DNA of 64,000 bases from Schmidtea polychroa (GCA_044892525.1 CM097887.1:116600397-116664396), one strand, 5' to 3'. Positions 1-64,000 are shown, counted from the stretch's first letter. Notes: generated by a model from the letters alone, not told the origin. Numbers and translations are program-made.

Positions 1-28
1 CCATTTTTTTTAAATTATCTTCCATTTC

Positions 29-355
29 TTATAGTAGAGATTTTAAATCATTATAAATTTCTTGGATTAAGGAAGTGAAACAGTAGTCCCCTTTGGACAG
101 AGTCCCTTGAGATTTATTCAATCTATACAAAACATATAAGCTTAAAATACCACATATTTTAGTATTATTGGGTTGAACTTGTAAAGAATTAAAAGTATAG
201 TCCTTCGAGGAACTCTTCGAGAGATAGTCTTCAACTTCTTTACTGGGTTTAATCCCAAAAGAATCAAAGTAGTTAGGGACTTCGTCCATATATATACAAA
301 CCCAATGAGATCCTTTTTCATTTGAATTTTGATAATTGATTATTATATTCTTATA
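29..355 (-). pseudogene. Polinton/Maverick adenain-type cysteine protease, N-terminally truncated
   Basis: Reading the frame upstream of the listed ORF gives IINYQNSNEKGSHWVCIYMDEVPNYFDSFG...QVQPNNTKICG, i.e. the GxHW, YFDSFG and Q..CG motifs of adenain-family proteases. An in-frame TAA at 356-358 cuts off the N-terminus. Confidence 0.85.
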
Positions 356-918
356 TTATACATATCCTCCTCACTTATGTTCCCACGATTCTCTATTTTC
401 CACTAATTATTATCACTTATATCCCCCGATTCGCTATTTTCCATTAATTAATCACTAATATCCCCCCAATTTTCCATTAATTATTCACCTATAACCCCCA
501 CCCCGATATTTAATCAATTATATTCCGCCGATTTTGATTAATTATTCACTTAAAACATTCCCACAAATATTTTTTTAAGATTTTTTTTTTATTAAATTTA
601 TCAATTTTATGAAATAATTTAAATAAATTCAATTAATATATTTCCATTCTTATCAACCTTCATGTTATCTATGCCCCTTCAATGATCCATTAATGAATTA
701 TTCTACCAATTATTTTCACCCATTTGAATTTATCATCGAGTAATGAATAATTTCCTCACTTTAATGAAGATTTTTACCACCTTCATTGTTAATTTTATCA
801 AAGTTTAAAGAATATTTCTCTTTTCATTTTACATTGCTTACCACTTTAGAATTTTTATCAAAATTTATGATAATTTGACTAATTCAATGAAAAATTTGAA
901 TGAGTTAATTAATATATA

Positions 919-3900
919 CTCTGAGTTTATCCGACAAAATATTCTGTCCCCCTATGGGTATTGCTCACAAGCGTACTACTCACATTCAACATGTCGCAAG
1001 GGTATTAGTTGTAAAGGTATTTAATGCTTTTATTTGAATGATAATTTAGGCAAATTTGTTGTTTAAGGCATTCATTGATAATTTTTAGAGTTGATGGTTT
1101 TAGTAAATATTCAAGTAAATTTCTATTATTTTTGCGGATTTCTATCATTTTTGTGGATTTTTATCATTCTTGTGAATTTCCATTATTTTTGTAATTTTTT
1201 ATTATTTTTGCGGATTTCTATCATTTTTGTGAATTTTTAATAATTTAATTCTAATTCTAAGATAAATTTAATTAATTTCTTGATAATTGGATGTATTTTA
1301 ATTGACTTGTTTTTAAATTTTAAATAAAAATTTATTTTTAATGAGGTTAATAATTAAAGTTTGTACAATAATCAAGTGATTGGATAAATTTTGATGAGGT
1401 CATTGAATAATTTTCTAAGAATTTCATGTTAACTGATTAAAAGTTTTAATGGTGATAAATTTAATTGATAAATTTAATTAATTTCTTGATAATTAGTTGT
1501 ATTTTATTGAATAGTTTTTAAATAAAAATTAATTTCATTGACAATTAGGTTAATAATTAAGTGATTTTTGATGATAACTTTGTAATATATTTGACTAAAT
1601 AATTTTTCAATAATTTTCTAAGAATATTTACACATTGATGAACTTTAAAAAACATAAGCTAAGAAACCAGTTAACTTTATCAAGGACTTTAAATTTACTT
1701 GATAATTATTGTAGGATATACAGAAATTTAGTTTGCTGTTATTGCTTGAAAATGATTGGCTGAATAGCTGAAGAATTATCATCAAACAATATATATCATC
1801 TCAAGTTAGGTATTTGATGGTAAATATTTGTAGTTTATTATATCTGTTACATAAGTCGACTTTAGCGTCAAAATGTGTTTTTAAAATATATTTAAATTTT
1901 AAAAAACCGTACCGCAACGTAATATATTTTTTTCCCTGCCCTTCCATGATTTTGATTGGTTAGTGGGCTCTTATTATTTAACTTCTAAATTATTTCTATG
2001 GAAGAATGCCTAGTGTCTTTAACAGTTTATGAAAAGTCATATTTTGAATTTCTTTAAGGATTTTAAGACTGAATCGAATTAAAGGAGGATTCAAGTGGGT
2101 AGAATTAAGGGATATAATTGGTTAGATGTTTAAAAGGGTAGAAATATTTGCTGAGAGATCGGATAAGATGGGATATTTTCGGTTAGATTTAATGAGGGAT
2201 CGGATAAGGTGGGAAAATATGATCTTTTAAGGGGATATAGTCGGTTGCTTTTAATGAGGGAAGGGTTTCGATGGGAATCTTTTGAATATTTACATGGGTA
2301 ATGTTGGTCAAATATCAATGTTTTAAGGGAAATTGCAATTAGTCAGTTATGAATCAATAATAATGTGAAATTATATCGTTTTATTAGGTTGTGATTAATC
2401 CATTGTATATTAATTTAGATTTATGTTTTAGAATAATGTTTTATTAAATTTTCTTTTAATTATCCAGGGTTTTATTAAGTAGTGTTAATGACCGATTTAC
2501 TTGGTTTTGACAATGAAATCTTTATAGATAATTTAGATTGATATCAACTTTAAATTATTTTTATCTTTATTTAGACGGACAACGACAAAAGTTGACCATT
2601 TGAAGAAATATATTAATCTTTCAATGGGACCTAGTCAGTTATATTTATTTTAAATTTCAAGTACAGTGATTTACAAAAATTTACAGTGATTAACAAAAAT
2701 TTAATTATAACTGGTTTTATCAATAGTGAAATATGTATGATAATAGGAATTAAAGTTAGAATTATAGTCATTTAAAGGTGAGTTTAAGCAATCTTATTAG
2801 TGTGAGGTAAATAACCTTTTAAGGATATTTATCGATAAAATACTAATCTTTATAGATAGAGTTATTTCAGGGAAATTTGATGCTTTTTAGATGATTTTAG
2901 TAAAATATTTGTAATAATATGAATTAAGGGTAAAAATATAGTCATTTAAGGGATTTTAAGGAATCTTGTTAGTTTGAGATAAATATATGATCTTTTAAGG
3001 ATATTTATCGATAAAATACTAATCTTTAAAGATAGAGTTATTTCAGGAAAATTTGATGCTTTTTAGATGTTTTTATTGGAGAATTCACTTGGATATACCA
3101 GTTATTGTCATTTAAATGAATTTACTGGTTTGTTAGATGTTATCATTAGTTATCTAGTCTCTTTTGGAATTTAATGATAATTATTTTTATTGTAGATTGA
3201 TGACTTTGATAATTGTAATGAATTCATACTGATTTTTTGAATATATTGAGCAATCAGTCAATCATTTTGAGTACATGTATTACTTTTACAAAAATAATTA
3301 AAATTAATTTTATTTCAATTAATTTATTCAATCTAATTCAATTATCTACTAGATCTTATCTTATTAATTTATTATCTTAGTTGATTCAACTTGAATGATC
3401 AGTATTTTTTTTATTTACTTGATGATTAGAATTTTTTCTTGTCCAATTACAATTTTTTATTTAGTATGTTTTGAATAATTTAAGTTTTTCAATAATTTAA
3501 TCAATTTTTACCAAGTTATTGATGTCTTGAGTTCAATTAATTTTTCATCCAATTTTTCAAGTGAAGAGTATTTTCTTTTAAAGATCTATTTGTTAGTACA
3601 TAGTTGTTGGTTGTAAGTAGTTGGTTGACTTTTTAGATTTTGATAAGAAGATAGTGTATGTGATGAAGAATATTTTGTATTTAATTGCTATTATTTTTAT
3701 GTGTGGTTAGTTGATTGTTGGTACTAAGTTGTTGGTATCTTGTATTTGGTAGTTGTTAGTATCCAGTTGTAGGTTGATATTTGTTAATTTCTCGATGGGT
3801 TTTGATGTTGGTTGTTAGCACTTGGCTGTAAGTGTTTAGTATTTTGTTGTTTGAGACCTAGTTGTTAGTACATGGTAACTAGTTAATGGGTAAATGGTGG

Positions 3901-4296
3901 TTGAGTGTTACCAATTTTTCAAGTGAAGAGTATTTTCTTTTAAAGATCTATTTGTTAATACATAGTTGTTGGTTGTTAGTACATCTTCGTAAGTTATTGG
4001 TTGATGATACTATATTGTTGGTATCTTATATTTGGTAGTTGGTACAGTGTTGTTTACTGATTGTTGTTATATAGTTGTAGGTTGATAATGCTTAGTACCT
4101 GGTTGTTGTTGGTTGTTAGTAGTTGGTATCTAGTTGTTAGTATGTAACTGTCAGTTGTTGTTTGAAACCTAGTGGTTAGTACTTAGTAGCTAGTGATGGG
4201 TAGGTGGTGGTTGAGTGTTACCAATACCCTTACGACCAGTACCCTTACGACCTGTACCCTTAGGGGGTCAAAACATCCTGTCGGATAAACTCAGAG
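919..4296. mobile_element. Non-autonomous TIR element with TA flanks, nested in the Polinton
   Basis: tatatactctgagtttatccgaca (913-936) is the exact reverse complement of 4279-4302, with an imperfect extension to ~42 bp. Subterminal 15-bp repeats occur at 4225-4262 and, degenerate and inverted, at 951-1020. No transposase seen inside. Confidence 0.7.
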
Positions 4297-4374
4297 TATA
4301 TATAATAAAACTGATCAACAATAAGTATTTATTGAATGTGATTTTTACTTTGCAATAATAAGTCAGGAAAAAAT

Positions 4375-4865
4375 TTACCACGTTTTTTAGTGTAGACCAC
4401 CTTTTTCTCAGGACCAAGGAGACCCACCTGAATTGACCTAGAAAAATCCATGCTTTTTAGTGTAGACCACCTTTTTGTATTGAAAAATATCCTGAGACCT
4501 TAAATTGCCACTGTTTTTTAGTGTAGACCACCTTTTTGTATTGAAAATCCCAGGACCATCGAGACCCCCTCACTATAGTCTGAAAATTCCATGCTTTTTT
4601 ATTGAAGACCGCCTTTTTGTATTGAAAATCCCTGGATCAATCGAGACCCCCTCACTATAGTGTGATAAATCCTTGCTTTTTTAGTGGTAGTCGGATTTTT
4701 TGTATTGAAAAAATTTTTTTGTATTGAAAATCCCAGGACCATCGAGATCCCCTCACTATAGTGTGAAAATTCCATGCATTTTTATTGAAGACCGCCTTTT
4801 TCTATTGAAAAAAATTTTTTTGTACTGAAAATCCCAGGACCATCGAGACCCCCTCACTATAGTCT
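4375..4865. repeat. Tandem ~75-80 bp repeats in the Polinton terminal inverted repeat
   Basis: About 6 degenerate units of ttttagtgtagaccacctttttgtattgaaaatcccaggaccatcgagaccccctcactatagt. Confidence 0.85.
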
Positions 4866-5030
4866 AATAAAAAAAAAATTTAGACCAAAAATCCCTGAAC
4901 GCAAAAAATGTGAGTTGCAGCAATTGCGTAATCAAAAGTTGCAGCAGAAAAAAAGTTACAGCAAAAAAAAAGTTGCAGCAGAACCCCCCCCCGGGGGGTC
5001 ATTGCTGCAGTAAGCCACTATCTACCTACT

Positions 5031-5555
5031 TTTGATAAATTCATAAAAAAATTCGGTAGGTTTGTGCAATACTGATGCTTCAATTTTTAATGGATGATTG
5101 TATTCAGAATTTCTTCTAGCAATGCATTGATATAATCCAGGATCCGACGAAGTTAACTTATCGTAAACTATTGATTTGTCATTGAAGATCAGTGAGTGAT
5201 TATCGATCCAATTATATTTAGCTTCAATCAGGTAGTGATCTGACGTCCGTTTGAGGGCTTTTAATGAGATCTGATATTTTCGTTAGTAGAACTTCGTATA
5301 TTGGTGACGCATGAGTATATCAAAAATAGGAAAATTAGTGTTGATACCATAATGAATCTAATATATGAGCGAGACAGTGGCATGTGTGACGAGCGGACGT
5401 TTCGAATATTTTAATATTGGGTATTAGAAATGATGTACCTTCGGAGGAAACAGACTTTCGTCAAATTGATAAAATTCCATGGTTTTGTATAAATTTTGAA
5501 ATAAAAGAAGGTGATGTTCGAAAGAAGAATGAATATTTTAACAACTTGATTTAAT
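5031..5555 (-). pseudogene. Decayed signal-peptide plus Ig-like domain gene, copy 1
   Basis: ATG at 5350 gives MVSTLIFLFLIYSCVTN. With frameshifts it continues KYNWIDNHSLIFNDKSIVYDKLTSSDPGLYQCIA and LKIEASVLHKP (Ig D-x-G-x-Y-x-C motif). Homologous to 24715-25135. Confidence 0.55.
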
Positions 5556-8348
5556 TTATTTAATTAAATAATGTATTTGTAATTTATATATTAAATTTTT
5601 TTTTACTTTTTTTTTACTTATTAATTTTTTCTAATTGTGATTTAGATTTCAACTCATTACATTTTCTTCCATTTTTAATGGAGATTTTCGTGAATAGAGT
5701 ACGTATCACCTAATTTTAGCTTAAAGATGAATTTGGTCTTAACGGTCTGATTTCATTTTACTACTTATTGTAAAACCTCTATTAATTCCAATGGGGAATT
5801 ATTTATTTTTTGGAAAAACAGAAGTGGAGAGTTATTAGAAGTTTTTTCATAAAATGAAATAGCTAGCAGTCTTTGTTAATAAAATCATTGGCGGATTAAG
5901 CGATGGGCGGAAAAGCTGAGATATAAAATAAATTAAAAAACTTTATTGGTGGTTTTATGTAATACTGAATATAATTTAATATTTTTACATATATCTACTA
6001 ATTCAATATTTTTTTAACAATTTTTTGTTTTCAAATTGGAAATTATTTTGAATTTTAATATTTTTTAAAAAATATAGTATTGGGAAATTAATATGAGGTT
6101 ATTAGGGTTATTAGAGGTTTCTCAGTTTTCAAAAAATTGACTTATCTATGGATTTTTAATTTTTGCAAAAAAAAAACTTTGGACCTTTTAATATCTTTGT
6201 TAAAGAGAAGATAAAGAGAATTTGATACGAGAACTTATTTATTTCTTCAATCATAAAATAAAACAAACATCATCAATTCAAATGAATTCAAATATTGCGT
6301 AAATATAAATTTAAAATAACAGTCTTGCCGCATTGAAATATTTAAGAGTTAGACATAAAGATTTGACTTTTCTTTTTTACACATTTTCAAATTTATCCAT
6401 TAAATCTTACCCAAAAACATTTCACAGTATTACAATTAAATATTTCCTTGTAATATCTCATTTATTTTTGTTACGACTGTTGATCCAATTAATTTTTCCT
6501 TGTGTAGTCTAACGTTTCTGAACTGTCTTTATTAAGTGTTATTTAATAATTAAATTTAGATGGCACATGGAAAAAATGGCAGTTTAATCTTTTGTTGTAA
6601 TGAAAATAAATGAAATGTTAGAAAGCAAAAACAGATCAAAAGTGAAAGAAATAAAAGATGTTACTGATATTAAATAAATAAATAAATCACGAGTAAAAAT
6701 TACTCTTAGAAAAAAACTTAATATCTTAAAATTATGTTTTCAAATTTAACAAAAATAAACCAATTATTAAAGTAACGTGAGTAATACAATATATACTTGA
6801 TTAATTAATTTTTCACATAAAGATACAACTCTAATGCAATATTTTTCATACAATATTATATTAGTTATTAATATTAACTATATAAACTAGAAGACATTCG
6901 AGGTGTCGTAACATTAATTGACATCTTATAAATGGTTTTGTAACAGAAACTGTTTTACTAATGTTATTAAACTGTTAGGTAGGTAGTTTATATTTTTCTT
7001 TAATGGGTAACACCAAGTCAGTGATAATAGACGAATTTTAATTTTTTCATTTCACTTGAAAATCCAATGATACAATTTAATCTCTAATTGAAATGTAATG
7101 AAAATTAATCAGTGGAAATTCAATGATATTTCTATTTTGTTACATTCGGCATTTTGTTTACACTTGTCATTTCAGCTCTTGACAATATTCAATTTATTAA
7201 ATGTATGAATTGGGATAAAATTCCTAGTTAATGCAACGCTCCGTCGATGATCGGTATTGCGATATTGGAATTTATAAATTACAAAATAATAAATTTAAGG
7301 CATAATATAAAATTTTTTCAACTCGACAATAAATGATTTCAACAAAGTTATTTTCATCAATTTTTATAATACTTAAAATAGTTTCTTTCTGTCTTGTGAT
7401 TAATATTTGTATGTAAACATTCTTTGTTTATCATTAGGAAATTATTTTTTTGCGCATTTATATTCCAAATTAATTTCAAAATAAACGTCAACAAAAAGTA
7501 AATGTTAATTATATGTTTCAGTGCTTAGATTTTTTAAACATAAAAATTAGAAATATAACAATTCATTTTGATTGAATGCAAACTTCCTTTAAATTTATTA
7601 AATTTATAGTTACTTTCATCACAAGTATTTTCTGGATGCTTACTTCAGTTGGGAGATAGTTGCAATCTGCAATTGTTATAGAGTTTACATTGTTGTTAAT
7701 GTATTCACATTTGTATAATTACCTAAAGACTCCATCAAACACTCATATTTGATGAAACTGAAGTGATAAAAAATATCATTTATTTAGATTTCGACCATCC
7801 GCCAATATTCTTTTTTATTTAGCACAAATTTATACACTTTGTTTTGAAGATAAATTATATTTACAGAAGCGCTTTAAACTAGTTATTGGGATGTAATGGC
7901 TTAAACAGTATCACACTTTACTTATTAATTATAAAGAGAAAAAGTACGAAGACTGGTAACAATATTTATTTAAATATAATAGTTGATTGTAAACCTTAAA
8001 GAAATTTTTAACAAATAGTTTAGGGCAATGTTTGAATGTTGTTTCTTGAACGCGTTATATTTTTTAAATTTTTTAAATTTTTGAAAAAAATGGTTTTGTG
8101 TCATGAAAAATTTACAAATATAAGTCATTATTAAATCAAAGATCAATTAATACAAGAGCTTGCTTTTACGAGCCCGCAGAATCCCTGCCTATGTTGTTTA
8201 CCATTACCTTTAAAACAGCTTATTCATTATGAGAAAAATATAGTAATTATATTAAAAACTTGTCTAGAAAAATAATAAAGAATAATTGAAAAAAAACAGA
8301 AATCACCTGCCACTTAAAGTGATATTAAATCAATAGAGCACTCAAGTA

Positions 8349-8517
8349 NNNNNNNNNNNNNNNNNNNNNNNNNNNNNNNNNNNNNNNNNNNNNNNNNNNN
8401 NNNNNNNNNNNNNNNNNNNNNNNNNNNNNNNNNNNNNNNNNNNNNNNNNNNNNNNNNNNNNNNNNNNNNNNNNNNNNNNNNNNNNNNNNNNNNNNNNNNN
8501 NNNNNNNNNNNNNNNNN
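8349..8517. other. Assembly gap (N run)
   Basis: Run of N. Confidence 1.
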
Positions 8518-9004
8518 TAAAGGCATTTTGATGCAAATAATATATTTAATATAACTGAAAAAATTTTCGACTGTAAGATAGCCATTTTAAAATGCTTTTA
8601 GATCTTCTGTTTTTATTTCCTTTTTCTTACCTCTTATTTGTTAAAAATAATAATAAACATTTTTTCTGAAGAATTTAAAATTTTTTAATTAATTATTTTT
8701 TTATCTCTAAAATTCAAAACCACCGAAAAACACTGAAAATAACTTTTTAATTTTTAAAGCTTCTATAATTAGATCATAGAAACCTGTTTTAATAAAAATT
8801 ATCTTAAAATATTTATAAAATATAGTTTCCAATAACTGTTTAAATTCGAAATTTAAATATTTTAAAAATTCTTCTATTTTGATTATTAATCCTAATGATA
8901 TTTTAAAAGTAAATTTGATCTATTTTTCTATATTATTTTAAATTATTAATTTTAATTTTTAATTTAATTTTTTAAAAGCTTTTCTCAAGGTCAATAACAA
9001 CAAA

Positions 9005-10670
9005 TCAAAACGATGATTGATTGGTCTCTTCTTTAGTGTTGATTGTTCGCCGTCAGTTTATGATGAGAATTGGTTCTTGAAATCTGACATTTTTTTTGGA
9101 TGTTTCCATTGGCTAACATTTCGATTGATATATTTTTTCTTTCCTTCTTTTGTTGACATTGTTGGAGATGTCTGTATACCGAGGATTTTCCACGGGATCT
9201 AGATGTTCTTTACCTTTTTGTGCAACGGTCCTGAGCGTACTTCCAATGTATATTTCTTTGCATACATTGCACGTGATACAATAATCAATGTTTTTTCGAC
9301 ATATCTTTCGGTGTCTGGCAGTTTTCCATTGTGCAATTATTTCCTTTTTTTGTGTTGTTTGTCAGAGCTTTTCTCAATGTCCAAGATTTATGTGCTATAC
9401 GAATCGGAAGGCCAGTGCGTTTAAGTTCTTTCAGGATCTTGAAGTCGAGTATATGTCACTAATGAATGGAACATTCGGATAAAAATATTTTTCTTTTTTT
9501 GTGGTATCTTCCTAGATCGTTTTGTGGTAGAATTCATTATTTTAATGTTCTTACCTTGATACCCGTTTCTGCGTAGAATTTTATTGAAGTTTAATTGTTG
9601 TTTATAGTTCTCGTTTTCTCAGTACATCGATTGGCTATCCTTTCTTTCTTGTTTTTTATGACGTGTACTTTCTGTAAGTATGGAAGCGATGAGCTTCGGT
9701 GCATAAATATTTCTTTGCGATCTGGTTTTCTGTAGAACCAGTATGTTGGAGTATCTGCTTCTAGTTTAATTTTTAAATCCAGTAGATTGAAGGATCCTTC
9801 TTCTTCCGGATATTCGATTTCAAACTTAATATTTCAGTGAGCCGCATTGAATGTATGTTATATTTTCTCGGCTTCTTTTTTGCTTTTGGTCGTGATAAAG
9901 ATATCATCTACATATCTTGAGTAGAAACCGATGGATTGTATGGTCCTCAGTGTTTGTTGTTCGAGGTTATCCATAAAGATGATTTCTAACAATCCTAACA
10001 ATTCTAGAACCCATAGACAGACCTTTAACTTGTTTATAGACATTTTGTTCAAAGGTAACATAAGTGTTCTCGAGGATAACAGTAAGAAGTTTAATGACAC
10101 TCTAGGTTTTCATTTCCTTTATTAACAAGTTGCTTTCTCTTAATATTTTTACCAAACATTTAATAGCCTCTTTTTTTTGTTCGATAGATGTTCAAGACTG
10201 AAGGGGTATTTGAATTATCTATGAGTAGTTCTGTTTTTATTTAATTTTGCCATGAGGTAGTCGCTGCTCTGAAGATGGTGTGGTACAGTGTCCAATAATG
10301 GTTTTAAGATCTTTGAAAGAAGCCAACTTGTTTTAGTTGTTTGTCCATTTGTGTTGGATAAAATAGGTTTAATTTTGATAGCAGGACTCACTTTTTGAGT
10401 TTTTATTAGATAGTAGAAGTTGAGAAGATCGGAATTTTTTGTAACCAAGCTTTTAGTTAATTTGTTATTGAGTACCATTTCCACAGTAATGGCTTTCCAT
10501 ACTTTGTTCATCTTCATTTCGATGGTGTTTGGTGACATTTGGCTAACTTCCTTGTATGTGTCAATTTTGCCGAGGTATTCATAAGCAACTTCACAGTAAC
10601 GGTTTTTCTCTATAATGCAAAATTCTCCCCCTTTGTCACTTGGTAAGTAAACGTATTGGTTCCTTTAAAG
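9005..10670 (-). mobile_element. Degenerate Penelope-like retroelement (RT plus C-terminal GIY-YIG endonuclease)
   Basis: Motifs across frameshifts: YLPSDKGG; YYLIKTQK...IKPILSNTNGQT...LSKILKPL; YSRYVDDIFI; CNVCKEIYIGSTLR (GIY-YIG). Confidence 0.85.
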
Positions 10671-10929
10671 GGATTTTAACACAAATTAATTGAAAATAAA
10701 TAATTTATTGACTATGTGAAAAACCCGACCAATGTGGAAAACCCGGGCGCTAAATAGGATGATTGTAAGATTTTGGCTTCCCTTTAAAATCAGTAAAGAT
10801 TATTAATATTGAATTAGCCAAAAGAAATTTTTTGAAAAAAGGCGAAAAGTTACTTGCTTAATTATTTTGTTTTGAGCAAATTTTGGTCACTGGTTAATTC
10901 GACTATTTAATTACAAAAACTAGAAAATT

Positions 10930-11150
10930 AGTATAAAAAGAAACGACATTGGTAGTCAATTTTCAGTTTAGTCGAAGAATAGGCAAGTCACAAAGAGATT
11001 CCTACTAAGGAGAACAGAGAAAGTTAGTAGAAAATTGAACATAAAGAGATCAAAAAGTAAGAGAGTTCTTGTCAAAAAAAATTATAAAAGTAAAAATCAT
11101 ATTCAAATCCAAAAAGGCGGTCTCCCATTGGGTAACCTACCTTCTTAATT
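10930..11150 (+). mobile_element. Possible short Penelope-like RT fragment
   Basis: QIQKGGLPLGNLPS resembles the PLE RT motif Q..G.PMG.P.S; otherwise heavily decayed. Confidence 0.3.
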
Positions 11151-11180
11151 TTTATAGAACAGTGCAGATCAAATGAATCG

Positions 11181-11409
11181 TTTATTTTAAAAGTGACCTA
11201 GGTCCATTTATGTTAAGCCACTTTCAAAATAAAATTTTTATCATTCTATTAACCAACTAATTTTTTTTTACAAAATCTTAGTGATTATAAATATATTATT
11301 TATAATTTACTTCAAAATGAAAAGGTAACGTAAAAATTTAATTGTTTAAATAGCTAGCTTGATTTTTTTTGACAAATGGACTTAGGCCACTTTCAAAATA
11401 AATGGCTCG
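11181..11409. mobile_element. Small MITE-like inverted-repeat element
   Basis: ttattttaaaagtgacctaggtccatt (~11186) and aatggacttaggccactttcaaaataa (~11377-11402) are near reverse complements. Confidence 0.5.
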
Positions 11410-11921
11410 AATAAGAGTGTAATTGACAACAAATATTGAGAATTTTGTTGACGTTATTTGTATTATTATTACTAGATATCTGTGACAATTTTATTAATAA
11501 AATCATTTTAATAAATTAAAATTGTAAATGCATAACATATTTTCGAACAAGAAAAATTCAAAATGTATACCATACTTTCGAACCGAGACAGTATAATAAT
11601 ATAATTCCATATTTAATTTTCGTTTTTGTTTAAATTATTATAATTCTGTTATTTTTTTCTTTTTCTAAAATTTTCATACGAATTATAGCAGAACTAAAAT
11701 AAAATCCATTAAAAAATTTTTAAAATAAAGTTCATTATTTACTCAAGTTTAATAAATAAAGAACCTAAAATTCCACAATAACTTCTAGTGTTATGAAAAT
11801 GTGGACGTTTTTCCAATTTCACCACTGATTTCTTTTCCATTGACATTGTATTTATAAATAATCAAAAAAACGTGGCAATGATTTAATAATAGAGAAACGC
11901 CAACTCAATAAATTCAACATA

Positions 11922-11964
11922 AACGCGATATATTTCAATTGTACAACAATCTTCGTCAGGCCGC
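11922..11964 (-). ncRNA. Mirror copy of the minimal hammerhead motif
   Basis: Reverse complement of the + strand motif (tcgtcag at 11953-11959). Confidence 0.65.
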
Positions 11965-12096
11965 AATCTGGATAATCAATAATAAAACATAAAATATGCA
12001 ATATCTAAACAAATTAACTAATAATAACTAATAATATTATTAGTTAATTTGTTTAGATATTGCATATTTTATGTCTTATTATTGATTATCCAGATT

Positions 12097-12139
12097 GCGG
12101 CCTGACGAAGATTGTTGTACAATTGAAATATATCGCGTT
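12097..12139 (+). ncRNA. Minimal type I hammerhead ribozyme motif
   Basis: CUGACGA (12102-12108), extra A, stem II GAUUG/CAAUU with 5-nt loop, GAAA (12125-12128), palindromic mini stem III UAUA, then UC with predicted cleavage after 12134. Stem I is imperfect. Confidence 0.65.
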
Positions 12140-13128
12140 TATGTTGAATTTATTGAGTTGGCGTTTCTCTATTATTGTATTTATAGTCAAGCTTTTTCAT
12201 AAATACACTTTATTGACTGAAAAATATAATTATACATTTATATTTAGACATAAAATTTATATGCTGGCAATTGAAATTTGATCCTTTTGAAATTGTATGG
12301 CAATATAAATATATATTTAATTCGGAAAATGTCAAATTAACTAATTTAATAAATACTGACATTATAATAATTTGATTTTTAAGGATTATGCAAAGTGTTC
12401 TGTCTAAATTTAGCTGTTTCTTTTTAATAAAAATGATGGATTTTTATAATAAATTTGACCGAGTCTACATATTTTTCTACTCATTTATTCCAGCTATATA
12501 TAAGATTGCCAGAATTATATGAAAATAAGACTTTTTTCTTTTTTCTCGGAGTCGTCATAAAAAATCGATCGACTGGACTCCTTTTTATATTTTCTTTAAT
12601 GAACAACGTTACGGTATGTGTCAATAAATACATTCGAATAAGAATTTTGGAAATATATTATATGGGACAGTTTCTCGGAAACAATGTTATTATTACAGTA
12701 ATTTATGAAAATCATCTCCGACAATAATAGCATTAGAAATAAGAAACCTGATAGGAGTAATTACGTTTAACTAATTATCTTGAGAGTAATAAAGTTACAG
12801 TTACTATGACCTCTGAAAGATTCAAGAGCTGCAAAAGTGAAATTACTTTTAAATATTTTGTGCATCTCACTTTTCCACCAGTTCAGCTGTTATTGAATTG
12901 ACCGGGAAAATTGCAAGTAAGGTTGGAGTATCGTTGGAGAGAAGTAGCGTTACGAATTTAATACTGGAAGATGCTAACAAAGAGAAACATATAATCAAGA
13001 ATCTCTTACGCTGAAAATCTATGTTTTTAGAAATAAATGCCTGTTCAAACAGGCTGTTCACGTCACCTAGTAAATTACTTGGCGATAAAAGTTCAGTTCA
13101 GATTTTTAAAAATACCTTAACGAACAAG

Positions 13129-14340
13129 TAGTGGCGTCACTAGGCCTGGTGTCACCCCCTCACGACACCATATATACCTCCTCCGAGTCCACCAGTGCCA
13201 AATAACGGAAACATATAGAATCCTTAGTAACGTTTGTAAATATATGTACTATATTTACAAAGGCAATAGAAGAAAAAACTAATTCAAAGTCTGTTGGTAA
13301 TAGATTGTAAGAAGTTAAGAACTAAGAACTACATAGAAAATATGTTACTTTTTTAATTGTTATTTTAACGTTAAATTTTATGTCATATTAAATCTTGACT
13401 AAATCACAACTTTCCTTTGCTGGTATTTAGAGCTGCAAACTTGTTAATTACATCATCAAAATCAAATCCTTTCGTCAAATCATTTTCAATTTATAATATT
13501 GCAAGATCATAAAGCCTTGACTGTCCCATGGTAGATCGCATATACCGTATATTTCGGCGTATAAGACGACCCTTAAAGTCAAAAAATCACCCTTGAAAAT
13601 TGTGGGTCGTCTTATACAACCGATATAAAAGAAAGTATTACAGTACAGGTAGTTGTATTTATACTAGTTGTATTTATACTACTACAACCGATATATGATA
13701 AATCAAAAAAATTTGCTCTAATTTTGTACCTCGTCTTATCTGACGGTCGCCTTATACGCCGAAATATACGGTAGTTCTTTATAAACTTTAGCTTTGAAAA
13801 ATTCCTCTCATATGAAGCCACAGACACACGGATCGTAAGAAATAATTGTAAGCTCACTGGGAGATACGGGAGAGATTCTAGGAAGTCTCATTCAGCTATG
13901 AATTTCGAAACGTCAAGTACTGACCAGTCTTTGGCTTCTTCGAGATCAATCTCTGCTGCGTTCAGGTGCCTTCTCAGCCTTGTTATTTATAATAAAAGGT
14001 TTTCCTCTAATAACTCATTATGGAAAGTGGTCAATTTTGGAATGTAAGCCAGTAACTTTTCTTCAGTGGCATATATCAAACTCTTGTCTTGAACAGCCTC
14101 AAACATGGCCCACTACTTCCTTGAAGACTCTTGATTTGATCTGGAGTTCCGAATAAAAACGATCAATACACTCAAGCATCCCTATCTTGTTTTCTTCTTG
14201 TAGAGTTAGTCCAGCATTTCTTGTCTTCTCGCCTGTTATCCTCTTCTTGAACCTGGGTCTGCTCTCTACTGAAATCCCATATTGGTCTGATTTGTGCTTA
14301 TGGGTCCCTGGACCCACATTGTACAACGTTTATTTTTGGC
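13129..14340 (-). mobile_element. hAT transposon remnant (transposase C-terminus and dimerisation domain)
   Basis: LFLTIRVSVASYERNFSKLKFIKNY joins MRSTMGQSRLYDLAIL*IENDLTKGFDFDDVINKFA once the MITE is removed. TIR-like tagtggcgtcactagg at 13129. Confidence 0.8.
13545..13771. mobile_element. Tc1/mariner-type MITE inserted in the hAT dimerisation domain
   Basis: TIR ccgtatatttcggcgtataag / cttatacgccgaaatatacgg; TA duplication at 13543-44 and 13772-73. Confidence 0.9.
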
Positions 14341-14924
14341 TGCGTTTTTCTGTACGTCACTTGCTTAGATTTAAAATTATAATCCGACAATTTGGTTGAG
14401 AATAAAATTCTATACAACAATCCTTTACTTTAAATTTAAGTGAAAATTCCTTTTTTAAAGATTACCTTGAAAAATGTTTTTGTTCCTTCGGACTTACAAC
14501 TTATATAACTCTGACAAAGTTTTTCCAGTGACACAAAGTCACGATAAATATAAAGTAATTTGTCATTTTATTCTATTTTACTCTACTTTTGGCAGTTATA
14601 TCTGGTGGCACATTTTGACCATTTTTCATTTATTACATATTTTTTTGTATCCTCTTCTTTTTATATAAATTAATTTGGGTAAAACAACTAGATAGATAAA
14701 GAGTTATTCTAAATTTTCAGTTATTACTACATCATGTGCATTTTTTCATCTCACAATCCGTTAGTAGTTTTTCAGGGTTCCTCATACCAATTTATATACA
14801 TTTATCCAAGGCAAGTTCATCAACTGCAAAATGTCAATATGCAATTTTGTTTTCGTTGAAAAATAACATGATTTAACATTTATCAATTAGGTTGGCCAGG
14901 CTGAAGCCACTGCCTATCTCAACT

Positions 14925-15150
14925 ATAATCATGAAAGAAAACCCACTTTTCGTCTCCTGTAATAATTCGCTTCACTCATATTATGTAGATGGTGCTTTGA
15001 GAATAGTCAAGCGTATCTCCCTAATTAAAGCACTACGAAACCACCACTAAGCTGTATTTTCCTTAAGAACACCACTGCCATCGACGTTGCAAATTTCTTG
15101 AGTCATAGCTGCTGCAGTTAGGCCTTTCCCATCAATAATGTCGTAATAAG
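14925..15150 (-). mobile_element. Mariner transposase fragment
   Basis: RIITGDEKW motif at 14941-14970 and HTH-like AAAMTQEICNVDGSGVLKENTA*WWF. Confidence 0.7.
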
Positions 15151-17867
15151 ACAGGAATTATTTCTTTTTTCAATCATTTTAATAAAAATTAGTAAATGGA
15201 GTTTTAAAATTATAACTTTATATGATATAAGTGTTATACTTAAATTAATTGGTAAAACAATAACTTTACATAACTAAAAAAACATTATTATATTAATTAA
15301 CAAGTATTATATTAATTGAAAATAATATATAATGAAATTGCAAAATATGATCCCGTCAATTATATTTGTTTTCGAATATGTACTATAATACCAATTTTGC
15401 AATATCTGACATTTAAATATTTTTTATTTACATAATTAATAAAAAGAACATCATTTAAAAATTGCTGTTAATCGATAAGTTTCGCCTGGTTTAAAATCAA
15501 ATTTGTAATTCAAGTGTAATATTTACTGTGGATGTTCTTTAAAAAATGTTTTTAGTACTTCACATTCTTGGTAAGGGAAAGAGCAATTGTTTCAGGAAAT
15601 ATGGCGCTCTAGGTACACATATATTAAAGCACCACCATTGCACAGATAATAAAATATGAGAAATATGGTTAAACATACAGTATGTCAGCACATCAAAATA
15701 ATTATTTGCAAAAAACTTTAATTTTTAGGAAGGTAAATAAAAAAGCACTGGTTTTATAATTGTTGTCGATTTTGAATTAGTGTGGAACCACAGACTATAA
15801 CGTTTTTAAAAAATATTCTTTTGTATTATCATAAGATTTGCAATTTTGTTTTTAAAATTTGACGCTCTAGGCGGCTTCCAATATCGCCTACGCCAGGAAC
15901 TGGGTCTTATAAGGAGTTGTATAGCATTATACAAACATCCTTTGAAAATCTCAAAAAAGGATTTCAATTTTTCAATTAAGAAAAAATTTTCCAAACCTCA
16001 TTCGATTTTATTTTGATTTATATATTTTTGTCGATGTAATGATTTCAAATTATTTCTATTTGGGTATTAAATTTTATATTCATGGTGCGTATAAAAGATT
16101 AAATAATTACTGTTGCACCAATAGTATTGGCTGATGACCAACTTAACATTTTTTTTCAGCTAAATATACACTTAACTTTAGATTTAAACAGAGATACAAA
16201 TAAAATTTTGTAAAACGATACACAATGTATTTATAAAAGGAGGATTGGCTTTACTAAATTATCAACTATATAAATTGATGGTTTTTGATCTTTCTGGCTT
16301 TTCAATAATTATTGCAAATGATCAGGATTTTGCTTTCCTTACATAACCTTACCATATAACCTTGAACTCTCATTACTTTCTCATTGACTTCCGTTAGAGA
16401 CTGATCTTAAAGTTGATCTTTAACTTGTTTACCGATTTCCTTTTTTTCTCAGATCCTGTCAACTGCAAAATTGGTCAAATTATGAGAAAATTCATCTAAT
16501 TTATGTATTCTGTTGTAAAAATTTTGTTTCATAATTCTCAATGTCTCCTCCTATCAATTGTGAAGTGACCTCATCTTTTGTAGTTTTGTTCAATCAATAC
16601 AAATTGTTTTTATCTGTTGCCACGTTTCTTTGGCGGGCCTCTGGGTATAATACATCATTATGACTTGAACACATCCTTATGCTATAGTATACATGTAATT
16701 ACTTACTACAAAATCTTATTATTCCACCGTGTATAATACTTATCAAATTTTCAATTCTTTTTAAGCTAACCTTTATCAATAGTTTTTGTTATTTTACTAA
16801 GTTTTTCTTTACTTTTATACATGGTGATTACAATAAAAAATTTGGTTCGATCAAGCCAAATGCTATAATTTCTTTGTTCAAAATTTTATGAACAAAATAA
16901 CCCCATAGAAAACTGTTTCAAGTATTTTGTTCAGATTTATTTTGTCTAAGTTCTAAGTATATTTTAAGTAAATAAATGTTTTGCTGAATTTTTGTAAACT
17001 TAATTTTTTCAGAAATCAAATTGATCATAAAATACATTTTGATGAATAGTGCATTATTAGATATTCCTTTAATGGATATGCCTAGAATCGAAATGATTCT
17101 TTAAGAATTCTTTAAGAATTACGAATGGGATAATTTGCAAATAAATTTATGATCATAATATCATTAGTAATTTGTACATTTTCTCACAATTACATAAAAA
17201 TTAGAACATAACTTTCAGCAGTATAATTTTTATTTCAGGATTATAAACATGGCCGCAGCAAAGGGAATAAGTATAACTATCCCATAATCAATGGCGGTTC
17301 ATAATAAAATTATACTAAATTTTCTATATGATTTACGAACGAGAGAATTCAAAAAGTTCACATATGTTTATAATTTCTAAAAGCTTCACATTTAGTGATT
17401 TACATATTCGCCATAAATGACAGAACAGGTGACTTTCTGACGTTTTTAACGAATAAATGGTAGAACTAAATGACAGCCATATTCAAATACACAAATATAG
17501 AGATGCAAGATTTCCATTTGTCAATTATATCTGCTGACAGTGCACATTTTTGTGGAATATTGTTGAATAAAAAATTCTTTTAATTAAACAAATATAACTA
17601 TATCTATAAAGTTTTATCATAAAGTTATTGTATCGCTTTTTTAACACCCTGGTGATACTAAATCTAATTTATCATTGATTCAATTAAAGTAAACTATTAA
17701 TTTCTATAACATTTAAGTTTTCCATATCAGCAATAATTCTAAATAATTGGTCAAGTTGTTTCCATAGTGCAATAATGATGATATTGTCTTTTTAAATCAG
17801 TATTATTAAAATAAATTTGATGCTCAATTTTGATATCTACAATATTTTCACTTTTCAACGAACATAA

Positions 17868-18409
17868 GTAGATGGATTGACCACCGCTGGATTAAGTACC
17901 CCCCTCTAAAATTCTTAGTGTTTTATGTATTTAAAATAAAAATTATTTAATTTTAACGATTTTTTTATTATTTTTCATAAATGTTTTCAGAGTTTTTTTA
18001 ATATAATAATTCGACTTTAAAAACAGGCCACCGCAGGATCATGTAGGTCAAATCAAATATTAAGTAGGCAAATACATATTCTATAAAGTTTTAATGAATA
18101 CATTATCTATGTAGATTTTTAATAAATAACTAGGTCAAATATACACACACTATATATATACTTTAAAAACCTACATAAAATTACGTGAAATAATAAAAAT
18201 GATGAAAAATTACTGAGTTCGCTTTGACCTACATAAAACTATGAAAAAAATTCGTAAAAATAGCTCAAAAATCGCGAAAAATAATAAAGACTTAGAAAAA
18301 TGTGAAAAATAAAAAATTTATTTGACCTACATAAAAATATTTGGAATTTTAGAAAAAATTTTTTACTCCGGGGGGAAGTACTTGATCTAGGGGTGGCCAA
18401 TCCATCTAC
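17868..18409. mobile_element. ~540-bp non-autonomous TIR element (Harbinger-type TAA flanks, or Polinton-like AGTAG ends)
   Basis: gtagatggattgaccaccgctggattaagtacc versus the reverse complement of the right end, gtagatggattggccacccctagatcaagtact. TAA on both sides; repeated subterminal tgacctacataaaa motifs. Confidence 0.75.
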
Positions 18410-20733
18410 TAATCCATCAACTAAATTATTTTCCCACTTAACATCACTATTTTCTCATCTTCTAAATAATTTTACATGACTCTTTCATTGTTTTTAAAAT
18501 TTGCATTATATTTTTATTATATGTAAATTAATGGTTTTCGACTTTTACAGAACCAAAATAAATATTAATTAAAATATCAATTTAACAATCGAATTTAAAA
18601 AACATTAATTTAAGACTTAACATTGCTAAATGAATAGTTAATATTACAGAAAATGGGCCCAAAGACGCAAACATTTTTTTGCCCTTCTAAACATGTTTAC
18701 TAAAAGTCCAAGATTGGTGACATACAGTCTGTGTAAGATGCCAAAAAATCCACTAAGTTTTAACATTGAAAATGATGAAATCATCAGATTAAAACTTTCA
18801 AAACCTAAGGTGCAACAGAGGACTTTGCGGCTGACAAGTTTCACATTGCTTTACATTAAAATGAATTATTAAACAAAATGAACAAAGATAAGTTACAATA
18901 ATATACTTTTATATAAATACTAAACTTTAGTAACTAAAGTGTAAAATATAAAATATAGATTATATTTAAGAGGTCATTAAAGTTAAAAATGTTATATTTT
19001 TATTAATATTTTTAATTTCTTTCGTTCAGGGGTGATAAATGATAAAATTTCCAAATATCTTTATAACTTTGATTTCAGATATCGGACGGCTTAATACATC
19101 TAACTAATTTTAATTTGAAACTATTCAAACATTTATTATTACGTATTGGCCTCATAATCTTGAAAAGTTAATTATGAGTTCTTCAAATTCTATTAAAAAC
19201 TTTCAACTAATATTGAATGGATAACTTATTTTTTAACAAAATGACAATAATTATAGTAAACCATTAGTAAACTTCATATATTAAATTAAATTTATAATTT
19301 AAAATAATTTTATGTGACTCTTTCTTTCATTGACTTTTCGTTGTTTTTATAATTTTCATAAATTTCAATTTGATTTTGATTTTACAATTTCACTAAATAT
19401 TACTTTTTTTGTATATTAGTATTCTTTTGTAAATTTTTACTAAATATTAATTTCAATAGTTTTTCACAATTTAAATTCACTTTTTCAAGTCAATAACCAA
19501 CAATGTAATTTATTTGCTCACCTCCATAAACTATTATAGTTTGCTTCTATTGGTTAGGATTTCTAAGGATCAACACAACAAACTGTACTCGCACTCGCTA
19601 AATCGTTTTATAAATTTACTTTTCGACTAATTTTGGGAAATTTAGAGAAGTTATATATTGATACTGTGACATTAATCGTATCTAACTGCAAACTGTATTA
19701 ACTCTTTTTTCAATCTTTCATTTGAATTATTTTACCATCACTTGACAGGACACTAATTATCCTATCAAGATCGGAGACTTGGTTTATATACTGAGATGAT
19801 TAATTTCATCAACAAAATTTTAATGAATTAGTCTGAAATTTTGCAATTGCATAACATGGAGAATCCCCGGTGATTTACAATTATTAAATTAGCTAATAAC
19901 ATCTGTTGAACGAACAAAACAATAGGCATATCATATAATGACAAATGCACAGGTGTAGAAACTAAATGAAATTCAAGTTTCATTAAAAAGTTTTATGAAA
20001 TGAAGAAATGTTATATTTTATAATTAATATTTTTTATTTCTTTCGTTCGGGGGTCCTAGATGTGCATCTAGATGCATCTATTGACTTTTCGTTGATTTTA
20101 TAATTTTCATAAATTTCTTTTTTGATAGAGTTTTTTCTATTTTACTACATATATTCTTTTTATAAATATTTCTTAAATATTAATCTTTCCAAATTTGCAA
20201 ATTATAGAGCTAAATGAACTTTTATATTCATAATAACTGTTTAAATGAAAGTTATCTTTATCATTTACGGGTTTATCTCTTTATTTTCTCGAAAACTCTA
20301 GAGTAGTAAGGTTGAATTCAGAAGAACTTTTGGCATTAAATTTGCCTGTAATTTTTTAAAAAGAAAATTTAATTTAAAATCTTATCATTCCATTCCATTT
20401 ACATATTGAAAGTTTATATTCATATTTAATTATATGTTTTGGTTGTGTGTGTAAAGTTTTTTTTCTACCGCTTTTTCAATTTCTACAGTAAATGTTATTA
20501 TTCATGAAACATTAGAATTCCACACACCGATAAGTTTGTGTGTTTCCATAATATAAATTTATTGCTTTTTTTGATATTATAGATAATATTATTCCATGAA
20601 AACAGGTGTAAATGCAGTAAGTAGTCCAGTAGTTAAGTAGTTCAGTCAATTTAGATCACCACAAAAATTGGTTGATCTCAATTATTGTTTAGTTTTAGTA
20701 TATAATTAAATGTAAAACATTTTTTGTTTTTAG

Positions 20734-22126
20734 TCAAAATCAACCACAAAAAGATTCTTATGATGTTAGTTCACTTTTGGATACAGCTCTAAGTTATTAT
20801 AGTCGTCAGAAAGTCATTATTAATATTAGCGGCTTGAAATATGAAACATTTCTAGATACTTTAACGAAATTTCCAGATACTTTACTTGGAAATTCAATAA
20901 AAAGAAATATGTACTATGATTCAACAAGAAATGAATACTTTTTTGACAGAAATCGCTCAAGTTTCGATGGTATTCTTCATTATTATCAAAGTGGAGGTGT
21001 ACTTCGACGACCAAATAATGTGCCTTTCGATGTGTTTGCTGAAGAAATCAGATTCTTTGAATTAGGAGAAGACGTTTTTGAAAGATTTAAAATTGATGAA
21101 GGATATGTGAAAGAAGAGGAAAAGATTTTGCCGAAGAATAGTTTCCAAAGAAAAGTTTGGCTATTAATTGAATATCCTGAAAGTTCAATTATGGCAAAAT
21201 TAGTAGCGATTATATCAGTTTTAGTTATTATACTTTCTATTGTTGTGTTTTGTGTAGAAACTCTTCCTCGATTCAAGCATTATCAAATCGTCCATGTGCC
21301 TATTTTCGCTACAAATTCTTCAGAAATGCAAATTGTTGAAGACGATACACCAGAATTTGGTGAACCATTTTTTATGATTGAAAGTATTTGTATTATTTGG
21401 TTTACTTTAGAGCTACTGATTCGGTTTGCATCATCACCATTTAAATTAGATTTTCTAAAAAATGTAATGAACATGATTGATTTAGTATCAATATTCCCAT
21501 ATTTTATAACACTTGGAACTATCATCTCTACTGAGGGTGTAACTCAAAATCAAGCGACAACCTCGTTAGCAATTCTGAGAATAATCCGATTAGTAAGAGT
21601 GTTTAGAATTTTTAAATTATCTCGTCATTCCAAAGGCTTGCAAATTCTCGGACAAACCCTAAGAGCTAGTGTTGAAGAGTTGACTATGCTCACTTTTTTC
21701 TTATTGATTTGTGTTATACTTTTCAGTAGTGCCGTTTATTTTGTGGAAGCTGACACTGAGACATCTCTTTTCCGAAGTATACCGGATGGTTTTTGGTGGG
21801 CAGTGGTTACTATGACCACAGTTGGATATGGCGACATGATGCCAGTAACGGTTTTCGGTAAATTAATTGGCAGTCTTTGTGCTATTGCAGGAGTTCTCAC
21901 CATTGCATTACCAGTTCCAGTTATCGTTTCCAATTTCAACTATTTTTATCATCGTGAAATGGAAAATGAGAACCATTCAATGAAATACTCAGATTTATTG
22001 AAACCAGAAATTTCCACTTCTTCGATTAATCAAAATAATCAAGAGTCAAAAGAACAGACTGTTTTCAAAGTCAATCATGATCCTCATTTTACCAATCAAC
22101 TTTCTGCTATTGAAACCGATGTATGA
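20734..22126 (+). CDS. KCNA (Shaker): Shaker/Kv1 voltage-gated potassium channel, large coding exon (start codon probably in an upstream exon)
   Basis: T1 domain ([10 protein letters not shown]...[11 protein letters not shown]), S4 [25 protein letters not shown], pore TTVGYGD, S6 [17 protein letters not shown]-terminal IETDV PDZ motif. The open frame begins after the acceptor tttttgtttttag at 20733; no in-frame ATG precedes T1. Confidence 0.95.
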
Positions 22127-22159
22127 ATCCTTTTTCCAGTTATACTTAGCTCAATATAA

Positions 22160-22450
22160 NNNNNNNNNNNNNNNNNNNNNNNNNNNNNNNNNNNNNNNNN
22201 NNNNNNNNNNNNNNNNNNNNNNNNNNNNNNNNNNNNNNNNNNNNNNNNNNNNNNNNNNNNNNNNNNNNNNNNNNNNNNNNNNNNNNNNNNNNNNNNNNNN
22301 NNNNNNNNNNNNNNNNNNNNNNNNNNNNNNNNNNNNNNNNNNNNNNNNNNNNNNNNNNNNNNNNNNNNNNNNNNNNNNNNNNNNNNNNNNNNNNNNNNNN
22401 NNNNNNNNNNNNNNNNNNNNNNNNNNNNNNNNNNNNNNNNNNNNNNNNNN
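22160..22450. other. Assembly gap (N run)
   Basis: Run of N. Confidence 1.
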
Positions 22451-23029
22451 TATTAGTATTATATATTATTCAAAAATAAAGTGCTCTTAGATGATTTTGA
22501 AACTTTATTTAAATTGTTTGGAACATTATAATAAAATAAAAGAGATTATATAATCTAATGTACTCGCCATATTAAAAGAAAATAGAGACTCGGGCAACTG
22601 AAAGTTGGAAACGAGGTTATTTTGCGATACTATTCATTCGTTTCAATTTCTATTTTTTTGAAGTATTTATAATGAAAAAAATTGTTTATTTTAATATTTA
22701 ACTTTCATTTTATATTAGAAGATCAAACAATGTTGACATTATTAATATTAATTATTTATGTTAATAATAAATTAATATTAAAAATATACTGGGGTAAAAA
22801 AGTAGACAAAAATAGTGAAAATCCCAACAAAATTTTATTTAGATGTTATTTAGATATCCTCAACACAAAGTTAAAATTGAATCTGCAATATTTCCGGTTA
22901 TACATTTGGATTAAACGAAAACGACATAAATACAGCATCAATTTCAAATTTCATGAAGTCTTGGAAACGTCTCTCGAGCTCTAAAACCAAACTTTTGATT
23001 TGTTCCCCGTATCTAGTAATAATAAAGTT

Positions 23030-24635
23030 TAGATTTTCTGATTCTTTCAATTATGACAAAATATTTGGAAAAAAAGTTAGATTTTTGTCCTCTATTTTGG
23101 TAATAAGTAAATGAAGCTTCTGTATAAATGCATTGATTGAACTTATCATATCGAATATCAATTTATCCTTACCTTGTAAGTTGAAATTTAATTCATTCAG
23201 CATTGCTGTAATATCTACTAAAAATGCAAAATCCAAGAGCTAAACATCTTCTTTCGATTGCTTGAACTCATCTTTTATTGCGGCAAGGTACAACTTAATC
23301 TCTAAAAGCAAGTCTCTAAATCTTTGTAAGGATTTTCCTCGACTAAGCCACCTTACATCGTTATGCATCAATAACTATGTAGAACTTATGCTATTACTTT
23401 CTTCAACTTGTAATTTGAAAAGTCGCCTCTGAAGACTTCTTGCACAAATCGAGTTATCAATTTTGAAAGTTATGCCCATAATATCTATCATATTAAGAGT
23501 TTTACCACACAAGGCTTGTTGATGAAAAATACAGTTGTAGGAAAGAAAATCTGGGAAGTCACAATCATTCCTACAATAAGTTATAAATCCGATGTGACGC
23601 CCTGTCATACCTGATGCACCATCTATTGTTATAGAGACAAGCTTACAAATTTGGAGCTGAATGATGTTGGCAAAGGATTTAAAATTCTGAAATATATACT
23701 CACCTCAAGTTAGTAGGTGGAAGTGTGGAGTCGGGAACAAAGACCATCTTTATAAACCATTTGAATAAAAATTATAAGGTGTGAAACATCAATTGATTCG
23801 TCTGCTTGCAATGAAAATGCGGTACAATTTTCTATGTCTATCATTAACTGTTTTTTTAAATTGGAACTTATTTCTTCGACTCTCCGTGTAACTGTATTAA
23901 TGATTTTGCTGCTTCTAAAAATGCTTTTTTTACCATTACTCATCACTAAAAGATTTCTTATTTTTTGCCAGAACGTAGCTTACACGAAAGATGCAGCTGT
24001 AGCTGCCTTTGATTTGGATTTTAGCTTCGTAAAAAAGGATTGTTGAGAAGAAAGGCATGTTTTCAATTTCATAATTTTAGACTTGCGTAGTTCACTGTCA
24101 AGTGGACAGTCAACTGCAAAAGTCTTATGAATTGTCTTGAAATGCCTTTCCAAAGTCCTTCTTTTTTGTAATGAAATAGTAGCTTTGCAAATAAAGCAAT
24201 AACATTTACCTTTAATCATTACAAAAAATACTCCTTCTGCATTTTTTCTTTGCAATTTTTGATTGAAACAAACAAACTAAATGAAAATTAATTTATCAAA
24301 GAAGCTTAAGAAAATTTTGCACTATAATACATCAATCAAAATTAAATTAAACTAAATAAAATATTACAAAATAGACATTTAGTGAAGTAGTGAAATCAAA
24401 ATTAAAAAATTTTATTTAGTATACCATGCGAATTTAAAGTTTAAAAATTATTACCATGGAGATAGAACACAAAACATGAAAATTGGCAAAAAATTTAAAC
24501 ATAAAGCAAAAACTTAATATAAAATCTAAAATTTATATAATTTATGTATATAAATAATAATTTTTTTATGAAAATCTATTAAAGAATCCTTCATGATCTA
24601 CTGGTAGATCGCGATCGACCTTATCGGCACCCCTG
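23030..24635 (-). mobile_element. Degenerate hAT (Buster/Charlie, GTF2IRD2-like) transposon
   Basis: Fragments CFICKATISLQKRRTLERHFKTIH, FSLQADESIDVSHLIIF, YNCIFHQQALC, FAFLVDITAMLNELNFNLQGK. Terminal ...ggcacccctg at 24635. Confidence 0.9.
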
Positions 24636-24714
24636 TTTTTGTGCCTCCAACATTTCAATTAATAAATATATTAATTTAATAAATAAATTACAAATGCATT
24701 ATTAAATTAAGTAT

Positions 24715-25135
24715 ATTAAATCACGCTGTTAAAATATTCATTCTTCTTTCGAACATCACCTTTTATTTCAAAATGTATATGGAATCCATATATTATTAAT
24801 TTGATGCAAGTCTGTTTCCTCCGAGAAAACATCATTTCTAATACCCAATATTACAATATTCGAAACATGAACTCTTCACACTGGCCACTGATTTACTTCC
24901 ATATTGGCTTCATTATGGTATCAACACTAATTTTCTTATTCTTGATATATCCATGCACCATCAATATTCAAATTTCTATTATTGAAAATATCAGATCACG
25001 CCATAAATCCTCAAACGAACATCCGATCATCCTTGATTGCAGCTATACCAAATATAATGGGATCAATAATCACTAATTGATCTTGAATGACAAATCAATG
25101 ATTTACGATAAATTAACTTAATCAGATCATGGATT
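24715..25135 (+). pseudogene. Decayed signal-peptide plus Ig-like domain gene, copy 2
   Basis: ATG at 24915 gives MVSTLIFLFLIYPCTINI...HPIILDCSYTKYNGINNH*LILNDKSMIYDKLT*SDHG; clear nucleotide homology to the reverse complement of 5100-5555. Confidence 0.55.
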
Positions 25136-26084
25136 TTTTATGAATATATTTTAAATATTAGTTTTATGTACTAACAGAAACATGCTAAAAAGAGCGATAG
25201 TTTTTTCAAAGAAAATTGTATACATTAAGAAACCAAGATTTTTACAGTGAAATAATAAAAACATGATTTTTTAACAATATTTATATTGAAAAGAACCGCT
25301 AGCTCTACAATTATTACAAATAAATTTACCGTAAAGTAAATTATAGGAAAATATCTAATGAATAATCAAAATTCGAATATATCATAAAAATATATTTAAA
25401 ATCTTATCATTGTTTCAGGGCTCCTTGAAGTACTGCGCCATAGGCAGTAGCAGTGTTCACTTAGCCCTTGCACCGACATTGATCATAATACATTACTGAT
25501 AGCAGTAATAAGTTTACTCTGAACCGCATTATAATAATAATGACATAGATGATAACTTACGACGATGGAATATTATTAATAAATATAAAAATAACTATAA
25601 TAAATTTATAATAATACCCATACCAAGTTTCATTTTGGCGAGAGTGTAGTACGAACACTAGTACATTAGCAATAACAACCTGTTTTTCCTGTATTTTAAT
25701 AGTAATATATGGATAATTATTGACAAACTGTATCTAATGTGAGTTGTTTTCAGCTGAGAATTAAATATTTCAATAATTTATTAAGATAATTTTAAATGAT
25801 AAATAATGGACTATTAAAATAAATTTTAAAATAATTTTTAATTGAAAAATTAAATAAGTTTTTTAAAAGTTTTATTAGTAAATAATTTTTAAATAAATAT
25901 ATTGTAAATATCGAAATATTAATAAATGGTTTTGAAAATAATTTATTCAACGCTGAAAATTTGTTTGAAAATTTTACAATATTTCATTAAGTAAAAATAC
26001 TTATTATTTATTTAATGAAATATTACGTTATCTTTTGAACCTGATTTAAAAAATAATTTAGAAGATGTTCTAGCAGCTTCTAAT

Positions 26085-26460
26085 ATGGCGATCATGTCTA
26101 TGGATTTCTTAATAAAGAAGCTATTTCATAGAGGAGATGATGTTGAAACATTCATTAAAGAATGTGATAAATATTTTAAAGTGGTACAATTGCCTACTTC
26201 AAGACAAGAAGTGATGGTCGAATTACTGATCGACTAACAGATCAGAGATATATATGCAGGAGTTGAGATCAAATGTATAAAGAAAGATTACGGAAGGCAT
26301 TCGTCAAGAAAACATGCTGGCAGAGGATTTACAATCTGCTATGTCCTTTAAACAGACGAGTGAGGAGCCCGATAAATATTTTACTATCATAGACGAGTTA
26401 GTCGATAAAATATTGGGACATCAGTTAAACAATGAAAGTTTAACAGAATATCTGCTGGTA
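26085..26460 (+). mobile_element. Possible LTR-retrotransposon gag fragment
   Basis: FHRGDDVETFIKECDKYFKVVQLP...LAEDLQSAMSFKQTSEEPDKYF, with a stop and a frameshift; capsid-like pattern judged by eye. Confidence 0.4.
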
Positions 26461-27396
26461 CACTATGAATATTGGTCATACAATTTGACTAAATCAATAA
26501 TAAATTTTATTTAAAAATAATCCAAAAATTACTGTTTTTATTCAGTATAATTAAACAAAATTTCCATATTTTGGGAACTTTTATCATTCAACAAATATTT
26601 TTTTTTAAATTTAATAATGCACAAATTCAATAATGGGATAATTCCGAATTATTATTTTTAAAATTATTCTTAATTTTAACATAAATCTGCTTGTATTTTC
26701 ATTTCATAATTTTTATAAATATTCTGCTTGAAATTTTAACATTTTAGAATTACACTTTACTTTTACCATTTAAAATTATAAATCATCACAGTAAAATCCA
26801 TCTCTATATAAATATTATCAACAATATTAGCCAATATGAACATGATTGTAACCTGGAAACTCGAAATTATTTGAGATTTTGAGTCAAGTTAGATTACAAA
26901 AGATATTAAAAATCAATAATTACATTATAAGCCAACAAAAGTTTTTGGTATTGTAAGAAATAAGAATAATTGATAAATTCCAAAAGACTTTATTTAAGTA
27001 CCCGGTGTGTCGACACCAACACAATCAGCAATAGCTTTGGGGGAAATAATAATCTGTGGCATAATTTGAGGACCCAGACAATAAAAAATAATAAATCACA
27101 CATGCATATAGGGTAAAGGTTAGGGAAATCAAATATCCCATTATAATTACATCAGAGGTATTTTTAAATCAGATTTAGATAACTGATATTTAAATTTTTT
27201 TAACTATTATGCAAATTATATCTGAATACTTTAGATTTGTTGAAATTCATTGAAAATAAAATTATCTTTTGATATATTTAGTAGAACTTAAATTTTAATT
27301 TATATATATGCTTTAAAATTTCTTTCACATTTATTTGGGGAAAATATGTTCAGAACAGCGTGTTTTAATAATCATAAAATTATAAGCAAATTTTAA

Positions 27397-27445
27397 ATGA
27401 ATAAGAAATTGTTTTTTAGTTTTGGCAATAATATTAAATTAATAA
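27397..27445 (+). CDS. NDUFA9: NDUFA9 exon 1 (putative mitochondrial targeting peptide)
   Basis: ATG...MNKKLFFSFGNNIKLI then the donor GTGAGT; phase 1 matches the acceptor at 27735. Confidence 0.6.
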
Positions 27446-27735
27446 GTGAGTTAATTTGCATTTATCGAGTTCATTATTATTTAGATTAGAATACTCTTCA
27501 TTTTTTACTTACTAGCATTTTTTATTTAACAAATTCATTTCCTAAGATTTAGTTGATAATCTTGAGTTCAAAATTGTTACTTAATCTATGAAAATATATT
27601 TTCCAAGTTGTATTCTTCACGACTTAATTAATTTTTATAACTACTAGATGGGGTTTAATTATTTTACTTGCATTTAATAATTAAAATGATAAACTTTTTA
27701 AATAGATTGTAATTGAATATTTTAATAATATTTAG

Positions 27736-27977
27736 ATAGCAATGTAAGATTTAATCGTTCCTTGGTTGTTGGGCCAATAGTAGATAATTATTTACCGACA
27801 AAATTTAGTAAGCGAGAAAAAGTTGTTACTGTCTTTGGTGCTACTGGATTTTTTGGTAGTTATCTTTTACACGAACTTGTTAAGAATGGGTATCAGTTAA
27901 TAATACCTTATAGAGGTGATATACATGATTTTAAACACCTGCGAATGGTTGGAGGAGTTGGTCAAAATTTGTTTTGT
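27736..27977 (+). CDS. NDUFA9: NDUFA9 exon 2
   Basis: VVTVFGATGFFGSYL Rossmann motif and IIPYRG; donor GTAAGG at 27978. Confidence 0.9.
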
Positions 27978-28022
27978 GTAAGGAAAATTTTAACTAGCCA
28001 ACAATATTTTATCACTTTACAG

Positions 28023-28386
28023 CCTTTCTCACCAGAAGATTTCAATTCAATCGAATTAGCAGTTAAACATAGTAATGTAGTGATTAATTTAATTGGTAAA
28101 GAATTTCAAAGTTACCATTATTCATACCGTAATATAAATGTCGATTTTGCCGGACAGATTGCTAAGATTTCTAAACGCTGTGGCGTTGAACAATTTATCC
28201 AAATGTCAGCATTGGGGGCATCAGAAAACCCCAAAGAACATATTCCAGGAGCCGGTTGTGAATTTTTCAAATCGAAGTGGCTTGGTGAACAAGAAGTGAC
28301 CAGAGAATTTCCCGGAGCAGTGATTATTCGCCCTTCTATGATTTGGGGAAAAAATGACAACTTCATATTTTATTTTCTCAATAAAT
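28023..28386 (+). CDS. NDUFA9: NDUFA9 exon 3
   Basis: AVKHSNVVINLIG, FIQMSALGA, SKWLGEQEVTREFPGAVIIRPS; donor GTGAGT at 28387. Confidence 0.9.
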
Positions 28387-30049
28387 GTGAGTCATTTAAT
28401 TATGTTTTAATTTCCACTGAAAATTTTGTAATTAATTTAAACAAATAATTATTTAAAAATTTTTTTCTAAATTAGAACTTCAATTTGTAATCAAAAATAT
28501 TTCATTAAATACAAATTTATTATAATTGCAGGTTTATTACAGTAAAATCTGTAAGTGTGGAACATCATAAAATCGATACATAAATTTGTCTTTTTCTGAA
28601 ACCCTTCATGACCTTTGGTTCATTAATGTAGATCCTTCACTGCTAACGTCAGCGTTTATATTATAAGATTAACTGCTGTGATTGTCTGTAATAGTGCCAA
28701 TCGGGTATAATTTGATAAGGGGGCGTATTATTGTCATATTATTGGTCAATATCCTCTCAGTTTGGAGAATGAAATATTTCTGATTAAATGGATGGGATTT
28801 ATGAGTCAAAGATGTCAATAGGGTTGCATATCTCTCATTTGTGCTCTCTTAAATTGTTTGGGGTTACCTCCCCTCCCTTCACCTTACCGATTTAATCATT
28901 TCCTTAATGGGATAGGAAAATAATGCCAGCAAACAGGTAGATCTTGACAAGCTCTATAATATTCCCCCAAAAAATATCAAAAATTCTCCAACAATGCTGG
29001 AAGTCTTCTCCAGAGAATAATTCAAAATTTCCGCCAAAATTAATTTAACTAATTTTTAAAGCGTGACAAATTTTAACAAATTATTGACACTCAGTGCGAT
29101 GAAATAAAAAAACAAAAAGGTGCACATGTGTTTGGTGTTTGGGGGGGGGGCAAAGACAAGGCTGGCAGACGGTTTACTGGCTCTTACCAGAACGCCCATG
29201 ACTTACAAATTCGCGGCCAGTGTAACCATGATCGCCGTCATGTTGGTAATGCACACTGTTGTTGAAAATCGGGGACAGATGAGCTGCTAACTTAAAACTA
29301 CTCTGCCCCATATTTTCTAGCGGGTCCTTGACGGTCTTACGTCCAACTGATCATTTCCTCATCAGAGTGGTAATATTTGCCCTGTAAACAAAATGTTATT
29401 AAATATCCATGCCCTTCCCATTCCAGGTTTTCTTTTTGTTAAAACAAGGAATGGCAAAAAACAAATTTGAAGTTGTATTAATTCAAAAGAAAATGGTTAA
29501 TCACAGCAACCAGTGCGGTAATCCAAAAGTATACATATGCGACTGTATACTATACGCACAACTTTACCATTTCAAATATAAATATAAATTTCAGATTTAA
29601 ATAGAAGTTCATTATTCTTTGTTTACTCACTACCCTTTAATCTTTTATTGGGCTTACTAATATTAATTAAATCACTAAGTCGACAGTAATTAAAAATTAG
29701 GATGGAAATGATGATCTAAATTATGAAAGAAATAAAAATATATGAAACTACATCAAAACTTAGAGAAAATCCTAATAACTTGTTGACTATAAAGGGTCTA
29801 TAAAGCGCTGTTTAAATTCTAAACAATAAATTTGAAATTTGTATTTTATATTGAATTTATAATTATTGGTATTTTGAATTGAATTTATTTTTATTTATAT
29901 ATTTTAATAAATGAATATTAAATATGTGAAATAGGGAAAAATTATTCAGAATCCTATATTCTTTAGTAGTTAAAAAATATACTGGGATTTCAGGTAGATG
30001 TCTCATTTAAGTTAATTAAAAATTTATCGATTTCATCAATAAATAGAAA

Positions 30050-31853
30050 GAAAAACAAAAATCAGTTTGGAAATAGTAGGATCTAAATTTTACACTCATA
30101 AAATCAAATGGGATTATATGGAGAAATTAAAGAAAGGAAGTCCGAAGAAAAAATGAAAACCCCTTGTCATGATTTTTGTGAAGACACTGGTCAATTTAGA
30201 ATGTAAATTGTTATTTCGTTTGAAGAGTTAAGATGAGCGCTTGGAATTTGTAAAATCGTTATTGAGTTAATTGGAATCAGATTTATTTGTAGGAATCAGC
30301 TCTCTAATCAGAGATCTTAATTTTATGTTCAATTAGATTTGAATTATTTGTAGCCGATAATCTGCACATTCGTTAAATTTAATTGGTGAAAGCTCAGCAG
30401 AATGTTGTCAAGAAGCGACTAAACTATTTATGCTTGTACATTATTGGTACACTTTTTTTCGGTGTCCACGTCTAGGTGGGAATTATTAAAAAAGGAGATA
30501 GGACCAAAAGGCCTTGATTCAAAAAGAATATGTGATACTCGGTGGTCTGCTAGAGCAGATGCAGTTAAAGCACTTAAATTAGGATATGAGTCTTTTAAAA
30601 AGGCACTACAAAACATTATTAATGATATAACGAAAAAACCAGTTGAAAAAATAGAAGCCCAGGGACTATTGAAACAATTAAATTTTCTTGAAACCGGTAT
30701 AATGCTATCATTTTGGTTCGATATATTAAATGCAATTAATGGGGCAAGTAAAACACTTCAAAAAGTTGCAATAAACATTGTAGTAGGTGTTAAAATATAT
30801 AATAGTTTATATGTATTTCTGCAGAGCAAACGAGAGTTAGAGTCTTTCAATTTTTATAAAATAGAAGGAATTTTAATAACTGTGTGCTACGATTTTAAAA
30901 CAACTAGGCAACATAAAAGAATAAAACAATTCGACAAAAGTAGTACACCAGATCATTTTTTTTGTAGTGATACGAATTTTCGTATAAATTCATATTACGT
31001 AATTCTTGATAAACTTCTAGAAATAAAAAAAAGAAAATGTAGTTATGATGAAATATATTTAAAATTCGGATTTATTTTCGATTTAAAAAATTTAGATGAT
31101 ACTGAAACCAGGGAGAAAACCTCTAAATTATGTGAAATATACACGAACGATCTTGATAAAAGTTTAATTGAAGAATGTCTATATTTTAAAAATTTTACTG
31201 TCCATAACAAAACTGGTACTGAAAATTCACAATCAGAAATTCTTTTAAAAACAATAATTGAGTCTGATATCGGATTCACTTTTCCAAAGATAGAAATTAC
31301 GTTAAGAATATTTATGAGTGTAGGATTAACTAACTGTTCAGGTGAAAGATCTTTTTCGCTTCTAAAAAGATTAAAAAATCATCTTCGTTCTTCCTTGCGA
31401 CAAGAAAAATTTAATAATTTAAGTATATTAGCCATTGAGTCTGAATTTTTTGAAAGTATTGACTGTGAAGAAATAGTTGATAGTTTTGCAAGACATAAAT
31501 CTAGAAAGAAAAAAATATTGTAATCGTTTTTCTTCATTCTTCTATTTAATGTTATATTTTGATATTTATGTTTGAAAGAAATTTATTTTTTTCTTAATTT
31601 TTTTGTTTAATGAAAACATTAGACTGTTGAGTTTTTGTAAGCTAATGTTAATTTAATATATTTTTATTGTTTTTTTTGTTCGTTTGTTATTCTAGTCATT
31701 GAAATAAAATGATGTAATATATAATATTAATATATGTATATGCAATAATGTGTAATATTATTAATAAACATAATATATTTTTGTAAAAATTGTTTTTTAG
31801 GGGCGCATTATAGTTTATAGCACAGGGACGATAAATTTCTAAAGACGCCTTTG
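30050..31853 (+). mobile_element. hAT (ZMYM1-like) transposase remnant inside NDUFA9 intron 3
   Basis: ICDTRWSARADAV, YYVILDKL, SGERSFSLLKRLKNHLRSSLRQEKFNNLSILAIE...FARHKSRK; frameshifted AHSLNL upstream; TIR-like ...gacgcctttg at 31853. Confidence 0.9.
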
Positions 31854-31922
31854 AACCGATTCAATTTTTATTAATTCTATAATCACATGTAGTAAACGAA
31901 TAATTTTATTCAAAAAAACTAG

Positions 31923-32178
31923 ATCGTCGTCTCAGTAACCGTAAACCAATTATTCCGATGTGGAAGCTTGGGCAAGAAACAATAAAACAACCAGTATATG
32001 CTGAGGATGTCGCTAAAGCGATATCTAGAATTATCTTACATGACCAATACAAAGGCTGTATTATTGAGGCCGTTGGTCCACAGAAATTTCAATTGGATCA
32101 TTTAGTAGTTTGGTTTTATATGAATATGAAATACAAATTTGAAGACATCAAAATTATTGAGTTTGACGATCTCTTTCT
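31923..32178 (+). CDS. NDUFA9: NDUFA9 exon 4
   Basis: Acceptor AG at 31922; TIKQPVYAEDVAKAI...GCIIEAVGP; phase-2 donor at 32179. Confidence 0.9.
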
Positions 32179-32223
32179 GTATGGAGTTTTCTTTTGATTT
32201 TTTGCATATTAGGATTTATTTAG

Positions 32224-32473
32224 GTTTAAAGCAAAATGGTTGCCTAAAACGAGGTATTTAATATCTCATTTTACCTTGGAAAGTTTGGAACGAGAATGCA
32301 TTACAGATCAACTGACAGCCGGTAGTGTCACTCTGGAACACTTGGATATAATTCCATGTAAATTAGAAGACCGATTGCAATGGTTGGTTAAACCGAATCA
32401 TTGTATAGGATATCGATGGGATGAATTTGGGGGATTCCCCCCTCCTCCTAATCCTCCATTAGCTTTTATATAA
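32224..32473 (+). CDS. NDUFA9: NDUFA9 exon 5 (last)
   Basis: The 45-bp intron 32179-32223 restores the frame: LERECITD...TLEHLDIIPCKLE...PPPPNP. The five exons sum to 1161 nt (386 aa plus stop). Confidence 0.85.
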
Positions 32474-33329
32474 TTTGCAAAGCATCTTGATTTGGTCTTT
32501 GTTCATAAAGTTTTTAATTTACAAAAAATTTTCAATTTTATAAATGACTCAGAAATTATAAGAAATTAAATCAGGAAAAATCTGATTATTGTGTGCAATC
32601 GGCTGTGATTCTAATGATTGATCATCGTTAGGGTTTGGTCGGTCTTAATTTTCCTCATTATGTAAGTTACTCATGTACGCCATCAATTTACCGTCCGCGT
32701 ATCCATGACAACTTCGGTTTTGAAACTGAATTCCGTAACCGTAAACCAATCAGAAGGTTAGCTGCTCTATTAAATCTATTCATCATTGTATTTTAGCATT
32801 CTGGTCCTTGACTGTAGATAGAAGGTTTTACGTTTTCTTGTCTTTACAAATTTGTACTTTACTGCTTCATGCACCTAAGACTTAGGTTAACGACCACTGA
32901 GAAGTCATGGTCCATAAGGCGAGAACATAATATCGTGGTAGAACATAATATTAAGTGATAAAATTGCAATCAACTTACTAGTTGTTTAGGAATTAGTTTT
33001 AGTGAAAGTTAAATTTGTGTCTATTATTTATTTTGCTGTTTGTGTGCAACTTTTTATCCAGTAAGCTTTAATTCTCCACCACGTCGGTGTATGGGTTATA
33101 CCAATAAATTTCATTAATTTTATTCTTTTACCATTGCTTTTTGGACGCCACGTTTAAGACCGATTTTTTGAGTGTTATTTATTTAAATATTAGACTTTGA
33201 CTGAATAATAACACGTATAACACAAGTTTGTGTGAAAAGTTCACAAAATTTGGTCTTTCTATAATAATTAATTATGTTGGGTTGCAGGTAATATACATTT
33301 TGTGTTGCTTCCAACACAACCCAATATAC

Positions 33330-33510
33330 AGAGCTCTTTTGCCACTACATGCACGAAACTGCAAGTCAGTACTACACCGTTGAGCGATTACTTCTGGTGT
33401 CCAGTTTAGAAGATGTCAAGTATATGGAGGAATACTCTAACGTCCCAGTGTTTATAACTGTCCGTGCCATGCTCGCGAAAGGAAAGTCGAGAAACGCCGA
33501 CCAATAAGGT
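33330..33510 (+). mobile_element. Possible retroelement integrase zinc-binding (H2C2) remnant
   Basis: Frameshifted HYMHETASQYYTVERL / DYFWCP / LEDVKYMEEY / CPC pattern. Confidence 0.3.
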
Positions 33511-35797
33511 TAATTTATATAGAAAATCTGAAATTACGTTAAGCTTTATAGTTCGGTCGTGATTCTAAAAGTTTTAATACTTAACACTAAGTGTCGTCGA
33601 AATAGTGCAGTGGACCGTAAGTTCCGAGCGACTTTAATTTTTTTGTAATAGTAATTGATTTATAGAACTCTCACATGACAAACCTGAATTCAACATTTAA
33701 ACTACATTATTTTATATAAGAGCTCGTTTCTCTAATGTGGATCCTTGCTCAAAGTTTTAAAATGTTAGCTTGTGAAAACACTATGATTATAGGCAACCAA
33801 AAATCAAACTTTCAAGACTGAAAAATAAAGGCAGAAAGCATAGAATTACATAGAATAATGTGTGAACACCGCAGGAACTGATCATCACGAAAGGCATGGT
33901 TGCATTAGAAGTTCTCTAGTTACCATTGCAGCCAAACGAGATAAATATAACCACGAGTATGGTACGACTATAATCAGATTATTTGATGTTAACCTTGAAT
34001 TGGCGAGAGGAAAAGAAGATTAGGATGACAAGCCAAGGACCATATGGAAATATATGAATTGAAAAGTGGATTCGACAGTAAGAAACTCAGTCGAATCAGA
34101 CTGTTGCGTATCAATTCTTAGTAAATCGAATACAGCACCCAAAGACGGTAATGACTGTAGTGTTTGGAGATTGGAAGGGCAAGTTGCGAAGTTAGTGACC
34201 ACATTCAGTCAACGAAGGAAGCATAATAAGTCGGGAAAGCTCGAACGTATGAGTGTGAGAATGATATTTAAAAAATGGTATACTTCTCCAGAATTCAGAG
34301 AAGAAAAAAGGTGATCGAAAGATTGAAAGGAAACAGCAGAATATTGATAAAATCAAGCAATGAAATACGACCAGGTTGTTCTGAATTAACCAGTACAAAT
34401 TGAAAATAAAATCAAAATCAAATTTTCGAATATTTTCAAAAGAGAATAAATAAAATAAAAAATTAATTATATCAAAAATTAGGAATGATTTTTAGTCGTA
34501 TTTACAAACGAAGAACTAGAATCAAATTAATTAGCAATGTTATATGATAAATTCAAAAATTCGTGAAAATTAAATTACACCAATCTGGCAGCAATAGTGT
34601 ATGTGCTTGTGTATAGCCAATCAAATATTTTCATAATTACACACTCTAATTTGACATAGTGGCAGCAAATTAGTAAGCGGACAACACAAACCAGTATAAA
34701 TATCGACTGAAAATTCATTTTTTAACTAGTTTTGGATTTGCTCTCAGTTTATCAGCGTTATATGAATTTTACGTTTATACTCGCTTGGTTGTAAAGTATA
34801 TTCGTGTGTAAGGTAATTTCTAAGTTTATACATTTTAAGTTTTTTTAGCAGGAGTTGACCCTAGTAGGTGATTTCAGTGGTTAAAACCCAATGTAAACAC
34901 ACCCAGAATAGCTGCATTAGGAGTTAGACTGGTATTTTGAGATGTCGGTTAAAAAATTTAACTAATAGCTCCAAATTGAATTTAAAATGTAATAACACTT
35001 TCTCGGGGCGTTAGTATTCAGATTTCGCATGGGTCCAAATGAGAAATGAGGGCAAATTCATACTAAAAATGTTTATAAGATAACTTTGAATAAAATCAAT
35101 TTATTGTAGAAAATCTAGGATAAAATTTTTGAAATTGGGAATAAGGGCGGATCTCTGAGTAAAAAATTTGAAAATGACAGAATAACATCAAATAATGAGA
35201 ACCATAATTAAATGAACAATGAGAAACAATAATCTAAGACATGGATAGAGAAAGTGACATAAGATCTTCTATCGCCAGTCACGAACTGAAAAATGAAAAT
35301 GCAATGAGGAGTAGTTCTAGTAGAGGAGCTCACCTGCTCATTAATTTTCAGTCACTTTTTACATTACCATATTTGTTAAATTTTACGATTGTTTTATTTT
35401 TTTATCTGTTTGCATCACTCGATTTTTTTAAAAATAAAACTTGAGGAAAAAGTTTAGATTTTAAAAAGCGTGATTTTAATAATCTATTTTTATTACAGTG
35501 GTTCGCGAGATTTGAAACATTGATGTTAACTACCAAAAGGAAATAAAACATTAATTAAATTAGCTGCTCCGATTTCTATTTTCTTTTTGACATATTTTTA
35601 CAATACATTTTATTGAGTTATTGACATGTATTAACAAGTACAAATATTATTTTTTAATGTTTTAATATTTGCTTTGTTTAGTCATTTCGTTTAAATAGAA
35701 TTGTTTTAATACATATACAATTTAACATTTAAATTCATTGAGATTACAATTTCTTACATTCGAATTAAATTATCATATAGATTTTAATTTGATTAAT

Positions 35798-37224
35798 ATG
35801 AGTAGCCATTACATCGTTGAAGAAGAATTTCCAATTTATTTCCTGGATTGTAGTAATAGTTTTCAGAACTTAACTGAAGCTGAGAAAAAGTATTCATTTG
35901 CTTTAATTAAAGCAGGATGGTATGGTGCCTTAATCGATTATGTTCAATGCTCTCCTGAATCCCCAGCTTTATTTTTACTTTCGCAAAAATTATTTAAAAG
36001 GCAAAATCCTGAAAAATTTGAAAATCGTTTAAAAGAATTAAAAGTTAATGAATTAGACATTAAACACTTTTTCAATTATTTTGCTACGGTATATGGAAAT
36101 TTGGGCAATTATCGTTCGTTTGGTGATTCCAAATTTATTCCCCGAATCGACGAAGAAAATTTTGATAGAATTATTAAGTTGTCAGACGCTTATACACAAG
36201 ATGTAACGTTTAGAGAAATTTATGATACAATCAAGCCTTTGATATTTTCCCTAACTTCAAGAAATAAGCAAATGGGCCTTGGTGAGGAAGGGATTAGTAC
36301 ATACTATTCTTTAAATTGCACTATGGATGATGCTAATAAAGTTCAAGTCTATCTGGACGAAAACAATATTAGCGCTTACAATACGCGAGTTTTTAAGAGA
36401 ATTGAAAATGGAATTACTAAATATGAAGTAAGACAAGCATCTTCATTACAAAATGTAAACAGGAGATTAGAAATTTCCAATCCCTCCCATAATACCGAAG
36501 TAAACCTGATAAATGGAGACTATCGTGAAGTAATGAGTTTGATGGTTGACGAGTTAAGAAAAGCGAAGGATTTAGCATTAAATGAAACTGAAAGATCAAT
36601 GATAAAATGTTACATTGATAGCTTTGAAACAGGGTCAATCGATGCTCACAAGGAAGGTTCAAAATACTGGATTCGGGATAAAGGACCTACCGTAGAGAAT
36701 TATATTGGATTTATCGAATCATATCGAGACCCATTTGGAGTTCGTGGTGAATTCGAAACATTTGTAGCAGTTGTTAATAAAGAAATGAGTAAGAAATTTG
36801 AAAGCTTAGTTGACAAAGCTCCTTCTATTTTAAACGAGTTGCCATGGCCTAAAGAATATGAAAAAGATAGGTTTTTGCAGCCGGATTTCACATCATTAGA
36901 TATAATTAATTTCCCAGTTAGTGGCATGCCGGTGGGAATAAACATTCCAAATTATGATGATATTCGACAAGATCTTGGATTCAAGAATGTTTCATTGGGT
37001 AATGTATTAAAATCAAGATTTAAGGATCCAAAATCTAATTTTATTCCAAATGAACACAAGGAAATTTTCATCCAAAATGTAGAGAATGCATTTGAAGTGC
37101 AAGTTGGACTTCACGAGTTGATTGGTCATGGTAGTGGCAAACTATTTCAATTCAAAGATGGACAATATAATTTTGATTTCAATCAAACAAAAGATTTAAT
37201 AACAAACGGGTCTATAGAAAGATG
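35798..37224 (+). CDS. DPP3: Dipeptidyl peptidase III exon 1
   Basis: YGNLGNYRSFGDSKFIP, GFIESYRDPFG.RGEFE, GINIPNYDDIRQDLGFKNVSLGNV, zinc motif HELIGH; donor TG|GTATGA at 37225. Confidence 0.95.
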
Positions 37225-37301
37225 GTATGATTTTAAATACTTTTCTATTTTTATAATTATAGCTAAATTTTTCCACATTTAATAAAATTTATAAATACAG
37301 C

Positions 37302-38500
37302 AGTTACAATTTCTTCACAAATCATAATAACAAATAAAGTATTCTAATATATAATTACGCTCATCACTGATTCACTGACTGATTCTATAACGCTCGCTGA
37401 TTGGTTGATCCTAACAATATTATTATATTATTATACTACTTTTAATATCTCAGTAATAGAATTTATTTAAACTTTTCTTTGACAATATTTGTAAAACTTT
37501 CTGGTATTTCAAATCAATTAGTTAATTGCAAGGCGCCCGTTGACAAATCATAAAATAAATGAACAGTTTGACATACTAAAAAATTCTATGATAGTATTAG
37601 TGAGAGAGAGAATTTTTTTATAAGAATACAAGAAATTGAATTTTTAATAAATATTTAGTATGTCAAACTGTTCATTTATTTTATGATTTGTCAACGGGCG
37701 CCTTCGGCGCCTTGCAATTAACTAGTATTTTAATAATCTCACATGTGCTTTCTATTATTAAAACAAATATAATTAATAAACATTAATTATTGAACATCAC
37801 TTTTCTCCTCTTTATTTTCTTTGCATCTCTTCAGCCATTCAATTCTTCTTGATTTGATTGAGTTTGGAAATTGTAATTCAACTTGGTGATAAGAATTTTA
37901 AAATTTTGTAAGGTCCCTCATATTGAATTCCCTCCTTCTTTCGTCTATGACATAGACTCTATGTGGTTCCAAACGAACAGATACTTCCTCTCCCAACATG
38001 AATACTCGAGTACCTCGCTTGTTTATATCTCTATTTTTCATTGTTGTCGCTGCTTTCACTAAATTTGTTTTTGTTTTATCTATAATTTCTTCTCTGCTTT
38101 TTTGTATATGTCCTAATCTAGAATATAAATTAATCTTCCGACCATATGCAATTTCAAAAGGTGAAAAGTTTGTCGAGTTTTGTGCTGTAGCATTCAAACT
38201 AAATTCAATCTTTGGTAACAATTTGCACCAATTATTCTCTGTTCTAATATCTGTCAATGATGTTGCCAGCATGCCCCGAGCTGTTCTTATCCGTTCAGCT
38301 AAACCATTTGATTGATGTTGGTATGGTGAACTAAATTCTTGTTTTATGCCAAAGTTTTCCATCCAATCACGAAAAAGTATATTTTAATAATCTCACATGT
38401 GCTTTCTATTATTAAAACAAATATAACTAATAAGGTCCCTCATATTGAATTCCCTCCTTTCGTCTATGTGGTTCCAAACGAACAAATACTTCCTCTCCCA
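37302..38500 (-). mobile_element. Gypsy 3' fragment: integrase core, polypurine tract and short LTR (LTR interrupted by a Helitron-like element)
   Basis: FSSPYQHQSNGLAER...LPKIEFSLNAT...FSPFEIAYGR. Purine tract then TGTTCAAT at 37796 on the minus strand. LTR pieces match 40063-40191; partial duplicate at 38380-38500. Confidence 0.8.
37343..37725 (+). mobile_element. Non-autonomous Helitron-like element with an inverted extra copy of its 3' end
   Basis: 5' TCtaatatataattacgctcatcactga; 3' hairpin ggcgcc-ttc-ggcgcc then CTAG|T at 37725; 37519-37580 is the reverse complement of 37654-37725. Related copies at 56278 and 56691. Confidence 0.7.
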
Positions 38501-38966
38501 CCATGAATACTGTGATATCTTCAATTTCATCATCACTTATATTTCCCAAAAATTCTTGAATTAGTAAAATAATTTTTTGTAATCTAAATATTCATTGCGT
38601 TTAATTTATCAAATGAATAATTCATACCTATCATTTTTAATTTTTTTTATTTGATCAATATTTGAATTGTAATACTGAATAACTTGTGATCTATCTATTT
38701 GATTTCTAAAGAAATAACATTTCATTATAGATTTACGACAGAAACCTTACTTATTTAATTTTGCCAATATGTTACGCTTTCGCTTTTTAAAATAAAAATA
38801 ATTCCATATTTTTCTTAGATTGAGCTTTAATATTTTCTGATGGGACTGAAACGCATTTGATATACGATATAGCATGATCGGTCATATTAATAAAGAAAAT
38901 ATTTAAAAATCTTATAATTTAACTCCTTTATTTAAACAAATATTAATTGGCAGAAATCTTTTAATA

Positions 38967-39787
38967 CAGGGGTTTTCATTATTATATTCCCATGTTTTAA
39001 TTTAAATATTCCCATGTTTTCATAGTTATATTCCCATGTTTTCATAGTTATATTCCCATGTTTTCATAGTTATATTCCCATGTTTTCATTCTTATATTCC
39101 CATGAAATTGATATGAATATAAAACTGGTGCATATAACTCAGAAAGTTTTATAAACTATATTACTGAGAAGCTATCGCCATATTTTAGAAGGTATCCTCA
39201 TAAAATTTTGGTTATGGACAATGCGAGAATTCACAAATCTTCTACCGTATTGCGAACTTTTTCGGATTTGCAAATACCAATAAAATAACTTGTGCCTTAT
39301 TCACCAGAACTTAACCCAATAGAAGAATTTTTTACTATGATTAAATCACGTTTTCATGGTTTACGATTAAATAACACAGAAAGAACAATCGAAATGTGTT
39401 TAGATGATCTATTAACAGCAGGAACGGATTATTCTAATCAATGCGAGGGTTTTTATCTGAATATGCGTAGGTGGCTAGATAAAGCTTTAAGAAGAGAAAT
39501 GTTTATATAAATAAATATTTATACGCTTTATTTTTGTTTATAAATTGTTTTGATAATTTTTTATTTATATAAATATTTAAATATATGTTAACATTTTTTT
39601 ATTTTTATGGGAATATAATAATGAAAACATGGGAATATAAGAATGAAAACATGGGAATATATGAATGAAAACATGGGAATATAGGAATGAAAACATGGGA
39701 ATATAGGAATGAAAACATGCGAATATAGGAATGAAAACATGGGAATATAGGAATGAAAATATGGAAATATAAGAATGAAAAACCCTA
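38967..39787 (+). mobile_element. IS630/Tc1-like (DDE_3) deleted element with tandem-repeat TIRs
   Basis: LVMDNARIHK...*LVPYSPELNPIEEFF; TA-CAGGGGTTTTCATT left end and inverted right end; arrays of ~20-bp atattcccatgttttcat units at both ends. Confidence 0.85.
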
Positions 39788-40062
39788 TAATTGCACTACA
39801 TTAAATTGATGTTTCATGGATTAAAAAATATTTTTTTTATATTCTTGGCCTAGAATCCCAAAATTTTGAATGTGTTTTTTCTATGTGATAAATAAATTCC
39901 GACGGTGTGTTGAACTAATACTAACTGTAATGTTATTATTAAAATTAATTTTATTGGCGAGCTTTATCTCTTCTTATATTCTTCTTTATCTTTATTCAAA
40001 ACGCGCCTATTTTTCTTCTGATTATTTAAACAAGTGGTTTGTTTTTTATAGATCTTTTAGTA

Positions 40063-43000
40063 AGTTACAATTTCTTCACAAATCATAATAATAAATAATG
40101 ATTAATAAATGAAGTATATTTAAATTTCTAATCCAACGTGTCCTTTCTATTATCAAAACAACTATAATTAATAAACATTAATTATTGAACATCACTCTCC
40201 TCTTCATTTTCTTTTTCCAATACTATCTGTTCTAAAAACCGTTCTGTTCTTGGCCATAGGATTTCTTTTGTTCTTCCTAAATCATTCTTTCTACTAGCAC
40301 AAATCTTGCATTTATTAATACATTCCGTAATACTCTGATTCATGGATGGCTAAAATAAAAATCTTTTAAATAACAAAGTTTTCTTAATGCGTAGATGACG
40401 CAGTTCAATATGGAAATAATTTACCAATGTTTTACGTATGTGTCAGGCACTACAACTGCAATTTCTTCATCTGTATTGATCATCAATACGTCGTCTTCTA
40501 TCTGTAATATTTTTGAATACTTGAAAATATTACTACTGATTGTTTCATAAGATATATGATCCTCGTTTCCATTAAAATGTGATATGATTTCTGAAATAAT
40601 TTTGTTTTCGTTTTGCTTCTGTTTAATAATTTCCATAATGTTTAAACTTACCTGTAAACTGTTTATGTACCGAGTTCTACACTTTGTTTCTTTGGCGTCC
40701 TTGTGTTTCATCTGCCAATGAGCGCATATCGTATTATTTAAACGAGACATGCCATCTGCATTTCCATGTTCTTCTCTCTTCCTATATTGTAACTCAAAAT
40801 CGTGTTCAGATAAATTTGCCATTCATGTTTGAAACTGTGGGCTTATTGGTTTCTTTGTAGTGTTCATAAACACCAATGCCTTGTGATCTGTTCTGGCTCC
40901 AAATCTTCCATTTAAATATTGTCTGAAATGTACAATAAACTCGTGGTGCCAACAACTCTTACCTTGTAACACAATATCCCATTTTATGTGTTGTCAAATG
41001 TCTTGAACCATATGCCATCATGCCTTCAGTACCATCTTCCTTAATCTGAGATAAAACTTCACCTATGGCTCCAAAACTAGCATCCATATCAATAATAAAT
41101 AGTCGATCTGCCCTTGGAAATTCTAATATTGGTGCTTCACACAAAAATTTATTTAAATTGATAAAACTACATTTCTACATTCTTCAGTTCAAACAATCAT
41201 TTTATCATTACCTGTCGTTGCTGCATACAAAGGTACTGCTATCATTGAATAATTCTTAATAAATTGTTGATAATAATTCGTTAAACCTAAGAATTATCTG
41301 AATTCTGTGACACTTTTTTGTTCGGTTGCATTTTCAATTTTTGAAATATTTTTATTTGCTTGAATTCCCTTTTCACAAACTGTATGGCCAATGAAATTTA
41401 ATACGCTTTTATAGAACGCGCATTTCTCAGGAATAAATTTTAAACCGGCATCTCTAATTCGTGTGAATACAGAATCAAAATAAATCAAAATCGTGTAAAA
41501 AATACACGATTCATATGTAAATTTAAGGATCTGTTCCACAACCTTAAAAAATCGTAAAAAATAAGACTTATAATCTCAGAACAAATTTCTGATCTTTGCA
41601 CCACTGAAGTTCCACTTTGAACGAAAGCTGGTAAAATTTTTTTCCAACAAACAAGGTTGATTGCCGCAACTGTTTGATGGCAAAAGAAACATGTGTAATG
41701 CAATCCAAAATATTAAACTTTTTCCATGCTTCCATAACATTCAAATTTTTTTCTTCCACTGAATCTAAAATATATTTTAACGTTTGCTTGATGTAGTACA
41801 TTTTAAATGCTGCTATAATACCCCGATCGAGTGGTTGAATCACAGAAGTGGTATTAGGCGGCAAAATCAGCAATTGAATATTCGGATGTACCAGCACTGG
41901 GGTTGCTATGTGCATTATTAGCAAGCAAAAGTATTTTGAATTCTAAACCTTTTTGTGTCATATATTTCTGGACTTCAGGAACAAAACAGTTATTAAACCA
42001 ATCTTTAAACAGATTGGCCGTCATCTATGCCTTTTTATTCGCCATAAAATGAACTGGAAGTTGTTTAATGTCCTTACCTTTTAAAGCTCTTGGCATATGT
42101 GATTTGTTGATTAAGAGTGGCTTCAACATTTTATCACCAGATGCGTTACTGCAAAGCAACAAGGTCACCCGATCTTCGACTGCTTTAAAGCCACCAGCTG
42201 TCTTTTGAGATTTTGCTATGAATGTTCTTTTTGGCATTTGCTTCCAAAACAATGCCGTTTTGTCGGCATTAAATATTTGATCTGGAGTATATCTGCCCTC
42301 TTGAATTATTTTTGCTAGTTCATCCGGATAGTTTTTTGCAGCATTTTCGTCTGCTGATGCCATTTCTCCTTGAATTTTTACATTGTGAAAAGTGTGTCTT
42401 TTCAGAAAACATGTCAGCCATACATGACTTGCATTGAAAGCATTTTTATTAGTTCCCCGACGGTTCAAACTCCTGAAGTCGGTTGTATATTCTAAGTGCT
42501 TTCTCTTTAATAATTTTCCCATCAATAGGAATTTTTTTCCTATAAATCTTCAATCCATAACACCATATGTTTTTCAGTTTTCTCCAAAGTAGAATTTCGA
42601 CTATAAGTTGTTTTTGAACTAAGTGCTGATCCAGAAATTACTGATTGTCGAATGGAACTCTCATTTTTTAATTGTTCTTATTGTCGCTTCGTTTAAACCA
42701 AAAGCTCTGCTAACAGATGTTCAACCTTCGCCACTTCTTAGACAGTCTAGGATTTTTATTTTCTTTTCTAATGAAATTGTTTGTCTCTTCAGAATATGCT
42801 GTTGTTTAGACATTGTATTAATAAGGGCACTGTAAAAACGAAATAAAATAAAATTGCTTATTGCAATTTTCTAAGATAACAATCTAACACAATGTTACCT
42901 TTTGAAAAGTTATTAACAATTCCGATTATGTAATTTGAAGATTTCACCAATTTATCAAAAATAACTAATTTAAACATTAACTTTAAGAACTTTATTGAAA

Positions 43001-43490
43001 TTATATATTGCAGAAAAATAATGTAAATAATTAAAAAAAAAATTTGGAATTCGTGTTAAATCAAAAATAACGTGTAAAAAATTTAAAATTTCTTGGCGAA
43101 CCGTGTTATTTCAAAATCATGTAATAAAAGATTTTACTGTACTTCAAATAGAAGTTTATCATGAGTTTCCTGATTTTCTGCATTTATTAAAATGTCATCA
43201 AGATATACAACCACTCCTTTGAAAATATTTCCTTCCAATATTTGATGCATCAATTTCTGAAAAGGTTCAAGGGCTGTTGACAAATCAAATGGCAACATGT
43301 TAAAACAGAACCGACCCTCTTTTGTACTAAATGCCGTCTTGGTTTGGAAATTTTCATGCAGCCTTACCTAAATCAATTGATGAAAATATTTTTGACTTAC
43401 CGAGACAATCCAATAACAACTGCATGTCTGGTATCGGAAATGAAAACTTTTCTATAACGGAATTTAATAACCTAAAATCTAGACATTCTT
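40063..43490 (-). mobile_element. Gypsy LTR retrotransposon pol remnant (RT, RNase H) with short 3' LTR; integrase missing; RT split by a pogo/Tigger insertion
   Basis: CLDFRLLN...YLDDILI (43140-43490); FTRIRDAGLKFIPEKC...FIGH; FIIDMDASFGAIGEVLSQ; HGNADGMSR; LTR 40063-40191. Confidence 0.9.
41470..43139 (-). mobile_element. pogo/Tigger (CENP-B-like, DDE_1) transposon
   Basis: QIFNADKTALFWKQMP, RVTLLLCSNASG.KMLKPLLI, LPPNTTSVIQPLDRGII. CAG...CTG ends with TA at 41468-69 and 43140-41; removal restores Gypsy RT FEV|FTRIRD. Confidence 0.9.
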
Positions 43491-43509
43491 ATAGAAATTA
43501 TCGAAAATT

Positions 43510-43870
43510 ATCAAAATTTTTTAATAAAATTTTAAAATAATAAAATAATTCCCTTTACTCTTACAGCCTTTATTGTGCTCACTAATAGTGATCAATGTCT
43601 TCGGTCTATAATACTCTCGAGCTCGAATACAGAGATGAAGGGAAGTATCTCCAATGTATATGGCATTACACCCATTACATGTAAACGAGATCAGAACAGA
43701 ATTCAACCGGAGTTTTAAACTTATTAATAAACATATTGCGTACTTTCCATTAAATTGACACTATTCTATAGTTTAAATTCCCTAACTGTTTTCTTATCTT
43801 CCCTTTATAATCCTTAAAACCTTCTGAGTACGCAATACTAACAGAAATTTAGGCTTACCATCCTTACTCT
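43510..43870 (-). mobile_element. Penelope-like GIY-YIG endonuclease fragment
   Basis: FTCNGCNAIYIGDTSLHLCIRAREY. Confidence 0.75.
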
Positions 43871-43874
43871 AGCA

Positions 43875-46143
43875 CAGGGGTTATCAAACTTTTTTCTTTT
43901 TAGGGCCAAATTCTTCAAGAATTAATCAAAATTATAATTTTCGGGCCACACACCGGGTTTCAAAACGGAATAAGACATTGGGTATCAAATTTTTAAATAA
44001 AAAAAAGTAATTTATAATATAAGTTGCATATATTATTTTAAAATAACCAACAGAAAGTATTTTTAATTTTTAAGCGTTTTAATAAAAATTTATGCAAATT
44101 TGAGTTGGATTTATTCAACTGATTTTTATTTGATATTATATAATCAAAATTTGGATCAAACGATGTTGTGTTAATTCGGATCACAGACAACAAATGACTG
44201 TCACTTATTTTAGATCTTGTCTTCAATTTATTTAAGTGCAAAATTGAAAATGTTTTTTCGCAAATATATGTGCTTCCGAATAAAGAAGCCATACGATAAG
44301 CATATTTGATCTTTCTGATACAGGTTCGAAAGAAAAAGGATCATCAAACACAAATAAGTCGTTTTCATATCTTTTAAAATCTTGGAAACGCCTTTCAAAT
44401 TCATTTAGCAATATTTGAAAAGTATCACTATATACTTTTTTGACTTTAAAATAGTTTAGCTTCATAAATCTGATCTGACAAAATAAAATAAATTTCCTTC
44501 TTCAAGTTGATTTTTTATCAATATTAATTTTCTCTCTGTTGCTTTAACATGTTTATACAAAATATGTGCAAATTTGCTCTTTCCCTGTAATATAAACTAA
44601 AAACCCTAAATCGCATAACCAATTAAAATCACATAATTCAGAAATCTGCATTCCCTTTTCAGTAAAAAAAGCTAGAATCTCTCTTCTCAGAAAAAAAATC
44701 TTTTCAAAGTAGAATGAGCGCTAAGCCACCTAACAGATGAAAAATAAATCACATCTCCAAATTCTGCTCTCGATTCTTTTAAAAATAGCTGAAATTGTCG
44801 GTGGTTTAATGCTGTATTTTTAATAAAATTTACTGTCTTTATAACTAAGTCCATAACATGATTCCTCTGTAAAACACGCCCGACAAGAGCTTCTTGGTGT
44901 ATTATACAGTGATAATGAATAAGTTTATTTCCGGTACAAGTAAAAGCTTTCTCTTTCAAAAGAGCAACCATTCTTGATTTATAACCCATCATACTTGGAG
45001 CCCTATCAGTAGAAATTCCAGACAGCAAATTAATATTTATTTTATTTTCATCGAGTGAACTACATAGGGCTTAAAAAATGTCAATTCCTCTTGTGGTTCC
45101 CTTTAAACTTTCAAGTGATAAGAGCTCTTCAACCACATTAAAATCTTGTGTGACACCACGAATAAATATTAGAAGCTGGCAGTATCAGTGATATCAGTGC
45201 TTTCATCAAGTGCAAGTGAAAAAGCGAAAAATTTTTTTGAATTTTTTTGCAACTGTTCTTTAATATTATTTCCAATATCATCAATTCTACAAGCGATTGT
45301 CATATTTGATAAACTAATTTCATTAAACAATGATTTGTTATAAGGACAAACTATGTCTACTACTTTCAACATGCATTGCTTTATAAATTCACCATCAATA
45401 AATGATTTATTTTTTTAGCCATTTCTTGTGCTATTAACATAGCTAGATAATACTGCCGCTTGATTCTGTTCAAATATTATTTTAAAGATTTTTTGCTGAG
45501 TACATATTTGATTCTGAAGCTTTTCCAAATTTTCCTTTCTTATCTCTCCACTTAAATTATCATATGAGCTGTGATTGGTATTATAGTGGCGTTTGATATT
45601 GTATTCCTTTTTAACATCCGCAATATGATTACATATTAAACATATAATCTTATCTTCATTTTCAATTACAAAATAATCCAACATCCATTTATTTTGAAAC
45701 TTTCGTTTTTCTCATTCATAACTATCTCAAATTAAATTTTTTTTTTTAAAATTAATCAAATAAAATATAAAATTTTAAATCAAGTTTTGTAGCGGCTATA
45801 AATAAACAATGTAAATATGATTAAATAATAAAAATGGGAGTTAAACATATATTATAGTTTTTTTATGAAGATAATTATGTAATTAGATATTTTTTTATTA
45901 ATGAAGATTATTTTTTAAATGACTTTTATTAAAGAAAATTTTTATGCAATAAAATAAATTTTTAATAATCGTTTCTTTTAATATAAAAATTTATTTTTGA
46001 GGTTTTCTACAAAGACAAAATTATTTAAATTGTCAAAAAAATTTCAAAAGCAACATTGAACAATAAAAAATTATGTTTTTAAAACTTACCAAAAAAATAA
46101 TCAGCATTAAATGTTCTCGCGAGCCGCACTTTGTTAACCCCTG
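43875..46143 (-). mobile_element. Full-span degenerate hAT (Buster/Charlie, GTF2IRD2-like) transposon
   Basis: TIRs caggggttatcaa / ttgttaacccctg; imperfect 8-bp duplication ctctagca / ctctaggg. Fragments CLICN...IKRHYNTNH, FSLALDESTDITDTA, STDRAPSMMG, HCIIHQEAL, SLFGSTYICEKTFS. Confidence 0.92.
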
Positions 46144-46619
46144 CTCTAGGGCATAGCCGACTTTTGATCCGGAAATCGGTTTCTGTCGGATTTCGACCAA
46201 ACCGATTAATCGGTATCGGCACCAGCACGAAAGGCTGATCCAAATAAAAAAGAACGTTTTTTATAAAACATAAAAATATCTGTAGTTAATACAGTATAAA
46301 AATCAGCAGACAAACATAAAACAACACATTCGTGGATGTTCAACATTTATCAAACAACAATGTTAAACAACAAAATCCAAACTCGAAACAAATTCGTAAT
46401 TTTAGTTTAACGATCGTCGATTAATGTTGTCACATTTTTATAAAAAAAAACAGTGATTGCTTCCTCTTGGTTTTCTTGTCTTTAACTATGTTTAACTGGA
46501 TCTTTACGGATCGTTTTCGGAATCGGCAAATTCCAAAATCCGGAATCCGGAATAGGTGGAAAAATGACAATCGTCTATGCCTTACCTTACTCACATTATC
46601 TAATTTACTCACACATCTC

Positions 46620-47050
46620 AACGAAATCACACCCAAATTTTCTCAAACATGGATCCTTAGGATTTTGAATAACCATTCTTAATTAACAATTCAATCAATT
46701 TGTCATCACTTTACTGAATTTACAAAAGTTGAAGACAAAGATCATGAACGATAAATCAATTCCTTCCTCATATTTATTTTATACTTGAATTCACAAAAAC
46801 TTTCGAATGAAGTATAGAGACCAGTATCAGTTGGTTTTCTATAAATCTGTCTCATAGTGTTTCTCTTTGCGTTGCATTAACAGGAAAAAAAGCAAGTGAT
46901 GATTTTTTCTCCGTTTCACATGTGAATATAATGTTTTTATGTAGACTATCCATATAATGCAAAAACGGCTCAACAAGTCCCTGATTTTCAAATATAAGAG
47001 AAATATCATCCACATACCGTTTATAAGCAGTGGGTTTCATACATTGGAAA
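46620..47050 (-). mobile_element. Penelope-like RT/thumb fragment
   Basis: YKRYVDDISLIF...FLHYMDSLHKNIIFTCETE; YRKPTDTGLY; KNGY. Confidence 0.8.
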
Positions 47051-47807
47051 AATTGAATTTTCTTTTCTCGTAGCGAATACTACAGTTTTCTCTGAATTTT
47101 CTTGTACTATATTCATTAATTTTCGAATTTTCTTAATCTTGCTAGTTTTCTCTGAGCATATTTCTAAAGCTCTATTGAAATAAAATTACAATTTTCTAGT
47201 TTTATACATTTCATTTCATCGAGCATCTTATCACTGAAAGTAATTTTGAAGAAATCAATTTTCAAATATTATCCAATGTTGATTCGAGGTTCAAAATTTT
47301 TTAATATACTTTAAATGATCTTTAATTTCTTGCGACGCATGTTTCTCAAATTTTGCAATTTTTTCTGAGAGTATAATTTCTGTCAAACATCCTGCTTGTG
47401 ACGCCAATGGATAAAGTATAAATCAACTATTAATTTATTCCAATACAAATTAATTAATAAATATCATGTTCGTGAATTATCCTTATTTAACAATTATTAT
47501 AAATATGTCAATATGTGATTTCAAGGTCAATCACATGTTTGACATCGTATATTACATCATATAATGGTTTTTCATCATCAACTTTGTTTACTTCTTTTTC
47601 TGTTTTTGTACTTTTTTGCATTTTGACACTTTCTGAACATATTCGGATGAATCCATTCTCGCCATGATTTCATCCTCATCTGACCCGTTTTTCAAATTTT
47701 AATCCGATGATTTGTTGATCTCTTATGATTTTGAATTTTCCACATTACTTTTTAATTATATAATAATTTTAACAACCCAAGAAAATTTATCTAATGAATT
47801 ATTTTAA

Positions 47808-49000
47808 CCCTTGAATATCTGGAAAAAAGTTACGTTTTTACCTAAACATGACCACAGTGGTCACTCCATAATTAATTAGAAAAATATGCCAACAAATAAA
47901 AATTAGATGCTAAACATTTCTTGCAAATCCTAATCTCCATTTTATGCCCCTCACAAACTTATTCACAGCACTGATAACAAGTTTTTCGGCTTTTCTTCTT
48001 TGATCTTTTTTCGCCTATGGCAAAATCCTATTTATACGGTAGTTTTAAACTTCTTTTGTGGGTTTTGAAGATTGTCTTCCTCATTATTTTCTATAAGTTC
48101 CTCGGATGGCGTCTTTAAAAACTCTGTTGACTGTTTTTTGTTGAAAAAACCAGCCATTATATGCAGCCACATCAAATATATTGTGAAAAATACCCATAGG
48201 CAAACGGCTAATAGGCATTTTAGTCGAAAAGCACCTAATTACCTGATCTAATAAATCTACACTTGCTCTTATCGAGTTGTAATATTATGATCTCAGACTT
48301 ACAGGTAAAATTATTTATTTCGGGTATTCTATGTTGAGTGATAAGCAGGATAATAGATTTCTTCTTTGGGTTGAATTTCACAAGAATTAAAAATCCTTTG
48401 TTCTTCCTCACGGCTCCAATCATCGTTGTTTGTATCGAGAATAAGTATCTTGTTAATGATATAGTGGTAAAAAAAAGTTATCAGTAGTGATATTTCTACC
48501 TTTCTAAGGCCATATTTTCCGTCCAAAATTCTCACAGGTTGTAATTTTTTCTTTCATTACCCCGATGAGATAAAGGGATTCCATTGAAATATTCAATTCT
48601 TGCCTGTTAATCTTTATGAAGTTTTTCATCTTCAATTTATTCATTAGTACATTTTAAAATAGTTTCAAGCATTGAAAAATTAATAAAATTTAAAACATTT
48701 TGCCGGAGTTTCCGCACATGAGTTAAGATTTTGAAAATCCAATCTTGACAAGTTTGTCTCTCATTCATTGTCGGATTATGATACCACTTTTCTCCATCTT
48801 TTGATTGAAAACATGGCATCAAAGTGGTGCTCCCTAGTTTAATTTCAATATCAAATGACATCGTCATCTTCATTGATAAGCGCTGGTATCAATAACTTAG
48901 TCTCTTTCTTCCGATAGTTTGACGTCATTGTCTAGATCGCTTGATTCAGAGTCGCTAGCTTGAATAAATCTTATAGATTTTTAACGTTCATTTGAGAATA
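47808..49000 (-). mobile_element. piggyBac transposon remnant
   Basis: MLETILKCTNE; IGAVRKNK; KSEII; C-terminal Cys-rich KTCYQCCE*VCEGH; TTAA-CCC terminus at 47804-47810. Confidence 0.75.
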
Positions 49001-49074
49001 TTCAAGGTGTCATTTTCAAAATACAACTGCTATATTATAAACAATAGATAATGAATATTCAGACATTTCTTTAT

Positions 49075-50600
49075 TGATTTATAACATCTAAATTCATCCG
49101 CAAGATTTAATACAGATTCTTTGGTTCCGATTTTATCATAACCTTTTTCGTTATATAAAAGAACATTAACATTAACATTAATAAAAGAACATAATAAATA
49201 TGCTAGGCAAAATACAGTAGGCAAGCTACTATATGGGGTTTTCTATTTTCCTGAGTGCCATTTTATGGATACGGGCACAATCATCCGTTTACTTTTTCTT
49301 GAGTCATTGATAGAAGCCTCTATGATTCTCATATGTTTCTCTGGAACCTTTGATAACTCTTTCTATAATCTTAGCTTTTACTCTTCATACCCGAGGCCCA
49401 ATTTTCTGAATACATCATTATTCCGTTTGTCCCATGTTCCAAGGGAGCACACAACGAATGTTTCTACGGATGTGTATATATTTGTTGCTTCTTGTATGTC
49501 TTGTACTAATTTTCGATACTTTGTCTGGTTTTTTGTTCATGATGCCTCTATTGTTATTTTGTCATCAAAAGGGCATTTTATATCTATTATCATTATATGT
49601 TCTTTTGTTCTGACTACGATGTCTGGCTTCAGCATTTCTTTGGCCTCTTTGGATTTTTTCTCTGTCTCGAAGTTTATTTGTTTGACTCTTAGTATTTCTT
49701 CTACTGCTTTTTGGATTTCGTTATGCTTGTCAGTTCTCATCCTTGTTCCTCTTTACATGTTTAGTATGTGAATGGATGATTCATGCGGATTTTCGCAGTT
49801 TCTGCATTTTGTTCTTCCTAGTCTTCCTCCTTGGTTGGATTGTTTCATATTAAGGTCTAGCATGTTAGCTCTAGCCTTAATTATGAAGCGCCATTCGTAG
49901 TCTTTGAGGTTTTTAGGCATTTTCCACTCTGTATATTCTGATTGTGGTAGCCTGAGTATATGGCCTTGGCAGTTTGCCTCAGTCCATTTTTGGAAATATG
50001 CTTCTCGAATCATCCAGTAGAGCTTTTTTGAGGCTTCATCTAGATGAGGTGGGAATACTTCTTCTGGTTTTTCTTGTGAGTTGCATTTGTTGTTGCATCC
50101 TATACCAATATTTCTCATTATAAAAGTTACCTTTATGTTATGATCTTTATAGAATTGGAGGATTGCGTTTTTTATTCTCTCTAGCCATGATTTTTTGGCT
50201 GTACTGGATATTTTATGTATATATGTCCCATCTAACCATTTCAATGCGCCAGGCAGTGAACTGATAGGACTTTCTGTTCTAGTTTCGGCTATATCAATCA
50301 ATTCTTCTGTGACTATGTTTACAATTGCCGTGTGTTTGCTATTCATTAATTTTAGGAATCTTGGATTGGATTATTTGTTCATCTACGATTTTTTTAATTC
50401 CAATTCCTCCTTTTTCTTTTGGGGAATAAAAGATTGCGTCCATTAATGGGCTTTTATGTTGTAAATCTAGCACTTGTTTATCTTTAATCATCATTCTGAT
50501 CTTATCGTCAAAGTTTTCGGCGTTAGTTTTTTTTATTTCTTCTGCTTGTAGGACAAATATGAACTTAGAATGGCAGAAGGTATTGTAGGCTTCTATCTTT
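49075..50600 (-). mobile_element. 5'-truncated non-LTR retrotransposon with a restriction-like endonuclease (R2/NeSL/R4-type group)
   Basis: CRNCENPHESSIHILN zinc knuckle, KHNEI, KPDIVV...IIDIKCPF, KYRKL...FVVCSLGTW. Confidence 0.85.
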
Positions 50601-50853
50601 TGATGAGCACTGAGGAGAGTTAAATATAACTTTTGCTTTATTTTCTACCTATTGCAAACGATCAAGAAAAGCAATTAATTAAAAAAAACATTAAAAATAA
50701 TAATCTTAAAAATTGTTATTAATTTCGATTTTAATTTTTTTACAATTTTAAACAAAATTAAAATAAAATTCCAGAATTCTTTACAACACAAAAGAAAAAT
50801 TACAATTTTTAAAAACCAAAACAGATTAAATTCAATCAGTATTTTTATTTTAG

Positions 50854-51271
50854 GTATAAAGTCAATGAAACATGGGATTCTGTTTTTACGACCATTGCAT
50901 CTCCATTTGAAGAATGTAGAGCAGAGTGTGTTGGTCTGTATTTGTGTACCTTACCAGAAATAGGAGATATATTTGGATTTAGCGATCAAGCAAAACTTAA
51001 CGATATTGTATTCGTTAATTGGTTGTCAATGATTAAGTCGTCGCTAATGTCCATGGAATTTTACACCCCTGAACAAAAAAGGTGGCGCCAAGCGCATTGT
51101 CATGCCCGTTATGTCATTCTACAAGTCTTATTAGAAGCTGGGCAGGATTTGTTAACAATTGAAACAATTACTGCTGAAGATGGTCGCCCAGATTTATTTA
51201 TTCATCTTGACCGTTCTAAAATCATAACCGTTGGTCGACCGGCAATTGGGGAATTTTTGAAACGTTTACAA
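50854..51271 (+). CDS. DPP3: Dipeptidyl peptidase III exon 2
   Basis: Acceptor at 50853; YKVNETWDSVF..IASPFEECRAECVGLYL, WRQAHCHARYVIL; donor GTAAGA at 51272. Confidence 0.95.
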
Positions 51272-51963
51272 GTAAGAATAGTGCTTATTTTAAATTTTGA
51301 ACATTTTTTGGAGACAGGTTTATTATTATATTGATTAATTAGTTTGAAATTACAATCTGTTCAAGTGTTATTCACAAATAATTTTAGATAAAATTATTAT
51401 TATTGTTATGATTTAAATATAATTTACAGAAATCTCACATACATAAGTACATATTTGTGTTAATCTTCATTTGCCCACATAAATTATTTAAAATCTAAAT
51501 ATTGTTCACTTTTGACAGATAATTATCTCGATGATTGCTTGTGATTTGCATCCAGTCAAATTATTTGGAGATTGGCAAAAATAAACAATGTCAAATATCT
51601 CATTTATTTATATTATTGTAAAACAATAAAAAGTTGTATCGTTTTTATTTTTTGTTTTTTACTCCCAAAAACGTTTAGACAAATAATAATATTGGATCAT
51701 TTTTTAATACAGACAATATTAAACGTTCAGTATTTTGTTGGGGTTCAACAAAAGAGGTACAAAAATGAGGTTTAAAATCAATAAAAACACTAAATTCACA
51801 ATAAAATTTAAAGTACAAAATATTAAAAAAAATCAAAAAAATTAATAATGAATATTTTCCGGGGAAACTGGTATGGGTGAATGCCGAATAATGAGACGAG
51901 TTCAACTATAATAAAATCAATTGAGAGTCCCTAGAAGGAATAAATTACAAAAAATTAATTAAC

Positions 51964-52015
51964 TAATGGAGAACCCGAGCTAATGGGAAACCCGAGCTAA
52001 TGGAGAACCCGAGCG
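51964..52015. repeat. Three tandem 17-bp repeats (taatggagaacccgagc)
   Basis: Directly visible; lies within a moderately GC-rich stretch, 51860-52330. Confidence 0.85.
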
Positions 52016-52510
52016 ATGTGAGGGAACCTGAATTATCAGAGACAATTAAATTAGCCGACTCAAAATCAAATTGGGGCAAGCCGTCAAAGGAGACGGACAA
52101 ATTCCTCAAAGCGACAAGAGAAAGCCCAGGGTGAAATTGGATCCGTACTAATGTACACGGCGAAATCAAATTACGTACCAGAAAGGGAGATCTCCAGTTG
52201 GAAGATTTATCCCTACGTAAGATTTACAGTTGTATTGAAAAGTGCAGACCAAGAAGGGTTGTATCAAGTGTGGTTGAATCAATAAAAAGTGTAACTATTA
52301 GTCTAATTTTGTGTTGGGTTGTTTATTTAATTTCAAAAAGAACACAAAGGAATCAGGCAGTGATACCGACTTGCACAAAATACCCAAAATATTTTAATTA
52401 AAATGCTCAGTAATTTGTGGTTCAGTAAATAAGATAATTTTGTTCAGTAAAAAAGATTATAAAATGTTGAGGTTTCGTTAATCAAAAGCCCCAACCTTAA
52501 TGGTTCTTTC

Positions 52511-52531
52511 ATATATATATATATATATATA
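52511..52531. repeat. (AT)n microsatellite
   Basis: atatatat run. Confidence 0.9.
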
Positions 52532-53665
52532 TTTATAGACTGATTCATATTCTTCAAACTCTCTTTTTAATAAATTCAAAGGAAAACATAATCAGTGGTG
52601 AAATTGGAAGAAATAAAAGTTCTTATAATATAAATATATATGTAAATAAATATATATAAACAACAAAACAAGTTTTTACAATGTCTATTTATAATCAAAA
52701 ATTTACCAATTGAATGTACAATTTTCTTTCGATTTCGCTAGATAATGCGTGCAAATATGTAATTGTGTGACTGTTATGTTATTCCGTGTTATGTTTATGC
52801 TACATGTTGTATCCGTCTGAGTTTAAAATCTAATAAGGATTTACCTTTTTAGACTATGTAAAAAGTGGTTTTATTTTTGGGAGAAGAATAGTGATTTCAA
52901 GTCTCTATTTATACTATTGTCTATGCTTGTTGTATTATAATAATTTAATCAATTTATTTTTAAGTGTCCTTGATAAAGATTTGAATTATAATTTCTATAC
53001 TTAACTGTGTGTCATTATTTGCGCGTTATTGTTATTATTGTTATTACTTTTATTACTGTTATTTTTATTCAAGGTTTGTAATTTTAAAATTTTAGACAGT
53101 TTGTAGGAATTTCTTTAAAAATAACTAATTTTTAAAATCATTCCAAAGCATGGTGTATTTAAACAATTTCTTGAATGAAAACGCGGTTTCCTTTTGCAAG
53201 TTTTAAATTTGAATGAATAAACGTGCCTTTGCTCGCTATTTCAAAGCAGTCTGCTCTGAGAGTTTCATACGACATGTTTTTATCTTCAGTAAAATCTAGA
53301 ATATACTGTGTAATAACTGCGTTTGTTGGTGGTTTATTTGGTCTCTTGTCATAATTATCTATTATAGGACATTTATTTGATTATTAAAATGAAACACCTA
53401 TAAAAGTTAAAAATCAAAAAATAATATTCATGTGTATTGGACAAAGGAGTTAAAATGGTTCAATCAGACATTTAATAATTAATCAATATACTAACCTATA
53501 TAAAGTGCTCGTCATTAACAAAATTGACATTAAAAGTATCCTGATATATAAACAGGTAGAGAAAGTAATGAAAAAATTAAATAACTACAGACAAGTGCAG
53601 TTCAAAAAAAAATTTATAATAAAAAGACATAAAATTACTTTTGGAAATTGATATTTTAGTGTTAA

Positions 53666-53969
53666 CTACGAAAATTCTATATAATAATTGTCATCATAAA
53701 CTAGACAGTAATTTAGAAAACGTCATACCCTTTCAAATTCACAACCTTTTAAAGAATAAAGTTAAATTCATAAGGTCATAAAATTTGACATTAATTGCGC
53801 GCGGGTATTAATCTCGTCTGAATGGTGTTAGTACCTGGATCAATATTCAGCATTTTATGGTACGCTTGTCACTATACGGGGTTTAAAAGGTTGTGAATTT
53901 GAAAGGGTATGACGTTTTCTAAATTACTGTCTAGTTTATGATGACAATTATTATATAGAATTTTCGTAG
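53666..53969. mobile_element. TTAA-flanked MITE with ~88-bp TIRs
   Basis: 53666-53753 is the reverse complement of 53882-53969; TTAA at 53662-65 and 53970-73. Confidence 0.9.
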
Positions 53970-53974
53970 TTAAT

Positions 53975-54145
53975 TGTTACAAAAGCACTGAGAATCTGAA
54001 AGTATTTAACGTATTTCAATAAATATTCTAGTCTCATTGGAAAGTTTTTGCATCTCCGAGAAATTGTTTTGGATCATAAATTGCCGAGAGGCATTAAAAT
54101 TCAATGTGTAGTTTGTGATGGTGTGACTTATCGAGTACCTAATTT
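53975..54145 (+). pseudogene. Decayed duplicate of DPP3 last exon, copy A
   Basis: YKSTENLK...[frameshift]...FLHLREIVLDHKLPRGIKIQCVVCDG versus intact YKSTANVK...FLHYREIVLDRKLPRGIIIQCVICGE; no acceptor AG at the homologous position. Confidence 0.85.
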
Positions 54146-54739
54146 ATGATTAAGAGCGTATATATTTTTAATATTTCTATTTTATCACAAAATCCTTAGC
54201 AGCTTCATTTCCTTGGCAATATTGAAATGCTTCATTTAAATCATCAATTCATTCGTTTGTTAAAAGCTTTTCTTAATCTGTATGCCTAGCTCTTATTTTC
54301 TTCTGTATCTTCAAATCTTTTCGTTTCATTTGTCGATAAAAATATTTTGACACTTTTACCTGAATTCTTCTGAGATTTGCCATGAGGTTAAAAAATCTCT
54401 TGAATTCTTGAGTAATTTTGCACCAATTTTATTATTTTCTATTGATTTGATAAAAATCGCCAGCGTGGTCGTTATATTAGCCACAGGGCCTTTTGTATTT
54501 ATAGTTAAATGTCATATTATTCAAACAAATTTTCCAGAAGAAATTCTTTCTATTTAGTAATGCTGCAGTTGGCAACATTTTATTGTAAGAGAGCCAAATT
54601 ATTTACTTTGGGATTATTGTGGGCCGCACTTGGGCCATATGTCATTATAGTATACTTACAATATTTGTGTACAAATATTTTAGTTTTAAAAATTAAACGC
54701 TAGTTATATTTTTACGACATTTTTTTGTGGCTGCATTTT

Positions 54740-54930
54740 TGAAGTAGAGACCTGTAGTATTGCGTCTAAATGTGAAATTGATAACCGAGAACAGTTTTTA
54801 TCTTTCCGGTGAATCAGAATTTAAAATGTTTGCTCACAAATATTTGTACTACCAAACATAGTAGTTATTTGCTGGGCAAACGTTTTTAACTTGTAGTTTT
54901 CAGAAGGTAAAGTTAGTTTTTTTCCTTAAA
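54740..54930 (-). mobile_element. Possible THAP-domain remnant of a DNA transposon
   Basis: QIFVSKHFK resembles the THAP CSxHF motif; weak. Confidence 0.25.
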
Positions 54931-55730
54931 AGCAATTTTAAGTGTGGTCTCACTTTGCAAATCAACCACGTTCATTTGCAAATCGCTTTGTAAATTATTG
55001 ATATCTGCGAAAAGTTTTCGAAAATCTCCATTTTTGAAATTCGTAAACCAGTTTTTACCCCCAGCTTCTTCTACTGCTTATTTTGAAATTTTGAAAATGA
55101 TCGAATTATTTTTTCATAAATGTGCTTAATAAATAATGTCAGTTTCATTTCAAATGATTTGGCATCTGAATGGTAAAATACAACACCTAAAGAACACCTT
55201 GAGTGGGCACGAGTAAACAAATACTATCGTATTTTTAGGCAGACAGAACAGTGTAATATGTACTTACTTATTTGGGAGCTTTTGAGACTAAAAATTCATA
55301 GATCCTGATATTGCGTTATTATAGTCATTACTTTTAATGCCAGGAATAATGTTATTATTGTGAAATAGGTAGATACTTACATAGAACGTTAAGAGAATGC
55401 ACCAAAATAACATATTATCAATAAATAAAACATGCTGCGAGTGTAAACGACGATGTAAGTAGGTAGTTAGTGCACCGCGAGTAAACGAGTGGTGTTAATG
55501 GCGATCGTTGATGGGATGACGTGAGGTATGAGTGAAGTAATTTCCTTTCTCACGTCTTCGCTCCCTTTCGCTTCATTGTGTTTGATATCGTTTGTCACGT
55601 GCGTTGCGGTGAATCTTGTGGGTCACTAGTTGCCGACCGCTGTAATAATGTATAAATAAGTAATTCAAAAGACAGCATAAATGAACAACATGCATTCTTA
55701 CATTATATGGAATTTTACCAAATTTTCTTA

Positions 55731-55905
55731 ATTGTTACAAGAGCACTGCATTTTTGAAAAAGAGTATCATATTTCCATTAACAACTTTTTTAACAATTCC
55801 GAAAAATCGTTTTGGATCATAAATAGCCAAGAGGCATGACATTTCGATATGTAGCTTGTGATGGTGATAATCATTCTGGAAACTTGTAAAGTACCAAATT
55901 TATGA
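55731..55905 (+). pseudogene. Decayed duplicate of DPP3 last exon, copy B
   Basis: YKSTAFLK...[frameshift] RKIVLDHK*PRGMTFRYVACDGDNHSG; same ttaattgttac start as copy A. Confidence 0.8.
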
Positions 55906-56277
55906 GTGAAAATTTGTTTTTTTAATTTTTTTATTTGTTCGCTTGAATCATGAATAGTTTCATTTCCTTGGCAATATTGAAGTGTTTCTTTTAAATAATT
56001 AATTTTATTCATTTGTTTCTAAATCGATCTGTATAATTTTTATTTTCGGATGGTTTGATAAATTTTTCAATTGTGGTTAGAGTTGCCACATGTCCTACTT
56101 TCGGTACTACAGTCTTACAATTTGGATGTTTGTCCTACGTACTATTGTTGTAGATTATTGATTTGTACTACTTTGAGCCTCTCAACATGTTGCAACTATA
56201 ACTATAGCTACAATTTTTGTTTTGGTATTTTTAGTCTCTGTAATTACTTATTAATTTTGTTATTTCAAAAATTTATA

Positions 56278-56758
56278 ATAATATAATTACGCTCATCACT
56301 GATTCACTGACTGATTCTATAACGCTCGCTAATTGGTTGATTTAATTGTAAATATTTTATGTTACTTATTATTATAAGTAGTTAATAGTAGCTCATTATC
56401 AATAATATTTCATTTGTCTATTCTGTTTGGATATATTATAAAATATTTTATACTACTTATTATTATAAGTAGCTAAAAGTACCTCAATATTTATAATAAT
56501 ATAATTCCTTTATATCTATATATTGTGGAATATTTTATATATAAGTAAGTAATAGTAATTCAATTCTAATATAATAATTCCTTTTTATGCATGTCCATCT
56601 GATGGAATATATTATAGAATATTTTATACTACTCATTATTATAAGTAGCTAACAGTAGCTCAATATTTATAATAATATTTCCCACCAAATTCTTAATATA
56701 TAATTACGCTCATCACTGATTTTATGATTTGTCAACGGGCGCCTTGCAATTAACTAGT
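56278..56758 (+). mobile_element. Helitron-like copies: a 5' fragment at 56278-56340 and a both-ends mini copy at 56691-56758
   Basis: aatatataattacgctcatcactgatt and ttatgatttgtcaacgggcgccttgcaattaactag|t match the element at 37343-37725. Confidence 0.7.
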
Positions 56759-57160
56759 TCTATAATATTATTCAAAAAAAATTTCTCGAAGAAATTCAGT
56801 CCAATTAGTAATGTATAAATAAGGAATTCAACAAGCACCTTAAATCAACAACATACATTCTCACAATTTTTAATTAACACTTTTGCGGACAATGACTTTA
56901 TTCAAGGGAATTAGTTTTCTGATTTCCAGGGATATGTTATATTAAAATCTTATTAGATGGTTTCTATCCTCATGAATCTATAGTTCTAAAGAAATAAACA
57001 CATAAAAGCCCTTGGGTAATTTAACGCATTCACGGACATTTCAGTAAGCATTGTGATTGTGAATAATTTTTCTTGAAAAGAACTCTCAGCGAAAGTGTTA
57101 AATTGTTAATAATTTTAATTAATCAAATAAATCACATTATAATTAATTTTCATAATTAAG

Positions 57161-57451
57161 TATTACAAAAGCACTGCAAATGTCAAAGATGGCGTCGCAT
57201 TTTTCCATAGATATTCTTTTCTCAACGAACAGTTTTTACATTATCGAGAAATTGTTTTGGATCGAAAATTGCCAAGAGGCATTATAATTCAATGTGTAAT
57301 TTGTGGTGAAGATAATCATCCACCGAGACTTGTTGAGTACCCAACTACTTCTGCTGGCATGATTCAGTCATTTGTGGATCGATTTTCTGGTGATCAAGCG
57401 GAATCTGCTTTGTATGATGTTTGGAAACGAGACCGCTCAATTTTTCTATGA
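57161..57451 (+). CDS. DPP3: Dipeptidyl peptidase III exon 3 (last)
   Basis: Acceptor AG at 57160, phase 0; YYKSTANVKDG...LDRKLPR...LVEYPTTSAGMIQSFVDRF...stop. The exons sum to 2136 nt (711 aa plus stop). Confidence 0.9.
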   Translation, partial: YYKSTANVKDGVAFFHRYSFLNEQFLHYREIVLDRKLPRGIIIQCVICGEDNHPPRLVEYPTTSAGMIQSFVDRFSGDQAESALYDVWKRDRSIFL

Positions 57452-57842
57452 GGATATTCTTGAACTTAATTTGCTAATTATTAGGAAACATTTTTAATAA
57501 ATAACTGTGCTCTTGACTTTTAATATATTTTGTCTTAATATACATTTGAAGTGTTCAAAATTTCTATTTGAATTTTTGATATTTTTGAGTTTTTATTAAA
57601 AAATAATTATTTATTTATACCAGATATTTCCAACACGTGAACCAATTAAAAGTTTTCTTAAGGATTTTTAGCATCGTCATTAGAATGAGAGAAAGTCTGA
57701 AGAATTAAAGGTTTAAATATTATCAATAAATATAATTTTTTGATGATTTGTTTTGGTTTTTCCCTTTATTCAATCCTCAATAAAGCCCCGGGTAAAATTT
57801 ATGTAGGCCAATCCAATTTATTGATTTTTCAAATCGACTTTA

Positions 57843-58025
57843 AAACCATGGGTCCGCTAGGACAAAGATTCTATATAGTTTAATTATTACTTTTAAGGGT
57901 AGAAAAGTGACTGTGTGTATTGGGCAATAAATAAGGGATAGTTCAACAACTTTTAAGAATCGAAATTTGACTTCATAACCATGGGCCGGCTGGGACAAAG
58001 ACACAAATACTATATAGTTTAATTA
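57843..58025. repeat. Imperfect direct repeat pair (aaccatggg.ccg.t.ggacaaaga...ctatatagtttaatta)
   Basis: Copies at ~57843 and ~57977. Confidence 0.7.
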
Positions 58026-58047
58026 ATATATAAGTCATACACACATA

Positions 58048-59996
58048 TAGGGTTTCTGGAAAACCGGGATTTAAAAAAAACGCGGTTTTCGGTTATTTCT
58101 CGGTTTTTAAATTATGTTTGAAATTATGAATTTCACAGCATCAAACCATTGTCTTTTTCGTGGTTTTGATAGTAAAAAGCGATAGTGAATATTTTAAAAA
58201 ATATTTAATTATATTTATTTTAGGTGAGACAAAAATTAAACTTTATTATAGTAAAACTTTAAAAAAGCAAGAGCATTCAGTGATCGGTCTGATAATCGTG
58301 ATCGTATCTTTGTACAAAAATTGGTGTAAATTGAAAATACTCTTTCAACGTCAGTTGATGTTTGCTCTATCGAGAGTAATGCATTGTAAAGTTTTTGCAA
58401 ATTTTCTGTTCTTTTTCCTGTGTTCTTATAAAGTGTAAATTCTTGCTTGAGCCACTTAAATTCATCTCGAATAAGATTTGGAATAGTGACTCTTTCCTTC
58501 TGCAAAAGTAATTTAAGTTCATCTTTAAGTGAAGTTGACACTATTTCTTGTGGTTCTTTAATAATCTCCAATTCTTGACAATTAATGACTCCAAAAAGAC
58601 GAGAAGCCAATTTTCAAGCATAGTTAATTGTATTTTTAGATGGTATATTTGTTGGATCTTTCAGGCATCGCAATAAATTCATTACTTCTTCATCATTCAA
58701 TCTTTCATCAGTTATTTTTCTTAAATCCTCATACAACTCAATACTAATGGTAGCGTCAATATCACTTAATTTTTGAAGCATGAATTCAATCACCGTGTCA
58801 GCTGTGAATAATGTAGAATCTTCACGTCTTAAAACTTCCACCGCCAGTTTTATTGGACCCATTGAACTTTGAAGTGAAGTTAATGCATCAAAATCTAATT
58901 TTTTATTATATGAAGTGCATTTAGTTCAGCAAATGTATCATAAAGGCAGATTTTAGTTTGAATAAGAGATTGAGAATAAGAGAATAAGGAATTGAGTTCC
59001 ATCAGTGTTTAACATCAAGATGCAATTCAATTTCTCGCCCAAACTCAGCGACAACTTTAGTTTGAAAAGCATGATATTTTAATGGAGAATTCTTGATATA
59101 TTTTACTACTTCACGGGAATTTTTCAGCACTTATGAAAGTCAAATTCATCATCACACTGTTCATCATTTACCACTTACAAATCCAAACTTGTATCAAAAT
59201 AGTCAGACTCATCCGTATCATCAGAATTGTTTACTGAAGAGTTTGAAGAATTATTTCTATTTTTATAAAGTATGTCAGTTACGGCTAAATGAATACCATG
59301 ATTCAAGCAATATTGTCCAATGATGTTAATTAAGCGCATAAATTTCTTGTTTACAGCAGCCCTATCTTGAGACGATCCAACAACATTTTCAACGATCACT
59401 CCAAGGGAATTCAAATGTTGTGTAACAATATCCACCATTGATTCAGCAGTGCAAGATCCAACCTGTTTTATAGGTTTTCATGTTTTTTCCGTCGTGAAGA
59501 TTTATGCCAAAGAATCTCCTGCCCCGAATTGTTGTGTATTCATCAACGCTCATGCTAAATTTCATCTTTTTCTCAATTTTGTTTTTGATTTCATTTGTCA
59601 TTTTACATTTTTTATCTTCATAATCGTCAAGAAGTAGCTTCATTACATCAGATTCATTAACTGACATATTAAATCCATCTTTTTTATGGAAGAACGAATA
59701 TGTTGGGCTAGAACTGACTTCTAGACCCAAATTTCTAATTGTGACTGAAATGTGTAAGTACACAGCATGCAAAAAGCAAAAAGTATAGTTAAATATTAAA
59801 AACTACACCAAATAAACAATAGTAATTAAAGGAAAAAACAACAAAAACCTAAACACAGAAATTAAATAAAATTATACCAAAAGCAAGAGGTTATGCAAAA
59901 TAGAACTCGAAAATAACCAAATAAACACAGATAAACATAAAACAGACTCGAATAACTTAAAAGACGAGAAAAACCGAAAAAATTCCAGAAAAACCC
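58048..59996 (-). mobile_element. Degenerate hAT transposon
   Basis: MSVDEYTTIRGRRFFGINLH, SQDRAAVNKK, CLNHGIHLAV, DVKH*WNS-like segment, LLSIEQTSTDVERVFS...RSRLSDRSLNALAFLK; ends tagggtttctggaa / ttccagaaaaaccca. Confidence 0.85.
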
Positions 59997-61459
59997 AGAA
60001 CATTCCATTAAAATGGCGATGACCATCACAAAAGCCAGCTAGAACAATAAAAATTAGAGAAAATAAATAAATTAGTATTAAAAATAATAAATCTTAAAAA
60101 GAAATTCATAAAACACCAGTTAGAATAAAAATTAAATTAAAAGTAAAATAGAATGTTCTGGAACCGTTCCAAATCCATCATGGGCGTCAAATTAACGAAA
60201 AATAATTAAAAAATAAAAATTTAAAAATAAAAACAAAAATTATGGCACAAAAATTGCCATTAAAAATATCAAAATCGCAAATTAGAAAATTCTGGAATAA
60301 AAAGAATTCGAGTTTGTTTTAATGCATCAATACATACACGTGTACAAAATAGGTATATATACTGACACTTTTCAGTCAGAATCATCATTATTTTATGCCA
60401 AATTTTGAACAAAAACTTTTCCAATTTACATAGTGAGTATATATGATTGAATTTTTTATTATTATCATGTAGTTATGATTTATTCAAGATTAAAGTAATT
60501 CCATATTTGATGTTTTTTTTATTTTTTTTGATGTACGAATGTTCAACGGCGTACTGGTATTCCTGCGTCGTTGTTCAGTCCTGCATCCAATTTGTTAAAA
60601 TCCTCATAGTACATGCAAACATGCATTATTTATATTACATTAATCTCTTATTATATGGCTCTTTTTGTTCGGGTCAGGCGGATGTCGAACTACTTCATGG
60701 TTCTGCCATGGAGTTAGGTCGAGGAAACCCTCCGTCTGACTCTTCGTATTTATTTAAGGTCAGCCGTAAATGGTTGACTTAGCACACAACACTAAGGTTT
60801 GTGGAAGTGGTCACAGTGGGGCCATGGAAGCAATATTCTTCCCGACTCATTGCGTAATATACAATTAAACTCAACACTTAAAATCCTGAACAATAACTCT
60901 ACACTAAGGTTCTAAATTGAGTAGAGCTCGTACCTAAAATTACACAATTCTACACTCACATTAATGTAGCTAGTTGATCCATAATGGTAATTTCAATTAT
61001 ACTTAGACATGCCGAACTAGATTTTGTAGTAAGGATCTTTGATAAAGTAATAGAAATAAGAGAGATATTCGGCATACGTACAGGTATAACTTGATCTAGA
61101 TATGCTGATTCCGAGTTAAGATAGACATTTTAAATCTAATTCCCACTTTAAAAGGTTTGTAAATGTGTAAGCTCTTAGTTGTAATATTCTTGTTGTTAAC
61201 TATAAAACTATAAGTTATAAATAATTACGATAGCTAAGTACAAATCACGTCGATCCTGAAAATGTAAATTGTTAATGGAGAGAGTCTGATCAGAGATAGT
61301 AGTAAACAATTTTTCGTATAAAAATCAACTTAGGATTGGTTACAGATAGGCGATAGACGCGCTAGAACTCTGAAGTTTAATTCACAAATAGGACCAGGAA
61401 ATCTGTAAGTACTGCGGAAAACAATGTTGATCATAGAAAGGAAGTTGTAAGAAGTATAT

Positions 61460-62150
61460 TCCGTCGACTAAAAATTTCAAATTATAAAGTATGAAAATAC
61501 GAATTACAAAATGCAAAAGTATAAATTTTAGATTAAAACTTATAAATTATAAGTTAAGCAATTATAACTTATAAAATACGAATGTATAAATTTCAAAATA
61601 TGAAATTATAATTATAAATTACAAGATTGTAAATCCCTAAATTGAAAAATTTAAAATTATAAATCGAAAATTATCAAAGTATAAATTATAAAACATAAAT
61701 TTATAATTCTAAAGCATGGGATTATAAAATTATAGTTATCATAATCCTGATCATTTCCCTTGTTATTATGATTAGCAGTATCAACATTATCATTATNNNN
61801 NNNNNNNNNNNNNNNNNNNNNNNNNNNNNNNNNNNNNNNNNNNNNNNNNNNNNNNNNNNNNNNNNNNNNNNNNNNNNNNNNNNNNNNNNNNNNNNNNNNN
61901 NNNNNNNNNNNNNNNNNNNNNNNNNNNNNNNNNNNNNNNNNNNNNNNNNNNNNNNAACTCATTATTATTCTTATTATTATTATTAGTATTATTATTATTA
62001 CCATCATCATTACCGTTATTAAAATTTATTATTAAGCATATTATTATTACTATCATTGCTATTATTAATATTAATATTATTATTATCATTATTATTATTA
62101 TTATTAGTATCGTTATTTCATTATTAATATTGGTATTATTATTATTACAG
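61460..62150. repeat. Low-complexity AATTAT/ATT-rich repeats flanking an assembly gap (N 61797-61955)
   Basis: Directly visible. Confidence 0.9.
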
Positions 62151-62666
62151 TTAACTACAAAAAATCGATATCCCAATCCGATATCGATCACCTGGAAATT
62201 TAGAAATTAGCAAATTAAATAAATTACTTGTATGCAGAGCAAACCACTCATAACGAGCACAACCGAAGGAAAGGTAAGCAGACGAAGAGCTTAGTTCGTT
62301 GCTAGCACCTGTCGCCCCAGCGTGCCCGAATTTAGTGGCCTAAAAATGATGATCCAAAAACTTTACATTTTATTCAAGTATAAACTAAAATTTATAAATA
62401 GCAATTAAAATTACCACTTAGTGGTAAACAAATTCTGGAATGTAAATGATTAATTTAAACAAACGGATTTTCGACGAAATTCCTTTTTCATCTAGTTGAT
62501 AATGAATGTGATTTTAATCTATTGTTCTTAGGCTCATGTGTGTTAGCTGGAAAATAAAGAATTTTTTTTTCGTTAACGTTGAATTTTTAAAAAAAGGGGG
62601 AAAAGGGATTAACAAAATCCCGTGTTTAACTTCGTAACATAATCTGTATAAAGTGACCTGATTGAA

Positions 62667-63032
62667 ATGTCCTACTCTGACAGCAGCAGCATCGAAGAAG
62701 CCGATCGGCAGACGATCACCCGACTCCGGACCCGGTACATTTGGTACCACATCCATCGGTGGAGTCAGGGACGGGACCTGGACTGCACAGATCGAGTGAT
62801 CCGGAAGGGCCCCGAAGTAGATGCCCCGGCGTGGGTGAAGGAGGAGCCGGGAAACGACCTTTTACAGGAGGCTCGCGACCGAGCGGCCGTCAAGGTGGAC
62901 GCGGCCCAGATGCGACTGAAGAAACTCGACATGCAAATCCGGGAAATCCGAGAAGGAAAGACTCTGGAGGACCTGGAGGAGGCCGAGGCGACCCCGCGAA
63001 AAAGGGGGAGGCCTCGCAAGTACCCGGCCTAA
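62667..63032 (+). CDS. Uncharacterised 121-aa protein with a coiled-coil segment and C-terminal AT-hook
   Basis: GC-rich intact ORF from ATG; AAQMRLKKLDMQIREIRE (helical, heptad-like); PRKRGRPRKY AT-hook; AATAAA at 63151. Confidence 0.6.
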   Translation: MSYSDSSSIEEADRQTITRLRTRYIWYHIHRWSQGRDLDCTDRVIRKGPEVDAPAWVKEEPGNDLLQEARDRAAVKVDAAQMRLKKLDMQIREIREGKTLEDLEEAEATPRKRGRPRKYPA

Positions 63033-63270
63033 CTCGTCCTCAATTCTAACTCGCGATAGACATGAACTTTACTCTGAACAAATCTCCTCTGTAATGAATT
63101 AATAAGATTTGATTTGATGATGAACTTTACTTTGCATGAGTTTCTTCTTTAATAAATTATCGTAAAAATGGGTTGGTCTTCAATAATGATAAGATGTCTT
63201 TATAACCAGTACCGATCTTATCAAGCGAATATCATGGTGTAATAACATAATCTAAGAATATTTCTTTTAG

Positions 63271-63701
63271 TGTTCAAACTACTGGAGAACCTACGGAAGG
63301 ACAGGGAAGAAGCACAAAAACAGGCCGAGGATCTCCGAGTCCGATTGGACAGACTCAAGGGACGGTGCCGGGAACTAGAAAGCACCTGGTTTAGTCCCCA
63401 GGATATGAAAAAGAAGGTGGCGCAGGTCCTCCAACTGCAGACCCAAGCTGCACAGGATCAGATGGAGATACGGGCCTTGAAGCTCCAACTCCGCGCGTTA
63501 GAAACCGAACGCAATGAACAAGCGGTTCACGGAGCCACAATAGGTCAAATCCGGCCGTTGACCGTGGATTTGGCAGCAATTTACCCTCCGGCCGCGAAAG
63601 ATAAGCCCCAAAGGAAGCGGCTGGGACGAAACATCCGGGAAAAGCTAAAGAAGGCCAGATTAGCCGAGTATGAACGACAAGAAAGGGCGACGCCCACGTA
63701 A
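63271..63701 (+). CDS. Uncharacterised coiled-coil protein with a basic tail, probably starting at a splice acceptor
   Basis: GC-rich open frame directly after tttcttttag (63270); LLENLRKDREEAQKQAEDLRVRLDRLK...LKLQLRALETE; basic RKRLGRNIREKLKK. Confidence 0.55.
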
Positions 63702-64000
63702 TCCCAGCAATACGAACAGTCATCTGGACTATACGCATTGAATTTTTGGTTGTTTATTGTTATGGTGTAAATACAATTTAGTTAACAAGTGTTGTATGAG
63801 GTGTATTGTCCGCAAATATCGAGTGATTGAGAATTAGTGAGTTGAGATTTTGGGAAAACAATTTTGATAAGGGACCTGAGAAATCGGACACACACCTTCT
63901 ATCGGTAGTCCGTGAACCCATGGAGTACTCGACAATTATAGTGCCTTGATGCGCTCACTTTTTGCGAGTACTCAACCCTTGGTACAGTACCAACGTTGAT

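What the first reader, a model, noticed from the sequence alone, without database searches (positions are those of the whole stretch)
11885..12176. Palindrome carrying a hammerhead ribozyme core on each strand, next to a Penelope-like element
Seen: ~140-bp arms with one visible mismatch. Each arm holds CUGACGA-A-[GAUUG-uugua-CAAUU]-GAAA-UAUA-UC, one per strand, pointing outward. Established: Penelope-like elements carry minimal type I hammerheads in their pseudo-LTRs, with a very short palindromic stem III thought to need dimerisation, and often insert with inverted pLTR ends; a one-base insertion after A9 is known in some natural hammerheads. Inference: this is a head-to-head pLTR pair, ~1.2 kb 5' of the minus-strand PLE at 9005-10670. 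It could give self-cleaving RNA in either direction, or a long hairpin that hides the ribozyme and feeds RNAi. Caveats: stem I has only 2 contiguous pairs plus a bulged extension, and pair 10.1-11.1 is G-U.
Basis: partly seen in the sequence, partly recalled or inferred. Interest (0 to 1): 0.75.

Follow-up and report, generated by a model that had tools for sequence, protein, structure and literature searches.

The report
Inverted retrotransposon ends with hammerhead motifs
A 292-base palindrome holds a minimal hammerhead-ribozyme motif on each strand and is most likely the leftover inverted tail ends of a Penelope-like retrotransposon, a known kind of structure with no sign of activity at this locus.

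Summary
Arms 11885-12026 and 12035-12176 are 142 nt each, differ at one position and are separated by an 8-nt spacer. Each arm carries the same hammerhead-like motif reading outward.

A structural descriptor matches nothing else in the window. It is expected about 0.001-0.02 times per window by chance.

The motif shows the published signature of metazoan Penelope-like element (PLE) minimal hammerheads:
- one unpaired base after A9
- a 6-bp helix II
- a 2-bp helix I
- a palindromic helix III

A decayed PLE body (reverse transcriptase then GIY-YIG endonuclease, minus strand, 9017-10682) lies 1.2 kb away. In 46 related PLE loci, hammerheads of this build sit near the 3' end. They also sit, in sense or inverted, about 0.1-1.6 kb upstream of the RT stretch used as query, as here.

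Four points weaken the case:
- No Rfam hammerhead hit.
- A covariance model built from the relatives' hammerheads scores the arms only 9.9 bits.
- Pair 10.1-11.1 is G-U, against G-C in 15 of 15 relatives.
- No other copy of the arm could be collected, and no coding homology bridges 10683-11884.

The hammerhead fold is weak (-2.7 kcal/mol). A read-through transcript would instead form a 141-bp hairpin (-221.5 kcal/mol).

Verdict: a PLE-derived inverted terminal pair, ordinary for this element class; catalysis is unproven and unlikely at this locus.

The parts
11885..12176 (.). Whole palindrome of 292 bp: two 142-nt arms plus an 8-nt spacer
   Evidence: 99% complementary; one mismatch at 11986/12075, sharp ends, spacer not palindromic, no target-site duplication seen
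11885..12026 (-). Left arm. Read on the minus strand it is a PLE 3'-terminal fragment in the same orientation as the neighbouring RT-EN body (candidate upstream pseudo-LTR)
   Evidence: The orientation and the offset to the RT stretch (-1295 nt) compare with -960 to -1007 in relatives
12035..12176 (+). Right arm: the same fragment inverted (candidate inverted 5'-truncated copy)
   Evidence: Relatives carry inverted hammerheads upstream of the RT at offsets -131 to about -1630; structure described in PMC8557442
12097..12138 (+). Hammerhead-like motif, + strand copy. Helix I 12100-12101 with 12135-12136 (extension 12097-12098 with 12137-12138), core 12102-12108, extra A 12109, helix II 12110-12124, GAA 12125-12127, palindromic helix III 12128-12133, C17 at 12134
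   Evidence: energies; chance estimate
11923..11964 (-). Hammerhead-like motif, minus strand copy, identical in sequence to the + copy; core 11959-11953, C17 at 11927
10683..11884 (-). Stretch between palindrome and RT homology. It is long enough for a 5' UTR plus the roughly 280-residue N-terminal domain of relatives, but no homology to that domain was detected
   Evidence: no hit even at E up to 10. Among intact relatives the N-terminal domain is 31% identical at the median
9017..10682 (-). Decayed PLE body, RT followed by GIY-YIG endonuclease. It matches residues about 283-848 of relatives about 850 aa long. It is broken by at least 3 frame changes and 10-18 in-frame stops, the count depending on the relative used for comparison
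   Evidence: weak RVT_1 and GIY-YIG hits; best E 1.9e-40, about 50% identity; relatives carry RVT_1 plus GIY-YIG; bounds and counts; profile positions 235-768 of 789 covered

Best explanation
The palindrome is a relic of Penelope-like element (PLE) insertion. It consists of two copies of the last 142 nt of a PLE unit joined head to head at the same 5'-truncation point, with their 3' ends pointing outward.

Each copy holds the minimal type I hammerhead that PLEs carry near their 3' end, within the pseudo-LTR. In the PLE life cycle this motif is thought, but not proven, to cut long tandem transcripts. It would do so by pairing with a second copy through its palindromic helix III.

At this locus each strand has only one sense copy, and any transcript that crosses the centre folds into a 141-bp hairpin that buries the motif. 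The ribozyme is therefore most likely idle here.

Shown: the palindrome, the motif's anatomy, the PLE identity of the neighbouring body, and the presence, position and inversion of such hammerheads in relatives.

Inferred: descent of the arms from a PLE, the head-to-head origin during insertion, and inactivity. I cannot tell whether the arms belong to the decayed RT-EN body 1.2 kb away or to a younger PLE insertion beside it.
For: 1. The descriptor matches only the two arms in 64 kb. Chance expectation is about 0.018 per window for any match and about 0.001 with helix II of at least 6 bp.

2. Traits that are not needed for catalysis match the published PLE minimal-hammerhead signature (PMC4209133): one unpaired base after A9, a long helix II, a 2-bp helix I as in the Drosophila virilis variant, and a palindromic helix III with extra palindromic bases.

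3. The neighbour at 9017-10682 (minus strand) is a PLE RT plus GIY-YIG.

4. In 140 kb of related PLE loci the relaxed descriptor (helix II of at least 4 bp) found 16 hits against 0.3 expected, 14 of them on the RT strand. All had exactly one base after A9.

5. The 15 distinct motifs (16 after the core pair was widened; one is an exact duplicate) covary strongly: 96% of cells are paired, 8 of 10 pairs change on both sides, and 0 of 500 shuffles reach the observed score.

6. A model built from them found nine further non-training hammerheads at 19-42 bits.

7. Positions agree. In relatives the sense hammerhead lies about 960-1007 nt upstream of the RT stretch, and inverted ones lie 131 to about 1630 nt upstream. 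In the window the offsets are 1295 (sense) and 1438 (inverted).

8. In relatives, homology ends 36-120 nt after the start of the core. Here the arm ends 74 nt after it.

9. An inverted 5'-truncated copy next to the upstream pseudo-LTR is the typical PLE structure (PMC8557442). Pairs of minimal hammerheads 100-700 bp apart on opposite strands were already reported in Schistosoma.
Against: - No Rfam hammerhead family is matched even at E up to 10. Clear minimal hammerheads in relatives L001-L003 also gave none, so this negative is weak.
- The model built from the relatives' hammerheads scores the arms 9.9 bits. That is E 2.2 window-wide, below AT-rich noise, and it mis-assigns the 3' half. Non-training hammerheads of relatives score 19-42 bits.
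- Pair 10.1-11.1 is G-U, against G-C in 15 of 15 relatives and 'highly conserved' in the literature.
- No second copy of the arm exists in the window or in two public collections, so conservation and covariation within this family could not be tested.
- No homology bridges 10683-11884, and there is no hammerhead or arm copy 3' of the body.
- The ages do not fit one event. The arms differ at 1 of 142 positions, while the body carries 10-18 stops. My rough inference from the stops is about 0.17 substitutions per site.
- The hammerhead fold is -2.7 kcal/mol. The best fold, at -6.4, pairs U16.1 and C17.
Confidence: 0.72

Rival explanations
1. The arms come from a short non-autonomous hammerhead-bearing element derived from PLE pseudo-LTRs (retrozyme-like or SINE-like). 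It inserted on its own and is unrelated to the RT-EN body next door.
For: The arms are almost identical while the body is heavily decayed. No homology links them. A 2026 preprint relates animal non-LTR retrozymes to PLE pseudo-LTRs.
Against: Retrozymes are direct tandem repeats. Here the two units are inverted, and no direct repeat of the arm exists in the window. The offsets to the RT match those in relatives.
Confidence: 0.1
2. A chance hammerhead look-alike sits inside an unrelated AT-rich palindrome, such as a fold-back element or a product of replication slippage.
For: The bare core pattern is common. The model score of 9.9 bits sits within the noise. Pair 10.1-11.1 is G-U, helix I has 2 bp and the fold is weak. 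The finding was picked after reading, and such matches would occur a few times per gigabase by chance.
Against: A match with all observed features occurred 0 times in 100 Mb of simulated strand. It also lies within 1.3 kb of the only PLE in the window. The extra base after A9 and the palindromic helix III are not demanded by catalysis, yet they match the PLE signature. No target-site duplication or transposase was seen.
Confidence: 0.08
3. Only one arm is real. The inverted duplicate is a fold-back artefact of sequencing or assembly.
For: Complex tandem and inverted PLE structures are known to cause assembly problems (PMC8557442). The arms are nearly identical.
Against: The palindrome is short and lies between unique flanks on both sides. 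It has one mismatch and an asymmetric 8-nt spacer. Fold-back chimeras are usually perfect and run to the read end (my own knowledge). Inverted hammerhead-bearing copies occur in independent metagenomic contigs of relatives.
Confidence: 0.05
4. The locus is active. Either outward transcripts starting near the centre give two identical hammerhead RNAs that dimerise in trans and cleave, or read-through transcripts give a hairpin that is diced into small RNAs against PLEs.
For: The two outward RNAs would be identical, and helix III is self-complementary. The read-through hairpin is very stable, 141 bp at -221.5 kcal/mol. The near-identity of the arms could reflect constraint.
Against: There is no expression data. 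The helix III duplex alone is worth only -2.2 kcal/mol, and the predicted dimer is not the hammerhead dimer. Metazoan PLE hammerheads cleave poorly even as dimers. In the Anolis PLE, no transcript ends were seen at the cleavage site.
Confidence: 0.05

Closest known systems
Minimal type I hammerheads of metazoan Penelope-like elements (Cervera and de la Pena 2014, PMC4209133), especially the Drosophila virilis-type variant
   Same: Both have the CUGANGA, GAAA and UH core, one unpaired base between A9 and 10.1, a 6-bp helix II, a 2-bp helix I and a helix III made only of a short palindrome with extra palindromic bases. Both lie next to a PLE.
   Different: Pair 10.1-11.1 is G-U here, not the highly conserved G-C. 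Helix II is almost all A-U. No family of copies is available to show covariation, and cleavage is untested.
Hammerheads of the nearest PLE relatives found here (46 metagenomic loci, RT about 40-50% identical)
   Same: Same architecture and the same single base after A9. Same position near the 3' end of the unit, and upstream of the next reading frame. Some are inverted upstream of the RT.
   Different: The relatives have a GC-rich 4-5 bp helix II, G-C at 10.1-11.1 in 15 of 15, a 4-nt palindrome and a 3-5 bp helix I. Their model scores the window motif only 9.9 bits.
Typical PLE insertion structure: a partial tandem forming pseudo-LTRs, with an inverted 5'-truncated copy next to the upstream pseudo-LTR (Craig et al. 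2021, PMC8557442)
   Same: Read along the minus strand, the order is an inverted copy, a direct copy, and then a stretch leading to RT and EN.
   Different: No matching pseudo-LTR was found 3' of the body. The body lacks detectable N-terminal homology and looks much older than the arms.
Pairs of minimal hammerheads 100-700 bp apart on opposite strands in Schistosoma mansoni (PMC4209133)
   Same: Two hammerheads on opposite strands lie close together, 142 nt between core starts here.
   Different: Here they form an almost perfect palindrome with an 8-nt spacer. The paper gives no such detail.
Animal non-LTR retrozymes (tandem hammerhead repeats giving circular RNAs; PMC7229834, bioRxiv 10.64898/2026.07.22.740005)
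   Same: Short non-coding units carrying a type I hammerhead, related to PLE pseudo-LTRs.
   Different: Retrozymes are direct tandem repeats; this is an inverted pair.

Membership tests
PLE minimal hammerhead (min-HHR) | Catalytic core CUGANGA, then GAA, then A15.1 and U16.1 followed by H17, in type I order | tested here: met
   12102-12108, 12125-12127, 12128/12133, C17 at 12134; the same on the minus strand
PLE minimal hammerhead (min-HHR) | One unpaired nucleotide between A9 and 10.1 | tested here: met
   A12109. Present in 15 of 15 relatives although the descriptor allowed 0-2. Chance hits show 0, 1 or 2 bases about equally often
PLE minimal hammerhead (min-HHR) | Long helix II (6-8 bp) and short helix I (2-5 bp) | tested here: met
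   Helix II is 6 bp with a 3-nt loop. Helix I is 2 bp contiguous, the lower limit
PLE minimal hammerhead (min-HHR) | Palindromic positions 15.2-16.2 and loop 3, allowing an intermolecular helix III | tested here: met
   12128-12133 is a 6-nt palindrome. The duplex alone is worth only -2.2 kcal/mol
PLE minimal hammerhead (min-HHR) | G10.1-C11.1 pair. The paper calls it highly conserved; it emerged from the data and was not part of the descriptor | tested here: not met
   G12110 pairs with U12124. Relatives have G-C in 15 of 15
PLE minimal hammerhead (min-HHR) | Lies in a PLE pseudo-LTR, near the 3' end of a unit | tested here: inconclusive
   The motif is 1.2 kb from the RT homology, at offsets like those in relatives. 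There is no homology across 10683-11884 and no matching repeat 3' of the body
PLE minimal hammerhead (min-HHR) | Belongs to a family of genomic copies with compensatory changes | not testable with these tools
   The source genome is not available. No copy was found in the window, genome contigs or viral contigs
PLE minimal hammerhead (min-HHR) | Matches a profile of related PLE hammerheads | tested here: inconclusive
   Model R1 gives 9.9 bits, E 2.2 over the window. Non-training relatives score 19-42 bits. The relatives are GC-rich and their RT is only about 45% identical
PLE minimal hammerhead (min-HHR) | Self-cleavage of the RNA | not testable with these tools
   Only energies could be computed: the hammerhead fold is -2.7 against an MFE of -6.4 kcal/mol
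Rfam hammerhead families | Score at or above the family's gathering threshold | tested here: not met
   No hammerhead hit at gathering or at E up to 10 over 11600-12500. Relatives L001-L003, which carry clear minimal hammerheads, also gave none
Penelope-like element, canonical EN+ type | Reverse transcriptase followed by a C-terminal GIY-YIG endonuclease on one strand | tested here: met
   minus strand, 9017-10682, RT before EN
Penelope-like element, canonical EN+ type | Intact single reading frame with the N-terminal domain | tested here: not met
   At least 3 frame changes and 10-18 stops. The N-terminal region of about 280 residues was not detected
Animal non-LTR retrozyme | Direct tandem repeats of a hammerhead-bearing unit | tested here: not met
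   The two units are inverted and no direct copy exists

The most novel reading that the evidence does not exclude
The G-U at 10.1-11.1, the all-A-U helix III and the near-identity of the arms might be maintained traits of a living hammerhead variant in an AT-rich genome, not signs of decay. The palindrome would then work as a unit. Either it is a divergent start site giving two identical outward RNAs that dimerise in trans and cleave, or it is a hairpin RNA source that turns a PLE end into small RNAs against PLEs.
Probability: 0.06. Interest if true: 0.55.

Novelty: new member of a known kind. Interest (0 to 1): 0.2.

Why it matters
It matters little beyond annotation. PLE hammerheads number in the hundreds to thousands in many animal genomes, and inverted PLE ends are a textbook feature of the class. 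The locus does show that Rfam models, and even a clade-specific covariance model, miss AT-rich minimal hammerheads that a structural descriptor picks up. If a genome census showed G-U at 10.1-11.1 to be a shared trait of a whole family, that would be a modest new natural variant of the hammerhead core periphery.

Tried and rejected
- Rfam at gathering and at E up to 10 gave no hammerhead. The best hit over the palindrome, a plant miRNA precursor model at 27.9 bits against a threshold of 140, only reflects the hairpin.
- A covariance model built from 15 hammerheads of relatives gave the window arms 9.9 bits, which is not significant.
- The monomer fold is no better than shuffles (z +1.77). The predicted dimer is not the hammerhead dimer.
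- No other copy of the arm turned up by blastn in the window or by exact-pattern scans of genome contigs and viral contigs.
- The word-indexed protein search with the RT stretch gave one hit only, because full-length relatives fall outside its length band.
- The N-terminal domain was sought between palindrome and RT by Pfam on open stretches, by a profile of relatives and by tblastn at E up to 10. Nothing was found.
- No hammerhead or arm copy lies 3' of the body. Part of the expected zone lies in the masked N run 8349-8517, which I left alone.
- No target-site duplication was seen around the palindrome.
- Long loci of relatives hold no hammerhead-bearing palindrome of this tight kind.
- I tried to name the source organism by an exact look-up of the peptidase M49 reading frame. 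It is not on record. I ran no further search on it.

Full report
**1. The observation**

The palindrome is real. Arms 11885-12026 and 12035-12176 are 142 nt each and 99% complementary, with 8 nt between them. The one mismatch, at 11986/12075, lies outside the motif. The spacer is not palindromic, and complementarity stops abruptly at both outer ends.

Each arm, read from the centre outward, contains the following (+ strand copy):
- helix I 5' strand at 12100-12101
- core C3-A9 at 12102-12108
- an extra A at 12109
- helix II 12110-12115 with 12119-12124, 6 bp closed by G-U, with a 3-nt loop
- GAA at 12125-12127
- a 6-nt palindrome from A15.1 to U16.1 at 12128-12133
- C17 at 12134
- helix I 3' strand at 12135-12136

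If G12099 bulges, helix I gains two more pairs. The minus-strand copy is identical, with its core at 11959-11953 and C17 at 11927.

**2. Is it more than chance?**

The bare string pattern is not rare: 14 matches against 8.8 expected. A structural descriptor is much more selective. It requires:
- the core
- 0-2 bases after A9
- helix II of at least 4 bp
- GAA
- a palindrome
- H17
- helix I of at least 2 bp

In an earlier form (0-1 bases after A9), run at helix II thresholds of 5 bp and 4 bp, it matched only the two arms in the window and gave 0 and 1 hits in 300 simulated windows. In 100 Mb of first-order Markov sequence the descriptor above gave 14 hits. One of these had helix II of at least 6 bp, and none had all the observed features. 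That is roughly 0.02 to under 0.001 expected per window. A few such matches per gigabase would still arise by chance, so context matters.

**3. The neighbour**

On the minus strand, open stretches gave weak RVT_1 and GIY-YIG hits in the order RT then EN.

A 149-residue open stretch, 10218-10664 on the minus strand, found 363 relatives among 1.84 billion representatives. The best had E 1.9e-40 at about 50% identity. The stretch aligns to residues about 290-430 of proteins of 790-890 aa, and these carry RVT_1 and GIY-YIG.

I used this large search before the word search for two reasons. The family scans had left the protein below threshold. The word search cannot see full-length proteins from a 149-residue query; when run, it gave one hit.

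Translated comparison puts the body at 9017-10682. It covers residues about 283-848 of relatives, with at least 3 frame changes and 10-18 in-frame stops. A profile of relatives covers positions 235-768 of 789. This is a dead Penelope-like element (PLE) of the canonical type with a C-terminal endonuclease.

**4. What relatives carry**

I collected 46 related loci. The descriptor found 16 hits in 140 kb against 0.3 expected, and 14 of them were on the RT strand. Widening the core pair added a G3-C8 case in L003, giving 17 hits and 15 distinct motifs.

All 15 have exactly one base after A9, G-C at 10.1-11.1 and a 4-nt palindrome at helix III. In their alignment:
- 96% of cells are paired.
- 8 of 10 pairs change on both sides.
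- No shuffle of 500 reaches the observed covariation.
- The tertiary core pair 3-8 itself covaries: C-G 7, A-U 5, U-A 2, G-C 1.

L002 is a perfect tandem with a period of 2720 nt. It has a hammerhead in each spacer between reading frames, about 70 nt after the stop and 270 nt before the next start.

A covariance model built from the 15 motifs found nine more hammerheads at 19-42 bits in loci that were not used to build it.

Positions are consistent across relatives:
- Sense hammerheads lie 1736-2504 nt downstream of the RT query stretch, 3' of the reading frame.
- Others lie about 960-1007 nt upstream of it.
- Inverted hammerheads lie upstream at 131, 229, 1034, about 1600 and about 1630 nt.
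- In one sub-family, homology between copies ends 36-120 nt after the core start. The inverted copies there are 5'-truncated fragments of about 380 nt.

In the window the sense copy lies 1295 nt upstream, the inverted copy 1438 nt upstream, and the arm ends 74 nt after the core start.

**5. The literature**

Cervera and de la Pena (PMC4209133) describe metazoan PLE minimal hammerheads. These have:
- a long helix II
- a short helix I
- a conserved unpaired base between 9 and 10.1
- a highly conserved G10.1-C11.1 pair
- palindromic 15.2-16.2 and loop 3

They probably act as dimers and have low activity in vitro. The paper also describes a Drosophila virilis-type variant with a 6-bp helix II, a 2-bp helix I and a palindromic insertion in helix III. 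That variant is the closest published match to this motif. The same paper notes pairs of hammerheads 100-700 bp apart on opposite strands.

Craig et al. (PMC8557442) state that PLE insertions are often 5'-truncated and arranged as partial tandems. An inverted 5'-truncated copy often sits next to the upstream pseudo-LTR, the hammerheads lie near the 3' ends, and such structures trouble assemblies.

Work on an Anolis PLE found that cleavage is not needed for insertion in vitro. It also found no transcript ends at the cleavage site (PMC11167929).

**6. What speaks against a clean membership**

- Rfam gives no hammerhead hit even at E up to 10. The clear minimal hammerheads of L001-L003 give none either, so this negative says little.
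- More telling, the model built from relatives scores the arms only 9.9 bits, E 2.2 window-wide, and mis-places the 3' half. The relatives' helices are GC-rich and this genome has about 27% G+C, which explains part of the gap.
- Pair 10.1-11.1 is G-U.
- No second copy of the arm could be found, so the decisive within-family covariation test was not possible.

**7. One element or two?**

Nothing in 10683-11884 resembles the N-terminal domain of relatives. That domain is only 31% identical among intact relatives and could have decayed out of sight.

No arm copy or hammerhead lies 3' of the body. Part of the expected zone falls in the masked N run 8349-8517, which I left as it stands.

The body's stop load suggests about 0.17 substitutions per site (my rough inference). 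The arms differ at 1 of 142 positions. Either the arms are a much younger PLE insertion beside an old one, or they have been homogenised. The first fits with PLE endonucleases nicking AT-rich DNA, including their own pseudo-LTRs.

**8. Mechanism at this locus**

Folded alone, the motif region is less stable than shuffles. The energies are:

| Fold | Energy (kcal/mol) |
|---|---|
| Hammerhead fold | -2.7 |
| Best fold, whose alternative 4-bp pairing includes U16.1 and C17 | -6.4 |
| Helix III duplex between two copies | -2.2 |
| Read-through transcript of the whole palindrome (141-bp hairpin) | -221.5 |

Each strand has one sense copy only. Self-cleavage would therefore need a transcript that starts inside the palindrome and meets a second molecule. 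I rate measurable activity here as unlikely, and the relic reading as best at 0.72.

**9. Verdict**

Its link to the neighbouring body and its catalytic competence are not shown. Interest is low.

One search printed the bounds of stop-free stretches across the PLE region, so that the pieces could be handed to the family scan by reference. Those bounds amount to places of stops in a script's output. My first checkpoint note repeats the bounds of two of those stretches, the ones that gave the RVT_1 and GIY-YIG hits. The report gives only counts and the element's outer bounds, apart from the one stretch named as a search query.

The profile and the covariance model were used only for searching.

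Noticed in passing
window 21821-21934 (+), inside ORF 20777-22126: There is an Rfam K_chan_RES (potassium channel RNA editing signal) match at 91.8 bits, full length. It lies inside a Shaker-type channel reading frame with BTB_2 plus Ion_trans domains. The alignment marks 8 non-standard pairs, and most of the score seems to come from the conserved pore/S6 coding sequence. The N run 22160-22450 follows.
   Followed up: partly
related loci, alignment A2 (L002, L003, L005, L007, L009, L012, L018, L022-L024, L027, L028, L032, L040, L042): The tertiary core pair 3-8 of PLE hammerheads covaries among metagenomic relatives: C-G 7, A-U 5, U-A 2, G-C 1 of 15. The 2014 paper read here reports only U3-A8 as a natural PLE variant.
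   Followed up: partly
L001 3165-3208 (+): A hammerhead-like motif has core positions 4 and 6 that look exchanged (seen by eye). The descriptor missed it, but model R1 found it at 23.3 bits.
   Followed up: no
L002 1-5174: This is a perfect head-to-tail PLE tandem with a period of 2720 nt and identical spacers between reading frames, each with a hammerhead.
   Followed up: yes
L022 about 2840-3220 and L032 about 2925-3310 (minus strand); also L038 2922-2964, L031 122-164, L006 1530-1573: Inverted hammerheads lie upstream of the RT in five relatives. In L022 and L032 they belong to inverted 5'-truncated copies of about 380 nt.
   Followed up: partly
window 35738-37282 (+), 27762-28448 (+), 30444-31523 (+), 42025-42525 (-): Other long open frames were seen: peptidase M49 (DPP3-like, E 1e-131), an epimerase/NmrA-like protein, a weak hAT dimerisation domain and a DDE_1 (pogo-like) transposase fragment. 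The window is eukaryotic and AT-rich at 23-34% G+C. I did not determine the organism.
   Followed up: no
window 62001-64000: G+C rises to 41.7%, against 23-34% elsewhere.
   Followed up: no
window 8349-8517, 22160-22450, 61797-61955: Three N runs were left as they stand. The first overlaps the zone where a 3' hammerhead of the PLE body could have been expected.
   Followed up: no
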